A DNA stretch of 64,000 nucleotides from an uncultured bacterium (lineage in GTDB: Bacteria; Verrucomicrobiota; Lentisphaeria; Victivallales; UBA1829): assembly GCA_902802585.1 (NCBI GenBank), contig CADCMR010000005.1, positions 23,022 through 87,021 on the forward strand. Reading direction: 5' to 3'. The translations under genes and the position numbers were made by a program. This document shows positions 1-64,000 of the stretch, piece by piece. The number at the start of each line of letters is the position of its first letter. Within the stretch, counting starts at the first letter, position 1. Under the pieces are notes generated by a model. It saw only the letters and a program-made list of their open reading frames with translations, made no database searches and was not told the DNA's origin.

Positions 1-106
1 GACGAATAAATAACACGGAATTACCGGTTTTTTCTTTAAAACCTATTGCAACCGCTTTTTTTTCCGGAAAACCCTGTTTTTTTCCGAGTTTTTGACGATT
101 TGCTAT

Positions 107-134
107 TTGCATTTCACAAGAAATCCGGTATAAT
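107..134 (+). promoter_or_regulatory. sigma70-like promoter (TTGCAT-N16-TATAAT) upstream of pilin-like gene
   Basis: The hexamers were read directly in an AT-rich intergenic region about 100 nt upstream of the ATG at 238. Confidence 0.4.
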
Positions 135-237
135 ATATAGTGCGTGTAGTTTCCCGCGCAGGGATGCACGCCCGAAACCCGACAACATACGACATAACAT
201 ACCAATAATACAAAACAAATCGAAAGGTAAGCTCAAA

Positions 238-1092
238 ATGAAACACCGCAACCAGGCGTTTACCCTCATCGAGCTGCTGGTCGTCATCTGCATCATCGCG
301 ATCCTGGCGTCCATGCTGCTGCCCGCTCTGCAGAGTGCACGAGAAAGCGCCAGCACCGCGACCTGCCTCAGCAACCTCGGTCAGTTCTCCAAGGCGTACC
401 AGATGTATGCAACGGGTTACAACGATTTCATGCCCGCGCTCACGACTCCGCAAACCGGATCTCAGTGCACCTGGGAAAACGCTTTGATTGACGCCCTCGG
501 ACAGGACAGAAACAATTCTCCGTTCAGAAACTCCTTCTTCTGCGACGCCGACGCCTCCAGCGAGACCGCCGCGGCGGGCGGCAACAAGAAGTCCTACAGC
601 CTCAACAACCTGCAGGAAGCCATCCATCCGCGCATCCCGAAGACGCTCGGTCCCAACGGCAAGGAAGCCACTGACGGCGGCAACAAGGGCTACATCAGCG
701 GCAACAAGACGACCGCCGTCCATACCGCCTCCGCCCTGATTATCATCGGCGAAAACGTTTCCGAAGGCAACAACATCGGCAACGCCAAGTTCTCCAAGAC
801 CGACTTCAACAGTCCCGGCTCCGCCAGCTCCGTCCACCAGCAGGTCGCCATCGTCAAGCGTTACACCTCCCACAATACCGCGGGCGAGCTCTATCTCGAC
901 GGCCATGCCAAGCATATGAAGCCGCAGCAGACCCTCCCGAGCAAGGAAGGTCTCCTCATCTCCAAGAAGACCTCCTACAGCGACACCAACCCGACTGGCT
1001 GCGCCACCCTCGGCATCGGCGACTGGACCGACTGCCCGAAGCGCAAAGTCGGTCAGGATTGCAGCGATCCGGATACCTGCCACAAGAAATAA
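238..1092 (+). CDS. prepilin-type N-terminal cleavage/methylation domain protein (type II secretion pseudopilin-like, DUF1559/H-X9-DG-like family)
   Basis: The internal ATG at 238 gives [31 protein letters not shown], a classic class III signal/methylation motif. A C-terminal [12 protein letters not shown] resembles the H-X9-DG motif but has 8 spacer residues. The track ORF from 46 is an upstream extension. Confidence 0.85.
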
Positions 1093-1122
1093 TCTTCCGG
1101 CATCATCCATACGCATCTTCAG

Positions 1123-1157
1123 GCGGTTCCGAGTCATCCTCGGAGCCGCTTTTTTTC
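1123..1157 (+). terminator. rho-independent terminator
   Basis: GCGGTTCCGAG-tcatc-CTCGGAGCCGC forms an 11-bp stem with one G-U pair, followed by TTTTTTT. Confidence 0.7.
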
Positions 1158-1309
1158 CCTTCATGGCGGGAGGGAAAGCCGGGCAGATAAAACCTCGGCC
1201 CCCCATGGATTCAGGCTGCGCGGGAAAGCTTCCGGACATACGCATCCGCGCTTTTTTCAGCGCACTCCTTCTATGAACAAAAAAGTTGAAAAATCATTGG
1301 AACTGTAGC

Positions 1310-1337
1310 TTGATTTTTATATTGCGTGTGATATAGT
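1310..1337 (+). promoter_or_regulatory. sigma70-like promoter (TTGATT-N16-TATAGT)
   Basis: The hexamers were read directly. The site lies about 135 nt upstream of the ATG at 1472. Confidence 0.5.
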
Positions 1338-1344
1338 ATAGCAA

Positions 1345-1471
1345 ATAAGAGAACCCGCGGCCGCATGAAGCGGCTGTAGGGGATGCAGAAGCATCCTGCC
1401 ACGGATTCTACAGCAACACTTGAACCAAGTTGCCTTAAGACGAGGCAACGATTCCATGAAAGGAACACAAA
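1345..1471 (+). promoter_or_regulatory. structured 5' leader (candidate cis-regulatory RNA)
   Basis: Consecutive hairpins are visible: GCCGC-atgaa-GCGGC (1360-1374), CTGTAG...CTACAG (1374-1413) enclosing GGATGC-agaa-GCATCC (1381-1396), and GTTGCC-ttaagacga-GGCAAC (1429-1449). An AGGA ribosome-binding site follows. Confidence 0.3.
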
Positions 1472-1825
1472 ATGGCTTGTTTCACCGCTCCCCTCGCCGC
1501 CGCAATCGCAGCCGGACTCGCCCGCCGCACCGTCAAGGACACCGGCTCCACGGACACCATCAGCTGGGCCACGAAGCTCGGCTGGCTCGAAAAACTTTCC
1601 TTCGGCGGATGCGCCCTGCTCGCGTTCGAGCACATCTGGCACGGCGAGATCATCTTCCAGTTCCCGTTCCTGACCGGCGTCCGCGACGGCAACACCGCGG
1701 AAGTCCTGCGCGAGATCGCCACGGTCGGCGGCGCCATGACGGCGCTGATTCTCGCCGTCTGGATCGGGATGCTGATCGTCAGCTCCGCCATCGTCAAGCG
1801 CAAAACCGCCGTTGCAGAAGGATAA
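1472..1825 (+). CDS. small hydrophobic membrane protein, function unknown
   Basis: 117-aa ORF with an AGGA ribosome-binding site 9 nt upstream. It has hydrophobic N- and C-terminal segments and sits co-directionally 55 nt upstream of the AKR gene. Confidence 0.55.
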   Translation: MACFTAPLAAAIAAGLARRTVKDTGSTDTISWATKLGWLEKLSFGGCALLAFEHIWHGEIIFQFPFLTGVRDGNTAEVLREIATVGGAMTALILAVWIGMLIVSSAIVKRKTAVAEG

Positions 1826-1880
1826 CATTCTCGTCGTTGTTCCAGGAACTTAAACTCCAATAACATCCGAGGTTTTGAAT

Positions 1881-3395
1881 ATGAATCGAAGAGAGTTTCT
1901 GAAAGGCGCGGCCGCGCTCACCACGCTCGGCGCCCTGTCCCATCTTGCGGCGCAGACCGGCATCGCTCCGGCGACCGATGCGAAGTCGTCCGAACCTGCG
2001 AAGGAAGGCGATGCCTCCACGAAGAAGATTACCCGCCGCAAATACAAGAAGACCGACCTTACCGTGCCCCTCCTCGGGTACGGCTTGATGCGCCTCCCGC
2101 AGAAGAACGGCAAGATCGACCGCGAGGAAGCGCAGAAACTCGTCGACACTGCCATGGCGGCCGGGCTGAACTACTTCGACACCGCCCAGCCGTACCACAA
2201 CGGCGAAAGCCAGCAGTTCATCGGCGAGGCGATGAAGAAGTACAAACGCGATTCCTACCTCCTCGCCACCAAGCTCCCGCTCTGGTCCCTCCGCAACGCG
2301 GCAGAAGCCGAGACCATCTTCAAGGGTCAGCTTGAGGCGTGCAAGACCGAGTATTTTGATTTCTATCTGATGCATGCGTTCAACGCGAACAGCTTCCGCA
2401 ACTACGAAAATCTCAAACTCTACGATTATTTCAAGAAGCAGAAAGACGCCGGAGTAATCAAGCATCTCGGTTTCTCTTTCCACGATTCCGCGCAGGCTCT
2501 TGAACCCATCGTCAACGCGCACGAATGGGATTTCGTTCAGATCCAGCTCAATTTCGTCGACTGGGACAACCAGACCAACGCCAAGCGCATGTATGAGTTC
2601 CTGACCTCGAAGGACATCCCCGTTGTCATCATGGAGCCCCTCCAGGGCGGTCGTCTCGCCAACCTCACACCCGCGGCCGTCGAGGTCCTCAAGAAAGCCG
2701 ATCCAAAGGCCACTCCTGCCTCCTGGGCGTTCCGTTATGCCGCCTCGCTCCCGAACGTGCTCACGGTCCTCAGCGGCATGACCACGATGGAAGTGCTGAA
2801 GGAAAACATTGAGACCTTCACGGATTTCAAGCCGCTGACCGACGCCGAGCGCAAGGTGCTCGACGAGGCGCGCGACGTGTATCTGGGGGTCTCCAAGAGC
2901 CGTGTCCCCTGCACGACCTGCAGATACTGCGTCAATGAATGTCCGGTCAAGATTGAGATTCCCGCGGTCTTCACCGCCTGGAACGACTTCTGCGAAAAGA
3001 AGGACGAGGCCGCGTTCAAGGAAGCCTATAACAAGCTTTCGGTCAAGGCAAGCGCCTGCATCGGATGCCGCCGCTGCGTCAGAAGATGCCCGCAGCAGAT
3101 CGACATCCCGACCGAACTCCGCAAGATCGCGCAGGCCGCGGGCGACAATGCCGGCGGCGGTCGCGGCGGTCGCGGCGGCGGCATGGGCGGCTTTGGCGGC
3201 GGTCAGCGTCCCGGCGGCCAGGGCGGCGGCATGGGCGGTTTCGGCGGCGGTCAGCGTCCCGGCGGCCAAGGAGGTATGGGCGGCTTTGGCGGCTTTGGCG
3301 GCGGTCAGCGTCCCGGCGGCCAGGGCGGCTTTGGCGGCATGGGCGGCGGTCAGCGTCCCGGCGGCCAAGGCGGCTTCGGCGGCGGCAACCGCTGA
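1881..3395 (+). CDS. Tat-exported aldo/keto reductase with C-terminal 2x[4Fe-4S] ferredoxin domain and Gly-rich repeat tail
   Basis: Twin-arginine signal MNRREFLKGAAAL. AKR-like core (GYGLMRLP, YLMHAF). Two CxxCxxCxxxCP motifs (CTTCRYCVNECP, CIGCRRCVRRCP). The tail carries 4 copies of GGGQRPGGQGG. Confidence 0.9.
   Translation: MNRREFLKGAAALTTLGALSHLAAQTGIAPATDAKSSEPAKEGDASTKKITRRKYKKTDLTVPLLGYGLMRLPQKNGKIDREEAQKLVDTAMAAGLNYFDTAQPYHNGESQQFIGEAMKKYKRDSYLLATKLPLWSLRNAAEAETIFKGQLEACKTEYFDFYLMHAFNANSFRNYENLKLYDYFKKQKDAGVIKHLGFSFHDSAQALEPIVNAHEWDFVQIQLNFVDWDNQTNAKRMYEFLTSKDIPVVIMEPLQGGRLANLTPAAVEVLKKADPKATPASWAFRYAASLPNVLTVLSGMTTMEVLKENIETFTDFKPLTDAERKVLDEARDVYLGVSKSRVPCTTCRYCVNECPVKIEIPAVFTAWNDFCEKKDEAAFKEAYNKLSVKASACIGCRRCVRRCPQQIDIPTELRKIAQAAGDNAGGGRGGRGGGMGGFGGGQRPGGQGGGMGGFGGGQRPGGQGGMGGFGGFGGGQRPGGQGGFGGMGGGQRPGGQGGFGGGNR
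3160..3392 (+). repeat. imperfect 45-54 bp coding tandem repeat (Gly-rich tail)
   Basis: The core ggtcagcgtcccggcggcca recurs at 3201, 3249, 3303 and 3348. Confidence 0.9.
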
Positions 3396-3546
3396 TTCGT
3401 CCTCCTCTTGTTGAAATTCCGTGCCGCACGCAATGCCGTCTGTCCCAGCGAGGCAAATCCAGGCTTCGCATCCTGACAGACGTATGTGGGTGCGGATTCC
3501 AAAATGGACTGTCTGATGTTCCGTGCACCGGACAGGTCCCAGAAAA

Positions 3547-3583
3547 AGCTCTCCGGCTCTTTTGCTGGCTGGAGGGCTTTTTC
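3547..3583 (+). terminator. rho-independent terminator
   Basis: AGCTCTCCGGCT-loop-GGCTGGAGGGCT forms a stem of about 12 bp (with G-U pairs), followed by TTTTCT. Confidence 0.55.
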
Positions 3584-3819
3584 TCATACTCTGTGTTCCT
3601 GCGACGAACGATGCGATAAAAAACGGACTTTCTTCGCCCCTCCGCTTGCTTTTCTTTCCTTAGAATGGTAAATTATTACGGTATTTTTTTCCATTCGTTG
3701 AACGAGAGGCGGAAAAAAGTATGAAAACGGGCTCTTTTGCGCGGGGCGTCGAACCGCGCAAACTGTGTTCCGCACCGGGGCGTCCCGGAATCCGCCTCTG
3801 CCCTGCAGATACGTGAAAG

Positions 3820-5403
3820 GTGGTCCGGGTGTTTCGTCATAAATTGTCCTCCGCGGAATGGATGCTGCTCGCCGCGATCTTGGTCGGTGTGTCCATTTCG
3901 CTGACGCATCTGATCTTTTTCAACGGGATCGCCTACCGCGACACTGCGAACGTGTATGCTGCGATGTTGCGCTCGCTCGTGTCCGGCGCGTACTCCGACG
4001 CGTTTCACCCGTCGATTCCGTCGCTGAACGTGCTTTTTGCGCGAATCTTCACGTTGTGCGGCATGGAACCGGAGAGGGCGTTGTCGGCGGTGTCGTGCGT
4101 CTTCTTCGTCGCGACGATCCCGTTCGTGTATCTTCTGCTGAAACAGTTCCTGCCTGCCGAACCCGCGGCGTTCGGGGCGATGCTTTTCACCTGCGCGCCG
4201 AAGGCTATCCGTTTCTTGTGCGCCGGACTGCTGGATTCCGGCAAAGTCTTCTTCCTGGTCGCCGCCCTGTTTTTCTCGTGCCGCCTGGTCCGGGAGAAAT
4301 TCCGTGCGTTCGGAATGGCGGTCGGATTCGGTCTGGCGCTGGGCGGGCTGTCTCTCGTCCGGAGCGAGGGGATCGGCAACGCGTGCGTTTTGTTCGGCTT
4401 CACTGCGCTCTTCTGGCTGTGGGACGCGTGGCGGGAAAAACGAGTTCTTCCGGTCCTGCCTCTGCTGGCGACGGTCGCGACGTGGACGCTCGCCCTGTTA
4501 AGCCGCGCCTGGATCAACTGGCATTTCCGCGGGCGGTTCATTTACGACGGACGCCTTCATGACGGTCTGAGCCAGTTGTTCGGGGCGGTCCCGCATCCTT
4601 CGGAACCGTCAACTGTCCCCTTGGAGGAGCAGGAAAGCGCGCTGTCCGGCTGGCTGGAGCTGATCCGCAAGAACATCGTCGGGAACTATGAACTCTACTT
4701 CGGATTCGCGGTCGCGGGCATGGTCCTGCTGGTCCTCGCCGTTTACGGACGGCGCCGCTCCGCTTCCCATGCGCAGGCGTCCGGCGCGCACAACCTGACG
4801 GACTATTTGTGGCCGGGGCGTGCCGTACCGGATTATCTGAAATGGGATCCCTTTTTCCTGGTCCTGGTCGCGAGCGTGATATGCAACGCTTTGATCTTCA
4901 AACTGTCGCATCTCGATACATACCGTTATTTCCTGCTGAACATCCCGCTGTTCATGGTGTTTACGGTCATTACCTGCTGGTGGTTCTGGAGCTGGGCTGT
5001 GAAACTCCTGCCGCGTCCGCTCCTCGGAATCGCGCTCGCCGCGGTCGTTTTCGTCCTGGCGCTGCAGGTCCGCAACGGCGTCGACAATCTTTTTTCCGGG
5101 GATACGCGCATGCCGGTCCGGTCCGGGCTTGCTGTGGGCGAAATCATGCGCGCGGAAAAGCCGGACGGCAGGGTTTTCTTCTGGTACGCGTGCATCGAAT
5201 GGTATTACTCCGGAATGAAACGTGCGATCCCGATCGAAACGCCGCCTCCGGATTGCCGGACCTTTGCCGATTTCGATTTTTTCCTGGTACGCAAGGACGA
5301 GGACGAAATCCTGCCCGTCATTGAGGCGCGCACCGATCTGCGGGAGATGCCGCTTCCGCTGGAAAGCACCGTCCGTCTGTTCCGTAAAGTCGAGGAGGAA
5401 TGA
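3820..5403 (+). CDS. polytopic membrane protein, GT-C fold glycosyltransferase-like (ArnT/PMT family 39/83-like)
   Basis: 527-aa ORF with many hydrophobic helices. The first loop, YRDTANVY...HPSIPSL, resembles the GT-C acidic loop/HPPL region. GTG start at 3820, alternative ATG at 3862. A GtrB/ArnC-like GT2 gene follows directly. Confidence 0.6.
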   Translation: MVRVFRHKLSSAEWMLLAAILVGVSISLTHLIFFNGIAYRDTANVYAAMLRSLVSGAYSDAFHPSIPSLNVLFARIFTLCGMEPERALSAVSCVFFVATIPFVYLLLKQFLPAEPAAFGAMLFTCAPKAIRFLCAGLLDSGKVFFLVAALFFSCRLVREKFRAFGMAVGFGLALGGLSLVRSEGIGNACVLFGFTALFWLWDAWREKRVLPVLPLLATVATWTLALLSRAWINWHFRGRFIYDGRLHDGLSQLFGAVPHPSEPSTVPLEEQESALSGWLELIRKNIVGNYELYFGFAVAGMVLLVLAVYGRRRSASHAQASGAHNLTDYLWPGRAVPDYLKWDPFFLVLVASVICNALIFKLSHLDTYRYFLLNIPLFMVFTVITCWWFWSWAVKLLPRPLLGIALAAVVFVLALQVRNGVDNLFSGDTRMPVRSGLAVGEIMRAEKPDGRVFFWYACIEWYYSGMKRAIPIETPPPDCRTFADFDFFLVRKDEDEILPVIEARTDLREMPLPLESTVRLFRKVEEE

Positions 5404-5406
5404 TCC

Positions 5407-6300
5407 ATGGATTCATCGCTGACAATCGTCGTGCCGTGCTACAACGAGGCGGAAAACATTCCCGCCGTCTTCCCGCCGCTGCTGGCGTTCGCGAAGGAGC
5501 GCGGCTGGCGCGTGATCGCGGTGGACGACGGTTCGCGCGACGACACGCATAATCTGCTCCTGAAAATGCAGGAAGCCGCGCCGCATCTGGCGGTGCTCCG
5601 CCATAAGCTCAACCGGGGCTACGGCGCCGCCACCAAGACCGGACTCCGCGCCGTGGAGACGGAATACGCGATTACGATCGACGCGGACGGACAGCACCGC
5701 CTGGAGGACGTGGAGAAGTGTTTCCGCCGGATCGTGGAGACCGATGCCGACCTGGTGGTCGGCGAGCGCGTCAACAACGAATCCGGCGGCTACCGCACGC
5801 TCGGCAAGTGGGTGATCCGTTCGTTCGCCTCCATGCTGCTGAGCCTGCCTGTCCGCGACCTCAATTCCGGCATGAAATGCTACCGGATGGGCGAGGCGGT
5901 CTCGTATCTGGACCTCTGCCCGGACACGATGGCGTTCAGTGACGTGATCCTGCTCCTGATGGTGAACGACCGGAAACTGGTCTCCCGGACGGAGATCGAA
6001 GTCGCGCCCCGCCTCGCCGGGAAGAGCTCGATCGGCACGCGGACCGCGCTGGTCACGCTGGCGGAGATCCTGAACCTGGCGATCCTGCTGCGTCCGATGA
6101 CGACGTTCTTCCGGATCGCCCTGACGTTCGTCCTGCTCGGGCTGGCGTGGGGCGTGTTCATCTACTGCAAATCGCGGACGGTCACGTCGGCGTCGGTCAT
6201 GCTGATCATGCTCGGCGCGGTGAGCTTCATTCTCGGGCTGCTGGGCGAACAGCTGGCGCAGATCCGGAAAACCCTGGCGAGACGGAACCATGGTCGCTGA
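5407..6300 (+). CDS. GT2 polyprenyl-phosphate glycosyltransferase (GtrB/ArnC/DPM1-like)
   Basis: Motifs VVPCYNEAENI, AVDDGSRDDT and TIDADGQH (DxD), plus two C-terminal TM helices typical of bactoprenol-phosphate sugar synthases. Confidence 0.85.
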   Translation: MDSSLTIVVPCYNEAENIPAVFPPLLAFAKERGWRVIAVDDGSRDDTHNLLLKMQEAAPHLAVLRHKLNRGYGAATKTGLRAVETEYAITIDADGQHRLEDVEKCFRRIVETDADLVVGERVNNESGGYRTLGKWVIRSFASMLLSLPVRDLNSGMKCYRMGEAVSYLDLCPDTMAFSDVILLLMVNDRKLVSRTEIEVAPRLAGKSSIGTRTALVTLAEILNLAILLRPMTTFFRIALTFVLLGLAWGVFIYCKSRTVTSASVMLIMLGAVSFILGLLGEQLAQIRKTLARRNHGR

Positions 6301-7132
6301 CCGGGACACCGCACCAAACGTCGCAATGGTCATGCCGGTGTACAACGCCGGACGGTTCCTGCGCGAATGCCTGGATTCTGTTTTCGCCCAGACGTTCCGC
6401 GACTTCATCCTGATCGTGTGCGACGACGGCAGCAGCGACGAAAGCCCGCGGATTCTGGCGGAGTACGCTGCGCGCGACAGCCGCCTGCGGATCCTGACCA
6501 ACCATGAAAACCTCGGGATCCCGTTGACCCGCAACAAACTTCTGGCGGCGGTCCCGCCGGAATGCGAATATATTGCGATCATGGATTCGGACGACATCTG
6601 CAAGCCGGACCGGCTGGAACGGCAGTTGAAGTTCCTGTCGGACCACCCGGAGCTCTGCGGAGTCGGTTCGTCGCTGGAGATCATCGACGAATATTCGCGT
6701 ACGACCGGATTCCGCTGCTACCCCGTTTCGCCGGAGGAGATCCGCCTCACCATGCCGGACCGCAACGTCATTTCGCAGTCGTCGCTGATGCTGCGCCGCG
6801 CCGCGATCGAAAGCGTGGGCGGTTACCGGACCGGATTCGACTGCTGCGAGGACTACGACTGCTGGCTCCGGATGCTCGAACAATACGACTTCGCGAACCT
6901 GCCGGACCCGGTGCTGAAATACAGGATGTCGCCGGCGCAGTCCAAGCAGCGCAAACTCCGCCTCACACTCCGCAATACGTTGAGGATACAACGCGACTAC
7001 CGGACCCGTACGCATTCCTGGACATTCCGGTCGAGGCTGCGGGCGTTCGCCGGGCATGTCCTGCTCTGTCTGCCGCCGCCGCTGGTCCTGAAACTGTTCG
7101 AGCTGATGACCTACCGGAAGGAGCAGGCATGA
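6290..7132 (+). CDS. GT2 family glycosyltransferase
   Basis: Motifs VMPVYNAGRFL, CDDGSSDES and MDSDDI. The start overlaps the previous stop by 11 nt. Confidence 0.85.
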   Translation: MVADRDTAPNVAMVMPVYNAGRFLRECLDSVFAQTFRDFILIVCDDGSSDESPRILAEYAARDSRLRILTNHENLGIPLTRNKLLAAVPPECEYIAIMDSDDICKPDRLERQLKFLSDHPELCGVGSSLEIIDEYSRTTGFRCYPVSPEEIRLTMPDRNVISQSSLMLRRAAIESVGGYRTGFDCCEDYDCWLRMLEQYDFANLPDPVLKYRMSPAQSKQRKLRLTLRNTLRIQRDYRTRTHSWTFRSRLRAFAGHVLLCLPPPLVLKLFELMTYRKEQA

Positions 7133-9489
7133 ACGGTTTCCGGCGCTATTTCTTCGGTAACGCGGCGTTCTCGCTGTTCTGTTCGTTCGTCATCGGTATC
7201 TGCGCCTATCTGACGCGCCGCTTCACGTCGAACGGGCTGCCCGGAGACGAATACGCTTTCTTCTTCAGCACGTTTTCGCTTATCAGCATGATGGTCGCGT
7301 TCGCCTCGCTCGGGATCCCGAACGCGTCCTTTTTCCGCATTCCCGACGCCCGCAACCGCGGACAGGACGATGCCGCGCACGGCGTCTATGCCTGGTGCGT
7401 GCGCTGGGTTTTCCTTGTCGGGGCGTTTCTGACTGTGGTCGGACTGCCCGCGGTTCTGCTGGCGGGGGACAGCATGGAACGGTACGGGATCGAATCCCGG
7501 CGCATCTTCTGGCTGCTCCTGCTTCTTCCATTACCGCTGAGCGTTTTCACCGCCACCACGATGCTGCTCAACGGGATGAAGGAGTTCGTCGTGTCGAATC
7601 TGCTGATGATGTGGAACACCTTCACGATCCTCGTCGGGATCCTGCTCTTTCAGGCGAGATGCGGACTGGACGCCGTCATACTTGCCTATGTCGTCGGCGC
7701 ATGGTGCGCCGGACTCGGCGGCATCTGGTGGGCAAAACGGAAACACGGGTTCACGGTCCTGCATCCGATCGCGCCGGACGCCCGCGGACAGCTTGTAAAG
7801 GCGGGCGGCTGGCTGCTCCTGTCCTGCACGGGTTATTATTACTTCGCCGAGCTCGGCAACGTGATGCTGTCCTACCTCGGGACGCCGGAGGAGACGCAGA
7901 AATTCAACATCGCCCTGCCGATCGCCCTGATGATCCGCCCGCTGAACGCCATTTCCGAGGTTTTTGCCCCGGTTTCCAACCAGATGTTTCAGGACGGCGA
8001 CACCCGTGCGCTGCGGCGCTCCGTGTGGAACATGCTTGGCGTCACGGCGCTGATGATGGTCGGTGCGGGCGTCGTATTCGGATTCCTGGGGCGATGGATC
8101 GTGACGCTGCTTTTCGGCGAGGATTTCGCCGATGCCGCGCCCTGCACGCTGATCCTGATCGAAGGCGCGCTGCTCTGGAATGCGGCGCGGTTCTACGCCG
8201 ACATGCTGAACTCCATGCGCCGCGAACGCTTCGCTGCCCTGATCGCCGCCGGCCTGGCTGTCCTGAGTATAGTGCTGTACTGGATCTTCTGTTCTCATCT
8301 CGGTGCCGACGGTACGGCATGGGCGGCCCTGATCGCCAGCGCGGCCTGGCTTGCCGCGGTGCTGTTTTCGGTCCTGTTTGTCCTGGGCATGGATGCCGCG
8401 CGAAGGAAAACGCCCCGGAAGATTCTGCTCTTTCACTCCGGCTCCATCGGCGACACGCTCATCTCGTTCCCGATCCTGAACATCATCCGCGGGAAATGGC
8501 GGGACGCCGAAATCGTGCTGTTTTCCTACTCCGCGTATACCGGGCTGGCGTGCGTCCGGGAGCTTCTGGGGCCGTCGGGGCTGGTCGACCGGGTCTCCGG
8601 CTTCACGACTTCCGGGAACGTCGTCGGGATCGTTCTGCGCCTGTTCGCCTCGGTCGGGCAGGTGCGGCGCGAGCATTTCGACCTCGCGATCAACATCAAC
8701 CAGACCGCGCCGAAATTCTACGCTATACGAATGAAGATGTGGCGCGTATGGTGCCTGCTCGGCGGGATCAAGTCCTGGATGGGCGACAGATCGCTGTTCA
8801 TCTTCCCGGCGGTCCGCCCCGGCGCCCCTGTGCCAGCCGTGCCGCATCACATGGACATGATCGCAGCCCGGCTTGAGGCGTCCGGCATCAAGGTCCCGGA
8901 CCGCCGCATCGATCTGAACCTGACGGACGGGGAACGCCTTCATGCCCGGAGCGTATGGGAGGAGAAAGCCGCCTCGGCGGTCGGAGACCGGATTCCGGTG
9001 GCGGTCGGCGTCGGCGGGAAAAAACTGCGCTGGCCGGTCGAACGTTTTGAAGAGGTCATCCGCCGTATCGCCGGACATGGAATCGTTCCCGTGTTCTTCG
9101 GCGGACGGGAAAACATCCCCGAGATCGAAGGGATGATCGCCCGCCTCGGATTCGGGTTCAATGCCGCAAACGCCGGACTCAATTCCCTGCGCGAAACGGT
9201 CGCGTTCATGGAGAATTGCAAGTTCTACGTCGGCAACGATACCGGGACGCTTCATATGGCGGTCGCCGCCGGGCTGAAATGCATCGGCATCTACTCCGCG
9301 CACAATTATCCCGGCGCATGGAATCCGTACGGCGAAGGACATATCGTCCTGCGGCACGATCCACCCTGCGCCGTGTGTCTCGCCACCGTCTGCCCGAAGG
9401 GACGGCCCGTGTGCATCGAGGACATCACCGTGGACGAGGTCGAGTTCGCCGTGAAACAGATGCTCCGGCATCTCGAAGAACAGAAGTGA
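7129..9489 (+). CDS. fusion protein: Wzx/MOP-type polysaccharide flippase (N-terminal, about 12 TM) plus GT9 heptosyltransferase-like domain (C-terminal)
   Basis: The ATG at 7129 overlaps the upstream stop (ATGA). The N-terminal ~440 aa are polytopic and Polysacc_synt-like. The C-terminal part has ILLFHSGSIGDTL and GNDTGTLHMAVAAG motifs typical of GT9. The track ORF from 6562 is an out-of-context upstream extension. Confidence 0.8.
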   Translation: MNGFRRYFFGNAAFSLFCSFVIGICAYLTRRFTSNGLPGDEYAFFFSTFSLISMMVAFASLGIPNASFFRIPDARNRGQDDAAHGVYAWCVRWVFLVGAFLTVVGLPAVLLAGDSMERYGIESRRIFWLLLLLPLPLSVFTATTMLLNGMKEFVVSNLLMMWNTFTILVGILLFQARCGLDAVILAYVVGAWCAGLGGIWWAKRKHGFTVLHPIAPDARGQLVKAGGWLLLSCTGYYYFAELGNVMLSYLGTPEETQKFNIALPIALMIRPLNAISEVFAPVSNQMFQDGDTRALRRSVWNMLGVTALMMVGAGVVFGFLGRWIVTLLFGEDFADAAPCTLILIEGALLWNAARFYADMLNSMRRERFAALIAAGLAVLSIVLYWIFCSHLGADGTAWAALIASAAWLAAVLFSVLFVLGMDAARRKTPRKILLFHSGSIGDTLISFPILNIIRGKWRDAEIVLFSYSAYTGLACVRELLGPSGLVDRVSGFTTSGNVVGIVLRLFASVGQVRREHFDLAININQTAPKFYAIRMKMWRVWCLLGGIKSWMGDRSLFIFPAVRPGAPVPAVPHHMDMIAARLEASGIKVPDRRIDLNLTDGERLHARSVWEEKAASAVGDRIPVAVGVGGKKLRWPVERFEEVIRRIAGHGIVPVFFGGRENIPEIEGMIARLGFGFNAANAGLNSLRETVAFMENCKFYVGNDTGTLHMAVAAGLKCIGIYSAHNYPGAWNPYGEGHIVLRHDPPCAVCLATVCPKGRPVCIEDITVDEVEFAVKQMLRHLEEQK

Positions 9490-9584
9490 GAGCGGAAAAA
9501 ATCCGCTTTCGATGCGGTCGGTCCGGTCGTCCCTGTTGGCACGCGGCAATTTCGCCGACAAGCGTATCTTATAATTATTCCAGT

Positions 9585-9612
9585 TTGACTTTTTGTTTTT
9601 ATGTGATATATT
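9585..9612 (+). promoter_or_regulatory. sigma70-like promoter (TTGACT-N16-TATATT)
   Basis: The hexamers were read directly, about 20 nt upstream of the ATG at 9631. Confidence 0.5.
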
Positions 9613-9630
9613 GTAACATAAATATCTAAT

Positions 9631-9984
9631 ATGAACATGGAAAAGCTGGAGAATCGGGGGGGTGTCCGCGGGAAAAAGCGTTTTTCTTCGCGAATCCGGC
9701 GGATTTTTTCCCTCAATCACAACCTGAAGAATGACGACGAAGCGCGGAGCAGTATTGCGCGTGCTGCCGAGCTTGGCGTTATCAATTCCTGCGACATTCT
9801 TCCGGTCTATCGTGAGTTCAAAAAGCCCTCGCACGAGGAGTTCGCAGAGCCGACCCGCTGGTCGCTGATGAACGCCCTGACGGAAACCGTCAAAAAGTAT
9901 TCACCTCAGCGCGTGGATCACAGCTACCTCGCGTTGAACCGTGCTTTTGGTCTGGACGGTCGTCCCGCCGAAATCTTCGCCTGA
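9631..9984 (+). CDS. hypothetical protein (117 aa), no domain recognised
   Basis: ORF lies in a lower-GC islet with its own promoter. It has a basic N-terminus. Confidence 0.5.
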   Translation: MNMEKLENRGGVRGKKRFSSRIRRIFSLNHNLKNDDEARSSIARAAELGVINSCDILPVYREFKKPSHEEFAEPTRWSLMNALTETVKKYSPQRVDHSYLALNRAFGLDGRPAEIFA

Positions 9985-10092
9985 AACAAGCTCATTTCGA
10001 GCACAACCCAGCAAAATCAAACCGAGGCGGGGCAATGTTGCTCCGCCTCATTCAATCTCAAATCAAACAAAACTTACATAAGGGACCAATCA

Positions 10093-10275
10093 ATGTCCGA
10101 AAACAAAAACAGCAATAACGTTCCCACACAGCCCGTCTACATCATGCAGCCGCCGCAGCCGCAGCAGAATGACAGCAGCATCTTCGACGGTCTCGGCAAC
10201 ATCGCTCTCAGCGTCCTCGCCGGGCTCGTCCTCGGCCAGATCGGAATCGGATTCCCGAAAATTCCGAAGCTGTGA
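10093..10275 (+). CDS. small hypothetical protein with Q/P-rich N-terminus and one C-terminal TM helix
   Basis: 60-aa ORF followed immediately by a strong terminator. Confidence 0.45.
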   Translation: MSENKNSNNVPTQPVYIMQPPQPQQNDSSIFDGLGNIALSVLAGLVLGQIGIGFPKIPKL

Positions 10276-10296
10276 TACCGGATATCAAAAAGCTGG

Positions 10297-10328
10297 AAGC
10301 CGTTGGTTTCATCGCCAACGGCTTTTTT
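10297..10328 (+). terminator. rho-independent terminator
   Basis: AAGCCGTTGG-tttcatcg-CCAACGGCTT forms a perfect 10-bp stem, followed by TTTT. Confidence 0.8.
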
Positions 10329-10562
10329 GGAGGTTCTCCCCCAAAAAGAGAAAATGGCCTTGAAAAAAACATCTCTATGGTACATTATTTGTGCCAGACG
10401 GTGAAAAGAGCGGTCGTGGTGACGGCTCGCTGTCCGGTGGCACATTGAAAACTCGAAGATTGTTTTTTTCATACTCCGGAAAGAAGCCGGAAAAATGCTG
10501 ACCTCAGTTTTTTCCCCATTTTTTCCCCATTTCCGTGGGAAAAACGTGATTCTTCTGTTCGG

Positions 10563-11987
10563 TCACCCGTAGACGGCGAGGGGAAATGACTTCGCGACGA
10601 GCGCGCGGGCTTCCGCGGCGTTTTTCAGGTCGCCGCTGGCGATCATCTGCCCGAGGATGTTTCCGATGGCGGTTGCCTCGGTCGGCCCGGCAAGCACGCG
10701 GCGTCCGGTCGTCTTCGCCACAAGCCGCATGAAGAACCTGTCGCGCGTGCCGCCGCCCAGGATGTTGAGTGTGTCGAATTGTTTGCCCGTGATGGATTCG
10801 AGCTGTTCGATGCGTTTTTTGAAGCAGTCGGCGAGGGAATCGTAGATGCAGCGGACCAGCGCGGCGTCGGTCGGGATTTCGCCCTGGCCATGCTTGCGGC
10901 AGAAACGCCGGATGCGCGTGGGCATGTCGCCCGGCGGGAAGAACGCCGCATCGTCCGGGTCGATGCGGAACGGCTGTCCGTCGAGCGGGGCGGCCATCGT
11001 CTCCATGTCGGCGAACGAGATGTCCTTGCCCTGTTCGGTCCATGTGCGGCGGGTCTCCTGCAGCAGCCACGTGCCCATGATGTTGCAGAGGAACCGGAAC
11101 GTATCCTCCACGCCGCGTTCGTTTGTGAAATGGCTTTCCAGCGCCTCCGGCGTGAGGATGGCATTGTTCAATTCCGCGCCGAGGAGAGCCCACGTGCCGA
11201 GGCTGATGTAGAGCGCCTTCTCCGGGTCGACGCACGGCATGGCGAGCACCGCGCTCGCGGTATCGTGCGAGGCGCATTTCACGGCGGGGATGCGAGGAAT
11301 GCCGAGGCGGGCCGCCGTTTCCGGTTTCAGGCATCCGGCGGGTGAACCGGGCGGCACCAGCTTGGTAAAGAGTCCGGCAGGCAGCCCTGCGAGTTTGTTT
11401 AAGGTGTCCGTGTTCCATTCCGCACTGCTTGCTTTCAGCAGCGCACCCGTGCTCGCGATGGTGACTTCGCTGGTAGCCGTTCCGGTCAGCATGAAGTGAA
11501 GCGCGTCCGGCATAAGAAACATCGTGGAGCCGTTCAGCGCGTCCGGATGGTCGCGCAGTTCGGCGCAGAGCTGGTAAATGGTGTTGAAAACGAGCGGCTG
11601 GATGCCGTTGCGCGCGTAGAAATCCGCCTTGGAAATCTTCTTGTGGAACGCCTCCATCGCGGCCTCCGTCCGTCCGTCGCGGTAGCAGTATGGATCGTGG
11701 ATGAGTTCGCCGTCGCGGAACAGCGCGTAATCGACGCCCCAGGTGTCGATGGAGAAACTTGCCAGACCGGGCGCGGCGGCGACGGCTTTTTTCAAACCGG
11801 TTTCGAGCTCACCGAGGAGCGCGCGGAAATCCCAGAAATAATGCCCGTCCTTTTCATACGGGTAGTTTTTGAAGCGATGGATTTCCTCAAGCTCAAGCCG
11901 TCCGTTGCGCACGGACCCGAGGATGGCGCGTCCGCTGCTCGCGCCGAGGTCAAAAGCCAGATACTGTCTGTTTTCTTCCATCTTCAC
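10563..11987 (-). CDS. rhaB: rhamnulokinase (FGGY family)
   Basis: YLAFDLGASSGRAILG N-terminal FGGY motif, 474 aa, directly downstream of rhaA. Confidence 0.9.
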   Translation of the reverse strand: MKMEENRQYLAFDLGASSGRAILGSVRNGRLELEEIHRFKNYPYEKDGHYFWDFRALLGELETGLKKAVAAAPGLASFSIDTWGVDYALFRDGELIHDPYCYRDGRTEAAMEAFHKKISKADFYARNGIQPLVFNTIYQLCAELRDHPDALNGSTMFLMPDALHFMLTGTATSEVTIASTGALLKASSAEWNTDTLNKLAGLPAGLFTKLVPPGSPAGCLKPETAARLGIPRIPAVKCASHDTASAVLAMPCVDPEKALYISLGTWALLGAELNNAILTPEALESHFTNERGVEDTFRFLCNIMGTWLLQETRRTWTEQGKDISFADMETMAAPLDGQPFRIDPDDAAFFPPGDMPTRIRRFCRKHGQGEIPTDAALVRCIYDSLADCFKKRIEQLESITGKQFDTLNILGGGTRDRFFMRLVAKTTGRRVLAGPTEATAIGNILGQMIASGDLKNAAEARALVAKSFPLAVYG

Positions 11988-12000
11988 GTCCTTTCACGTT

Positions 12001-13263
12001 TTACGCGCGTTTCGAGGTCACGTCCTGTTCGTATTCGCGGACGGCGTCCAGAACTCCGGCGGCTTCCGCCGGGACCCCATTCTTCAGGCAGAACCACGCG
12101 TAGACGGCTTCCCACGGCATCGACTTGATCTCCTCGCTCAAGATGAGTCGCCCGGTGTAGTCTCCGGCGGCCTCCATGCGCTTCAGGGCAGGGGGTTCGA
12201 GCAGGGCGCGGCACAAGGCTTTCTGCATGGCGCGCGTGCCGACAGTCCAGGCGGCGACGCGGTTGATCGTGGCGTCGAAGTAGTCCAGCGCGACGTTCAC
12301 GCGGTCGCGTCCGCAGCGCACGATTTCGTTCGCGATCATCTGGAGCTCGTCGTCCAGGATTACCACGTGGTCGCTGTCCCAGCGCACAGGACGGCTCACG
12401 TGGAGCAGGATTTCATCGAGGTAGAGCAACGCGGAGCTGATCTTGTCGCTGATTGCCTCGGTCGGGTGGAAATGCCCGGAATCAAGCGTGAGCATCACAT
12501 TGTTCTTCACGGCGTAGCCGAGGTAGAATTCGTGCGAGCCGACCGTGCAGCTCTCCAGACCGATGCCGAAGAGCTTGCTTTCCACAGCGTCGCGCATCTG
12601 CGCCGGGTCCATCGGCACGGAAAGAATCTCGTCGAGCGATTCCTTCAGCAGACGCCGCACCGCCATGCGGTCGACGGGGATGTCCTTGAACCCGTCCGGG
12701 ATCCAGATGTTCATCAACGAGCGTTTGCCGAGGGCGCGTCCGAACTCCGCCGCGATCCGCCGGCACGCCTGCACATGGCGGATCCAGTACGCGCGGACGG
12801 CGTCGTCGCGGCTTGAGAGCGTGAACCCGGAGGCGGCGTTCGGATGAGAGAAGCAGGTCGGATTGAAGTCGAGCGCGATGTCGCGTTCGCGCGCCCAGGA
12901 GATCCACGACCTGAAATGCTCCGGCGCGAGTTCGGCGCGGTCCACGAATCCGTCCGTCTCCGCGTAGATTGCGTGCAGGTTCACGCGCTTTGTGCCGGGG
13001 ATCATCGACATCGCCCGGTCCAGGTCCTGCCGCAGTTCGGCGGCGTTGCGGGCGCGACCCGGGTAATTCCCGGTCGTGAGGATGCCGCCGGATGCCCCGG
13101 ACGCGTCGCGCTCGAATCCGACCACGTCGTCGCCCTGCCAGCAGTGGATTGAGACTGGGATTTCCTGGAGCGCGTTGAGCGCGACCTCGGCGTCGACGCC
13201 GAAATCCTCATAATACTCCTTGGCAATCTTCCAGGCGTTTTCGATTCGGGCGGTGTTGTTCAT
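12001..13263 (-). CDS. rhaA: L-rhamnose isomerase
   Basis: Near-colinear with E. coli Rha[43 protein letters not shown]. The ATG at 13263 gives about 420 aa; the track ORF adds 27 codons. Confidence 0.95.
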
Positions 13264-13360
13264 GGCGTGTCTCCGTTTGGGTAGGGCGCATACTGGCGCC
13301 AATCCATGGTTTTGGACTGACTCCGGCAGGCGCAGGTAATTCATTTTAGATTCCGTCTTT

Positions 13361-13389
13361 ATTGTACCACTTCAACATGATGTTTTCAA
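13361..13389 (-). promoter_or_regulatory. sigma70-like promoter for rhaAB (TTGAAA-N17-TACAAT on minus strand)
   Basis: The hexamers were read on the reverse complement, about 90 nt upstream of the rhaA start. Confidence 0.45.
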
Positions 13390-13508
13390 GCTCCTTTCCG
13401 GCTTATTTCCCCGTTTTTTCCGCATCCGCCTTGATTTTTTCATTTTTTCGAGTATTTTATTGTACCTTCCGGAGCGTTCTTCCCGGAAACAGGGAACGCA
13501 TCCCGCGC

Positions 13509-13596
13509 GGAGAGATGGTCGAGCGGTTTAAGGCATCGGTCTTGAAAACCGACGAGGGGCAACCCTCCGGGGGTTCGAATCCCCCTCTCTCCGCCA
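13509..13596 (+). tRNA. tRNA-Ser (anticodon UGA)
   Basis: Cloverleaf read by eye. Acceptor GGAGAGA/TCTCTCC, anticodon stem TCGGT/ACCGA with loop CTTGAAA, long variable arm, T-arm GGGGG-TTCGAAT-CCCCC, encoded CCA. Confidence 0.9.
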
Positions 13597-13626
13597 GTTT
13601 TTTATAGAGAAAAAAGAAAAAACAGG

Positions 13627-13654
13627 TTGAAAGCGACCAAAAGTATGATATATT
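13627..13654 (+). promoter_or_regulatory. sigma70-like promoter (TTGAAA-N16-TATATT)
   Basis: The hexamers were read directly, about 80 nt upstream of the ATG at 13735. Confidence 0.45.
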
Positions 13655-13734
13655 TGCTCATGTGCATTTTTTTCAACAGAATAACATTCGGTGCGCCGCG
13701 CGCGTGCCCTGAAACACCGTAAAGGAGTCGAACC

Positions 13735-14580
13735 ATGATCTTAGCTGACATCGAACCCGCAGTCCTGGCCGTTTATATCGTGATGGCGGTGGGATTTATT
13801 GTAATGGTCTGGGGAATCAAGAACCTGAGCACGAAATCCAACGCCCGCATCATCATGGGGCTCGGCGCGCTCATCGTGTTCGGGGCCGTCGGCGCCAGCT
13901 TCTTCGTGTCCGGTGAAAAATCCGAGGACGCCCGTCTTGAAAAGAACGCCCGGATCTTCCGGACAGCGAAGGCGGAAAAGGCCGCCTCCTACATCGCGGA
14001 ACGGTTCCCGGACGGCGGCAGCGCCGCCTTTATCATCGACGACGAGTCCAACAGCAATTCCGCGTCTGAAAACTATATCGTCCTCCAGGAGCTTCAGAAC
14101 CGCCTTTCCGAAAAGGGCGTTTCCTGCGGCGACGTGATCATCGTGGGCGAGCTTACCACCGACAAGAAGACCGGCGAGGAAGTGCGTGAAGAGCCCACGG
14201 ATGCCGCGATCATGAAGAAAAAACTGGACCAGGTCTACGACAAGGTCGACATCGTCGTCAATTTCGCGGGTCTTCCCAGCTCCACCTCCGAACTCAAGAA
14301 GATCACGTTCCTCACGAAAAAGAACACCGCCAGCGGCAAGAACAACATGCTGCTCATGTGCGACAATGGTCTGCCCTACGTCGAGCAGGACATGCTGAAG
14401 AACGGTCGCGTGTGCGCCATCATCGACTACATCAGCGACGCCGGGTCCTCGTTTGACATGCAGAAGAACTCCGCGCCGAAGGATCTTTCCGTGGCGTTCG
14501 ATTTCTTCTACTACCTCATCTGTCCGGACACGCTCGAAAGCTATATCTCGAACAACGAGAACTACTTTATCACGAAATAA
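13735..14580 (+). CDS. membrane-anchored hypothetical protein (two N-terminal TM helices plus soluble domain)
   Basis: 281-aa ORF with typical coding composition. No motif recognised. Confidence 0.6.
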   Translation: MILADIEPAVLAVYIVMAVGFIVMVWGIKNLSTKSNARIIMGLGALIVFGAVGASFFVSGEKSEDARLEKNARIFRTAKAEKAASYIAERFPDGGSAAFIIDDESNSNSASENYIVLQELQNRLSEKGVSCGDVIIVGELTTDKKTGEEVREEPTDAAIMKKKLDQVYDKVDIVVNFAGLPSSTSELKKITFLTKKNTASGKNNMLLMCDNGLPYVEQDMLKNGRVCAIIDYISDAGSSFDMQKNSAPKDLSVAFDFFYYLICPDTLESYISNNENYFITK

Positions 14581-14765
14581 GCCCGCTGTGCCGCCCGGCG
14601 CCGCTTGCCGTGAGGCGGGATGCATTCCTGTCCTGTCCGGTTCGGGGCGCGGCATGGCATGAAGACCTGACGGGCGGGAGAATTGAAAGAGACAGACCGG
14701 GACGCGGCGACGCGTCCCGAATTATCTAGAGAAAGCTGAAAAAACGATTGCAGGGAGAAAACACT

Positions 14766-17312
14766 ATGTCGGAACAAGAAGAAGTCAATGCCGCATTGAA
14801 ACGGTTTACGCCGCGGGCGCGCCAGTCGCTCAATCTGGCGCAGAAGGACGCGGAGAAGGCGAACCACGACTGCATCTCCGTGGAGCACCTGCTGCGCGGC
14901 ATCTGTCTGCTGAAGGAGGGCGTCGCGGTCGAAGTCCTTCGCGCCATGAAGGTCGATTTCCAGGCTCTGCTGAACGACCTCGCGCGGAAGCTTCCGCAGT
15001 CCGGCTCGGAAATCCGCCAGATCGGCGCGCCGCCGTTCTCCGCCAGCCTCCGCAAGATCATCATCATGTCCGGCGACGAGGCGCGCGCGATGCGCTGCAA
15101 CTACATCGGCACGGAGCATCTGCTCCTCGCCATCCTCAACGACGGCGCAACGGCGGCGGCGGGTTTGCTCCGGGCGTCCAAGGTCGATCCGGCAAGGGCG
15201 CGTCAACGGATCCTCGCCACGCTCGACCCGGACTACCTGCCGGATTCCGACGACGATGACGACCTCGACAGAAACGACGATGAAGATGACGACAACGACG
15301 AATTAGACGATTTGGACGGGAAGCTCTTCAGCGACGGCGATGATGACGACATTGGCGAACACTCCGCTCTGAACGCGTTCGGACGCGACCTCACTTCGCT
15401 CGCGAAGAAGAACAAGCTCGACCCGGTCATCGGTCGCCATAACGAGATCGAACGCGTCATCCAGATCCTCTGCCGCCGCACGAAGAACAATCCCGTGCTC
15501 ATTGGCGAGGCGGGCGTCGGCAAAACGGCGATCGTCGAGGGGCTGGCGCGGAAGATCGCCGCGGACGATGTGCCGGAGCTCCTGCACGGGAAACGCCTCA
15601 TCGTGCTCGACCTGGCGCTGATGGTCGCCGGCACGAAATACCGCGGTCAGTTCGAGGAACGCATCAAGGCGGTCCTCGACGAGGTGCGCTCGTCCAAAAA
15701 GACCATCCTCTTCATCGACGAACTCCACACGCTCGTCGGGGCGGGCGGCGCCGAGGGCGCCATGGACGCCGCCAACATCATCAAGCCTGCGCTCTCCCGG
15801 GGCGAACTCCAGTGCATCGGCGCGACCACGCTCGACGAATACCGCAAGGGCATTGAGAAGGACGCCGCGCTGGAACGCCGGTTCCAGCCGGTCATGGTCG
15901 AGCCGCCCTGCATCGCCGACGCGATCAAGATCCTGTACGGACTGAAGCCCGCCTACGAGGCGCATCACAAGGTGCGCTACGCCGACGATGCCATTGAGGC
16001 CGCCGTGAAGCTCTCCGACCGGTTCATCAACGGGCGGTTCCTGCCCGACAAGGCGATCGACCTCATGGACGAGGCGGGCGCGTGCGTCCGGATCGCCAAC
16101 ACGCCGAAGCATCCCGACCTCCGGGAGACCGAGGACGCCATCCAGCAGATGGTGCGCGAGAAGGAGAAGGCGATCGCCGACCAGCGTTTCGAGGACGCCG
16201 CGAAATTCCGCAACCGCGAACGCGAACTCCGCGAAGAGCTCGACTCCGCGCGCAAGGCGTGGGAGGACGCCCGCGGCGAAACCTCGCCGGAAGTCACCCG
16301 AGAGGACATCCACCGCGTGCTTTCCAAGCTCACCGGCATCCCGCTGGAACAGCTCCAGGACACCGAGTCCAAGCGCCTGCTCCAGATGGAGGCGGAGCTC
16401 GAAAAGAGCGTGATCGGGCAAAGCGATGCCGTGCACGCCGTGGCGCGCGCACTCCGCCGCGCCCGCGCCGACCTGAAGGACCCGAACCGGCCCATCGGCT
16501 CGTTCATCTTCCTCGGTCCGACCGGCGTCGGCAAGACCCTGCTCGCGAAATCGCTTGCCGAATTCATGTTCGGCGACGCCGACTCCCTGATCCAGATCGA
16601 CATGTCCGAGTTCATGGAGAAGTTCAACGTGAGCCGTCTCGTCGGCTCCCCGCCCGGCTACGTCGGGCACGGCGAGGGCGGCGAGCTGACCGAACGCGTC
16701 CGCCGCCATCCGTACAGCGTGGTGCTGTTCGACGAGATCGAAAAGGCGCATCCGGATGTGACCCACATGCTGCTCCAGATCATGGAGGAGGGCCGCCTCA
16801 CCGACACGCTCGGACGCAATATCGACTTCCGCAATACGATCATCATCATGACCGCGAACGTCGGGGCGGAACGCGCCGCGAACGGGGCGCCGCTCGGATT
16901 CGCGACCGGGACGGGCGTGAACGACGACTACGACAAGCTCCGCGACAGCCTGCTTGAGGCCGCCCGCAAGGCGTTCAAGCCCGAGTTCATCAACCGTCTC
17001 GACGAGCTGATCGTGTTCCGCAAGCTCGGACCCGAGGAACTCCGGAAGATTGTCCGCCTGGAACTCTCCAAGCTCGTCGCACGGCTCGCCGACCAGGGTC
17101 GCAAGCTCGAAATCGACGATGACGTCATCGAATGCCTGGTCAACTCCGGCGCGAACCCGGAACACGGCGCACGCCCGATCCGCCGCGCCGTCGGCACGCT
17201 CATCGAGGATCCGCTCGCCGACGAAATCCTGCGCGGAACGTTCCACGGCTGCACGAAAATCCATGTCTCCATGGCGGACGGCAAACCGGCGTTCTTCCCG
17301 GAAAATGATTAA
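14766..17312 (+). CDS. clpC: ATP-dependent Clp protease ATP-binding subunit ClpC (class III stress AAA+ chaperone)
   Basis: Double Clp_N repeat. Walker A motifs [15 protein letters not shown] and [18 protein letters not shown]-like [23 protein letters not shown] at 14766 is preceded by GGGAGA. Confidence 0.93.
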
Positions 17313-17330
17313 CCTCAACTGAAACCCAAG

Positions 17331-18593
17331 ATGGAACGGCTGGCAGAACAGAACGAACAGGTGCAAGCTCAGGCTCAGTTTCAGGCGCAGGATCAGGCGA
17401 GCGTTTCCGTCGAAGAGACGGATTCCACGGCGTACCTGACGCCCGGTCAGCTCATGGTCCGCAGGTTTTTCCACGAGAAGACCGCGGTCTGCGGCCTCGT
17501 CTTCGTGATCCTGCTGATCCTGTCCGCCGTCGCCGCGCCGCTCTTCGTGAACGGCAAGCCGCTGCTGATCGTGGCGGCGGACGGCGCGCTGTCGAGTCCG
17601 GCGCTGCGCGATTTCTTCGCCCCGGACGCGCAGGAAGTCTTCGTGGAAAAGATGTTCAACTGGCTGTTCCTGGCGATCCCGGCGGCGCTGATCCTGTACG
17701 GGTGTTTCCGGAAACGCAAACGCATCTTCTGGCCTGTGCTTGCCGTGACCCTGATCCTGCTCACGATACCGTTCTGCGTCTCGAAGTCGCAGATGACGCA
17801 GGTCGACTGGCGGAAAGTCGCCGCCGAGGACAACGCGTCGAAGTATTATTTTGCGGCGGTCCCTTACGGTCCCTTCGAGACATCCCCCGACACCTATGCG
17901 ATGCCCTCCAAAAAGCACCCGTTCGGCACGGACAACGTCGGGAGAGACGTCTTCGCGCGCATGACGTACGGGGCGCGCGTGTCGCTGGCGGTCGGATTCC
18001 TCGCGACCGCGATCGAGCTTGTGCTCGGCACGATGATCGGGCTCTTCTCGGGGTACCGCGGCGGCCGCGTCGACCTCGCCGTGCAGCGTCTGGTCGAGAT
18101 CGTGATCTGCTTCCCGACGTTCCTGCTGCTCCTGATCCTGATGTCGATCATGCTGGACTACGGCACGCGCCAGTCGATCCTGCTGGTGATCTTCGTGCTG
18201 GGGATGACGGGCTGGCCCGGCCTCTCACGCCTGGTGCGCGGCGAGGTGCTGAAGGCGCGCCAGATGGCGTACATCCAGAGCTGCGAAAGCCTCGGCGTGC
18301 CCCTGCACAGCATCCTGTTCAAACACCTGCTGCCGAACGTCTCCGGGCCCATCTTCGTCTCGTTCGCGTTCAGCATCGCCGGCGCGATCCTGTCGGAAAA
18401 CAGCCTGAGCTTCCTCGGATTCGGGGTGCAGGCTCCCTCCGCCAGCTGGGGCGAGCTGCTGAAACAGGCATTCGCCGATCCGCTGAGCTACTGGAACCTG
18501 ATGCTGTGGCCCGGCCTCGCCATTTTCCTGTGCGTGACCGCGTTCAATTTCATCGCGGACGGCATCCGCCGTTCCATCGACCTGAAGAGCTGA
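17331..18593 (+). CDS. ABC transporter permease, OppC/DppC-like, with extended N-terminus
   Basis: GTDNVGRDVFARMTYGARVSL and a BPD_transp_1-type EAA region. 420 aa with extra N-terminal TM segments. Confidence 0.8.
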   Translation: MERLAEQNEQVQAQAQFQAQDQASVSVEETDSTAYLTPGQLMVRRFFHEKTAVCGLVFVILLILSAVAAPLFVNGKPLLIVAADGALSSPALRDFFAPDAQEVFVEKMFNWLFLAIPAALILYGCFRKRKRIFWPVLAVTLILLTIPFCVSKSQMTQVDWRKVAAEDNASKYYFAAVPYGPFETSPDTYAMPSKKHPFGTDNVGRDVFARMTYGARVSLAVGFLATAIELVLGTMIGLFSGYRGGRVDLAVQRLVEIVICFPTFLLLLILMSIMLDYGTRQSILLVIFVLGMTGWPGLSRLVRGEVLKARQMAYIQSCESLGVPLHSILFKHLLPNVSGPIFVSFAFSIAGAILSENSLSFLGFGVQAPSASWGELLKQAFADPLSYWNLMLWPGLAIFLCVTAFNFIADGIRRSIDLKS

Positions 18594-18618
18594 CCCATAA
18601 CCCGGAAGGAGGCTTCCC

Positions 18619-19059
18619 ATGCCGATCACAGTCCGATTCAAAATGCAGGAGGGCGCGGAAGACCTCGCCCCGAAGAAAGCCCACGAGGACGACGCCGCCT
18701 GGGACCTGAAAAGCCGCGTGGACGTCGATGCCGCGCCCGGCAAAGTCACGCTCATCCCCACCGGGCTTTTCCTGGAGTTGCCTGCCGGATACGAGGCGCA
18801 GATTCGCCCGCGCAGCGGGCTCGCGCTCAAACACGCTGTGACCCTGCTCAATACGCCCGGCACCATCGACGCCGGATACCGCGGCGAAGTCTGCGTAATC
18901 CTGTTCAACGCCGGGGAAACCGTGTTCCCGGTGCATCGCGGCGACCGCATCGCCCAGATGGTGATCGCGGCGCTCCCGGAGGTCGTCCTGACGCCCGCCG
19001 TCGAGCTGAACGAGACCGACCGGAACGCCGGCGGATTCGGTTCGACCGGCATCCACTGA
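18619..19059 (+). CDS. dut: dUTP diphosphatase
   Basis: Motifs RSGLALKH, GTIDAGYRGEV and C-terminal GGFGSTG. Confidence 0.93.
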   Translation: MPITVRFKMQEGAEDLAPKKAHEDDAAWDLKSRVDVDAAPGKVTLIPTGLFLELPAGYEAQIRPRSGLALKHAVTLLNTPGTIDAGYRGEVCVILFNAGETVFPVHRGDRIAQMVIAALPEVVLTPAVELNETDRNAGGFGSTGIH

Positions 19060-19146
19060 GCCGTTGCGACCGATGAGAGCTTGCCGAACAGGAATCCGAT
19101 CCATCGGCTACACCTTGATTTTTTGTTATTTATAAAGAAAATGGAC

Positions 19147-19174
19147 TTGAAAAAACGGAATTGTCGGCTAATTT
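19147..19174 (+). promoter_or_regulatory. sigma70-like promoter (TTGAAA-N16-TAATTT)
   Basis: The hexamers were read directly. The -10 element overlaps the palindrome at 19170-19192. Confidence 0.4.
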
Positions 19175-19192
19175 GGAATTGAATTCCAAATT
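19170..19192. promoter_or_regulatory. perfect 23-bp palindrome, candidate operator
   Basis: AATTTGGAATT-G-AATTCCAAATT has 11-bp arms with no mismatch. It lies 47 nt upstream of the ATG at 19239. Confidence 0.5.
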
Positions 19193-19238
19193 GGACGAGA
19201 TTTGAGCTAAGTACATAACGCAGAAAGGACCTGAAACC

Positions 19239-19694
19239 ATGTCGAACACGAAAACGCGCAGAAGCATTGTTTTCGCCATCGTCGCGGTCATCCTCTGCAT
19301 CCTCGCCATCATCGCGGGAATAGCCTGTATGATCGGAGGGGACGATAAGGGATATCATCCTGATCCTGATTCCTGGATTGGATTAACAAGGGAAGATTTT
19401 CTTGATTTGGCATTCAGGGAATTCCCCAGTTGCCGCAGAGGAGGACTGCATACCTGGGCATGGAATACGGATGGCATGGGAAATGAAGGATCGTATTCCA
19501 GCCACTACTTCAGGACACCCGAAGATGCGAAGGCAGATTCCGAATTCATGAAATATGATTGCTGGATGGCAGATATCCAGATCATGTCTTTCCTGTCTTC
19601 TTTCTCTTTTCCCCGAAAAAAGGAATGCGTTGTTTTATATTTTTTCGAGGGGAAGGTCGTAAAAACGGAAATGAGATATCCATTGAACGAATGA
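19239..19694 (+). CDS. membrane-anchored hypothetical protein
   Basis: 151-aa ORF with an N-terminal TM helix (IVFAIVAVILCILAIIAGIACMI). The sequence is visibly AT-richer than its neighbours. Confidence 0.55.
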   Translation: MSNTKTRRSIVFAIVAVILCILAIIAGIACMIGGDDKGYHPDPDSWIGLTREDFLDLAFREFPSCRRGGLHTWAWNTDGMGNEGSYSSHYFRTPEDAKADSEFMKYDCWMADIQIMSFLSSFSFPRKKECVVLYFFEGKVVKTEMRYPLNE

Positions 19695-19713
19695 ACGATA
19701 GAAACAAAACCCT

Positions 19714-20220
19714 ATGAAAACGTTCCAACTCCCCTCGAAACTGCTGAAAACGCTGGCGCTGGCGGCGTTGCTCGCGGCGTTCGCGTGCGCGGCGGCGGAA
19801 GTCGGGGCGGGACAACCGGTGAAGAAGCAGCCGAAGGAGCAGCCGGAGAAGTCCGCCGTGACCGTGACGAAGAACGATGTGCCGGTCAAAATGGAGTCCG
19901 CGCCGGAGCCCGATCCGGGGTGGATCGGAGATTGCTACTACTATGCGGACGGCGGGTATTACCACAAGGACGGGGTGTACTGGCGCGCGGACATGAAGAC
20001 GCACTACGTGTATGAAGAGGAATGCTGGCACCTCGCGAACGGAGGCATCCTGACGGGTACGGGCGTCTATTTCCCGCCGGTCGTCGCGCCGGAGGGCGCG
20101 CTCGGCATCCCGTGGCGTCTGGCGGCCGTGACCGTGTCGCTGATTGCCGGTCCGCCGGAGGATCCGGGGAAACCGCCCGCGAAACCGCCTGTCCGGGTGG
20201 TTATCGAAAAACGGAATTGA
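19714..20220 (+). CDS. secreted hypothetical protein
   Basis: Signal peptide LALAALLAAFACAAA, an aromatic-rich core (DCYYYADGGYYHKDGVYW) and a Pro-rich C-terminus. Confidence 0.55.
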   Translation: MKTFQLPSKLLKTLALAALLAAFACAAAEVGAGQPVKKQPKEQPEKSAVTVTKNDVPVKMESAPEPDPGWIGDCYYYADGGYYHKDGVYWRADMKTHYVYEEECWHLANGGILTGTGVYFPPVVAPEGALGIPWRLAAVTVSLIAGPPEDPGKPPAKPPVRVVIEKRN

Positions 20221-20226
20221 GCTGTT

Positions 20227-21897
20227 TTACAGAAGCTCGCCCGTCTTCGGGTCGATGAGGCGGAATTCCTCGACGTGGATCGCCGGATCCGCGCGGAATT
20301 CGAGATCGCGGCCGTACTTGCTTTCCATTTCGTAGAGGATCTTCGCATCGTCGTTTTTGAGGCGCGCGAGCACGGCAGGGTTCAGGATGACCCGGACGGT
20401 CGTGGATTTCTTCGATTTCGTGCGCTGCTTGAGGATTTCGAGCAGGCGGCGCTGAATCTCCACGCTCATGCTTATGGCGGATTTCACGTGGCCGGAGCCG
20501 CCGCAGTACGGGCACGGGTCGAACAGCGAATCCTGCACGCTCTCGCTCTCGCGCTGGCGCGTCATCTCCATGAGTCCGAATTTGCTGATCGGGAGGATCT
20601 TCGTGCGTGCGCGGTCGAGGTCGGCGAGCTTGTTCATCGTGCGGTTGACCTGTTCGCGGTCGGAGCTGTTCGCCATGTCGATGAAGTCGATGACGATCTG
20701 TCCGCCGATGTTGCGAAGGCGGATTTGGCGCGCGATTTCCTTCGCGGCCTCGAGATTGGTGTTCAGGATGAGCTCGCGCTGAGCCTTGCCCGCCTTGGAT
20801 TTTCCGGTGTTGATGTCGATGGCGACGAGCGCCTCGGTCTCGTCAATGCAGAGGTAGCCGCCGCCGGGGAGGTTTACGATGCGGTTGTAGATTTCGGCAA
20901 CCTGCGGCGTGACCTTGTAGCGGTCGAACACGGATTCGGCGCGTTTGTGGCGCGTGATCTGCGTGTTGAAATCGTTTCCGACGAATTTTTTGAGCGCTTC
21001 GACCAGAAAATCGTATTTGTCCTTGTCGTCGACCACGATCTCGTCGATGTCGTCCGTCAGCAGGTCGCGCACGGTGCGTTCCAGCAGGTCGGGTTCGGCG
21101 TAGACGAGCGCGGGCGCTTTCGGCTTCAGCAGGGCGTTGTCGACCTTCGCCCAGAGGTCCAGCAGCATTTCCAGATCGCGCTGGAAAAAGACCGCCTTGC
21201 GGTGTTCGCCGACGGTGCGGCAGATGAGGCCCATTCCGTCCGGGAGCTTCAGCCCGAGCAGGATCTTGCGGAGACGGTCGCGTTCCTTTTTGTCTTCAAT
21301 GCGCGAGGAGAGGCCGATGTGCTTGGAGTAGGGGAGCAGGACCAGGTAGCGGCCGGGAATGGTGATGTTGGTCGTGACGCGTGCGCCCTTGGTGCCGATG
21401 GGACCTTTCGTGACCTGCACGAGGAGCTCGGACCCGGCGGGGAAGACGCGCGGGATGTCCTCAATGGTGATCTTGCCGGTGTGGATGCGCTCCTCCATCT
21501 CCTTCAGGCGTTTGGCGCGGTCGCCGCCGGTCACGAGGTTGCGGAATTTCTCGCTGAGGATGGAGATGATACGTTTTTTCTTCTTCGGGGAGGCGTCGGT
21601 CTCCTTGATGCGTTCGCGCTCCTCGCCGATCTTCTTGATGTTGTCGAGGATGTCGTAGGACGCCGGGAGCATGTCGCGGAAGTGCATGAACGCGTTCTTC
21701 TCCGCGCCGATGTCGACGAAGCAGGCTTCCAGACCCGGTTCGATGCGGACGATCTTGCCGAGGTAGATGGACCCGGCGACGATGTCGTCGCCCTTTCGCT
21801 CGATCTGGTAGTCCTCCAGATGTCCGTTGATGAGCAGCGCCGAGCGGGTCTCAAGTTCCTCGCAGTTCAGGATGATCTGTTTTTTCTCTTGAGGCAT
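20227..21897 (-). CDS. rng: ribonuclease E/G family endoribonuclease (RNase G-like)
   Basis: S1 domain GSIYLGKIVRIEPGLEACFVDIG, catalytic-domain motifs VAIDINTGK and QIVIDFIDM, and a C-terminal Zn-link CPYCGGSG. Confidence 0.92.
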   Translation of the reverse strand: MPQEKKQIILNCEELETRSALLINGHLEDYQIERKGDDIVAGSIYLGKIVRIEPGLEACFVDIGAEKNAFMHFRDMLPASYDILDNIKKIGEERERIKETDASPKKKKRIISILSEKFRNLVTGGDRAKRLKEMEERIHTGKITIEDIPRVFPAGSELLVQVTKGPIGTKGARVTTNITIPGRYLVLLPYSKHIGLSSRIEDKKERDRLRKILLGLKLPDGMGLICRTVGEHRKAVFFQRDLEMLLDLWAKVDNALLKPKAPALVYAEPDLLERTVRDLLTDDIDEIVVDDKDKYDFLVEALKKFVGNDFNTQITRHKRAESVFDRYKVTPQVAEIYNRIVNLPGGGYLCIDETEALVAIDINTGKSKAGKAQRELILNTNLEAAKEIARQIRLRNIGGQIVIDFIDMANSSDREQVNRTMNKLADLDRARTKILPISKFGLMEMTRQRESESVQDSLFDPCPYCGGSGHVKSAISMSVEIQRRLLEILKQRTKSKKSTTVRVILNPAVLARLKNDDAKILYEMESKYGRDLEFRADPAIHVEEFRLIDPKTGELL

Positions 21898-21913
21898 GAG
21901 TTGGAAAAATCTT

Positions 21914-22903
21914 TCACGGGGTTGGCTGCTGTTCGGGCTGGCCGTTCAGCAGGACGTCGCCGACTTCGAGGCGGGCGCCGTTCAGGAAATCGGCGACGGG
22001 CATTTCCTTTTTTCCTTCGGGCACGATGCGGTCGAGCAGCAGGGAACCGGAGCCGCAGGACACCATGATCCTGTTGTCGGCGAGCGCAGTGATCTTCCCC
22101 GGTTCCGCACCGGCGGCTTTGAAGGATGTGTACGACGCTTTCGTGATCTTGACCGACATGACGCGTCCGCGCACCATGACGCGGAATGACATCGACGGCC
22201 AGTTATGGTAAGCCCTCACCTTTCGTTCCAGGACGGCGGCGTCTTCGTTCCATTCGACGAACCCGTCCGATTTTCGGATTTTGACCGCCACGGTGACCCC
22301 TTCGGGGGGCTGCGGACACGGCGTGATTTCGCCGCGCGCGATGCGGCCTACGCAGTCGCAGATGCGGCTCCCCGCCATCGCGGCGAGCGAGCGTTCCAGC
22401 TCGTCCGCGTTGATCCCGGGCGGGACGGGCATCCGGTGCATCTCGTAGATCGGTCCCGAGTCCAGTCCCCGCTCCATCCGCATAAACGTTACTCCGGTCA
22501 TTTCGTCTCCGTTCAATACGCAGGTGGTGATGGGCGACGCCCCGCGGTATTTCGGGAGAAGGGACGCATGGACGTTCAGGCAGCCGAGCGGCGGGAGATT
22601 CAGGATCGGTTCCCGCAGGATCTGTCCGAACGACACCACCACGATCATGTCCGGCTCCAGCCGTCTCGCATGCTCCAGAAACTCCGGAGTGTTCACGGAC
22701 TGAACGCGCTCGCACGGGATTCCCGCCTCGTCCGCATACCGTCCGAGCGGACTCGGCGTGAGGATGCGTTTGCGTCCTGCCTCGCGGTCCGGCTGGGTCA
22801 CGGCAACAGCGAGCGTGAGGTCATGGCTGTTCGCCAGGGCCTCCAGGATCGGGATGGCGAAAACGCCGGCTCCCATGAACAAAATGCGCGGGTTGCTTAT
22901 CAT
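21914..22903 (-). CDS. fmt: methionyl-tRNA formyltransferase
   Basis: ILFMGAG, SFGQIL and HASLLPKYRGASPI motifs. ATG at 22903; the track ORF begins 4 codons earlier at a GTG. Confidence 0.92.
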   Translation of the reverse strand: MISNPRILFMGAGVFAIPILEALANSHDLTLAVAVTQPDREAGRKRILTPSPLGRYADEAGIPCERVQSVNTPEFLEHARRLEPDMIVVVSFGQILREPILNLPPLGCLNVHASLLPKYRGASPITTCVLNGDEMTGVTFMRMERGLDSGPIYEMHRMPVPPGINADELERSLAAMAGSRICDCVGRIARGEITPCPQPPEGVTVAVKIRKSDGFVEWNEDAAVLERKVRAYHNWPSMSFRVMVRGRVMSVKITKASYTSFKAAGAEPGKITALADNRIMVSCGSGSLLLDRIVPEGKKEMPVADFLNGARLEVGDVLLNGQPEQQPTP

Positions 22904-23061
22904 GATGTCTTTCACGTCCGAAAAAAATTTTAAACTTTAATATATCATAGAACCGCGCCATTTTCAAATGCTATTTGCTGAAAAAACATGCAAAGACAAG
23001 TCTTCTCCCCCCGTGCGCAAGCGAAGCTGAGCGCACTACTGCAGTCCAGGGCTTGCCCTGG

Positions 23062-24735
23062 TTATTCCGCCTGCGTTTCAGGCGCGGCTGCGGCGGTTTC
23101 GGGCAGGATCACGCGCATGGAGACGTGGAACAGTTTTGGGGTGCCGCGCAGTTTCTGATACCATGCCGGGACGGCGCGCGGAATCTGCATTTCATGGAGT
23201 TCGCCGAGCTTATTCTCCGGGATCGACTTCATGTAATCGAAAAGGCTCTGTTCGTCGGTCTTCTCGTCCCAGATCAGGACGCCGCCGCGTTTCATGATGT
23301 CGTCCGGGGCGATCCACTGGCTCTGCGTGACGTCGGCGTCGAAGAATGCTTCCGGCGCTTCGGGTGAGTACACCGCCACGTTGCACGAGCCCTTGCGGTC
23401 GGAGATCACGTATGGCATCGGCTGGTCCGAGACTTCATGCCATAATGCGGTCGCCGCCGCGGTCACGGCGTGTCCGGGGTAGTTCTCGTAGTCGCAGCCG
23501 CGTTTCTTGTAGCCCTGGTGTTCCAGCGACCTGATCACGAAGATCACGCCGAAGATGAATCCCATCAGCAGGATGGCGCTCAGGTAGAAATTCGCCTTGA
23601 TCCGCGTGATACGCGGCGACCAGACCATGAAGAGCCATACGCCCATGAACGGGAAGCACGGCACAACCCACGAATAGTTGATCTTGCCGCCGGTCACGAG
23701 CGAGAAGAGCAGCGCCGAGCCGAACGAGCCCCAGCAGCAGGACCACACGAACGCCTTGTCGAACGCGGAGTATTGCGGGCGGTCGGCGCGTTTGCGTCGC
23801 CACGGGAAGAACAGCGCGAAGAAGATGACCGCCACGCCGAACACCTGTGAAGCGCGATCCAGCGCTTTCAGCGGGCGCGTGAAATGGTCCGAAAGCGCTA
23901 CTGCCTCGCCTTCCGACAGCGCCGCGCGGCCCGCCGCGTACTGGAACGGCTTGAAGTCGTTGGAGACCAGCCAGAGGATGTTCGGCAGGACCACGAGGAT
24001 GAACGGGATCGCCGCCAGGTAGAACTGCGGCTTGCGGAAGACGGCGCGGCCTTCCTTCGTGAACAGCAGCGGGATGATCAGGCACACGTACATCGCCGGC
24101 GCGAAATACTTCACCATCATGGCGAGCCCGGCGAAGAATCCGGCGCACAGCCAGTACAGCCAGCCGTATTTCCGATCGCCTTTCACGCCGAGGTAGAAAA
24201 ACAGCATGGTCAGAGGCCAAACCGCCAGCTCCATCACGTCGTCGCACAGTTCCGCCGCCTTGATGCCGTAGAAATTGATGAGCAGGAGCGTGGCGGCGGC
24301 GAGGAACGCCGTGCGGAGCGGCAGGATGCGTTTCGCCACCTGGAACACGCAGAAGATGCCCGTGAACACGCAGACCTGGCTCGCGAGGAAGCTCGAGAAG
24401 AACGCTTTTCCGCTCAGATACCACACAGCCGCGCCGAAGAAAGGTCCGGCGTACGGATTCTTGTCGAATCCGAACTGGAAATGGCGGCCCCACACGATGT
24501 TTTCCAGCACGTCGATGAAGTCGTTCGCGAGCGAGATGCACGGCAGCACGGTCCAGAAGACCAGCCAGCCGGACAGGATGATGAGGAGGATGCGCGTGAA
24601 GTTCACGCCGTCCGCGCCGTGGTCATCTTCATCGTCGAAAAGATAGTGGCGGAAGAAACTGACGATCGGGTTCGTCTTCTGCGTTTCCGCGGAGGACGCG
24701 GTTTTATCCGGTTGTGCTGTCTGCTCGTTGTTCAT
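23062..24735 (-). CDS. GT-C fold glycosyltransferase, family 39/83-like (ArnT/PMT-like)
   Basis: Polytopic, 557 aa. The first periplasmic loop DVLENIVWGRHFQFGFDKNPYAGPF resembles the ArnT/PMT DE...PPL loop. Confidence 0.75.
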   Translation of the reverse strand: MNNEQTAQPDKTASSAETQKTNPIVSFFRHYLFDDEDDHGADGVNFTRILLIILSGWLVFWTVLPCISLANDFIDVLENIVWGRHFQFGFDKNPYAGPFFGAAVWYLSGKAFFSSFLASQVCVFTGIFCVFQVAKRILPLRTAFLAAATLLLINFYGIKAAELCDDVMELAVWPLTMLFFYLGVKGDRKYGWLYWLCAGFFAGLAMMVKYFAPAMYVCLIIPLLFTKEGRAVFRKPQFYLAAIPFILVVLPNILWLVSNDFKPFQYAAGRAALSEGEAVALSDHFTRPLKALDRASQVFGVAVIFFALFFPWRRKRADRPQYSAFDKAFVWSCCWGSFGSALLFSLVTGGKINYSWVVPCFPFMGVWLFMVWSPRITRIKANFYLSAILLMGFIFGVIFVIRSLEHQGYKKRGCDYENYPGHAVTAAATALWHEVSDQPMPYVISDRKGSCNVAVYSPEAPEAFFDADVTQSQWIAPDDIMKRGGVLIWDEKTDEQSLFDYMKSIPENKLGELHEMQIPRAVPAWYQKLRGTPKLFHVSMRVILPETAAAAPETQAE

Positions 24736-24879
24736 GTGCTGAAAACGTCCTATATTTGAGGAGAAAATGCGTGTGCTGATCTGGGCGGAAAACCGTCTTT
24801 TCCACTGAAAAAGTTCTAAATAACCAATATAGCATCATTTTACGGACAATTCAAACGGATGATGCAAAAAGCCTGCCGT

Positions 24880-25149
24880 TCAGATCGGGGAATGTCCGCC
24901 GCTCATTGCCCCAAAACAGAAGTGGGCGATATAAAACGGAAGCAGCAGGACATCCTTCTTTCTGCATGTATAAATGAACTCGCTCCCGTCCTCGGAATAC
25001 TCGAAATACCGGTCGTCGAGCGTTACCGTTCTCTCTCCGATGCTCCACGCGTTGCGCAAACAGCATCCGGTTCCGCACAGGCAGACGGAAAGAAGCGCGA
25101 ATACAAAAAGCAGCCGGCATTTCCAAACATTGATCCTGTTCTGCTTCAT
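24880..25149 (-). CDS. small Cys-rich membrane/exported protein
   Basis: 89-aa ORF with an AGGAAA ribosome-binding site 8 nt upstream. It has a signal-anchor LLFVFALLSVCLCGTGCC and a C-terminal hydrophobic segment. Confidence 0.5.
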   Translation of the reverse strand: MKQNRINVWKCRLLFVFALLSVCLCGTGCCLRNAWSIGERTVTLDDRYFEYSEDGSEFIYTCRKKDVLLLPFYIAHFCFGAMSGGHSPI

Positions 25150-25204
25150 TTGCGATCTTTCCTTATCGAAAATGATTTACCTCCAAGCCGAAGATAACGG
25201 AATG

Positions 25205-25405
25205 TCAGGAAGCGGATTTTTTTGCGGCGGCAAGCTCCGCGCGGCGTTTCCTGACGAGGTATTTTGCGGAAACTGCTTTGGGGCGACCATGCTTATCGGC
25301 GATGACGGCCTTATAGCCGAGTTTCGCCTTGCGCTCCATTTCTTCGTCCACGGCTTCCTGCATGGCTTCGACGGCTTTTCTCATTTCATCACTCATGGTA
25401 GCCAT
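25205..25405 (-). CDS. small charged helical protein (66 aa), function unknown
   Basis: The ATG at 25405 is preceded by AAGGAG 9 nt upstream. The 180-aa track ORF is an extension overlapping the upstream gene. Confidence 0.5.
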   Translation of the reverse strand: MATMSDEMRKAVEAMQEAVDEEMERKAKLGYKAVIADKHGRPKAVSAKYLVRKRRAELAAAKKSAS

Positions 25406-25467
25406 AGTGTAAAACTCCTTGTGATTTGAATAATTGGTTATTAACAAAAGAGTCGTAAAACAGTCAT

Positions 25468-27801
25468 TCACTGGCGGGCGCCGCGACCGGTGCGTCCGTC
25501 GCGGTTGCCGGGCATCCTGCGTCCGGGACCGAAGTTCTGCCCCTGCGCGGGCTGCTGTTGTCCCCGGCGACCGGGCTGGAGCTGAGACTGGGGCTGTGCC
25601 TGCTGATTCTGCTGTTGCGCTTGCGGCTGCGGCTGCGCCTGCTGGCGCGGCCTGGGGTTCTTCGGATCGGGGCCGATCGTAACGATGAGGTCGCGGCCGT
25701 CGACTTCGATGTTGCTGATGTCGAGCCCGGAGGGGGTGCCGTCCCACCAGAGGCTGTCCGGCTTCGAGGTGTCGTTGAAGACGACGCGGTCCGGCGGGTA
25801 GAAATAATCCGTGGCGATGCCGTTGCAGTCCCTGCCGTGCTGCTGATGTCCGAACGTGCCGGGGCAGGGCTTTTCGAGGAGCGGTTCTCCGCCCGCCTGT
25901 TCGAGCGAGATTTCGTAGTGCTTTTCCTTCGTCATCTCCTCGTCCTCCTCCATGTCGGTCACTGCGTCGTCGACGTGCCAGATGGCGAGCCCGTGCGAGG
26001 GAAGCGCGCGGTAGAACGACGTGTCGGCGTTGCGGTTTTCGAGGAGGAAATACTCGTCCGGGTTGTTGGGGTTGCGGTAGATGTAGCCGTACTCGCTGGT
26101 GGCGGGGATCCTGACTTTGCCTTTGGTTGGCAGGGGGAGCGCCTTCAGCCAGCCGAGGCGGTAGCGGAACGCCCCGGCGAGGGCGGTCGGGTTGGTCTGG
26201 AGCCCGGTGATGCGGTCGTACATGCCGATGCCCATGATGCAGTGGTTGCCGAGACCGTGCGAGACCTTCTGTTCGTTCTTCGGCGTCTTGTCGCTCTTCT
26301 CGCCGTAGTCGACGTAGTCCAGGATGTCGAACGTCTGGTGCATGATCTCGTGGATCAGGATGCTGACCGTGGGGCTGTCCTGGATGCCGCAGATCAGCAC
26401 CTGCATGCTGTGAAGCCCGCCGGGCAGCCGGATCTGGTCCATCGGCGTGAACCAGTGCGCCTGCGGCCAGAGGCCGTCGAACGAGCTGTTGCGGGAGTAG
26501 AGCACGCAGGCGGACCGGATGGTTCCGTCGGGTTCCTTTGAGACGGTCGAGAGGTCGAAATCTTTCGGGAGCTTCGCCATCGCCTCCTTGATGAGCATGT
26601 CCGCGCCGCGATAGTTCAGCGCCTTCTGGTAGTAGTCGCGGTTATGGTCTGCCACGATGTAGTCGGAGACGAGGTATTTGAGGTCGCACCTGCCGAAGGA
26701 CTGGTTGTCGACGAAATCGTGGATCGAACAGGAATTGCCGTATCCGCGGTAGTTCTTCTCGTTCAGGAAGAACTCCACCTTCTCCTTCGGGATGATCACC
26801 TCCGGCGGATCGTCCGGGAACTTCACGAGTACGGCGAGCCCGGTGATATGGTCCTGATGAAGCGGCGTCTGCGCGTACTGCTGCGGCGTTTTCGGGATAT
26901 TCGCGGCGGGTTTCAGCGCGAGGCGGAATCCGGCGTCGAACACGGGGATTGCCGCGTCGACGGGTCTGCACGCGGTTGAGGTGCAGTCCTCAGGCGAACA
27001 ATGCCAGGAGCCGCCGCGCATGGCGCAGAGGTCGCCCTTGTACGCGGCGGAGAAATCGCGCATGAACCAGTCGAGGCAGAGTTCCTGTACGTTCCCGTGC
27101 ATGTCGTAGAGCCCCCATGCGTTGGGCGCTTTCAGCCCCTTTGCGGACACGGACGGCATGGAGATGAACGAATTGCCGCGGTACCATGCGACTTCGCTGA
27201 GCGCATTGGAGACGTTGTCGCGGGCACGCAGCTCGCGGCCGTTGTTGAGTTCGGTCGTCGTCCCGGCTCGGCACGCGTATTCCCATTCCGCCTCGTTCGG
27301 GAGCGTGAACCGGTAGCGGAACGAGCTCGGCAGCGACTTGTTCAGGCGGTCGCAGAATTCCTTCGCCTGTTCCGCTGAAACGTCGTACACGGGAAGGTCC
27401 GGACCGATCCCATAATCTTTGCCCCCGGGGCGCGCCGCCTCGGAAAGCTGTTTCTGCGTGGTCCGCATGACCGCCTGCCACTGCGCCTGCGTTACCTCGA
27501 ATTTCCCCACGGACAGCTCGTTTTCCTTGAACTTGTAGACCACGCGTCCGTCCTTGTCGACCGTTTCGTTCGGCTGCGGCTTGCGGTTCACCTCCATCGC
27601 GATGGACCCGGCGGGCAGCGTGACGAGTTCGAGCGGAATGTCGCCGGAAAGCATGAACTTGACGGACGGCAGCGCGCCTTCTTTCCGTTCGTAGACGGGC
27701 GTGATGGCGGACGCGCAGGAGGCGTTGAAAAAGGCAACGGCGCAGAGGATGCCGGAGAGCAGGGCGGAACGGAGACCGGTCGGGCGGATTGGGAACGTCA
27801 T
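25468..27801 (-). CDS. secreted fusion protein: FGE-sulfatase (SUMF1/EgtB-like) domain plus M6-like metalloprotease domain plus Q/G/R-rich tail
   Basis: Signal peptide from the ATG at 27801 (MTFPIRPTGLRSALLSGILCAVAFFNASCASA). FGE-type motifs LPNEAEWEYACRAG, WGLYDMHGNVQE, RGGSW and GFRLAL. HExxH (LIHEIMHQ), EYFLLENR and GLAIWHVDD are typical of the M6/InhA-like domain. Confidence 0.85.
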   Translation of the reverse strand: MTFPIRPTGLRSALLSGILCAVAFFNASCASAITPVYERKEGALPSVKFMLSGDIPLELVTLPAGSIAMEVNRKPQPNETVDKDGRVVYKFKENELSVGKFEVTQAQWQAVMRTTQKQLSEAARPGGKDYGIGPDLPVYDVSAEQAKEFCDRLNKSLPSSFRYRFTLPNEAEWEYACRAGTTTELNNGRELRARDNVSNALSEVAWYRGNSFISMPSVSAKGLKAPNAWGLYDMHGNVQELCLDWFMRDFSAAYKGDLCAMRGGSWHCSPEDCTSTACRPVDAAIPVFDAGFRLALKPAANIPKTPQQYAQTPLHQDHITGLAVLVKFPDDPPEVIIPKEKVEFFLNEKNYRGYGNSCSIHDFVDNQSFGRCDLKYLVSDYIVADHNRDYYQKALNYRGADMLIKEAMAKLPKDFDLSTVSKEPDGTIRSACVLYSRNSSFDGLWPQAHWFTPMDQIRLPGGLHSMQVLICGIQDSPTVSILIHEIMHQTFDILDYVDYGEKSDKTPKNEQKVSHGLGNHCIMGIGMYDRITGLQTNPTALAGAFRYRLGWLKALPLPTKGKVRIPATSEYGYIYRNPNNPDEYFLLENRNADTSFYRALPSHGLAIWHVDDAVTDMEEDEEMTKEKHYEISLEQAGGEPLLEKPCPGTFGHQQHGRDCNGIATDYFYPPDRVVFNDTSKPDSLWWDGTPSGLDISNIEVDGRDLIVTIGPDPKNPRPRQQAQPQPQAQQQNQQAQPQSQLQPGRRGQQQPAQGQNFGPGRRMPGNRDGRTGRGARQ

Positions 27802-27891
27802 GAGGCGGAAATCCTTATTGTTCGGGAAAAGAGCTGAATGTTTTAGACAGTCAATTATTATAGCATGGACGCGCGGATTTGTCAAGGGTAT

Positions 27892-27927
27892 GAAAACACT
27901 GTTTTCCGGTGTTTTCTCCGAGAAAAC
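27892..27927. promoter_or_regulatory. array of four GAAAACA/TGTTTTC half-sites (two adjacent inverted repeats), candidate operator
   Basis: GAAAACA-c-TGTTTTC (27892-27906) and GTTTTCT-ccg-AGAAAAC (27911-27927), in the divergent region between the lexA-like gene and the FGE::M6 gene. Confidence 0.45.
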
Positions 27928-28144
27928 GTGCCATCGTGTTTCGCGCCGAAACTTGACTAGCAAATCTGACCAGGTTGCGTTTTCCTGCGGTTTCCCCGGA
28001 AAAAGTGTTTGCCGCGCAGGAAAAGACGCTGGAAAAAAACTGCGCGGGCAATTATAGTAAACGGAAACAGGGCGCTGTCTCCGCCGCAAGGGGGTGCGGA
28101 GCATTGAGCGTCCCGGACCAAACCAAAACAGGAGGGAACTATCC

Positions 28145-28729
28145 ATGAAAGGTCTGACCCAGAAGCAGAAAAACATCATCGAATTCATCAACGAATTCAT
28201 GACCACGCAGGAAATGGCGCCGACCATCTACGAGATCGCGGAGCATTTCCACATCAAGACTTCGACCGTCTTCGCCCACATTCGGGCGCTGCAGAAGAAA
28301 AACTACCTCACGCGCAGCTCGAAAGCCCGAAGCATCAGCCTGTCCCATCCGAAGAAGCGCTCGCGGTTTCCCGCCGGCGTCCAGTCCATCCCGTTCCACT
28401 GCATCGGCGAGGCGTCCGCGGGGGAACCAGGCGAAAAGACGCTGGTGTGCGACGTGACGCGTCTGCTGGACAGTCCCGCGAAGGAGGACCTCTATGCCGT
28501 GCACGTTCACGGTTCGGACCTGAACGGCAGCGGCATCTTCGACGGCGACATCCTGATCGTGAAGAGCAACCCGGCGGCCGTCAGCGGCGAGGACATCGTC
28601 GTGGCGGAGGAGAACGGACGCGAAATCCTGAAACAGGCGAAGGACGCGATCCTCAATGACACGGCGTCCGATGCACCGACCGTAAAGGGGGTTGTCATCG
28701 GGCTCCAGCGACGGATTGCCAGAACATAA
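28145..28729 (+). CDS. lexA: LexA-like transcriptional repressor (winged-helix N-domain plus S24-like C-domain)
   Basis: MKGLTQKQKNIIEFI...PTIYEIAEHF...HIRALQKKNYL aligns with the LexA N-domain. SAGEP matches the AAGEP cleavage region. GIFDGDILIV and IVVAE..ILKQ match S24 motifs. Confidence 0.8.
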   Translation: MKGLTQKQKNIIEFINEFMTTQEMAPTIYEIAEHFHIKTSTVFAHIRALQKKNYLTRSSKARSISLSHPKKRSRFPAGVQSIPFHCIGEASAGEPGEKTLVCDVTRLLDSPAKEDLYAVHVHGSDLNGSGIFDGDILIVKSNPAAVSGEDIVVAEENGREILKQAKDAILNDTASDAPTVKGVVIGLQRRIART

Positions 28730-28780
28730 CGTATCCTGTCCTGTCCCCCGTTTTCCTGAATCTCCCGTCTTGTTCCTTTC

Positions 28781-28813
28781 ACCCGTCAGTCTGTACGGAC
28801 CGGCGGGTTTTTT
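28781..28813 (+). terminator. rho-independent terminator
   Basis: ACCCGTC-14 nt loop-GGCGGGT is followed by TTTTTT. Confidence 0.5.
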
Positions 28814-28835
28814 ATGCAAAAAACGCGGTTTTCAT

Positions 28836-28864
28836 TTGACTTTGAGCTGGAAAGGTGCTATATT
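28836..28864 (+). promoter_or_regulatory. sigma70-like promoter (TTGACT-N17-TATATT) for the efflux operon
   Basis: The hexamers were read directly, about 70 nt upstream of the ATG at 28936. Confidence 0.5.
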
Positions 28865-28935
28865 GATTAGCAGGTAAGCTTTTTTAAGACTGAAAACATT
28901 AGTTTGCATTCTTTTTTGAAACGAACGAGGCGATC

Positions 28936-30099
28936 ATGAAACATCCTTCTTCTTTCCTTCTCCTTGCGGCAGGCTTCCTCTGCCTCGCCGCCTCCTGCTC
29001 CAAGCCCGAACAGGACGACGCGCAGGCCGGGACCGTCTACCAGGTCAAAGTCCAGACCGCCCAGGCGCAGCAGCGCCATTTCCGCAAGCAGATCCGCGTG
29101 CAGGGCACGATCCAGGCGTATATCTTCGCGAATGTCGCAGCGCGCGCGGCCGGGAACATGGAACTGAAGGTCGACGACGGCGACACGATCAAAAAGGGGC
29201 AGACGCTGTTCCTGATCGACCAGGACAACCTGAAAAACCGCGTGGCGATGGCGGAACAGGCTCTGAAGGTGGTCGAGGAGACGTACCGTTCGACGCAGCT
29301 GGACATCGGGATCGCGGAGACCCAGCTCGAAAAAGCGCAGAAGGACTTTGACCGCAACCGGATGCTTCATGAAGGGCACGCCGTGTCCGACAACGCGTTC
29401 GAGACCTACGAGGTCGCGCTCGACAAGGCGAAGAAATCCTACGAAAAGGCCGAGGCGGCGCTCCGCAACGACGCGGCGAAAGTCGACCTGGTGAAGCTCG
29501 AACTTGAAATCGCCAAAAAGAACCTCAGCGATGCCACGGAAAAGGCTCCCTACGACGGCGTGGTCGCGGTCAAATACCGTGAGAACGGCGAATTCGTCGG
29601 AACCGGCGTCAGCATCATCCGCATCAACGACCCGAAGAAGCTCCGTGCCTCCTGCCTCATCAGCGCCGTGTATTTCGAGGTGATCAAGCCCGGCGTGACC
29701 CCGGTTACCGTAAGTTTCCACGGCAAGACGATCGAAGCGAAAGCCGACTGGTGCAGCCCCGTCATCGATCCCCTCAGCCGCACGTTCACGATGCGGTCGT
29801 ACCTGCCGGAGGGGACGCCGCTCATGGACGGTATGCTGGTCGACGTCGACATCATGCTTGCCGAACGCGACGGCCTGGGTATGCCGCGCGACGCTGTAAT
29901 TCTGAAGAAGGGCGGCAAGAGCGCGGTCTTCGCCGTTCAGGACGGCAAGGCGCAGGAGATCGAAGTCGAGACAGGCATCACATCCGACGGGTTTACGGAA
30001 ATCCTGAACCCCGAAGCGATCGCGGGGAAGGATATCATCGTTTCCGGGCAGTATTTCGTGAACGACGGTTCCCTCGTGAACGTCACGAACTCGAAGTGA
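28936..30099 (+). CDS. RND efflux periplasmic adaptor (membrane fusion protein) lipoprotein
   Basis: Lipobox LAASCSKP, a coiled-coil hairpin region and HlyD_D23-type beta-barrel motifs. Confidence 0.88.
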   Translation: MKHPSSFLLLAAGFLCLAASCSKPEQDDAQAGTVYQVKVQTAQAQQRHFRKQIRVQGTIQAYIFANVAARAAGNMELKVDDGDTIKKGQTLFLIDQDNLKNRVAMAEQALKVVEETYRSTQLDIGIAETQLEKAQKDFDRNRMLHEGHAVSDNAFETYEVALDKAKKSYEKAEAALRNDAAKVDLVKLELEIAKKNLSDATEKAPYDGVVAVKYRENGEFVGTGVSIIRINDPKKLRASCLISAVYFEVIKPGVTPVTVSFHGKTIEAKADWCSPVIDPLSRTFTMRSYLPEGTPLMDGMLVDVDIMLAERDGLGMPRDAVILKKGGKSAVFAVQDGKAQEIEVETGITSDGFTEILNPEAIAGKDIIVSGQYFVNDGSLVNVTNSK

Positions 30100-30115
30100 G
30101 CACGGAGGCCGCCCC

Positions 30116-33100
30116 ATGACTCTCAGCCAGCTGTCTATTCACCGGAAGGTCGCCATGACCTGCATCATCCTGATGCTGGTCATCCTCGGTCTCTTCGCCT
30201 ACCAGAAGATCGGCATCGACCTGCTGCCGAAGTTCGACGTGCCGTACGTGCAGGTCACGGCAATCTATCCGGGTGCATCGCCGGAAGAAATCGAGGTCGA
30301 TGTGGCCAGACGCATCGAAGACGCGATCGCCTCGATCGAGGGCTTGAAGCACATCACGACAGTCTGCATGGAGAACGCCGCCGCGCTCACGCTCGAATTC
30401 GAGCTCGGTACCGATGTCGACGTCATGATCCACCAGGTCCGCGAGAAGATCAACACCATCATGGACGACTTCCCGTCCGCCGTGAAGACGCCGCAGCTCA
30501 GCAAGATCAACGTCAACGCCATCCCGGTCGTCACGCTATTCCTCACGGGTACGCGCACGCTCGACGAGATGTACGACTACGTGGACGACAAGCTCTCCGA
30601 CCAGTTCTCTTCGATCCCCGGCGTCGGCGAGGTCCGCGTCCACGGCGGAAACGAGGTCCAGCTGCACATCGTCCTGGACCGTGAGAAGATGGCCGCCGCC
30701 AACCTCACGGTCGCCGAGGTGGTCCAGCGCGTCGCGAAGAACAACGTGAAGCTCCCGGTCGGCCGCGTCCGCGAATCCGGTCGCGAGATCAGCCTCACCT
30801 ACAATGCCGAGTTCCGGGACGCCGAGGACGTGAAGAGCCTTGAGGTCGGCACGCAGGCGGGGAAGCGCCTCTATCTCGGCGATATCGCCGACGTCAAGCT
30901 GGTCTCCCAGGAAATCCGCCAGGAAGGCTACTACGGTGACGAGCTCGGCGTCTGCATCGAGATCATCAAGCGGAGCGACGCCAACGCCGTGAAGGTCATC
31001 GACGGCATCCGCAAAAAATACGACATGCTGAACAAGGGCGGCATGCTCCCCGGCGGAATGCGTCTGACCTGGTTCAAGGACACCGGCGGTTTCATCCGGG
31101 CGTCCGTGGCGGATTCGTGGCAGAGCGTGCTGCTTGGCATCCTGCTGACCGCCGTCCTGATCTTCCTCTTCCTGCACGAGGTGCGCCCCACATTCATTAT
31201 CTCCATCACCATGCCGGTCTCGGTCGTGATCACGTTCGCCGCCATGGACCTGATGCACTATACGTTCGACATGATGACGCTCGTGGCGATCGGGTGTTCC
31301 GCCGGCATCCTCGTGGCGAACTCTGTGGTGGTGATCGAAAACATCATCAAGAAACAGCACGAGGGGCTGCCGCCCGCCGAAGCCGCCGCGAAGGGCGCGG
31401 ACGAGGTGCTCGTGGCGGTGGCGGCGTCCGCACTGACCAACGTCGTGGTGTTCGTGCCCGTGGCGCTGATGAAATCGGTCGTCGGTCTCCTGATCGCCCC
31501 GTTCGCGGGCGTGATGGTGATCGCCACGGTCGTTTCCCTGTTCGTGAGCTTCACTCTGACCCCGCTGCTGGCGTCCATCCTGCTGAAGGATACGTCCGGA
31601 CCGCGCGCGTGGCAGAAGGCGCTGTTCTGGTTGTGGGACAAAGTGTACGACATGATCACCGCGGCATACGGGCATACGCTCGGCGTGATCCGCAGGTTCA
31701 GCGGCGTCGTGATCATATTGGTTTTCGCTGGCTGTTTCCTCATCATGCGCGCGGTCCTGCCGAACGTGAGCATGTCGTTCATCCCGGACAACGACAAGGG
31801 CGAGATTTCGATCGAACTGGAATTTCCCGCCAACTACAGCATTGATGAAACGCGCGCCCGCACGCTGGATGTTCTCAGGGACGTCCAGGCGCTGCCGTGG
31901 GTCGTGAAGACCGGCGTGACCGTCGGCTACCGCAACGTGATGCCCGGGCAGGTGCCGGAGGGCGTCCACCTGGCGGAGATCGCGATCATCGGCAAACAGA
32001 AGGGCGAACGCGAGCCGATGCAGGAACTCGTGGCGCAGATCCACAATCTCCTGAATACCAAATACGAAAACGTGCTGTATTCCCTGACGCTCCCGAAAGC
32101 GACCGGCGTTTCCGGCGTGGATATGACGGCGTTCGTCTCCGGCGACGACTTCGAAAAGCTGGAGGAGTACGCCCTGCTCGGCGCGGAGATTCTGCGCGAA
32201 TCCGGCATGGCGCAGGACATCGATACCAGCGTCCGCACGCGCAAGCCTCGCATCGTGCTGAAGCCGAACCGCACCGTCATCAAGGACCTCGGCGTGGACG
32301 CCGCCACGCTCGGCACCTCGCTGGTCGGCTACTATGAGGGTATCGAGTCCGGTACGTTCAAGGTCGGCGGACGAAGCTACGACATCCGCGTGAAGACCGA
32401 GGACGTCCCCGGTTTCGACCAGGCCGCGAACATCGTCGCCGGATCCGTCAACGGCAAGCCGATCGACCTGGACGTGGTGGCGTCGCTCGAAGCCGACCCG
32501 GTCTCCATCGCGCTGATGCGCGAGGACAAGATGCGCGGCGGGTGGATTTACGCGAACCCGGCGCCCGGCTACACCATGAACGACGTGATGCAGCTGCTGG
32601 AACGCAAGCTGGCGCCGCAGCTGGACCAGGGGTACGAGCTGAAATTCTTCGGACAGGCGGAAATGATGCGCGACGGCGCAAACGAATTCGTCTCCGTCTT
32701 CGCCATCGCCATCATCATGACCTACCTCCTGATCGCCGCCCTGCTCGAATCCTGGACGCGCCCGATCCTCATCATGTTCACTGTGCCGCTCGGATTCGTC
32801 GGCCTCTTCCTGATCATCTTTCTGGCGCACTCCTCTCTCTCCATGGTCGGCATGCTCGGCGCGGTCATGATGATCGGCATCGTGGTGAACAACGCCATCC
32901 TGATCCTGGACGAGACGCGTATGCTGGAGCTGTCCGGCGTGACCTCGCACGAAGCCATGACGCAGGCGGCGAAGAACAAGTTCCGGCCCGTCGTGATGAC
33001 CTCCATCGCGAGCGTCGCCGGCATGCTCCCGATGGCGTTCGGACGCGGGCTCGGCTCCGAACTCCGGTCCAGCTGCGGACTCGGCGTGGTCGGCGGACTT

Positions 33101-33232
33101 GCCTTCGCATCCGTCCTCACGGTCTACCTGATCCCCGCGCTGTTCTACAAGTTCGTCTACGACACCGCGCTGCCGAAGGCGACCCTCGGACGCCGCCTGA
33201 TGTGCTTCTTCGGATTCCGTCCGAAAGCATGA
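30116..33232 (+). CDS. RND efflux transporter permease (AcrB/HAE1-like)
   Basis: 1038 aa with 12-TM/two-large-loop architecture. N-terminal SIHRKVAMTCIILMLVILG. ACR_tran-type sequence throughout. Confidence 0.93.
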   Translation: MTLSQLSIHRKVAMTCIILMLVILGLFAYQKIGIDLLPKFDVPYVQVTAIYPGASPEEIEVDVARRIEDAIASIEGLKHITTVCMENAAALTLEFELGTDVDVMIHQVREKINTIMDDFPSAVKTPQLSKINVNAIPVVTLFLTGTRTLDEMYDYVDDKLSDQFSSIPGVGEVRVHGGNEVQLHIVLDREKMAAANLTVAEVVQRVAKNNVKLPVGRVRESGREISLTYNAEFRDAEDVKSLEVGTQAGKRLYLGDIADVKLVSQEIRQEGYYGDELGVCIEIIKRSDANAVKVIDGIRKKYDMLNKGGMLPGGMRLTWFKDTGGFIRASVADSWQSVLLGILLTAVLIFLFLHEVRPTFIISITMPVSVVITFAAMDLMHYTFDMMTLVAIGCSAGILVANSVVVIENIIKKQHEGLPPAEAAAKGADEVLVAVAASALTNVVVFVPVALMKSVVGLLIAPFAGVMVIATVVSLFVSFTLTPLLASILLKDTSGPRAWQKALFWLWDKVYDMITAAYGHTLGVIRRFSGVVIILVFAGCFLIMRAVLPNVSMSFIPDNDKGEISIELEFPANYSIDETRARTLDVLRDVQALPWVVKTGVTVGYRNVMPGQVPEGVHLAEIAIIGKQKGEREPMQELVAQIHNLLNTKYENVLYSLTLPKATGVSGVDMTAFVSGDDFEKLEEYALLGAEILRESGMAQDIDTSVRTRKPRIVLKPNRTVIKDLGVDAATLGTSLVGYYEGIESGTFKVGGRSYDIRVKTEDVPGFDQAANIVAGSVNGKPIDLDVVASLEADPVSIALMREDKMRGGWIYANPAPGYTMNDVMQLLERKLAPQLDQGYELKFFGQAEMMRDGANEFVSVFAIAIIMTYLLIAALLESWTRPILIMFTVPLGFVGLFLIIFLAHSSLSMVGMLGAVMMIGIVVNNAILILDETRMLELSGVTSHEAMTQAAKNKFRPVVMTSIASVAGMLPMAFGRGLGSELRSSCGLGVVGGLAFASVLTVYLIPALFYKFVYDTALPKATLGRRLMCFFGFRPKA

Positions 33233-33296
33233 CGGCACGCGGAAAGCGGATCCGCCTGAAAAACAGTCGAAAGCACAAAAAAAACGCGAAACCGGC

Positions 33297-33324
33297 TTGA
33301 AAGAGGCGGATTTTGGTGTATATT
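33297..33324 (+). promoter_or_regulatory. sigma70-like promoter (TTGAAA-N16-TATATT) for rpmB
   Basis: The hexamers were read directly, about 60 nt upstream of the ATG at 33387. Confidence 0.5.
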
Positions 33325-33386
33325 ATATTTTGCGTTTATCGAAAAATCATACAAACAATACTCAATATAGCTCGGAGGAACCCATC

Positions 33387-33617
33387 ATGAGCAACGTTTG
33401 CGAAATCTGCGGAAAGCACAAAGTCCAGGGCGGACACATCATCCGCCGTGGTCTCGCCAAGAAAAAAGGCGGTATCGGTATGCACGTCGTGAAAAACACC
33501 ACCCGTACCTTCACGCCGAACATCCAGACCATCCGCGTGGTCGAGAACGGCAACACCGTCCGGAAAAAAGTCTGCACGGCTTGCATCCGGAGCGGAAAAG
33601 TCCAGAAAGCCTGCTGA
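33387..33617 (+). CDS. rpmB: 50S ribosomal protein L28
   Basis: MSNVCEICGKHKVQGGHI...RTFTPNIQ is a typical L28 sequence. GGAGGA ribosome-binding site at 33375-33380. The track ORF adds 30 upstream codons. Confidence 0.9.
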   Translation: MSNVCEICGKHKVQGGHIIRRGLAKKKGGIGMHVVKNTTRTFTPNIQTIRVVENGNTVRKKVCTACIRSGKVQKAC

Positions 33618-33666
33618 GGAAACTTCCCCCGCGCTTTATGGCCTTTGCCTGATCGCACACAGAAAG

Positions 33667-33709
33667 CCGCTTCGGACGCAAGCCGCGTCCCGGAGCGGTT
33701 TTGTTTTTT
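33667..33709 (+). terminator. rho-independent terminator
   Basis: An imperfect GC-rich stem CCGCTTCGGACGC/GCGTCCCGGAGCGG is followed by TTTTGTTTTTT. Confidence 0.6.
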
Positions 33710-33795
33710 AAATGCATTAAAACTCATTTCCACAATTTCATGTCGGTCGGAACCCCGAAACGTTCCGCCGCCTCCAACCAGAAGGAGAAACCATC

Positions 33796-34647
33796 ATGGC
33801 CAAGAGTAAAACCGGTCTGATCGTCAAAATCATCCTCGGCATCCTCGTCGTCCTCATCATCCTCGTCGTCGCGGTCCTTATCTTCATTGATCCGATCGCG
33901 AAGAACGCGCTGGAAAAGGGCGCGCCGCTGGTCCTCGGCACCAACGTCTCCGTGGAACGCCTCCACATCGAACCGCTCAAGGGACGCGTGGAGATCACGA
34001 ACCTGATCGTCGACAATCCGCAGGGATCCTATTCCTCCAAATACGCGATCAAGCTCGGCGACATCATCGCCGACGTCGACATCAATACCGTGATGAACCA
34101 TAAGATCCGCATTGAGGAGATGTTCCTGAAAGACGTCGACATCGTTTATGAAACGAACGTGATCAACAGCAACCTGCAGGAGATCCTCGACAACGTGAAG
34201 AAGCTCGATACCGCCGAGAAGAAGGAACAGCAGGAGGATGAGGCCAAGGGCGAAAAGGACGATGACAAGACGCTCCAGGTCGACCTCATTGAGCTCAGCA
34301 GCGTCGGCGTTACGGTCCAGGCAAAGGGCGCCGACGCCGGACTCCCGATCAAGGTCACCATCGACCCGATGACCAACCTCGGCATGGACGAGGAGGGCAT
34401 CACGCCCGTCGGACTCACGCTTCGCATCCTCGGCGCCATCGTGACGACCGCCATCAAGACCGCCGGCGGTTCCGTCGGCGACGCCGCCGCCGCGATCGGA
34501 GATGCCACCAGTGCCGCCGTCGCGGGCGCCACCAGCGCCGCGGTCGATGCCGGCAAGAACGTCGTGAACGACGCCGCCGGCGCCATCAAGGGCCTGTTTG
34601 GCGGAAAGAAGGACGATGCCGCTGAAGCCCAGCCGCAAGGCAACTGA
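33796..34647 (+). CDS. membrane-anchored hypothetical protein (possibly AsmA/DUF748-like N-terminal region; Ala-rich C-terminus)
   Basis: N-terminal TM helix IVKIILGILVVLIILVVAVLIFI. The family assignment is tentative. Confidence 0.6.
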   Translation: MAKSKTGLIVKIILGILVVLIILVVAVLIFIDPIAKNALEKGAPLVLGTNVSVERLHIEPLKGRVEITNLIVDNPQGSYSSKYAIKLGDIIADVDINTVMNHKIRIEEMFLKDVDIVYETNVINSNLQEILDNVKKLDTAEKKEQQEDEAKGEKDDDKTLQVDLIELSSVGVTVQAKGADAGLPIKVTIDPMTNLGMDEEGITPVGLTLRILGAIVTTAIKTAGGSVGDAAAAIGDATSAAVAGATSAAVDAGKNVVNDAAGAIKGLFGGKKDDAAEAQPQGN

Positions 34648-34717
34648 TTGCTGTTTGAAAAACTATTGAATCCGCCTGTCCGCTGCACGGGACGGCGGGG
34701 AAGAAAGGAAAACACTC

Positions 34718-37672
34718 ATGCGCAAATCATTTTGCTGTCTGCTGTTCTTTTTGCTGACTGCCCTGCCGTTCCTCTGCGGAGCCTGGGAGACCAAACAGGC
34801 CGTCGACAAGGACGGGTTCTCCTACGAATACATTCCCGACGATCCGTTCTCCACGCGAGCCTACGTGCTGGAGAACGGTCTGAAGGTCTTCCTCTCGCGC
34901 AACACCATCGAGCCGCGCATCACATCTCTGATCTCCGTGCGCACGGGCGGAGCCGACGACCCGGAAGCATCGACCGGTCTGGCGCACTACTTCGAGCACA
35001 TGATGTTCAAGGGCAACGGCGTGTTGGCGTCGCTGGATTGGGAAAAGGAGGCTCCGCTGCTGGACAAGCTCGCGGAGCTGTTCGACCAGTACCGCAAGGA
35101 GACTGATTCCGACAAGCGCGCCGCCATCTACCGCGAGATCGACAAGGTCTCCGGCGAGGCGGCAAAGTATTCCAATGATGAATATTGGACGCTCGTGCGC
35201 GGCCTCGGCGCGACCGACACCAACGCCTGGACCGGATACGACGAGACCGTCTACATCAACAACATCCCGTCCAACGCGCTCGACAAGTATCTCTACCTCG
35301 AATCCGTCCGGTTCTCCTCCATCGCGCTCCGCAGGTTCCACACCGAGCTCGAAGCCGTCTACGAGGAGTTCAACCGCTCCCAGAACAACGACGGACGCCG
35401 CGCCTCCACAGCGCTCCGCAAGCAGCTCTTCCAGTCGCATCCCTACGGCCGCGACATCCTCGGTCTGCCGGAACACCTGAAGAGTCCGTCCATGAGCGAC
35501 ATCTCGCTCTTCTTCTTCGAGTATTACCAGCCTTCGAACATGGCGGTCATCCTCGCAGGCGACCTCGATTATGAAGACGCCATGCGTTCCATCCGCAAGT
35601 ATTTCGGCGTCTTCCGCACCGACAAGGTCAAGCAGGAGGAAGCCCGCAAGACCCTCGGCGAAAGCGGACGCGTCCGCCGCGAACAGCCCATCGAATCCGT
35701 TCGCACCGCGGAGGTCTTCGGCCCCGACGCCGAAAGCATCCAGATGGCGTTCCGGTTCGAGGCGGACCGCGACACCGAGGTCATGCTGGAGATGATCAAC
35801 AGCATCCTGAACAACAACCTGTGCGGCATCATGGAGCTGAATCTGGAGCTGCCGCGCAAGGTAATGTCCGAATCCAGCGGCGTCCACGCCATGCGCGACT
35901 ACCTGCTGCACGTGTTCGCGGCGGAACCGGCGCAGGGCAAGACGCTTGAGGAGACGCGCGACCTGATCCTCGGCGAACTCGAAAAGCTCAAACGCGGCGA
36001 GTTCCCCGACTGGCTCCCCGGTGCGATCGTGAACAACCAGCGCATGGCGCTTATCACGGTCTCCGAGGACGCCTCCACCGCCGCGCACGTGCTGAACGAT
36101 GCGTTTATCCAGGGGCGTCCGCTGGTTGACCAGCTGAACGACATCGACGCGATGGAAAAGATTACCAAGGAGCAGATCGTCGAGTTCGCGAAGAAGCACT
36201 ACCGCGACAACTACGTGATCGTCTACAAGCGCCAGGGCGAGGCGAAGGACATCGTGAAGGCGGTGAAGCCGCCGATCACGCCCGTGCCCGTCCACGAGGA
36301 ACTTTCCGAGTTCGGACGCAATTTCGAGCTCCTGCCCGTCGAACCCGAAAACGGTCCCGTCTACGCCGATCTCGAAAAAGACCTGCACATCACCCCGATT
36401 GCCGACGGCGTCACCCTCTTTACCTCCAAAAACGACATCAACGAGCGCTTCTCCCTCTCGCTGCAGTTCCCCGTCGGTACGCGCATGGACAAGGAACTCG
36501 CCCTCGCGCTCGGCTGGATCGACGAACTCGGTACTGACAAATACACCGCCGAGGAGCTCCGCCAGGAGTGGTTCAAGCTCGCCGCCCGCATGGGCACGTT
36601 CGTGGAGACCGACCGCTGCGGCTTCACGCTGAGCGGACTCCAGCGCAATTTCAAGGAATCCCTCGCGCTCTTCAACCATGTGATTTCCAACGTGAAGGCG
36701 GACGCGGCTTCGTACAAGACGCTGGTCGATGCCGTCGAGAAGAGCCGCGCCGACCGCCGCACGAACCGGAGTTCGCTGCTTTCCGCCGCGTCCGGATTCG
36801 CGATCTACGGCGGCCCGGAGAACTATTCCGCCGACATTCTGCCGGTGAAGAAAATGCGCGAAATCGACCCGGAAAAGCTGATCGGACGCATCCACGGACT
36901 GCGCGGATTCACGCACGACGTGGTGTACTACGGTCCCGCGGACGACAAGGAAGTCAGGGAGCTGCTGGCGGGCGTCATCGACAAGAATGGCGCGCCCGGC
37001 ACGTTCCCGAAGACGAAGTTCTTCCAGGCGGTCGAACCGGATGAAGATGTGGTCTACGTGGTGGATTACCCCGGCGCGGCGCAGGCGGAGATTGAGGTCG
37101 TCCGCCTCGATGGAAAGTACCAGGACAAGCCATACGCGTTCGAGGACATCTACTCCACGCTCGAATCCCGTACGTTCATGAACGAACTGCGCGAACGCCA
37201 GGCGCTTGCGTATTCGGTCGGAGCAGGATACTCCAACCCCGGACGCGATCCAAACGGCTACTCCATGTCCTACGGCGCGATCGGCACACAGCATGACAAG
37301 TTCTACACCTCGCTCGACGGCGTGATCGGTTTGCTGAACAATCCGGAGACCGGAGCCGCCGCGGCGTTCGAGTCCTCGCGCCAGAACCTGCTGTCCCAGT
37401 ACCGCAACGTCCGCGTGCAGAAGGAAAACTACTACGGCGTCCGCCGCACGATGAAGAAGTTCAACCTGACGGAAGAATCGCGGAAGACCGCCTACGAGGG
37501 GCTGCTCAAGATGAGCATGGAGCAGTATCTTGACGAGGCTAAGAAGCGCGTCGCCGGGAAGAAGAACATCATCCTCATTCTTGCCGACCTGAAGCAGATC
37601 GACCAGGAAGCCCTCAGGAAATACGGCAAGGTCCGCATCCTGAAGACGGACGAACTCTTCCCGAACGACTGA
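34718..37672 (+). CDS. M16 family (pitrilysin/insulinase-like) zinc peptidase, long single-chain form
   Basis: Signal peptide. Inverted zinc motif HYFEHMMFKG (HxxEH). 984 aa with duplicated M16 halves. Confidence 0.9.
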   Translation: MRKSFCCLLFFLLTALPFLCGAWETKQAVDKDGFSYEYIPDDPFSTRAYVLENGLKVFLSRNTIEPRITSLISVRTGGADDPEASTGLAHYFEHMMFKGNGVLASLDWEKEAPLLDKLAELFDQYRKETDSDKRAAIYREIDKVSGEAAKYSNDEYWTLVRGLGATDTNAWTGYDETVYINNIPSNALDKYLYLESVRFSSIALRRFHTELEAVYEEFNRSQNNDGRRASTALRKQLFQSHPYGRDILGLPEHLKSPSMSDISLFFFEYYQPSNMAVILAGDLDYEDAMRSIRKYFGVFRTDKVKQEEARKTLGESGRVRREQPIESVRTAEVFGPDAESIQMAFRFEADRDTEVMLEMINSILNNNLCGIMELNLELPRKVMSESSGVHAMRDYLLHVFAAEPAQGKTLEETRDLILGELEKLKRGEFPDWLPGAIVNNQRMALITVSEDASTAAHVLNDAFIQGRPLVDQLNDIDAMEKITKEQIVEFAKKHYRDNYVIVYKRQGEAKDIVKAVKPPITPVPVHEELSEFGRNFELLPVEPENGPVYADLEKDLHITPIADGVTLFTSKNDINERFSLSLQFPVGTRMDKELALALGWIDELGTDKYTAEELRQEWFKLAARMGTFVETDRCGFTLSGLQRNFKESLALFNHVISNVKADAASYKTLVDAVEKSRADRRTNRSSLLSAASGFAIYGGPENYSADILPVKKMREIDPEKLIGRIHGLRGFTHDVVYYGPADDKEVRELLAGVIDKNGAPGTFPKTKFFQAVEPDEDVVYVVDYPGAAQAEIEVVRLDGKYQDKPYAFEDIYSTLESRTFMNELRERQALAYSVGAGYSNPGRDPNGYSMSYGAIGTQHDKFYTSLDGVIGLLNNPETGAAAAFESSRQNLLSQYRNVRVQKENYYGVRRTMKKFNLTEESRKTAYEGLLKMSMEQYLDEAKKRVAGKKNIILILADLKQIDQEALRKYGKVRILKTDELFPND

Positions 37673-37677
37673 CCTGG

Positions 37678-38298
37678 GTGACGATGAATTCCGCTTTCAA
37701 AGCCGTTGTCCTGCTCGCTGTGGCGGCGCTCCTCTGTGCCGCCACGTTCATCCTTGTGCCCCGGCTGCGGTCCTTTTCCACCGTCTCCGACGGCTATGGA
37801 TCCGTGGAGGGGGAAGAGGCGACGGAAGAGGAAACCGGGGTGGATGTTTCTTCCCCGGCGGGTGCTTCCGATACAGGCTCCTCCCGAACGAAACAGCCAA
37901 GCCGGAACCGTTCATCCGATCCGGTAAGCAACCGGGAGCAATCCAAGTTTGACGTCGGGGAGATGCGGAACGAGGTCGAAGAGATGGTCCGGAAATTCCG
38001 CGGCACGCCCGAGGAACGCCAGGAGGTGATCGAGGAGTGCGAAGGCGGAAAAGAACTGATCCGGCTGTTCGCCGACCTCAGCGAGTCGTCCATCGATAAG
38101 ATGTCGCCCGAGGAGCTGGAAAAGGAACGCGAGAATTTCGAGAAGGAATACCGCGCGCAGCTCGATTTCATCCAGACCGGACAGCTTCAGCGCATGCTCA
38201 AAACGCCCGAGGAAGAGGAAGTCATCGGCAGTACCATCGAAGCGGTGCAGGAGTTCCTGGAACGGATCGACGGCGCGTTGCATTCCGCCGGTTATTGA
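37678..38298 (+). CDS. secreted acidic hypothetical protein
   Basis: Signal-like AVVLLAVAALLCAATF and a Glu-rich helical C-terminal part. GTG start at 37678, alternative ATG at 37684. Confidence 0.55.
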   Translation: MTMNSAFKAVVLLAVAALLCAATFILVPRLRSFSTVSDGYGSVEGEEATEEETGVDVSSPAGASDTGSSRTKQPSRNRSSDPVSNREQSKFDVGEMRNEVEEMVRKFRGTPEERQEVIEECEGGKELIRLFADLSESSIDKMSPEELEKERENFEKEYRAQLDFIQTGQLQRMLKTPEEEEVIGSTIEAVQEFLERIDGALHSAGY

Positions 38299-38328
38299 GT
38301 GTATCCTGTCCTTTGACCAGGCTTTTTT

Positions 38329-38370
38329 GCCGCCTTTCGGGATGAATCGCCGAGGCGGCTTTCTTTTTGT
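38329..38370 (+). terminator. rho-independent terminator
   Basis: GCCGCCT-17 nt loop-AGGCGGC is followed by TTTCTTTTTGT. Confidence 0.6.
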
Positions 38371-38672
38371 TTCGCCCATGAACTCAAGACCGGGATACAC
38401 TGCTGAAACAATCAATCCTTTTGCGGAGAGAATATGTTTCTGTTTCAGAAAGGACATCATTCTCATGATATATGAGTAGATAAATTTCGGGATGGATACT
38501 TCGTTCTTTTCTGTTGCATAATATGTTTATTCTTATCAAGTTAAAAATGTGCTATATGAAACAAAGATAGAACTTGGATGTAAAAATGAAAAGTGTGTTT
38601 TTCCTCTGATTCATGCATGATCCGAATAAAAGAAAAAAACAGACAAAAAGGTCCCAAAATAAAAAAAACAGG

Positions 38673-38700
38673 TTGATTTTTTCTGAGAGCAGTATATATT
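38673..38700 (+). promoter_or_regulatory. sigma70-like promoter (TTGATT-N16-TATATT) for the EPS locus
   Basis: The hexamers were read directly at the end of a ~390-bp AT-rich spacer, 60 nt upstream of the ATG at 38761. Confidence 0.5.
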
Positions 38701-38760
38701 ATATATTAAACACGGCATGTGCCGAAATCAGAAAAACGGTGAACCGGAAGAGAAAAACAC

Positions 38761-39099
38761 ATGGAACTTTCCAACTTTGAAAACGATGGAATTGAAGTCA
38801 TCCAAATCAAAGGACATCTTTCCGCCGAGAATGCGGAAACATTGCGGTCAAAATTTCTTGAGCTGTTTGCTACTCAGCGGAAATTTGTGTTTGATCTGTC
38901 TGAGATGGAGAATCTGGACAGCACCGGGCTCGGAACGCTGGTGTTCTGCCTGAAAAGCTGTACGGAATTCAACGGGACGATGAAGCTGGCGAACTTGACG
39001 CAGCGGGCACGGATGATTTTCGAAATCACGAAAGCCTACCGGATTTTCGATATTTACGACGAACTGGACGAGGCGATCAAGGCCGCCCGCGAGGCGTAA
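38761..39099 (+). CDS. STAS domain protein (anti-sigma-factor antagonist, SpoIIAA/RsbV-like)
   Basis: 112 aa. The LDSTGLGTLV motif carries the conserved phosphorylatable Ser position. Overall STAS pattern. Confidence 0.85.
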   Translation: MELSNFENDGIEVIQIKGHLSAENAETLRSKFLELFATQRKFVFDLSEMENLDSTGLGTLVFCLKSCTEFNGTMKLANLTQRARMIFEITKAYRIFDIYDELDEAIKAAREA

Positions 39100-39153
39100 A
39101 TGCACGGTAAGTCGTATGCCGGAGACGGCGGATAAACAGGCGGAGGCGCGGAA

Positions 39154-39960
39154 ATGGGGCTGGGTTTGAACGGCTCGAAATCAACGGAACGGGAAAAGAT
39201 TAAAGCTCCCGGGAAGGGGTTTCGCATGTTCGGTCCGGATATTTCCCCTGGCATGGACGAACTGCCGTTCCTGTCCGGATCGTTTTCCTCTCATGCCAAA
39301 ACGTATGCGAAGCTCCGTACATGTGCTATCAAGCGCATCCGCGTTCTTTCCGTGGACGGGAGCCCCGTTATCAAGCGATGGCTGGATATTTTCGGCAGTT
39401 TATTCGCGATTGTTCTGTTGCTGCCAGTATTCCTGGTTGTCGCGGTCTGGCTGAAACTTGATTCGCCGGGACCGCTCATATATCGGCAGATTCGCATCGG
39501 GCTGCACGGCCGCCCGTTTTATTTTTACAAATTCCGCTCCATGTACATCGACTCCGATGCTCGGCGGGCGGCGCTGCTGCAGGCGAACGAATCCAAGGAC
39601 GGCGTGATTTTCAAGATGAAAAACGATCCCCGCATCACGAGGTGCGGTCGGTTCATCCGGAAATACAGCATTGATGAATTCCCCCAGTTTTTCAATGTCC
39701 TGCTTGGCGACATGAGCCTGGTCGGGCCGCGTCCGCCTCTTCCGTCCGAGGTGGCTCAGTATTCGCTCGACGACTGGAAGCGGCTTGCCATTCTGCCGGG
39801 CATCACCTGCATCTGGCAGATTTCCGGGCGCAGCGACATCCCGTTCCGGGAACAGGTCGTGCTCGACAAGGAATACATACGGGGGCAGGGCTTCTGGAAG
39901 GACGTGCTGATCCTGTTCAAGACCATTCCGGCGGTCCTTGCCGGGAAAGGGGCGTACTGA
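39154..39960 (+). CDS. phosphoglycosyl transferase (bacterial sugar transferase, WbaP/PglC-type, initiating enzyme)
   Basis: Motifs GPLIYRQIRIG, YKFRSM, SIDEFPQFFNVLLGDMSLVGPRPP and PGITCIWQISGRSD. GGAGG ribosome-binding site 7 nt before the ATG at 39154; later in-frame ATGs at 39226 and 39253 are possible. Confidence 0.88.
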   Translation: MGLGLNGSKSTEREKIKAPGKGFRMFGPDISPGMDELPFLSGSFSSHAKTYAKLRTCAIKRIRVLSVDGSPVIKRWLDIFGSLFAIVLLLPVFLVVAVWLKLDSPGPLIYRQIRIGLHGRPFYFYKFRSMYIDSDARRAALLQANESKDGVIFKMKNDPRITRCGRFIRKYSIDEFPQFFNVLLGDMSLVGPRPPLPSEVAQYSLDDWKRLAILPGITCIWQISGRSDIPFREQVVLDKEYIRGQGFWKDVLILFKTIPAVLAGKGAY

Positions 39961-39961
39961 A

Positions 39962-41380
39962 ATGATGAAAGCGCTGCTTTTCTGCCCTGTCCATGGCAAC
40001 GCCGAACTGAAACGCTATTTCCCCGGCTATCCGGTCTACCTGCTTCCGTTCGCGAACAAACCGGCGATTGAGTTTGAGCTTGATTTCTGTTTCCTGAGCG
40101 GGATACGGGATGTCCTGATCGTGTCAGACGAGGAATCCGAGATCCTGCGCACGCAGTACCGGAGCGGCGAAACGCTCGGGTTGAACATCCGTTGTGAAGG
40201 AACCGGCCCTTCCATTCCACTGAAGCGGATCATCCAGCGGAACAAATCGTTTTTCTGCGGATGCGACCTTCTGGTTTTCTCCGGGCTTTTCCTGCCGGAA
40301 TACGACAAGCGGAATCCGCATGAGCTGAATATCGGCGCGGATGAAGTGAAGGGGTGTTCCTACGGCGGGGCGGCCTGGTACCTGATCGGACGCGACCGGC
40401 TGGACGAGCTCCCGGACGACTGGAGCGGATTCCGCGACGAAGCGCCGGTGAACGGTTTCGCGGTTCCCGGCATCCGCGATTACTACAGGCACAACATGCG
40501 TCTTGCCGGAAGCGACATAGAGAAATACAACCTGCCCGGTTTCAGTGAGGGGAAGAACAGTTTCGTGGGGCGCGACGTGCGGATTCCCGGAACGGCGCGC
40601 GTGAGGCCGCCTGTGATCCTCGGGAACGGGATCCAGTTCGGACGCGGCGTCCATGCCGGACCGAACATCATCGTGGGCGACAACTGCGTGATCGACAACG
40701 GAACGGCGATCAGGAATTCGATCGTCCTGGGCAACACGTATGTCGGCAGGAACCTTGAAATCGAAGGGAAAGTGTGCAGCGGGAACCGCATGGTTGATCC
40801 TGAATCCGGGATCGTGATCAATGTCGTGAACGAATCCGTCCTGTCCGAAATCGAACCGGATGAATACGGCAGGTGTCCGCTGTATCAGCGCGCACTGGCA
40901 TGTCTTCTTCTTTTTCTCCAGACGCTGCCGTATGTTCTGCTCCGGCCGTTCCTGGAACACCACTCCACGCTTGTGGAGTGCATGCTTGAAAACGGGGCGA
41001 GGCGCACGATGTCCTTGAACGCGTATGTGCTGCCCCGGAGGAGTGCCGCGGGAAGGCTGTTCCGCAGGCTGACGCTGAACAAGTATCATCTGCTGCCGTA
41101 TGCGGCGGCGGGGAAGGTGCGCCTTGTCGGGAACTGTCTGCTGGAAGCGAACGAACGGAACGAGGCGTTTGTCGGGAACCTGCCCGGCTATGCTCCCGGC
41201 ATTTTTTCCTACAGCGAATTTCTCGGCCATGAAAATGAGCCGTATCAACTTGAACTCGACGAGCAGTACTATGCGTATGCCATGAACTGCTGGTTCAACA
41301 TCAAAATACTGACGGGGATTCTGCGGCGCAATTTCAGAGCGGAAGGGCGTCCGTTGCAGCAGAGAGGAGTTATGGAATGA
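39962..41380 (+). CDS. three-part fusion: degenerate nucleotidyltransferase-like domain, left-handed beta-helix (hexapeptide) domain, catalytically degenerate sugar-transferase (PGT-like) domain
   Basis: The N-terminus aligns with the NTP_transferase fold (LLPFANKPAIEF...IRDVLIV) but GGxGTRL is replaced by PVHGNAEL. Hexapeptide repeats span VILGNGIQFGRGVHAGPNIIVGDNCVIDNGTAIRNSIVLGNTYVG. The C-terminus aligns with the PGT core (KVRLVGNCLL, PGYAPGIFSY, WFNIKILTGIL) but lacks KFRxM and the Asp-Glu dyad (LNKYHLLP versus SIDEFPQ). Confidence 0.75.
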   Translation: MMKALLFCPVHGNAELKRYFPGYPVYLLPFANKPAIEFELDFCFLSGIRDVLIVSDEESEILRTQYRSGETLGLNIRCEGTGPSIPLKRIIQRNKSFFCGCDLLVFSGLFLPEYDKRNPHELNIGADEVKGCSYGGAAWYLIGRDRLDELPDDWSGFRDEAPVNGFAVPGIRDYYRHNMRLAGSDIEKYNLPGFSEGKNSFVGRDVRIPGTARVRPPVILGNGIQFGRGVHAGPNIIVGDNCVIDNGTAIRNSIVLGNTYVGRNLEIEGKVCSGNRMVDPESGIVINVVNESVLSEIEPDEYGRCPLYQRALACLLLFLQTLPYVLLRPFLEHHSTLVECMLENGARRTMSLNAYVLPRRSAAGRLFRRLTLNKYHLLPYAAAGKVRLVGNCLLEANERNEAFVGNLPGYAPGIFSYSEFLGHENEPYQLELDEQYYAYAMNCWFNIKILTGILRRNFRAEGRPLQQRGVME

Positions 41381-43473
41381 TTTTATCTGATAACGGCACT
41401 ATTGACGTTCCGGTTCCGGCGTCCGCATCCGGGACGGAAGGCATGGGGCAGGATGCGAACTTGCCTGCCATTTTCCGGTTTTTACGTCTGTTCAAACGCG
41501 ACCTCTGGTGCTGGCTCAACGCCTTGCAGAAAATGTGGTGGCTTTTCCTCATTTTCCCGTTCCTTTTCGCCATCGGCCTGTTCATGGTCCGGACGATGAC
41601 GACGACGAACGTGTATGTGGCGAACTGCGGAATGATCCGCCAGTCGATTTCTGACACACACCACGAGGTTCTTCCGCCCGGGTATGTGAACATCCAGAAG
41701 TCCGTCATCATGACGCTGTTCAAGAGCCGTGCCGTGCTGGAGGAGACCGTGAAACGTCTCAGCCTTCCCTACACAGCGGAACAGCTTTTCCGCAACATCG
41801 ACGTCAAATCGGAAAAGAATTCGGACTATTACTATGTGTCCGCATCGTCCAAGGACCCGACGATCGCCGCCACGCTTGCCAATACGCTTGCCGACGTGTT
41901 CATCGAGGAATACAAGAAACTGATCCGGAAGAACCTTGAGGATCTGAACGACAGTTATGTCCGGACCCAGAATGACTTGGAAAAACAGATTGAGGAACAG
42001 GGCGAAAAATTGAAAGACCTGTGCGCCGAGAACAATCTGACGATGATCGAGAGCGATATTGCGTTCAACAATCAGCGGCTGCTCCAGGTCGAAGACCGGT
42101 TGACGCAAGCCGCATCCACCCTGGATTCCGCGAAACAGGCGTTGTATGAACTGCAGGGTGAGCTTGCCAACACGCAGGAAAACGTTGTGACGCACAGGGA
42201 AAAAAGCACTGTCGTGGAGGACAACCTCAGGCAGGAAGAATCCGTATTGGCAAGGTATGAAGAAGTTTATGCGAGGAACAATCCCATCCTGATTCAACAG
42301 CGTGAGGTCGTTAGAAAGTTAAGGGCTGAAGTTGAGAAAAGTCAGCAGGAGGATGAGACGTCGGAGAATGAACTGGACAGGAAAATCATCATTTCCCGAA
42401 ATCCCGCCTATACTCAAATTCTGGTCTCCATTGCCGCAAGGAAAGCCGAGATTTCGTCTTTGACGAACGATATCAAGCTCAACAATGAAATCGCGGTTCA
42501 GCTGCGTGCCAGACGCGAGCTGCTGGCATCGATCCAGCCGGTCATCCGGCAGATGGAGATGGACCTCGCGCAGTACAAGGAACAGCTCAATAAAAACAAG
42601 CTTCAGATTGCCACAATCCGCAACTTCCTGGACCGTTCCTTTTCCGACATATCCATTCAGGAACTGGCGAAGCCCCCGAACAGACCGCTGGGACGCAAAC
42701 GCAGCGTCTGGGGGATCATCGGTTTCATTCTGGGAACGTTCATCTCGCTCTCGATCATTTTCGGGTGCGAACTCTTCAACCTGACGGTTCGTTCCAGCAT
42801 CGATATCGAACAGGCGCTCCAGATCAAGGCGTTGGGGCTGATTCCGGTCCTGGACCAGGCTCACCGTGCCAATTACTACAGCGCCCTTCAGACGATTCTA
42901 AGCAACGGGGAAGAGTATTTCTCCAAGTTGTCGCCGGACCATCCCCTTCTGGTCGTGTTCGCTCCGAACAAGCGCGCTGACCTGGACGGGAAGATCCGGG
43001 AGGAGTTCTGTGAGACTTTGAAGATCCGCCTCGGGTGCAAGTACGTCGTGATTTCGCCGCTGGTCGGGGAAGAGGAAGCTCCGTCGAATCAGACTCCGGT
43101 ATTGATCAACGATTACCTGTATCAGTTCACCGATGAAGCGCCGAAGCCGGACAAGGATCACTGCGTCTACTTCAAACTGGATGACCTTTCATTCATTTCG
43201 CCTCTGACCGGCGACCAGATCCAGCGTATCAAGACGGCATACAAGTCCGTCTCCCTGATCGTGTGGGACCTTTTCGATTTTGAGCTGCACCGCCAGCTGT
43301 TTGCTGAAATCGCCCACAATGCCGACCTGACGATTATTCCGATGAAATATGCGCAGACTTCAAAACTGAGCATCTACAGGATCCTTCAGTTCCTGAAGGC
43401 GTTCCATGTCAACAATGTCGTCGGATTCCTCTACAACATCAACAACAAGCACTACAGCAAGGCGAGTTTATGA
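41377..43473 (+). CDS. polysaccharide co-polymerase (Wzz/GumC/Wzc-like, PCP-2a architecture) with degenerate C-terminal kinase-like domain
   Basis: ATGA overlap with the upstream gene. Two TM helices flank a long coiled-coil periplasmic region. The C-terminal ~230 aa have a MinD/BY-kinase-like layout (LLVVFAP..., SLIVWDLFD, ADLTIIPM..VVGFLYN) but no GxxGxGK[ST] Walker A and no Tyr cluster. Confidence 0.75.
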   Translation: MILSDNGTIDVPVPASASGTEGMGQDANLPAIFRFLRLFKRDLWCWLNALQKMWWLFLIFPFLFAIGLFMVRTMTTTNVYVANCGMIRQSISDTHHEVLPPGYVNIQKSVIMTLFKSRAVLEETVKRLSLPYTAEQLFRNIDVKSEKNSDYYYVSASSKDPTIAATLANTLADVFIEEYKKLIRKNLEDLNDSYVRTQNDLEKQIEEQGEKLKDLCAENNLTMIESDIAFNNQRLLQVEDRLTQAASTLDSAKQALYELQGELANTQENVVTHREKSTVVEDNLRQEESVLARYEEVYARNNPILIQQREVVRKLRAEVEKSQQEDETSENELDRKIIISRNPAYTQILVSIAARKAEISSLTNDIKLNNEIAVQLRARRELLASIQPVIRQMEMDLAQYKEQLNKNKLQIATIRNFLDRSFSDISIQELAKPPNRPLGRKRSVWGIIGFILGTFISLSIIFGCELFNLTVRSSIDIEQALQIKALGLIPVLDQAHRANYYSALQTILSNGEEYFSKLSPDHPLLVVFAPNKRADLDGKIREEFCETLKIRLGCKYVVISPLVGEEEAPSNQTPVLINDYLYQFTDEAPKPDKDHCVYFKLDDLSFISPLTGDQIQRIKTAYKSVSLIVWDLFDFELHRQLFAEIAHNADLTIIPMKYAQTSKLSIYRILQFLKAFHVNNVVGFLYNINNKHYSKASL

Positions 43474-44528
43474 TTTCCAAATTCCATCATCGGTTGGCGC
43501 TTTCCCTTCTGTCCGTTCTTTCTCTTGTCGCAACCTCCTGCAACAATACGCCGTTTGGAGGCATTGCCATTCCCGGAATGACGTCCGTTGTCCCGAGGCA
43601 GGACAAAGATTCCTATTCGATTCAGGAAGAACTGAAAGCTCTTCATGTGGTGAATCCTGTTCCATACGAAATCCGTCCCGGCGACCAGTTCCAGATGTCG
43701 GTGTACAATCAGCCTTCTCTTACAACCGGTATCCTGGTCGCTCCTGACGGAACGGTCAGTCTGCCGCTGGTCGGAATCGTCAAGCTTTCCGGGATGAATT
43801 TGGAGGATGCCACAGAACTGGTCGAAGAGAAACTTTCCAAGTATCTGAAATCTCCGATTGTCACATTGGCTCCCCAGGCTGTGAGCGGTTTCTATTTCAC
43901 GATCGCAGGACGTGTCAATAAGCCCGGCAACTATTCCGTTTCGGTCGGACAGACCCATCTTCTTGATGCGATTTCCCTTGCCTCCGGGTTTGCGACGGGG
44001 CAGTTCCACGGCGATACCGTGGAGCTTGCCGACCTTGACAATGCCTATGTCAAACGGAACGGCAAACAGTTGCCCGTGGATTTCAAGAAGGTGGTTTACG
44101 AAGGGGACGACCTGAACAACATTCCCCTCATGAACGGGGATTACATCTATGTGCCGTCCACCATGAGCGGATATATTATTTTCCTGGGTGAAGTCGGAAG
44201 CAATACCTATGTCGGGTTTACCGAAGGGATGACGCTTCTGCAGGGATTGTCCTATGTGAATGGATTGAAGACGGAAACGTACAGTTCGAATGTCCGCGTC
44301 ATCCGCGGCGGCATGAACAATACGGTCGTCTACACGGTCAACGTTGACAAGATTCTGAATGGAAAAATGAAGGATTTCGCCTTGAATGCGAATGATATCA
44401 TTTATGTCCCGCAGGATGGATTCTCCAAATGGAACACCATGATCCGGAAAATGCTGCCGACCCTTCAGCTTGTCAACCTTCTCGCCGGACCGTTCGGATC
44501 GACCATTCTCGGGTATTTCAGCCTCTGA
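43470..44528 (+). CDS. wza: polysaccharide export outer-membrane lipoprotein (Wza-like; Poly_export plus SLBB domains)
   Basis: ATGA overlap. Lipobox LVATSCNN. Motifs IRPGDQFQMSVY, PDGTVSLPLVG and GRVNKPGNY. Confidence 0.88.
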   Translation: MISKFHHRLALSLLSVLSLVATSCNNTPFGGIAIPGMTSVVPRQDKDSYSIQEELKALHVVNPVPYEIRPGDQFQMSVYNQPSLTTGILVAPDGTVSLPLVGIVKLSGMNLEDATELVEEKLSKYLKSPIVTLAPQAVSGFYFTIAGRVNKPGNYSVSVGQTHLLDAISLASGFATGQFHGDTVELADLDNAYVKRNGKQLPVDFKKVVYEGDDLNNIPLMNGDYIYVPSTMSGYIIFLGEVGSNTYVGFTEGMTLLQGLSYVNGLKTETYSSNVRVIRGGMNNTVVYTVNVDKILNGKMKDFALNANDIIYVPQDGFSKWNTMIRKMLPTLQLVNLLAGPFGSTILGYFSL

Positions 44529-44558
44529 CGCATTCTCTCCCCCGGAACTGGTGCGGAT

Positions 44559-45953
44559 ATGTCTATCCTGAAGATCATTGAATTTTCGTTTCTGTTTTTA
44601 TATTTGCTTCCGTTCATGACGGCATTGTGCTGTCTTTTTCCGGGTTTCCGGCATATCTGTTTCGCGGGAATGGTTTATTTCACCAGCAACGAGATCTCAA
44701 TCAATTTCGTGCCGATGCCGGACTGGAGAGGCACGGCACGTGGATATGCGTTTACAGGCGTGTCCCTTTTTGCCGTTCCGGTTCTGCTGAGCACGTTTTT
44801 TATGCCGCAGTATAAAGTGAAGCTGTTTCCACCGGGAACTTTTTTCTATTTCCTATACTATCTGGTGGTCCTGCTTTCCGGCATGAACGCGATCCACAGG
44901 CATCAATGGGGGTTTGAAGTTTACAAGATGTTCTGGATGTATGTCACATTTCTCACCACATTCAATTATCTGAACAACTGCAAGAATCTCAACTATTTCA
45001 TTTGTGTGGTGTGCTTTGTTCTGATCATCCTGTTTATAATCGGATTCAAACAGAAATACCTGGAGTCACGATTCCAGATCAGTTCGACCTTCCCGCACCA
45101 GAATTCGCTTGCGCTCTATCTGGAGGCTTTCGGGCTTCTTTCTCTGGGCGTCCTGATGAACGAACAGATGAACAAGTTGATGTTCGTGATCGTCCTCGGT
45201 GCGTTCGTCAGCTCCCTACTTCTTATCCTTTTTACATTTTCACGAGGCGGTTTCGTGATCTTTTTCGGCGGCATCGCCATTGTCTGCGCCCTGTCCAACC
45301 TGTGCAACGGTTTCTCGCTCAGGCGGCTGCTTCTGATGCTGATCGGACTGACATTCGTGCTGTGCGCCGTGGGATATGCGCTGCCGCGTATCATTCTGCG
45401 TTTCACGAAAGCCCCTGAATCCTCCAAGAACACCCGAATCGCGTTTGCTCTCGCTGCCAAGAGAATGGCAAACGATTATACGTTTGGCGTCGGTGCAAAC
45501 AATTTCAGCGAGTATTCCGGCGGGGACGGGAAATATGAATACGCAAGAGAGCTTTATCCCGTCGTATATCCAAAGTACGGAGGAATCGTCGAAACGATCT
45601 ATCTGCTTGTCGCCGCGGAATGCGGCTGGACCGGACTGGTCATTCTCCTCCTGTGGTTCATGTATTATTATATCTCGTCCATAATAAGTGTCGTTGTCCT
45701 CCGGAAAAAACCATGTTCCGGCATAGCGATCGGGGTGTTTGCCGGACTGACCTGCTGGTATTGGCATTCCTCGCTGGAATGGAGCCTGAAGCAATTCAAC
45801 AATTTTGCACAGCAAATGATCATATATGCCCTCATCGGAGTAATCGCCGTCAACCGGAAGAACATCAAGGCGGCCTATGCACGGATGTTGGCAAGACAGG
45901 CGGCGAGCCTTAATCAGGCAAAAGCGCTTCCCGCTTCGAATCCGCAACATTGA
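44559..45953 (+). CDS. O-antigen ligase/polymerase family membrane protein (Wzy-like)
   Basis: Polytopic and AT-richer. It has a Wzy_C-like FSRGGF...loop region and 464 aa. Confidence 0.75.
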   Translation: MSILKIIEFSFLFLYLLPFMTALCCLFPGFRHICFAGMVYFTSNEISINFVPMPDWRGTARGYAFTGVSLFAVPVLLSTFFMPQYKVKLFPPGTFFYFLYYLVVLLSGMNAIHRHQWGFEVYKMFWMYVTFLTTFNYLNNCKNLNYFICVVCFVLIILFIIGFKQKYLESRFQISSTFPHQNSLALYLEAFGLLSLGVLMNEQMNKLMFVIVLGAFVSSLLLILFTFSRGGFVIFFGGIAIVCALSNLCNGFSLRRLLLMLIGLTFVLCAVGYALPRIILRFTKAPESSKNTRIAFALAAKRMANDYTFGVGANNFSEYSGGDGKYEYARELYPVVYPKYGGIVETIYLLVAAECGWTGLVILLLWFMYYYISSIISVVVLRKKPCSGIAIGVFAGLTCWYWHSSLEWSLKQFNNFAQQMIIYALIGVIAVNRKNIKAAYARMLARQAASLNQAKALPASNPQH

Positions 45954-46048
45954 ACCTGGGATTTCCCGCAACACGCCTGATGTCTGCGCGGACAGTTTTT
46001 GATGCGGTGGTTCTGTTGGGCGGGATCCGTGCCGGACGCCGCTGGCTG

Positions 46049-48316
46049 TCAATGCGGAACCTTCATGCCGCGGATTTTCAGGGACGATCCTGCCTCCGGC
46101 TCCAGCACGATGCGGATCGGCCAAATGGCTTCGGCGTGGTAAATGGTGCCGGAGGATCCCGGATTCGGGGCGGGGATCAGCTTGGCAGGACTGTTCTTCA
46201 CCGGGATCAGGTAATCCTTCATGTCTTCGGAATCAACCTGGACGGATCCGATCTCCATTTCCTCCCAGGGGGCTTCCACAGACGATCTCCGTTCCGGAAT
46301 AATAGTCCGCATTGGCTCCGGTGAAGGCCGTGGTGCCGGCGGCGCTTCGCATGTGCCGGACAGGTCTTCCTCCCCGACCGTGCAGGAAGCCGTGCCGCTG
46401 AGTGCCGTGACCCTGGCATGGACCGTGCCCCGGCACAGGCGCAGGACAATCCGCCCCTTTCCTGATGCCCGGACGGTGATGCCCGCACCGCCGTTATCCC
46501 GGAAAACCACCCTGCTGAAGAGAAGCCATCGCCGTTCTTTTGCCTCGAACGCCTCCGTCCAGGACGCCGCGTCATGGATGCCGGTTCCGATGCGGGAGGT
46601 GTTCGGCCACTTCAGGTAGAGGTTCGGCGGCGCATTCCGGTCGGTCACCCACACAAACGCGGGCTTCGACATGTCCTGATAGGCGTCGCAGAGCTGGGCG
46701 TGGTAGGTGTTCCGGTCGGGCGAGGTGTATTCTTTCCGTTTCGTTTTGAACTCGTCGAAATCCGCATGCCCGCCGGTTTCCTTCTGGGCGCAGCAGAAAA
46801 TGCAATAGCGGAGCGCGAGCCAGTCGGAGAAGAACTCGCACGGCATTCCGAGCGGTTTGCCCAGCTTGATGAAGTGCTCCCCGCCGTCCGTGCTGTAGGA
46901 ATACTGCACGGCGTACTGGAGGAACGGGACGTCCGCTCGGACCACGACCTGCGTTTTTTCGCCGGATTCGAGCGGAACGGACGTAATTTCCTCCGTGGTG
47001 TATTTTCCGTCTTTGTTGAGCTGGCGCATCACGGCGAGCCGAGTTTTGCCGTTCTCTCGGACGGCGGCGACGAATGTGCAGTGCTGGGAGAAGAGTCCGA
47101 TCCCCGCCATGTCTCCGTCCTTCAGTCCGGAGTAGTCCAGCACGGTCTGCGCGGAGTCGCCCGGTCCGAAGATCTGCTGGACGAGCACGTTCTGCGTTTC
47201 ACGGATCGCGGAGGACGTGCGCTGCGGCTTCAGGCGGAGCCAGCCGGGACGTTCCGTGAGCGACCAGCCGTCCTCCGCTGGATGGTGGTTCCACTGCCAC
47301 TGCAAACCGAGTTCGTTTGAGCCGAAACGGTCGCTTCGCCAATGGTCGGGATTGATGGCGGGGCTTTTCGTATCGACGGCGGGCTTTTGGTATGTGAGGA
47401 CGGGTTTCACCTCGGGCCAGCCGTCCTTCCATTCCACGGGCAGCAGGAACGGGATGCGCCCGAGCTTGCCGTGGTCCTGGAAGATGATCGACCACCAGTC
47501 GCCGTTTTTGAGCTGCACGAGGCCGCCCTGGTGCAGTCCGGACCCCTCGTAGGTCAGCTGGGAATCGCACACGACCTTGTGTTCGTACGGTCCATAGACG
47601 CTGTCCGAGCGAAAACAGTGCTGCTTGCCGCCGCCGGGGTTGAAGATGTAGTATTTGCCGTCGATCCTGTAGACGTGCGAGCCCTCGCAGATCGTCCCGC
47701 GGATGACCGTCTTCTCCGGCGTGACGACCTTCGTCAGGTCGGCGTCGAGTTCGGTTACCTTCAGCTCGTTCTGCCCGTGGAACACGTAGACGCGGCCGTT
47801 GTCATCGAAGAACAGCCCCGGGTCGTACATCTTCGCCCGGATCGCGTTCATTTTCCACGGTCCCGCCACGTCTTTCGCGCGCGACACCAGGAACACGCCG
47901 TCCACGCCGGTCTTGTTTTCCGGTCGGTTGTCCCACACATAGCACACGGAGTAGAACATGCCGTCGTGGTAGCGCAATGAGGGCGCCCAGCTACCCGCCC
48001 CGTATGCGTTCCCGTGCTTGCCGTCGAGGTCGTAGCGCGGGTCTTCAAGGATTTTGTAATCGGGAATGGAGAACCCCGCCGGCTCTCAGTTCACCAGGTC
48101 GCGCGAATGCATGACCGGATTGCCGGGCACGAGGTGGAACGACGAGGACTGATAGTAGAAATCGTCGCCCACACGGATCACCTCGGAATCGGGGTAGTCG
48201 GCGAACAGGACCGGGTTGGAGTACGTGCCGTCGCCGTTGTCCGCCCCGAACGAGATCGAGGCGGAAACGGCGGACCATATCGCCAGTGCGATGACCGCGG
48301 CGGTGAACTTCTTTAT
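46049..48316 (-). pseudogene. GH43 beta-xylosidase/alpha-L-arabinofuranosidase with C-terminal lectin-like domains, apparently disrupted (ATA at start position; in-frame TGA at 48086-48088)
   Basis: The same frame reads (I)KKFTAAVIALAIWSAVSASISFG...NPVLFADYPDSEVIRVGDDFYYQSSSFHLVPGNPVMHSRDLVN-TGA-EPAGF...SWAPSLRYHDGMFY and continues into the 642-aa track ORF. The TGA sits where the conserved DLVNW Trp is expected. Confidence 0.75.
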
Positions 48317-48346
48317 GGCGGAGTTTGTTTCCTTTCCCCTGCTGGC

Positions 48347-50248
48347 TTACTTGTCCAGCGGGAGATACGCGGAGTAGTGCTCGTGGTAGACGTTGAAGAG
48401 CGGCATCAGCGTGAATTCGCCGTTCTTGCCCTGCGCGACGAACTCGCCGAAGTTCTTGCCTGGCTTGAACGCCTTGATCGCGGTCTCGGCGTCGGCTGCC
48501 GCCACGGTCGGGATCGGCTCATGCGTTTCGGGGCCCCACTGGTCCCTGTAGCGACGGAGCGCGGGGTCGTCGCCGGCCTTCGGCGGGATCACGGCGGCGA
48601 GGAGCAGCGGACCGTAGAAGAAGGCGACGTGCTTGCCGTCGGGGAGTGATTCGCTGTAGAGCGGGAAGTCGAATTCGATCTGGACCTTGTCGCCGTCCTT
48701 CCAGTTGCGGTAGATGGCGATGTAGCCGCGTTCGTCGGCGTCAGCCTTGACGGTGGAGCCGTTGACCTTCACGGTCATCTGCTTCGCCCAGACGGGCTTG
48801 CGGAGGTCGAGCGCGAACTTTTTCGCACTCTTGAGACCGAGCTTGATCTCGGCGGTCTTCGAGAGCGGGAAGGCGGACTTGAGCTCAAGATCGAGACCGA
48901 GCTTTTCGTCCTTCAGTTCGGCTGCCCAGTACTGGTTCACCGCCACGGTGCCAGCGCCGTCGGTGGCGAAGCTGATCTCGGTGTAGCGTTCCGGGTTCTC
49001 CATGCCGGACCCGACGCAGCACCACCAGGAGTTGAACTCGGTGGAGAAGACTTTGTAGTGCGGCGAACCGAGGGAGAGGAAGTAGCCGTATTCGCCCGGC
49101 TCCTTGCCGATGTTTGCGGCGATGTGGTTCAGCGTCACGCGTTCGGCGAAGTCCATCGGCTTCGTATTCTGGTTCCACTCGAAGACATGCGAGGCAATCT
49201 TGACCATGTTGAAGGAGTTGCAGGTCTCGGCGGTGTTCGGCTTCAGCGTGCGCGCCACGTCGTTCATGTCGTAGAAATGCTCGCTTTCGCTATGACCGCC
49301 ATTCGCGTAGGAGCGCTTCGTGGAGACTTCGTTGAAGAAGTATTCTGCGCCGGTGCGCGCCTTTTCGTCGCCCTCGACCTCATACAGGCGGGCGAGACCG
49401 GCGATCTTCGGAATCTGCGTGTTCGCGTGAATGCCGTTGAAGATATCGCGCTGTTCCTCCATCGCGCCGAGGATGCGGTTGTCGAAGAAGAAACGGCGTC
49501 CGGCTTCGGAATACTTCTTGTCGCCGGTGTCCGTGGTGAGGTCGACCATGACCTCAAGCATGCCGCCGTGCTCGGCGCGGAGCATGTTCTGCACCTGGTC
49601 GGGGCTGAGGTTGCTCAGTGCGGCGATCACGCGGTCCGCGAGCTTCTTCTCCACGTCGAGCGCCTTCTTGTTGCCGGTCAGGCGGTACGCGTCGCGGAGA
49701 CCGGCGAAGACTTTGTGGATGGAGTAGAACGGCACCCAGACGCCGTTCAGGTTGAACGGCTGCGGGCGCACCGTGCCGCGTTCGAGGTCGTTCAGCCAGC
49801 GTTCGTCCTCGGCGTGGACGTAGCCGGTGCCGAGCTTGTCCTGGCATTTCGCCAGTTCGTCGACGATATAGTCGGAGCGTTCCTTCGCCTTCTTGTTGCC
49901 GCCGTGCGCATACGCCATGCCGAGCGCGGAGAGGTAGTGACCAAGCGAATGGCCCGCGATGTCGCGCGCTTCCCAGCCGCCGTACGGGCGCGCCTTCGCC
50001 TCAAGTCCAGCCACCGTCAGGAATTTCGACAGCAGGGCGTCGGGGTTCAGCGTTTCCGTCAGGAAGACTTCGTTCACTTTCTTGCGGTCCGCCATCGGGC
50101 CGTCCTCAAGGTCCGTCGCATTGGACGGGTAGAACGTGAGTTTTCCGGGGGCGGGGGCGGGCTGGTCGTCGGCGGAGGCGCAGCTCACGGCTGCGGTTGC
50201 GGCGGCCGCGCAGATCGCGGCGGCGGCAATGACTGCTGCATGTTTCAT
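48347..50248 (-). CDS. GH127 beta-L-arabinofuranosidase-like (DUF1680) lipoprotein
   Basis: Motifs GHSLGHYLSALGMAY, NGGHSE and CCVGSGMENPERY. AGGAGA ribosome-binding site before the ATG at 50248 (MKHAAV...AVSC); alternative ATG at 50269. Confidence 0.88.
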   Translation of the reverse strand: MKHAAVIAAAAICAAAATAAVSCASADDQPAPAPGKLTFYPSNATDLEDGPMADRKKVNEVFLTETLNPDALLSKFLTVAGLEAKARPYGGWEARDIAGHSLGHYLSALGMAYAHGGNKKAKERSDYIVDELAKCQDKLGTGYVHAEDERWLNDLERGTVRPQPFNLNGVWVPFYSIHKVFAGLRDAYRLTGNKKALDVEKKLADRVIAALSNLSPDQVQNMLRAEHGGMLEVMVDLTTDTGDKKYSEAGRRFFFDNRILGAMEEQRDIFNGIHANTQIPKIAGLARLYEVEGDEKARTGAEYFFNEVSTKRSYANGGHSESEHFYDMNDVARTLKPNTAETCNSFNMVKIASHVFEWNQNTKPMDFAERVTLNHIAANIGKEPGEYGYFLSLGSPHYKVFSTEFNSWWCCVGSGMENPERYTEISFATDGAGTVAVNQYWAAELKDEKLGLDLELKSAFPLSKTAEIKLGLKSAKKFALDLRKPVWAKQMTVKVNGSTVKADADERGYIAIYRNWKDGDKVQIEFDFPLYSESLPDGKHVAFFYGPLLLAAVIPPKAGDDPALRRYRDQWGPETHEPIPTVAAADAETAIKAFKPGKNFGEFVAQGKNGEFTLMPLFNVYHEHYSAYLPLDK

Positions 50249-50519
50249 GTCTTGTTTCTCCTGATTCATGTGTGGTTGGGTTGTATGGAAACGAGTTCAG
50301 ATTCTGTTCGGAAACGGACGGCGAACGCGTGCGCGTTATGAGGCGCGCGGCATCCTCCGTCGGAAGATTTATATTCCGTCAATGCTTAATATACTATAGA
50401 AACGAAATTATGCTATTCCTTTTTCAAAGAAAAGCATACATTTTTTGATCATTTTGCCCGGAAGATGTTAATATAATCGTTATGTTAACGGTACATAACG
50501 GAAAAACTGTCTATCGAGT

Positions 50520-51488
50520 TCAGAACAGGTCGGGGTGGTCAGCGGAGGAGGAGGCTTTTTTCCGGGTGGAGGAGGTGAAGGCGAGGAAGGATTTCTGCGC
50601 GCCGGGTGTGATGGTATCATCGGGGCGGAGGTGACCGAGCAGGAGCGGAGACTTCGGGTCATGGTATTTGAAGTTCTCGAACGCCTTGCGCGGGTTCTGA
50701 TTGGCGTAACAGTATTTGCAGCCGTTGAGGCAGGTGTCGTACGCGCCGATGTCATGCGTTTCGATGCAGTGGCAGCCCGCGCGGATGCCATTGTGCTTGA
50801 GCTTGCGGAACTGCACGCCGTTTGCGCGGCCGAGGATGTCGAGCGTCATGCAGCCGGATGAGCTGATGCCGAAACGCGTGTAATCGCCGTCCGTGCCGCA
50901 GATCTGGATCGGGAATCCGAACCGGGCGGCGGTCGCGCCGAGGGATTCCGCGAGCTCGTTCCGGTAGGCGTCGTTCAGCGGGACCAACTCCGGCATGTTC
51001 GATTCGACCTTTCTGTACATCTCCACGAAGCTGAAGACGCAGCGGTCGATGTGGGATGCGAGGCGTTCCGCCATGCGCGCGAACGTGTTTTTGTGGCGTT
51101 CGATGGTGTAGGTCTTCGTGAGCAGGACGGGGGCGTAGCGCCATGCGACGCGCTCCCGCCCGACGATGGAAGCGAGTTCGTCGAGCGTCTCCATGCTTTC
51201 GGTGATGGACGGTACGCCCGGCTCCACGTCGCGTCCATAGGCGGTGATCGTGTAGAAACAATACGTGCGGAAGCGGTCCGTGATCTCGCGGATGCGCGGC
51301 AGGATCGGGCGGTAGTTCTTCGAGCAGAACACCACGCAGTCGACGACCTCCGGATCCAGCTCCCAGCGCGTAACCTTGTCCGGGAAGAGCGGATTCCGGG
51401 ACAGGACATAGCCCTCCGCGAACCGGTTCAGCAGCCAGTCCGTGAAATACTGGACCGTGTCGGTCCGTCCGCCCGTGTTGATGATCAT
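50520..51488 (-). CDS. DUF1848 domain protein
   Basis: N-terminus MIINTGGRTDTVQYF and C-terminal Cys cluster CHCIETHDIGAYDTCLNGCKYCYAN are typical of DUF1848. Confidence 0.8.
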   Translation of the reverse strand: MIINTGGRTDTVQYFTDWLLNRFAEGYVLSRNPLFPDKVTRWELDPEVVDCVVFCSKNYRPILPRIREITDRFRTYCFYTITAYGRDVEPGVPSITESMETLDELASIVGRERVAWRYAPVLLTKTYTIERHKNTFARMAERLASHIDRCVFSFVEMYRKVESNMPELVPLNDAYRNELAESLGATAARFGFPIQICGTDGDYTRFGISSSGCMTLDILGRANGVQFRKLKHNGIRAGCHCIETHDIGAYDTCLNGCKYCYANQNPRKAFENFKYHDPKSPLLLGHLRPDDTITPGAQKSFLAFTSSTRKKASSSADHPDLF

Positions 51489-51548
51489 GGGAAGTTCCGC
51501 ATGTTCCCGCGCACAGGATGAAATGACGCGGGGACGGATGGCGGTCCG

Positions 51549-54500
51549 TTACTGGTTGTCTTCGAGCTTCTTGTACTCGGCGTACTTCATCGCGGCGAGC
51601 TGTCTGCCGGTCTCGAAGAGCGTGGCGGCGTTCTCGGGGAAGGTACGTTCGAGCGCGGCGAAGCGGACTTCGCCCTTCAGGAAGTCGCGGTAATCCTTGG
51701 TCGGGGCGGGGGAATCCAGCGTGAATGGCTTCGTTTTCGACGGGTTGTAGCGGTAGAGGAACCAGTACCCGGCGTCGACGGCGGCTTTCATCTCCTGCTG
51801 GACGTTGCACATACCGCACTTCAGACCGTGGGTCATGCAGGGGGCGTAGGCGATCACGACGGACGGTCCGGGGAATGCCTCGGCCTCCTGGAGCGCCTTC
51901 ATGAGCTGGTTCGGGTCGGCGCCCATTGCGACGGACGCGACGTAGACGTTTCCGTAGGTCATGAAGATGCGTCCGAGGTCCTTCTTCGGGCTGCGCTTGC
52001 CGGAGCTGGCGAACTGCGCCACCGCGCCGATCTGCGTTGCCTTGGAGGACTGGCCGCCGGTGTTCGAGTAGACTTCGGTGTCCACGATCAGGGCGTTGAT
52101 GTTCTCGCCGCTGGCGATTACGTGGTCGAGGCCGCCGAACCCGATGTCGTACGCCCAGCCGTCGCCGCCGTACATCCAGAATGTCTTCTTGGCGAGCTGA
52201 TCGCGGTGCAGGAGGATGGCGTCGGCAAGTTCGGAAACCTCCTTGTCCGCCGCGAGGTCGGCGCGGGCGGATTCGAGCGCGGCGCAGAGGGCGTCGGTCG
52301 CGGTGCGCGAGGCGTCGAAATCGTCGAACGCGTCGAGCCACGCCTGAAGCGCGTTTTTGACGGATTCGGGCACGGATTTTTCAAGCAGAGCCTTCACGCG
52401 GATGACCTGCATCTCGCGCTGTTTCTTGGAAGAAAGCAGCATGCCGAGCGCGAACTCGGCGTTGTTCTCGAACAGCGAATTGGTCCACGCCGGACCGAAT
52501 CCGCGCTGGTTGACCGTGTACGGGATGCCGGGCATGGGCGAGCCCCACGCCTGTGAACACCCGGTGGCGTTCGCCCAGTACACGCGGTCGCCGAAGAGCT
52601 GGGTCAGCAGCTTGGCGTAGGGCGTTTCGCCGCATCCGGCGCAGGCGGCGGAGAACTCGAGGAGCGGACGGCGGAACTGGCTGCCCTTGACCGTGTAGGG
52701 GTTGAAGACGTCGGACTTGGCGGGGAGCGACAGCAGGTAGTTCCAGTTCGCCAGTTCGTGGTCGGTCTCGGCGTTCGGGGTCATGGCGAGCGCCTTTTCC
52801 TTCGCCGGGCAGACGGACGCGCAGACGCCGCATCCGGTGCAGTCGGCGGCGCTGATCTGGAGCGTGAAGACGTAGCCGGGCTTGCCGGTGGCGGGGATCG
52901 TGCGGAGCGGGGCGGGCGCGGCGGCGGCCTCCTCGGCGGTCAGCAGGTACGGACGCACCACGGCGTGCGGGCAGGAGAACGCGCACCGGTTGCACTGGAA
53001 GCACTTCGCGGGATCCCAGACGGGCACGTGGACCGCGATGTCGCGTTTCTCGTAGGCGGTCAGACCCATGTCGATCACGCCGTCCTCGTAGCCCTTGAAC
53101 GCGCTCACGGGCAGGTCATCACCCTTCTGGGCGTTGATCGGCTCCAGCAGGTTCGTGACAACGGCGGGGAGACCGGGACGCGCGGCGGGCGCGGGATCGG
53201 CAGCGTTCAGCCAGGATTCGGGCACGGGCGCCTCCACGAGGCTCTTCACGCCCTCGTCGATGGCGGCGAGGTTTCGGTTCACCACGTCGTCGCCCTTGGC
53301 GAAATAGGTCTTCTTCGCGGCGGCTTTCATGAACCCGACGGCGTCCTCCACGGGGATGACGTTCGCGAGGCGGAAGAAAGCGGCCTGCAGGACCATGTTG
53401 ATGTGGCTGCCGAGTCCGAGGCGCTCCGCGATGGCGACGGCATCGATCAGGTAGAGTTTCGCGTGGCGTTCGGCGAGCGTGCGCTTCACATGCGCCGGGA
53501 GCTTTTCGTCGAGCTCGGCGGGTGTCCACGGGCAGTTCAGCAGCAGCGTGCCGTTGGGCTTGAGCTCGCCCGCGACGTCGTACTTGGAGATGTACGTGGC
53601 GTTGTGGCAGCCGATGAAGTCGGCGGCTTTCACGTAGTAGGAGGAACGGATCGGGCTGTCGCCGAACCGGAGATGCGATTTTGTCACGCCGAACGATTTC
53701 TTCGCGTCGTACTCGAAATACGCCTGGGCGTACTTGGAGGTGTGGGCGTTGATGATGTTGACCGTGTTCTTGTTCGCGCCGACCGTGCCGTCTGAACCGA
53801 GACCCCAGAACTTGCAGCAGACGATGTGCTCGTCGTCGGGATAGAGCGGCGCTTCAATTGGGAGCGAACGGTGCGTCACATCGTCCACGATGCCGATGGT
53901 GAAGCTGTTCATCGGGGATTCGGACGCGAGGTTGCGGAAGACGGCTTCGATCTGCGCCGGGTCGGTGTCCTTCGAGGAAAGGCCGTAACGGCCGCCGTAA
54001 ACGGAGAGTGCGGCGGGATGCTTCGCCTCCGCCAGCACGGAGCGCACGTCCAGGTACAGTGGATCGCCTGCTGCGCCCATTTCCTTGCAGCGGTCGAGCA
54101 CGGCGATGCGCCTGACGGTGGCGGGCAGCGCGGCGAGGAAGTGTTCGGCGGAGAACGGGCGGTAGAGGTGGACCTGGAGGAAGCCGGTTTTGCCGCCGCG
54201 TGCGTTCAGCCAGTCGACGGTCTCGCGGATGGTTCCGGAGACGGAGCCCATGGCGACCACAACGTATTCGGCGTCGGGCGTGCCATAGTAGTCGAAGAGG
54301 TGGTACTGTCTGCCCGTCACGGACGCGATCTTGTCCATGCAGGACTGCACGATGCCGGGCAGCGCGTCGTAGAACGCGTTGTTCGCCTCGCGCACCTGGA
54401 AGAAAATGTCCGGGTTCTGCACGGTCGCGCGGAGCATCGGGTGTTCCGGGTTCAGCGCGTGGGCGCGGAACGCCTCAAGCGCCTTCAAGTCGACGAGCGG

Positions 54501-55082
54501 CTTCAGGTCGGCGTAGTCGATGGGCTCGACCTTGCTGAGTTCATGTGAGGTGCGGAATCCGTCGAAGAAGTGCAGGAACGGGATCAGCCCCTCGATGGCG
54601 GCGAGGTGCGCCACGGGCGCCAGGTCCATCACTTCCTGTGCGTTCGCGCTGGAGAGCATCGCGAATCCGGTCTGGCGGCAGTTCATCACGTCCGAATGGT
54701 CGCCGAAGATGGAGAGCGCGTGCGTGCCGACCGTGCGGGAGGCGACGTGCAGGACGCCGGGGAGGCGTTCGCCGGAGATGCGGTGCATGACCGGGATCAT
54801 GAGCATGAGCCCCTGGGACGAGGTGAAGGATGTGGAGAGCGCGCCTGCCTCGAGCGAACCGTGGATCGCGCCGATCGCGCCCGCTTCGGACTGCATTTCC
54901 ACCAGCGTCACGGTCTGTCCGAACACGTTCTTGCGGCCTTTCGCCGCCCATTCGTCGGTTTTTCCCGCCATCGGGGAGGACGGGGTGATCGGGTAAATGG
55001 CGGCGACTTCGGAAAACGCGTAAGCGGCGTAGGCGCACGCCTCGTTGCCGTCCATCGTGACAAACTGTTTCGCGGAACTCAT
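51549..55082 (-). CDS. nifJ: pyruvate:ferredoxin (flavodoxin) oxidoreductase, single-chain
   Basis: 1177 aa. Two ferredoxin motifs (CFQCNRCAFSCP, CTGCGVCASVCP) and a TPP-binding GDGWAYDIGFGGLDH...NTGGQ. Confidence 0.95.
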   Translation of the reverse strand: MSSAKQFVTMDGNEACAYAAYAFSEVAAIYPITPSSPMAGKTDEWAAKGRKNVFGQTVTLVEMQSEAGAIGAIHGSLEAGALSTSFTSSQGLMLMIPVMHRISGERLPGVLHVASRTVGTHALSIFGDHSDVMNCRQTGFAMLSSANAQEVMDLAPVAHLAAIEGLIPFLHFFDGFRTSHELSKVEPIDYADLKPLVDLKALEAFRAHALNPEHPMLRATVQNPDIFFQVREANNAFYDALPGIVQSCMDKIASVTGRQYHLFDYYGTPDAEYVVVAMGSVSGTIRETVDWLNARGGKTGFLQVHLYRPFSAEHFLAALPATVRRIAVLDRCKEMGAAGDPLYLDVRSVLAEAKHPAALSVYGGRYGLSSKDTDPAQIEAVFRNLASESPMNSFTIGIVDDVTHRSLPIEAPLYPDDEHIVCCKFWGLGSDGTVGANKNTVNIINAHTSKYAQAYFEYDAKKSFGVTKSHLRFGDSPIRSSYYVKAADFIGCHNATYISKYDVAGELKPNGTLLLNCPWTPAELDEKLPAHVKRTLAERHAKLYLIDAVAIAERLGLGSHINMVLQAAFFRLANVIPVEDAVGFMKAAAKKTYFAKGDDVVNRNLAAIDEGVKSLVEAPVPESWLNAADPAPAARPGLPAVVTNLLEPINAQKGDDLPVSAFKGYEDGVIDMGLTAYEKRDIAVHVPVWDPAKCFQCNRCAFSCPHAVVRPYLLTAEEAAAAPAPLRTIPATGKPGYVFTLQISAADCTGCGVCASVCPAKEKALAMTPNAETDHELANWNYLLSLPAKSDVFNPYTVKGSQFRRPLLEFSAACAGCGETPYAKLLTQLFGDRVYWANATGCSQAWGSPMPGIPYTVNQRGFGPAWTNSLFENNAEFALGMLLSSKKQREMQVIRVKALLEKSVPESVKNALQAWLDAFDDFDASRTATDALCAALESARADLAADKEVSELADAILLHRDQLAKKTFWMYGGDGWAYDIGFGGLDHVIASGENINALIVDTEVYSNTGGQSSKATQIGAVAQFASSGKRSPKKDLGRIFMTYGNVYVASVAMGADPNQLMKALQEAEAFPGPSVVIAYAPCMTHGLKCGMCNVQQEMKAAVDAGYWFLYRYNPSKTKPFTLDSPAPTKDYRDFLKGEVRFAALERTFPENAATLFETGRQLAAMKYAEYKKLEDNQ

Positions 55083-55214
55083 CGGATCGGGTCTCCTTGT
55101 TCGGTGTCAGTTCAGTTCAAGTCCAGATATTTTTCAGGTTGTCGCACGGATGCGGAAACCCGGCGGAAGCGCGATGTCCTCCGCCGGGAAACGCCGTCCG
55201 CGCGGCGGGAAAGT

Positions 55215-57707
55215 TCACTCGGCGACGATGCCGTCGACCTTCTTGATCTTGAGGCGGTTCACGGCATCCTCGCGCATCTTGTATTTGAGGATTTTGCCGG
55301 CGGCGTTCATGGGGAACTCCTTCACGAAGTCGACGTAACGCGGGACCTTGTACTTCGCCATGTGGGAGCGCACGAAGTCCTTCATTTCCTCCTCGGTCAT
55401 GGTCTCGCCTTCCTTCAGGATCACGCACGCCACGATCTCCTCGCCGTACTGCTCGTCCGGGATGCCGATCACCTGCACGTCGGAGACTTTCGGGTGCGTG
55501 TAGATGAATTCCTCGATCTCCTTCGGGTAGATGTTCTCGCCGCCGCGGATGATCATGTCCTTCAGGCGGCCGGTGATGCGGTAGTTGCCCTCGGGTGTGC
55601 GGAGCGCGAGGTCGCCGGTGTGGAGCCAGCCGTCGGCGTCGATGGCTGCGGCGGTCTCAAGCGGCATCTTGTAGTAGCCCTTCATGATGTTGTAGCCGCG
55701 AGCGAGGAATTCGCCGGGGACGTTGTCCGGGAGGTCTTTTCCGGTCGCGGGGTCCACGATGCGGCATTCGATTTCCGGCATGGCGCAGCCGACGGTCTCC
55801 ACGCGGACTTCGAGCGGGTCGTTGGTGCGGCTCATGGTGCAGCCGGGGGACGCCTCGGTCTGACCGTACACGATTACGATCTCGGTCATGTTCATCTTGT
55901 TCACGACGTCCTGCATGACCGCCACGGGGCAGGGCGAACCCGCCATGATCCCGGTGCGCATGTAGGAGAAATCGGTCTTCGGGAAATCCGCGTGCTCCAG
56001 CATGGCGATGAACATGGTGGGCACGCCGTGGAACGCGGTGATCTTCTCCTGGTTGATGCAGGCGAGGGCGGATTTCGGGGAGAAATAAGGCAGGGGGCAG
56101 AGGGTGGTGCCGTGCGTCATGGACGCGGTCATCGCCAGGACCATGCCGAAGCAGTGGAACATGGGGACCTGGACCATCATGCGGTCGGCGGTGGAGAGGT
56201 CCATGCTGTCGCCGATGCACTTGCCGTTGTTCACGACGTTGTAGTGGGTGAGCATGACGCCCTTCGGGAAACCGGTGGTGCCGGAGGTGTACTGCATGTT
56301 GCAGACGTCGTGGATGTCCACGGCGTCTGCGCGGCGGCGAAGCTCCTCCATCGGCACCTTGTGGGCATATTCCAGGGCTTCCTCCCAGGTCAGGCTGCCG
56401 GGCTGGCGGAATCCGACCGAGATGATGTTGCGGAGGAAGGGCAGGCGCTTTGCGTGGAGCGGTTCGCCCGCCTTTGTTTGCGCGAGCTCGGGGCAGAGCT
56501 CGTTCATGATGCCCGCATAGTCGGAATCGCGGTAGCCCTCGATCATCACGAGCGTGTGGGTGTCGGACTGGCGGAGCAGGTATTCCGCCTCCTGGATCTT
56601 GTACGCGGTGTTTACCGTGACGAGCGCGGCGCCGATCTTCGTGGTCGCCCAGAACGTGATGTACCACTGCGGCACGTTCGTCGCCCAGATGGCGACCTTT
56701 GCGCCGGGCTTCACGCCGAGCGCGATCAGCGCGCGGGCGAAGGTGTCCACGTCGTCGCGGAACTCGGAGTAGGTGCGCGTGTAGTCGAGCGTGGTGTACT
56801 TGAACGCGTACTGGTCGGGGAATTCGCGGACCATGGCGTCGAGCACCTGGGAGAACGTCTTTTCGATCAGGACGTCCTTCTTCCAGATGAACTTGCCGGT
56901 ATGGCGGTTGTTTTCGTAGAGGGTCGCCTTGGCGCGCGCCAGCTCGAACCGGCTCATGTAGCTTACGAACTGCGCGAAGATCACGTCGGGCGAGCTGATC
57001 TCCGCCTCCCACTTCGGGTCCCATTCGATGGAGATAAACCCGTCGTAGTTCACGGAGCGGAGGGCGTTCATCACGCGGTCGAGCGGGAGCGAGCCTTCGC
57101 CGACGATCGCGTGGACCTCGGCGCTCTCGGAGTCCTTCAGATGGACGTGCTTGATGTATGCGCCCAGGTTCTTGACCGTGGTCTCGGGCGTCTCGCCGCA
57201 GACGCGGTAGGGATAATGCAGGTCCCACAGCGCGGCGAGGTTGTCCGTCATGAAGCTCGCGAGCAGGTCGCCGAGCTTCAGCGTGTCGGCGTAGCAGCCG
57301 ACCGTCTCCACGAGCAGGACCACGCGGGACTGTTCGGCGAGCGGGAGGGCGCGGCCGATGAATTCACGGGCGGCGGCATCGTCGTCGTCGGTGTTTCCGC
57401 CTGCTTTCAGGCGGATGTAGGGCACATGCAGGCGGCGCGCGGTCTCCAGGCAGCGTTTAAGCTCGTCGAACGCGGCTTCCGGCTTCGCGGCGATGTCGTT
57501 CACGAGGTCGAGGCAGGAGATGCACAGGCCGTAGTTGCGGATTTTATGCTGGACGCCCGCGAGGCGTTCCGGCTGGAAATCGTTCCGGAGCTTCGGCGTG
57601 TCGATGCTGTGGATCTCGATCCCGTTGAACTTGTATTCCCGGGCGATCCGGACAAAATCGTCGAAGCTGTAGGATTCCCAACGATTGGTCGAGAACGACA
57701 GTTTCAT
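55215..57707 (-). CDS. fusion protein: xylose-isomerase-like TIM barrel (sugar phosphate isomerase/epimerase, AP_endonuc_2) plus AMP-forming acyl-CoA synthetase
   Basis: The ATG at 57707 overlaps the upstream stop (ATGA). The N-terminal ~260 aa read MKLSFSTNRW...GIEIH...YIRLKAGG...HLKD...ISIEWD. The C-terminal part has YTSGTTGFPKGVMLTH, YGQTEASP, GWLHTGDLA, GRLKDMIIRGGENIYP and AGKILK. Confidence 0.85.
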   Translation of the reverse strand: MKLSFSTNRWESYSFDDFVRIAREYKFNGIEIHSIDTPKLRNDFQPERLAGVQHKIRNYGLCISCLDLVNDIAAKPEAAFDELKRCLETARRLHVPYIRLKAGGNTDDDDAAAREFIGRALPLAEQSRVVLLVETVGCYADTLKLGDLLASFMTDNLAALWDLHYPYRVCGETPETTVKNLGAYIKHVHLKDSESAEVHAIVGEGSLPLDRVMNALRSVNYDGFISIEWDPKWEAEISSPDVIFAQFVSYMSRFELARAKATLYENNRHTGKFIWKKDVLIEKTFSQVLDAMVREFPDQYAFKYTTLDYTRTYSEFRDDVDTFARALIALGVKPGAKVAIWATNVPQWYITFWATTKIGAALVTVNTAYKIQEAEYLLRQSDTHTLVMIEGYRDSDYAGIMNELCPELAQTKAGEPLHAKRLPFLRNIISVGFRQPGSLTWEEALEYAHKVPMEELRRRADAVDIHDVCNMQYTSGTTGFPKGVMLTHYNVVNNGKCIGDSMDLSTADRMMVQVPMFHCFGMVLAMTASMTHGTTLCPLPYFSPKSALACINQEKITAFHGVPTMFIAMLEHADFPKTDFSYMRTGIMAGSPCPVAVMQDVVNKMNMTEIVIVYGQTEASPGCTMSRTNDPLEVRVETVGCAMPEIECRIVDPATGKDLPDNVPGEFLARGYNIMKGYYKMPLETAAAIDADGWLHTGDLALRTPEGNYRITGRLKDMIIRGGENIYPKEIEEFIYTHPKVSDVQVIGIPDEQYGEEIVACVILKEGETMTEEEMKDFVRSHMAKYKVPRYVDFVKEFPMNAAGKILKYKMREDAVNRLKIKKVDGIVAE

Positions 57708-59122
57708 TTGACACCTGCCTCGAAACAGATCTTGTTCACGGCGTCTATGTACGCACGGATGCCCGCGCCGACCACGTCGGTGGAGACGCCCTTGCCCGCG
57801 TACACCTTGTTCTCGTAGCGGAGCTTCACGATGGTCGTGCCCATAGCGGACGCGCCGCCGGTCACGGACTGGATCTGGAAGTCGTCGAGCTCGAAGTGGT
57901 GCTCGAGAATTTCCTCGATGGCGAGGAACGCGGCGTCGATCGGACCGTCGCCCGTGCCGTAGCCCTTCACCTCGGCGCCGTCGCGTTCGAGGATGACATG
58001 GGCGTAGGACGTGATTTCGTTGCCGGAGGTGATGACGAAGGATTTGAGGCGGTAGGTGGGCGGCACCTGGAGGGAGACCGTGGCGATGATGGCTTCCAGT
58101 TCCTTCGGACCGACCGCCTCCGTCTTCTTCTGCACAATGCGCTGGACGGAATCGTAGACGGAATCCAGCGCGAAATCGTCGAGGTCGTAGCCCATTTGGC
58201 GGACGGCTTCGGCGACGGCGTCGCGGGAATCGGACTTGGAGAGGCTGAAATTGAGCTCGCCGGCGGCAGGCTGATCGAAGCATTCGTCCTGTTCGGCGCG
58301 ACCGCTCAGGATTTGGCGGATCTGCTCGTAGGACTTTTCCAGTACGGTCATGTTGATGCCGCAGGACACGCCGAGGGCGTCGCCTTTCGCGCGGAAGACG
58401 TGCGCGATGCTGCGGAGGCTGGGTTCGTTCACGCCCGCGCAGGTGGTTTTGACCTGGGCGAATCCGGTGTCCACGCTGGCGAAGATGCACGCCGCCGCCA
58501 TGTGCAGGGCGTTGGAATACGCGAAGGAAAGCTTCACGTTTTTGAGCTCGGGCACGGCTTCGCTCAGCGAGGCGACGAACTTGTTGAATTCGTCGGGAAG
58601 CATGACGCCCGCGGTGTCGCAGACGGTGATGACGCCCGCACCGGATTCGATGCCGGCGCGGATGACCTGCGCCAGGAAGTCGGCTTCGGCGCGTGTGGCG
58701 TCCTGCAGCGAGAGCTCGACGTCCTCGCAGAGTTCGCGGCAGGCTTTCACCTGGGCGCGGATCATGTCGAGCACGACCGGCGGCTTCTTGTGGAACTGGT
58801 ACTCCATCTGCACCGTGGAAACGGGCGCGACCACGTTCAGGCGCGGGTGTTTCGCGGTGCGAAGCGCCTCCCAGGTATCCGGAAGAAGTTCCGGATCAAG
58901 GCCGACCGGGCAGGCAAGAACGCAGCGCGTCATAAGGGGAGCAAGCGTGTGAAGGAAAACAATGTCATTTTTCCCGTTCACGACCGGAGCCGTTTCAATG
59001 GCATCCACGTTCAGCTTGTCAAGCTGACGCGCCACCTCGATCTTTTCCTTAAAACTCAAGGAACTGCCATTGCACGCGGCTTGTTCGCGCAACGACACAT
59101 CGACGATTTCTATCTTTCTCAT
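57704..59122 (-). CDS. 2-isopropylmalate/citramalate synthase-like protein (HMGL-like TIM barrel plus LeuA_dimer domain) with degenerate active-site motifs
   Basis: Colinear with LeuA. The N-terminal DVSLREQAA stands in for DTTLRDGEQ, QDATR for EDAGR, and DTAG is retained. SFAYSNALHMAAA stands in for SVHTHDDLGLAVGN. The C-terminal GDGPIDAAFLAI...VSTDVVGAGIRAYIDAVN is conserved. Confidence 0.8.
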   Translation of the reverse strand: MRKIEIVDVSLREQAACNGSSLSFKEKIEVARQLDKLNVDAIETAPVVNGKNDIVFLHTLAPLMTRCVLACPVGLDPELLPDTWEALRTAKHPRLNVVAPVSTVQMEYQFHKKPPVVLDMIRAQVKACRELCEDVELSLQDATRAEADFLAQVIRAGIESGAGVITVCDTAGVMLPDEFNKFVASLSEAVPELKNVKLSFAYSNALHMAAACIFASVDTGFAQVKTTCAGVNEPSLRSIAHVFRAKGDALGVSCGINMTVLEKSYEQIRQILSGRAEQDECFDQPAAGELNFSLSKSDSRDAVAEAVRQMGYDLDDFALDSVYDSVQRIVQKKTEAVGPKELEAIIATVSLQVPPTYRLKSFVITSGNEITSYAHVILERDGAEVKGYGTGDGPIDAAFLAIEEILEHHFELDDFQIQSVTGGASAMGTTIVKLRYENKVYAGKGVSTDVVGAGIRAYIDAVNKICFEAGVK

Positions 59123-59201
59123 GGGCGTCTCCTTACGACGTTCGCCGCCCCTGTCCCGGCACCGCGCCGGACCATCGCGGCGGAAATGATTATAAACAAT
59201 T

Positions 59202-59230
59202 AATATACCACATCCTTATTGAAAATTCAA
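59202..59230 (-). promoter_or_regulatory. sigma70-like promoter (TTGAAT-N17-TATATT on minus strand) for the IPMS-like operon
   Basis: The hexamers were read on the reverse complement, about 75 nt upstream of the ATG at 59122. Confidence 0.5.
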
Positions 59231-59482
59231 GGCGAAACATGACCTCCGGTCTCATCTTTTTCCGTTTTGGACGACTGAAAAAGCTGAGGCAATTTTCAAC
59301 CGGTCCGGCACGGCATGTTTCCCCGGATTCAATTGTTTTTTCCCCTGCCGTCGGCTGTTCCCGCGACAGATCCGGAAACGCGAACCGGAATAATCTTTTT
59401 TGTCAGGGAAGAACCGAAGGCAAATAAGCTGTAGACAGCCACATCCGCGGCCCGTCCGGTGCTTTGCGGCTGTTTGGTTTCC

Positions 59483-60994
59483 TCAGCGGAGGAAGGACCC
59501 GTATCCGGCGAGTCCGGCGAGGATGCCTGAGACGATCTTGTTCTGATAGTCCGGCGAAGCGATTTTCTTGACCTCGGCGGCGTTGGAGAGGTAGCCGACT
59601 TCGACGAGGACTGCCGGGCAGGTCGCGTTTCCGATCACGTAGATCGCCTGGTGGCGTGTGCCGCGGTCGGTTCCGCCGGTCGCCGTGAGCATGCCCTTGT
59701 GGATTTCGTATGCCAGGCGCGAGCTGTTGGCGTCGAACTCGTTCGCGGACTGTTTTTCGATCTTGACCTTGGAGCCTTTCGTCTCGGTGCCGCCGACTGG
59801 GACAGCTCGGTAGGTCTCAATTCCGGCGGGGGTCTTGTTCGTGGAGGAATTGCAATGGATGGAGAGGTAGAGGTCGGGCTTGTACTTCTTGCAGAGCGCG
59901 GCGCGTTCCTGAAGCGTGGGATAGGTGTCCCCGGTGCGCGTCATGATCACGCGGAACCCGAGTTTTTCGAGCTGAGCCTGAAGGCGTTTCGCGATCTGGA
60001 GCGTGTAGACCTTCTCCTTGTGCGCGCCGTTGATCGCGCCGGGGTCGGTGCCGCCGTGTCCGGCGTCGATCATGATGGTCTTCATGCCGAGCTTGACGGG
60101 CGTCTTGTAGCGCAGGAGCGGGTCGAGGCAGGTCAGGAAATCGACCTCGGAGATGTACGGCTCGTTGTTCTTGAGGATCATCGGGTAGAGGAAATAGACC
60201 TGGACGCCGTTGACCGTGCCGTCGCGGTGCGCGGTGGAGAAGACCGCTTTGCGCGTCTTGTCGTAGATGGTCGCGCCGGAGACCTTGTTTGCGCTTTTCG
60301 TGTAGGCGAACGTGAGTCCGTAGTTGACGGCGACGTCCCGCAGGTGCACGTAACGGACCTTGTTCTGTGTGATTTTGCGGAGCTTCATGGTCGCGACGTC
60401 CTTGTCTTTCGGCGAGGTCGTCGCGGGCGCCGATGCCGCCGCGGCTGCTTTTTTCTTCGCGTCGGCTGCCTTTTGCGTCGCGACCGCCTTTTCGATCGCC
60501 TTCGCGCGTTCGATCGCCAGCTGGCGCTGCCGCTGAAGCTCCTCCGGGGAGAGGGTCTTTGCAGAGACGGGGTCTTCCTTCGCGGGCGGCGGGATGGATG
60601 CCGCGGGACCGGCGGCTTTCTGTGCGGCGGCTTTCTGTGCGGCAGCCTTTATGTCCTCCTCGACTTTCGCTTTTGCGGCGGCCGCGGCGGCTTCCTGCTG
60701 ACGACGGACGAGGTCAGCCTTGTACTGCTCCAGCGCGGCGCGTTCCGCGGCAAGCGCGGCGCGCATCCGTTCGAGGCGGGCGCGTTCGGCGGCGATCTCC
60801 TCGGCGGTCGGGAGCTTTGTTGCTGCCCCGGATGATGCATTCTGAACCGCGGTCTGCGCAGTGTTCTGCGCAGCCGTCTTGATTTTGACATCGGCGTCGG
60901 AAAGCGGGACGTCCGTGACGGTCTGCGCCATGACGGAAACGGATGCGAGAAGGGCGCAGGCGGCGAGGAAAGACGGGAGCAGGTATTTCGGCAT
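59483..60994 (-). CDS. N-acetylmuramoyl-L-alanine amidase (Amidase_3, AmiC-like) with long Ala/Lys/Gln-rich N-terminal region
   Basis: Signal peptide. IMIDAGHGGTDPGA, LSIHCNSS and VEVGYLSN motifs. Low-complexity coiled-coil-like N-terminal half. Confidence 0.88.
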   Translation of the reverse strand: MPKYLLPSFLAACALLASVSVMAQTVTDVPLSDADVKIKTAAQNTAQTAVQNASSGAATKLPTAEEIAAERARLERMRAALAAERAALEQYKADLVRRQQEAAAAAAKAKVEEDIKAAAQKAAAQKAAGPAASIPPPAKEDPVSAKTLSPEELQRQRQLAIERAKAIEKAVATQKAADAKKKAAAAASAPATTSPKDKDVATMKLRKITQNKVRYVHLRDVAVNYGLTFAYTKSANKVSGATIYDKTRKAVFSTAHRDGTVNGVQVYFLYPMILKNNEPYISEVDFLTCLDPLLRYKTPVKLGMKTIMIDAGHGGTDPGAINGAHKEKVYTLQIAKRLQAQLEKLGFRVIMTRTGDTYPTLQERAALCKKYKPDLYLSIHCNSSTNKTPAGIETYRAVPVGGTETKGSKVKIEKQSANEFDANSSRLAYEIHKGMLTATGGTDRGTRHQAIYVIGNATCPAVLVEVGYLSNAAEVKKIASPDYQNKIVSGILAGLAGYGSFLR

Positions 60995-60996
60995 GG

Positions 60997-62259
60997 TTAT
61001 TCTTCCTTTTTCGCGGCGGACGAGGACGAAGTGTTCGTTGTTGCGGACGAGTTTGCTGCGGACGAGTTTGTTGCGGACGAAGTGCGCTGGGCGGCGGTTT
61101 TCAAAGTCTTGACAGGCGGCTGCGCCAGAAGCTCCAGCAGCCCGTTTTTCAGCAGGAAAACGTGTCCGTTTGCGGTGCGTTTTTCGTATTCGGCGCGGGC
61201 GGCAAGCTGTTTCTTGCGACGCTCGAATGCGTCATCGGGTTCGCCGATGAGACGATGCACGTTTTCGGGATCGAACGAGACGGTCAGGCGTCCGGCGTAG
61301 ACGTCGGCATCGGCGTCCCCGGCAGCGCCCTCGACCTCGACTTTTGCGAACTCCAGCAGATACGCGAATCCGTCGCCCATGACCGTCTGGAACGCATCGT
61401 TGAACTGCAGTTCCTTCGGCGGGTTGTTCACGAGATCGACGGAGAACGGCGCGGCGAGCGCGGCGTATTTCTGCGAGAACGCCTCCAGGTCAAACTCGCC
61501 CGAAGGGACGAGCAACTGGAATTTGTCCTTCGCCGTGTTCACGAACCAAACGACCGTGGGAGTCTCCGAGCCGGGACGCTTTCGCTGGAACCGGGCGTAC
61601 ACCGGGTTTTCCGGCTTGGAGAGGAACAGCGGTTCGATCCACTGGCGCGGATTCGGCACGCACTTCTCGAAGACGCGCGAAATGAGGAAGACGCGGCTGG
61701 TTTTGTCAGGGTACCAGACGCGGATGTAACGGCCGTCGTAGCCCTGCACGGCGAGGTTGCCGATGCGGTCGGCGGCGAGACGTGTGTGGCCGCGTCCGAG
61801 CATGATGCGGAGCAGTTCCGCGCCGTTTCCGTCGCGCAGGACGGCGAGGATGCCCTCGGAGTTTTTCAGTGTGGGTTTCGCTCCGGGCGCGGCGATCTCC
61901 TCCTTCGAGACCAGGTTCAGGTCGCCGAGGTCGTCCATGCCGGAGATTTCCAGCTCCTTGAGAGGCGCGGCTTTCGCAAGACCCTCCAGCAGGTCGGCTA
62001 CCTGCGCGGAAGCCGCCTGCGCTCCGGCGCGTTCCTTCACAGCCCAGTATCCGCCGTCCTGAACGAAGTCCAGCGTGCTTTTCTGCGTGCGCCAGGAGAT
62101 TTCGAGGGAGCGGACGTCCTCCGGGCGGAATTCCGGCAGGGCGAGGCGCGCGGAGGTCGTGGCCGAGGCGGATTCACGGCGGAGACGCAGTTCGGACACC
62201 ACGGCGAGCGCCGTGACGGCCGCGAGGAAAATGAAGATGAGGGCTCTGCGCTTTTTCAT
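60997..62259 (-). CDS. DUF4340 domain protein (accessory component of GldG-type ABC system)
   Basis: The ATG at 62259 overlaps the upstream stop (ATGA). It has an N-terminal TM anchor. The position after a GldG-like gene is typical for DUF4340. Ser/Thr/Ala/Asn-rich tail. Confidence 0.7.
   Translation of the reverse strand: MKKRRALIFIFLAAVTALAVVSELRLRRESASATTSARLALPEFRPEDVRSLEISWRTQKSTLDFVQDGGYWAVKERAGAQAASAQVADLLEGLAKAAPLKELEISGMDDLGDLNLVSKEEIAAPGAKPTLKNSEGILAVLRDGNGAELLRIMLGRGHTRLAADRIGNLAVQGYDGRYIRVWYPDKTSRVFLISRVFEKCVPNPRQWIEPLFLSKPENPVYARFQRKRPGSETPTVVWFVNTAKDKFQLLVPSGEFDLEAFSQKYAALAAPFSVDLVNNPPKELQFNDAFQTVMGDGFAYLLEFAKVEVEGAAGDADADVYAGRLTVSFDPENVHRLIGEPDDAFERRKKQLAARAEYEKRTANGHVFLLKNGLLELLAQPPVKTLKTAAQRTSSATNSSAANSSATTNTSSSSAAKKEE
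61036..61080. repeat. three tandem copies of a 15-bp coding repeat
   Basis: GTTTGYTGCGGACGA occurs three times and encodes the S/A/T/N-rich C-terminal tail of the DUF4340 protein. Confidence 0.8.
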
Positions 62260-64000
62260 ACGGTGTGCCGTTTCCATTTGAGTTTGCGGGCAATGCTCCA
62301 GACGATGCCGCAGAGGACGACAAGCGCGGGAATCAGGACGATGTTGATGAGGCGGACCGTGTTGTTGATGCGGTCGAGGTCCTGCCGCAGCTGGAGGCGG
62401 ATTTCGCGGATTTCACGTTTGAGCGCGGCGTCCTTCTGTTCGTATGTGTTCAGCAGCTCGCGCTGCTCCTGCGTCAGGCGTGCCGTGCCGCCGCTCACGA
62501 TCAGCTGCTTGCGGATGGACTCCACGCGGTCTTCCAGGCGCATGGATTCCTCGGCGAGCGCGAGGATACGGTCCTTGAACGCGAGGTCGGCGCGCATTTG
62601 GCTTTCATTGATGCGCGTGAGCGGGCGGGACATGGGGATGCGACTGCGGAGCGAGGAGAGGCGGCCGCCTCCGCAGAGGGATTCCACCACGTTCTCCATG
62701 AGCGTGATGTTGTCGTTGCTGCGGACCACGATGGTCTGCCCGAATTCGTCTTTCGCCTGCGCGACGCAGGCGTCGTGGAACAGCATGTCGGCGTCGCCGA
62801 AGAGGTAGACCTCGCCGGGCTTGCCGGTTATTTCCGAATCGTATGCGCTCGGGAATTGTCCCGTGATGTGCATGAGGAGGTTGAGCTTTTCACCGGAATG
62901 CTTCCCGGGGGCGGCGAAGTCCGCGAGGATCTTTTCCGGCTGGTCCGCCACGTCCGCGGCCATGGAGTAGTCAGTCGTGTAGACGAGAGGCTCGAACGTC
63001 AGCGTGCGCGCCGGATTCCGCAGGTCGAAGAACCCGGCGTAGTTCATGCGAAGCGAGGTCAGTCCGCCTGTGACCGGGTTGCCGCGGTCGATGCCCGCTT
63101 CGTTGATGAGGAGTGCGGTCGGGATCGTGCGTCGGACGCCGTTGCGGTCCAGCTGGTCGTACTTGAAATTCATGTCGGCGGCGAGGCGCGAGGGGGAATA
63201 CGCCACGCCCCATTTCGCGAGGAGCGGCTCCAGCGTGGAGTCGGTCATGTTCACATAGGTGTAGTCCTTCTGCGCCGAGGCGAGCGCGTAGGCGGACATC
63301 GGGTCCACGAACACCGCCATGCGGCCGCCCTTCACCAGGTAGGCGTCGATTGCCTCAAGCGTCCGGCGGTCGAACTCGTGCGGATGCACCACCAGCAGGG
63401 CATCCAGCCCGTCCGGTATTTCCTTCAGGTCCGTCGGCAGGTCCGTCAGCGTGTAGTCCTTGTTCAGCTCCGTGAAGAGATACCACGCCGCCGCGCCGGA
63501 GCTCCCGGTCTGTGGCGACGGGGCGCGTCCGAGCACGGGGAATGGGCTCATGACGCCGACCACGGGCCGTTTCGGATTCTGCGCGTGCATCACGCGGCGC
63601 AGAAGCTCGTATTCGAGCATGGATTCGTTTTTCGGGGAGAGGAAAGGCGCGGCGAGGCAGAGCTGTCCGGCGGAAACGGTCATGCCGAGGAAGAAGCGGT
63701 CGCCGCCGGCGTTCTTCGCGGGCTGGAGCCCCTCGATGATTGCGGCCTCTTCCTCGCGGGTGTCCGGACCGGGCGAGATGACCTCGAGCGTGACCTTGCC
63801 GCCCGCCTCCTTGCTGAATTCGCGCAGGAGCCATTTTACGCGTTCGGCGTAGCCCAGCAGGTCTTTCGGTGTGTCAGCACCGGGCGGCGAGACGTACAGG
63901 CGCACGGTCACATGGCGGTCCAGCGAACGCGCGAGCGAACGCGCCTCCGGCGAGAGCGAATACGCCCGGTCGGCGGTGCAGTCGACGCGGATGCGGAACG
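62256..64000 (-). CDS. GldG-like ABC-transport auxiliary protein (ABC-type uncharacterized transport system), 5'-partial at window edge
   Basis: The frame stays open to the window end (…FRIRVDCTADRAYSLSPEARSL…VTVRLYVSPPG…). It has a C-terminal TM helix and coiled coil. GldG-type motifs are present, including the YVS repeat-unit layout. Confidence 0.75.
   Translation of the reverse strand, partial: FRIRVDCTADRAYSLSPEARSLARSLDRHVTVRLYVSPPGADTPKDLLGYAERVKWLLREFSKEAGGKVTLEVISPGPDTREEEAAIIEGLQPAKNAGGDRFFLGMTVSAGQLCLAAPFLSPKNESMLEYELLRRVMHAQNPKRPVVGVMSPFPVLGRAPSPQTGSSGAAAWYLFTELNKDYTLTDLPTDLKEIPDGLDALLVVHPHEFDRRTLEAIDAYLVKGGRMAVFVDPMSAYALASAQKDYTYVNMTDSTLEPLLAKWGVAYSPSRLAADMNFKYDQLDRNGVRRTIPTALLINEAGIDRGNPVTGGLTSLRMNYAGFFDLRNPARTLTFEPLVYTTDYSMAADVADQPEKILADFAAPGKHSGEKLNLLMHITGQFPSAYDSEITGKPGEVYLFGDADMLFHDACVAQAKDEFGQTIVVRSNDNITLMENVVESLCGGGRLSSLRSRIPMSRPLTRINESQMRADLAFKDRILALAEESMRLEDRVESIRKQLIVSGGTARLTQEQRELLNTYEQKDAALKREIREIRLQLRQDLDRINNTVRLINIVLIPALVVLCGIVWSIARKLKWKRHTV

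Follow-up and report, generated by a model that had tools for sequence, protein, structure and literature searches.

Branched volatile fatty acids, which serve as feed additives, act as growth factors for the fibre degraders of the rumen, and their conversion to branched-chain amino acids by reductive carboxylation is a classical rumen route, known since the 1960s. To our knowledge the genes which carry out this conversion are poorly defined. Two further systems bear on the locus described here: HisZ, a dead paralogue of HisRS which is the histidine-sensing regulatory subunit of ATP-PRT (HisG), and IlvN/IlvH, the regulatory subunits of acetohydroxyacid synthase. The rumen route from these acids is mentioned in PMC7356843, and in the literature searched we found no paper assigning genes of the present kind to this route. 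MbcS, the methylbutyryl-CoA synthetase of S. aureus, activates 2-methylbutyrate and isobutyrate and handles isovalerate poorly (PMC10026030).

The locus lies in a stretch of 64,000 nucleotides from an uncultured member of the Victivallales (the window). We suggest that its first two genes specify a leucine-specific isovalerate-CoA ligase whose product would be reductively carboxylated to 2-oxoisocaproate on the way to leucine, a dead LeuA being the leucine-sensing subunit; this reading is given a probability of roughly 0.45.

An earlier sequence-only reading had recognized four genes on the minus strand, and the ORFs were found at the positions which it gave, their domains being matched by Pfam and NCBIfam. 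They encode a LeuA-like pseudoenzyme, here called LeuAps (57704..59122, 472 aa; HMGL-like and LeuA_dimer), a fusion of a TIM barrel with an AMP-forming acyl-CoA ligase (55215-57707, 830 aa; AP_endonuc_2, AMP-binding and AMP-binding_C), a NifJ-type pyruvate:ferredoxin oxidoreductase (PFOR; 51549..55082, 1177 aa; TIGR02176) and a DUF1848 protein (50520..51488; Pfam, 301 bits). The ATGA overlap of the first two genes at 57704-57707 was verified in the sequence, and the gaps which follow measure 132 nt (fusion to PFOR) and 60 nt (PFOR to DUF1848), in agreement with the approximate 130 and 60 nt first noted.

The conserved pair: LeuAps and the ligase fusion

The sequence-only reading had treated the LeuA-like gene and the fusion as tightly coupled, and this is the part of it which extends furthest. 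LeuAps lies directly upstream of the fusion in all of the 77 loci that have 1.5 kb or more of upstream DNA, the two genes overlapping or lying a few nucleotides apart, and the adjacency is kept across phyla, including PVC genomes. Carriers of the pair include Lentisphaerota, Planctomycetota, several Bacillota families, Synergistota and Coriobacteriales. The TIM domain of the fusion was found in at least 598 species-level genomes, and the best 80 carriers are nearly all gut or rumen MAGs; the top homologues of the fusion are all MAG proteins named just “AMP-binding.” The conserved unit consists of these first two genes only. A DUF1848 gene occurs near the pair in the window and its nearest relatives (L009 and L011), that is, in 1/34 fully flanked loci; its linkage is limited to this group, and it was rejected as part of a conserved unit. 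Distances between LeuAps barrels and between TIM domains are correlated (r = 0.87; partial r 0.79 given the ligase domain), a hint, confounded by phylogeny and evolutionary rate, that the two barrels may co-evolve.

LeuAps is built in three parts like LeuA (alpha-isopropylmalate synthase, IPMS) and shares its fold: a dead DRE-TIM barrel occupies residues 1-270 and a conserved LeuA_dimer regulatory domain about residues 346-472, with a linker between them. In both sequence and structure it comes closest to IPMS entries (3rmj, 3eeg, 1sr9 and 3fig). Foldseek returned three of these (3rmj, 1sr9 and 3fig) for the AF2 model, which could be matched to M. tuberculosis LeuA at full length, the leucine-bound structure (3fig) included. 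The Pfam scores are 120 bits for HMGL-like and 109 bits for LeuA_dimer; against the best NCBIfam LeuA model (NF002086) LeuAps reaches 302 bits, below the equivalog threshold of 532, and it falls far under every LeuA equivalog cut-off.

Unlike LeuA, the LeuAps family has neither the metal ligands (Asp and HxH) nor the catalytic Glu nor GERAGN, and it is always paired with the ligase rather than with leuBCD. The sequence-only description of a degenerate IPMS-like protein that looks catalytically altered was correct, and indeed understated: in the window RDGEQ has become REQAA, Gln stands in place of the catalytic Glu and A-Y-S in place of HxH, and GERAGN is lost. The loss of catalytic residues extends to the family as a whole, and not one of 79 members has His at either HxH position. 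The position of the metal-binding Asp of RDGEQ is occupied by Glu in 28/79 and otherwise mostly by non-acidic residues, that of the catalytic Glu (E-D-A motif) is variable and mostly hydrophobic across the family, and GERAGN is replaced and shortened. The barrel is folded in the AF2 model (pLDDT about 90), and the MEY, DATRxE and CD motifs are still conserved.

The regulatory domain covers positions 3-130 of the 131 of LeuA_dimer and possesses a conserved GDGP(I/V)DA loop; on pairwise comparison it is 66% identical, versus 42% for the barrel. A PDB search with this domain as a single sequence gave no useful match, and with its family profile only the CimA regulatory domain was reached, weakly. 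Judged by its residues, LeuAps is a catalytically dead LeuA paralogue with a retained regulatory domain.

The ligase domain of the fusion (residues 279-830; 55215..56873) is PRK12583/ACSF2-like. It shows Pfam matches to AMP-binding (305 bits) and AMP-binding_C (75 bits) and a full-length match to NF009233 [PRK12583 fatty-acid-CoA ligase; profile positions 13-557 of 558] of 699 bits, below the cut-off of 832; on these scores it is a close relative of PRK12583, not a member by the curated threshold. The core ANL motifs are present, namely YTSGTTGFPKG, VYGQTE, RLKDMIIRGGENIYP as the hinge/A8 motif and AAGKILK with the catalytic GKI lysine of A10, each at least 90% conserved in 72 sequences, and the domain is 70-84% identical across phyla. 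The acyl pocket of acetyl-CoA synthetase is marked by a Trp; here its place is taken by Gly (YGQTE). AMP-forming ligases of the ANL class spend ATP, and energy is not conserved in the catabolic direction. By these motifs the ligase domain is predicted to be the sole consistently catalytic part of the two-gene module.

That the ligase is truly fused to a TIM barrel, as first read, is borne out by the occurrence of AP_endonuc_2, AMP-binding and AMP-binding_C in one ORF. The N-terminal, xylose-isomerase-like domain (residues 1-278; 56874..57707) matches AP_endonuc_2 with 85 bits against a gathering cut-off of 31 and is modelled by AF2 with a mean pLDDT of 92.8. Its nearest solved folds are AsbF, IolI, UlaE and D-tagatose 3-epimerase (14-21% identity; TM-scores of about 0.7-0.77 to the first three), its best PDB sequence match is Art22, and stand-alone relatives were found at about 30-35% identity in a representative-library search. 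It shares with these barrels the fold and, in the window, the four metal ligands E134, D162, H189 and E228, which are kept in 70-72 of 72 close relatives. It differs from them in being always joined to a ligase and in often losing the ligands, at least one of which is gone in 34/65 more distant relatives, with KDHE and ENHV clades that recur. The sugar-phosphate-isomerase character noted earlier for the barrel is probably misleading, and a sugar-isomerase function as its conserved role was rejected on the count of 34/65. An AsbF-style scheme for an aromatic acid (dehydroshikimate dehydratase, aryl ligase and Amidohydro_2 decarboxylase) was dropped because there was no aromatic-pathway neighbour and because of the leucine T-box evidence described below.

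Leucine T-boxes and neighbouring genes

A T-box leader, counted where its core motif occurs in the 450 nt before LeuAps, precedes the pair in 31/61 Bacillota loci and also in L090; in half of the Bacillota loci none was seen. Elsewhere in these 20-kb loci the core motif occurs almost nowhere, and all ten leaders tested passed the Rfam gathering score. The specifier, read next to the purine and the closing helix, is CUC in 31 leaders and CUG in one, so that all 32 (31 from Bacillota, plus L090) specify Leu. The Bacillota operons with such a leader would, on this evidence, be switched on by leucine starvation, that is, by uncharged tRNA-Leu. In loci of the L035 type the T-box lies between ilvE and LeuAps, which argues that the pair alone is Leu-specific and that VOR and IlvE are shared. 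No T-box was found in the window, and no T-box, leucine leader peptide or other Rfam element was found upstream of the pair in the PVC loci, the window included.

A 2-oxoacid:ferredoxin oxidoreductase is encoded within 10 kb of the pair in 23/34 fully flanked loci. Linkage to a ferredoxin-dependent enzyme of this class, seen first as adjacency to PFOR, is conserved across phyla. Its type follows lineage, being NifJ-type PFOR in Lentisphaeria, including the window, and a VorB-type four-subunit enzyme in Clostridia. The specific tie to pyruvate oxidation proposed in the sequence-only reading did not hold: outside Lentisphaeria the partner is the VorB-type enzyme together with IlvE, and the T-box points to leucine supply. 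The neighbouring PORa protein matches the VorB subfamily (539 bits, cut-off 399) and the neighbouring Aminotran_4 protein matches IlvE (479 bits versus 307). Recurring neighbours are the IlvE aminotransferase and MbcS-like ligases, the other neighbouring ligases being closest to MbcS; VOR is present in 17/34 and IlvE in 15/34 fully flanked loci, and several loci have exactly three ligases plus one VOR. Many Bacillota loci hold the full set of ligase, oxidoreductase and IlvE. The window has ligase and PFOR, and comparison of part of it (about 44-64 kb) turned up neither an ilvE nor a VOR homologue. An Amidohydro_2 gene adjoins the pair in 17/34 fully flanked loci and is absent from the PVC loci.

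The PFOR of the window scores 1696 bits against TIGR02176 (cut-off 911). A challenge to a role for it in leucine synthesis is that it might be a housekeeping pyruvate enzyme which does not act on the ligase product, its adjacency reflecting lineage-specific synteny or loose co-regulation, as for the supply of CO2 and reduced ferredoxin. Its N-terminal domain keeps the substrate-site residues of D. africanus PFOR (equivalents of T31, R114 and I123), as in the pyruvate-specific enzymes of D. africanus and M. thermoacetica, and this canonical site counts against a role with isovaleryl-CoA. Moreover, PFOR follows the pair almost exclusively in Lentisphaeria/Victivallales (13 loci, including the window, plus one Peptococcaceae locus), and in L005 a second, VOR-like oxidoreductase is encoded right after it. 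In the window the 132-nt gap before PFOR holds a weak GC-rich hairpin (CCCGGCGGA-N12-TCCGCCGGG, 55159-55188, minus strand), which had already been noticed; it has a 9-bp stem and a 12-nt loop, is followed only by TTTCC, with no U-run, and was not called by the terminator scan.

Against mere synteny, the LeuAps-fusion-PFOR trio persists in Lentisphaeria at LeuAps identities of 46-57% and amid differing flanking genes, and in most other Lentisphaeria loci the gap before PFOR is about 25-55 nt. In L001 and similar loci PFOR is placed between the fusion and an MbcS-like ligase, and the order in a Peptococcaceae contig (L084) is fusion-ilvE-PFOR. We presume that porA of C. sporogenes is also NifJ-type. 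It is reported, in work cited by PMC12520484, to drive branched-chain amino acids to branched acids. On balance we consider a housekeeping PFOR unlikely, if deserving of serious weight.

The proposed route to leucine

In the leucine route that we favour, the ligase would act on a short branched acid, most probably isovalerate, giving isovaleryl-CoA, which a ferredoxin-dependent 2-oxoacid oxidoreductase would convert to 2-oxoisocaproate by reductive carboxylation; this second enzyme would be the adjacent PFOR in Lentisphaeria and the VorB-type enzyme in Clostridia. A branched-chain aminotransferase would then make leucine. Since the MbcS-like neighbours are presumably poor on isovalerate, this acid would be left for the fusion. 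LeuAps might serve as a leucine-sensing regulatory subunit through its kept, putatively amino-acid-binding regulatory domain, docking on the ligase via the N-terminal TIM barrel and shutting off acid activation when leucine is plentiful. We infer the substrate, the direction of flux, the complex, the binding of leucine and the validity of the scheme for the Lentisphaeria copy of the window, which is without a T-box. The sequence-only suggestion of an acyl-activation or C-C bond pathway comes close to acid activation followed by reductive carboxylation, and its link to pyruvate oxidation is the part which fell away.

The clusters resemble the rumen route in that they encode the components it needs (acyl-CoA ligase, ferredoxin-dependent 2-oxoacid oxidoreductase, IlvE) and in that their carriers are from gut and rumen samples; the dead LeuA and the TIM barrel lie outside the classical scheme. 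Like MbcS, the fusion would be an AMP-forming ligase for environmental short branched acids, and MbcS-like genes occur in the same clusters as the pair. It differs in belonging to another ANL subfamily (PRK12583-like) and in having an N-terminal TIM barrel and a LeuA-like partner, and MbcS feeds lipid synthesis and uses isovalerate poorly.

More tentatively, and at odds clearly short of even, we suggest that a dead LeuA was exapted as a leucine sensor on the often degenerate TIM barrel of the ligase, giving end-product feedback on the committed step of an isovalerate-to-leucine pathway. The proposed logic would be that of HisZ-HisG and IlvN/IlvH, where the end product is bound by a paralogue or small subunit that is itself non-catalytic and through which the committed enzyme is feedback-controlled. 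The difference is that the donor fold of LeuAps is LeuA and that its target would be an ANL ligase.

The isovalerate-ligase hypothesis leaves unexplained the intact metal-binding TIM barrel of the window and its fusion to the ligase, as well as the Amidohydro_2 gene beside the pair in 17/34 loci. One might propose instead a new leucine-related pathway in which LeuAps and/or the TIM domain, with the Amidohydro_2 protein, make the ligase substrate or process its product. The folded LeuAps barrel with its kept motifs and the nearly invariant TIM ligands of the 72 close relatives would fit such chemistry. We regard it as improbable: no conserved replacement constellation was seen in the LeuAps active site among the 79 family members, the canonical TIM ligands are lost in 34/65 distant fusions, one of which (L090) still has LeuAps, T-box(Leu), VOR and IlvE, and the PVC loci are without Amidohydro_2.

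Distinctly improbable, in our estimate, is a scavenging role for the ligase, in which branched or short acids would go to other uses, such as primers of membrane fatty acids or a general supply of acyl-CoA, with no special tie to leucine. The MbcS-like neighbours and the precedent of MbcS in S. aureus (PMC10026030) speak for it, as does the annotation of the ligase subfamily as merely fatty-acid-CoA ligase; the control of the pair by T-box(Leu), implying induction by uncharged tRNA-Leu, the derivation of the ligase partner from LeuA and the adjacent IlvE and VOR speak against it. That the cluster is catabolic, fermenting leucine or other branched-chain amino acids oxidatively to branched acids, is very improbable indeed, for while IlvE and the oxidoreductase could also form an oxidative route (the porA precedent reported in work cited by PMC12520484), an AMP-forming ligase would spend ATP and conserve no energy in that direction and the T-box turns the genes on at leucine scarcity, not abundance.

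If the leucine-specific isovalerate ligase is real, it would supply the missing genetics of the rumen leucine-from-isovalerate pathway and introduce ANL ligases under pseudoenzyme regulation as a new class, with a new means of control, and the module would mark gut and rumen anaerobes dependent on branched volatile fatty acids. Such a leucine-starvation module would help to predict isovalerate consumers among uncultured gut and rumen organisms and to account for the cross-feeding that links fibre degraders with fermenters of amino acids. A dead LeuA that regulates an enzyme unrelated to it would clearly exemplify the exaptation of a pseudoenzyme. The combination of genes had not been recognized as a described pathway, and we found no description of it in the literature searched, nor anything relevant on the pathway genes, a LeuA pseudoenzyme, or clusters of VOR with ligases; searches for YngI gave only surfactin-related work, and those for Art22 only unrelated papers.

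Transcription signals in the window

The promoter-like element to which the gene string had been assigned is present, as a sigma-70-like match (TTGAAT, 17 nt, TATATT, with TG) at 59202..59230 on the minus strand, about 80 nt upstream of the LeuAps start. It is the sole minus-strand match in 50200-59600, and with two promoter-type matches in the region, against an expectation of 1.6 from shuffled sequence, the count does not exceed chance. The DUF1848 gene is probably co-transcribed with the genes upstream of it in the window. Just past its stop codon, at 50478..50500 on the minus strand, is a terminator-like hairpin, a consensus match only, consisting of an 8-pair stem followed by ATTATATT, which is possibly the end of the transcription unit.

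Gene string and its LeuA-like member

The sequence-only reading described four co-directional ORFs on the minus strand of the window (50520–59122), and these are present as described. They specify a 472-aa protein with HMGL-like and LeuA_dimer Pfam domains (LeuAps, 57704–59122), an 830-aa fusion protein (55215–57707) in which AP_endonuc_2, a xylose-isomerase-like TIM barrel, is followed by AMP-binding and AMP-binding_C, a NifJ-type PFOR (51549–55082; 1696 bits on TIGR02176, whose cut-off is 911) and a DUF1848 protein (50520–51488). The ATGA overlap between the first two genes is real, and the gaps, put at about 130 and 60 nt, measure 132 nt (fusion–PFOR) and 60 nt (PFOR–DUF1848). The weak hairpin, CCCGGCGGA-N12-TCCGCCGGG at 55159–55188, is followed only by TTTCC, and a terminator scan called no terminator there; the scan placed a terminator-like hairpin 3' of DUF1848 (50500–50478). 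The promoter-like site at 59230–59202 exists, but such matches are no commoner than chance (2 found, 1.6 expected). The nearest relatives of the window are rumen Lentisphaeria and Victivallales MAGs.

LeuAps had been called degenerate and catalytically altered, and alignment to Neisseria meningitidis IPMS (3rmj) agrees: RDGEQ is REQAA, the catalytic Glu of E-D-A is Gln, the HxH metal ligands are A-Y-S, and GERAGN is replaced and shortened. On LeuA equivalog models it reaches 302 bits at best, short of the cut-off of 532. His is missing from both HxH positions in all 79 family members drawn from related loci, residues at the metal-Asp and catalytic-Glu sites vary and are frequently hydrophobic, and no conserved replacement constellation was found. 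Judged by these motifs LeuAps is a predicted pseudoenzyme. Its best-conserved part is the C-terminal regulatory domain (mean pairwise identity 66%, versus 42% for the barrel), which matches LeuA_dimer nearly end to end and retains the GDGP(I/V)DA loop. The AF2 model (pLDDT 84.5) superposes on full-length Mycobacterium tuberculosis LeuA, the leucine-bound entry 3fig included. The leucine feedback site of IPMS lies in the C-terminal domain (PMC10464499, PMC9860122).

The fusion protein

Every ANL core motif is present in the ligase domain, the A10 lysine among them, and the domain is related over almost its full length to the PRK12583 fatty-acid-CoA ligase subfamily (699 bits, below the cut-off of 832). 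The acyl pocket of acetyl-CoA synthetase carries a Trp; because the ligase domain has Gly at this position, its sequence points to an acyl group bulkier than acetate. When the copy in the window (55215–56873) is compared with homologous loci L001–L088, this domain shows 70–84% identity between Lentisphaerota, Planctomycetota and Bacillota, while both barrels, those of LeuAps and the fusion, are much more divergent (only 38–59%). The difference points either to recent horizontal spread among organisms of gut and rumen or to a ligase under unusually strong constraint.

The TIM domain is confidently folded (pLDDT 92.8) and resembles AsbF, IolI, UlaE and D-tagatose 3-epimerase, but with only 14–21% identity. 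Its canonical metal ligands E134, D162, H189 and E228 are all found in the window and are kept in 70–72 of 72 close relatives. Wider sampling shows one or more of them missing from 34 of 65 sequences, with recurring KDHE and ENHV clades; in alignment A3 (proteins P0142–P0238) the former (E134K) comprises 17 sequences and the latter (D162N and E228V) about 10. Because of these losses, and because an ENHV member at locus L090 (6538–7848) retains the complete context of LeuAps, T-box, IlvE and four-subunit VorB-type 2-oxoacid:ferredoxin oxidoreductase (VOR), canonical barrel catalysis is apparently not what the fusion family conserves. Every sequence of the same alignment has E31, H189 and D192, and almost all have E204; on this evidence the functional site may be a different conserved one.

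Distribution, neighbours and leucine regulation

A scan of the TIM-domain alignment against one genome per species placed the domain in no fewer than 598 genomes. Of the top 80, almost all are MAGs of gut or rumen origin, from Lentisphaeria/Victivallales, Thermoguttaceae and many Clostridia (among them Oscillospiraceae, Acutalibacteraceae, Ruminococcus, Christensenellaceae and Lachnospiraceae); Synergistaceae and Coriobacteriales also occur in the protein matches. Among anaerobes of gut and rumen the module is very widespread. The pairing seen in the window holds across genomes, with LeuAps directly upstream of the fusion in all 77 loci having enough upstream DNA (tblastn map), Lentisphaeria and Thermoguttaceae carriers included. 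One decayed copy (L089, 10001–12564) has its fusion in three ORFs with a DDE transposase nearby, and no LeuA-like gene was found upstream of it. In a Thermoguttaceae (Planctomycetota) locus (L012, 12998–17599) the gene after the pair encodes a protein of 1533 aa, almost all of it ankyrin repeats.

Within 10 kb, 23 of the 34 loci with full flanks encode a ferredoxin-dependent 2-oxoacid oxidoreductase, of PFOR type in 6 and four-subunit type in 17. An IlvE-type aminotransferase occurs in 15, an HTH-cupin gene plus second ligase in 17 and Amidohydro_2 in 17. NCBIfam assigns the oxidoreductase alpha subunit to the VorB subfamily (539 bits, cut-off 399) and the aminotransferase to IlvE (479 bits, cut-off 307). 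The proposed linkage to DUF1848 does not extend beyond the window and its closest relatives, L009 and L011 (88–89% identity; 1/34 fully flanked loci). In the window, as in 12 further Lentisphaeria/Victivallales loci and one Peptococcaceae contig, PFOR lies 3' of the pair; the genes flanking this trio vary from locus to locus. The ferredoxin and VOR genes are always preceded by a gene for a 222–228-aa protein (L003 14925–15611, equivalents in 25 loci) with no strong family match and weak CbiA/ParA/NUBPL-like P-loop matches, which makes it a candidate Fe-S maturation factor or accessory ATPase of the oxidoreductase.

The extra ligases have MbcS as their nearest NCBIfam family. Directly before an MbcS-like ligase there is always an HTH_19 plus Cupin_2 protein, and such pairs often occur twice in tandem (L003 18282–20620; L001 17507–19819); in Lentisphaeria the two are fused in a single 770-aa protein. 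The arrangement recalls BirA, and the clusters may thereby contain a second sensor-plus-ligase design. Eight Acutalibacteraceae loci (L058 5402–8491 and seven others) have a minimal operon, T-box(Leu)-LeuAps-fusion-Amidohydro_2, with methionine-pathway genes downstream (a Cys_Met_Meta_PP enzyme and homoserine O-acyltransferase).

In 10/10 loci tested, a T-box leader directly 5' of LeuAps scored above the Rfam gathering score (93–130 bits). The core motif lies within 450 nt upstream of LeuAps in 31 of 61 Bacillota loci, and in L090, and almost nowhere else in these 20-kb loci. The specifier triplet, located in the model alignment beside the conserved purine and closing helix (GGAA/UUCC), is CUC; of the 32 leaders, 31 have CUC and one has CUG, so that all specify leucine. 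Since a T-box switches genes on when its cognate tRNA is uncharged, these specifiers argue that the pair serves leucine supply in the organisms bearing them. In loci of the L035, L040, L072 and L079 type the T-box stands between ilvE and LeuAps; there the pair alone would be leucine-specific, with VOR and IlvE shared. Upstream of the PVC copies, window included, neither T-box nor leucine leader peptide was found.

A putative route from isovalerate to leucine

We found no description of this module in the literature searched, and public annotations read only "AMP-binding protein", "fatty-acyl-CoA synthase", "hypothetical protein" or "2-isopropylmalate synthase". It combines known kinds of protein: an ANL ligase, a pseudo-LeuA partner and a fused barrel. 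The sequence-only reading, a possible uncharacterised acyl-activation or C–C bond pathway tied to pyruvate oxidation, stands in part, as regards acyl activation and the ferredoxin-oxidoreductase link, but the focus would be leucine supply rather than pyruvate oxidation or DUF1848. This makes for a specific hypothesis that can be tested.

Read most simply, the fusion would be the leucine-branch ligase of a branched-acid-to-amino-acid route, converting isovalerate to isovaleryl-CoA, which would be reductively carboxylated to 2-oxoisocaproate and transaminated to leucine. The preferred substrates of MbcS are 2-methylbutyrate and isobutyrate, isovalerate being a poor one (PMC10026030). Some loci carry three ligases and one VOR, and this preference fits a division of labour among them. 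The dead LeuA would add leucine feedback on the committed, ATP-consuming step, the same logic by which HisZ serves HisG in feedback control. Distances of the LeuAps barrel and TIM domain correlate (r = 0.87; partial r 0.79 given the ligase domain) more strongly than either does with its own covalently linked partner domain, which hints at barrel-to-barrel contact, although rate and phylogeny confound the correlation.

The PFOR of the window, whose substrate site looks pyruvate-type, might perform the carboxylation itself or supply CO2 and reduced ferredoxin. Work cited in PMC12520484 reports that porA of Clostridium sporogenes drives interconversion of branched amino acids and branched acids. 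We infer that the PVC copies work as do the T-box-bearing orthologues, and likewise infer the substrate, the complex, leucine binding and the roles of the TIM barrel and Amidohydro_2.

Elsewhere in the window, 38000–46000 has a low GC content (0.49–0.52, against about 0.60 elsewhere) and holds an exopolysaccharide cluster (sugar transferase, hexapeptide transferase, Poly_export/SLBB exporter and Wzy-like ligase). GH43 and GH127 (beta-L-arabinofuranosidase) genes (46049–50269) come soon after DUF1848 and share its strand; they would be consistent with a plant-polysaccharide-degrading rumen organism.
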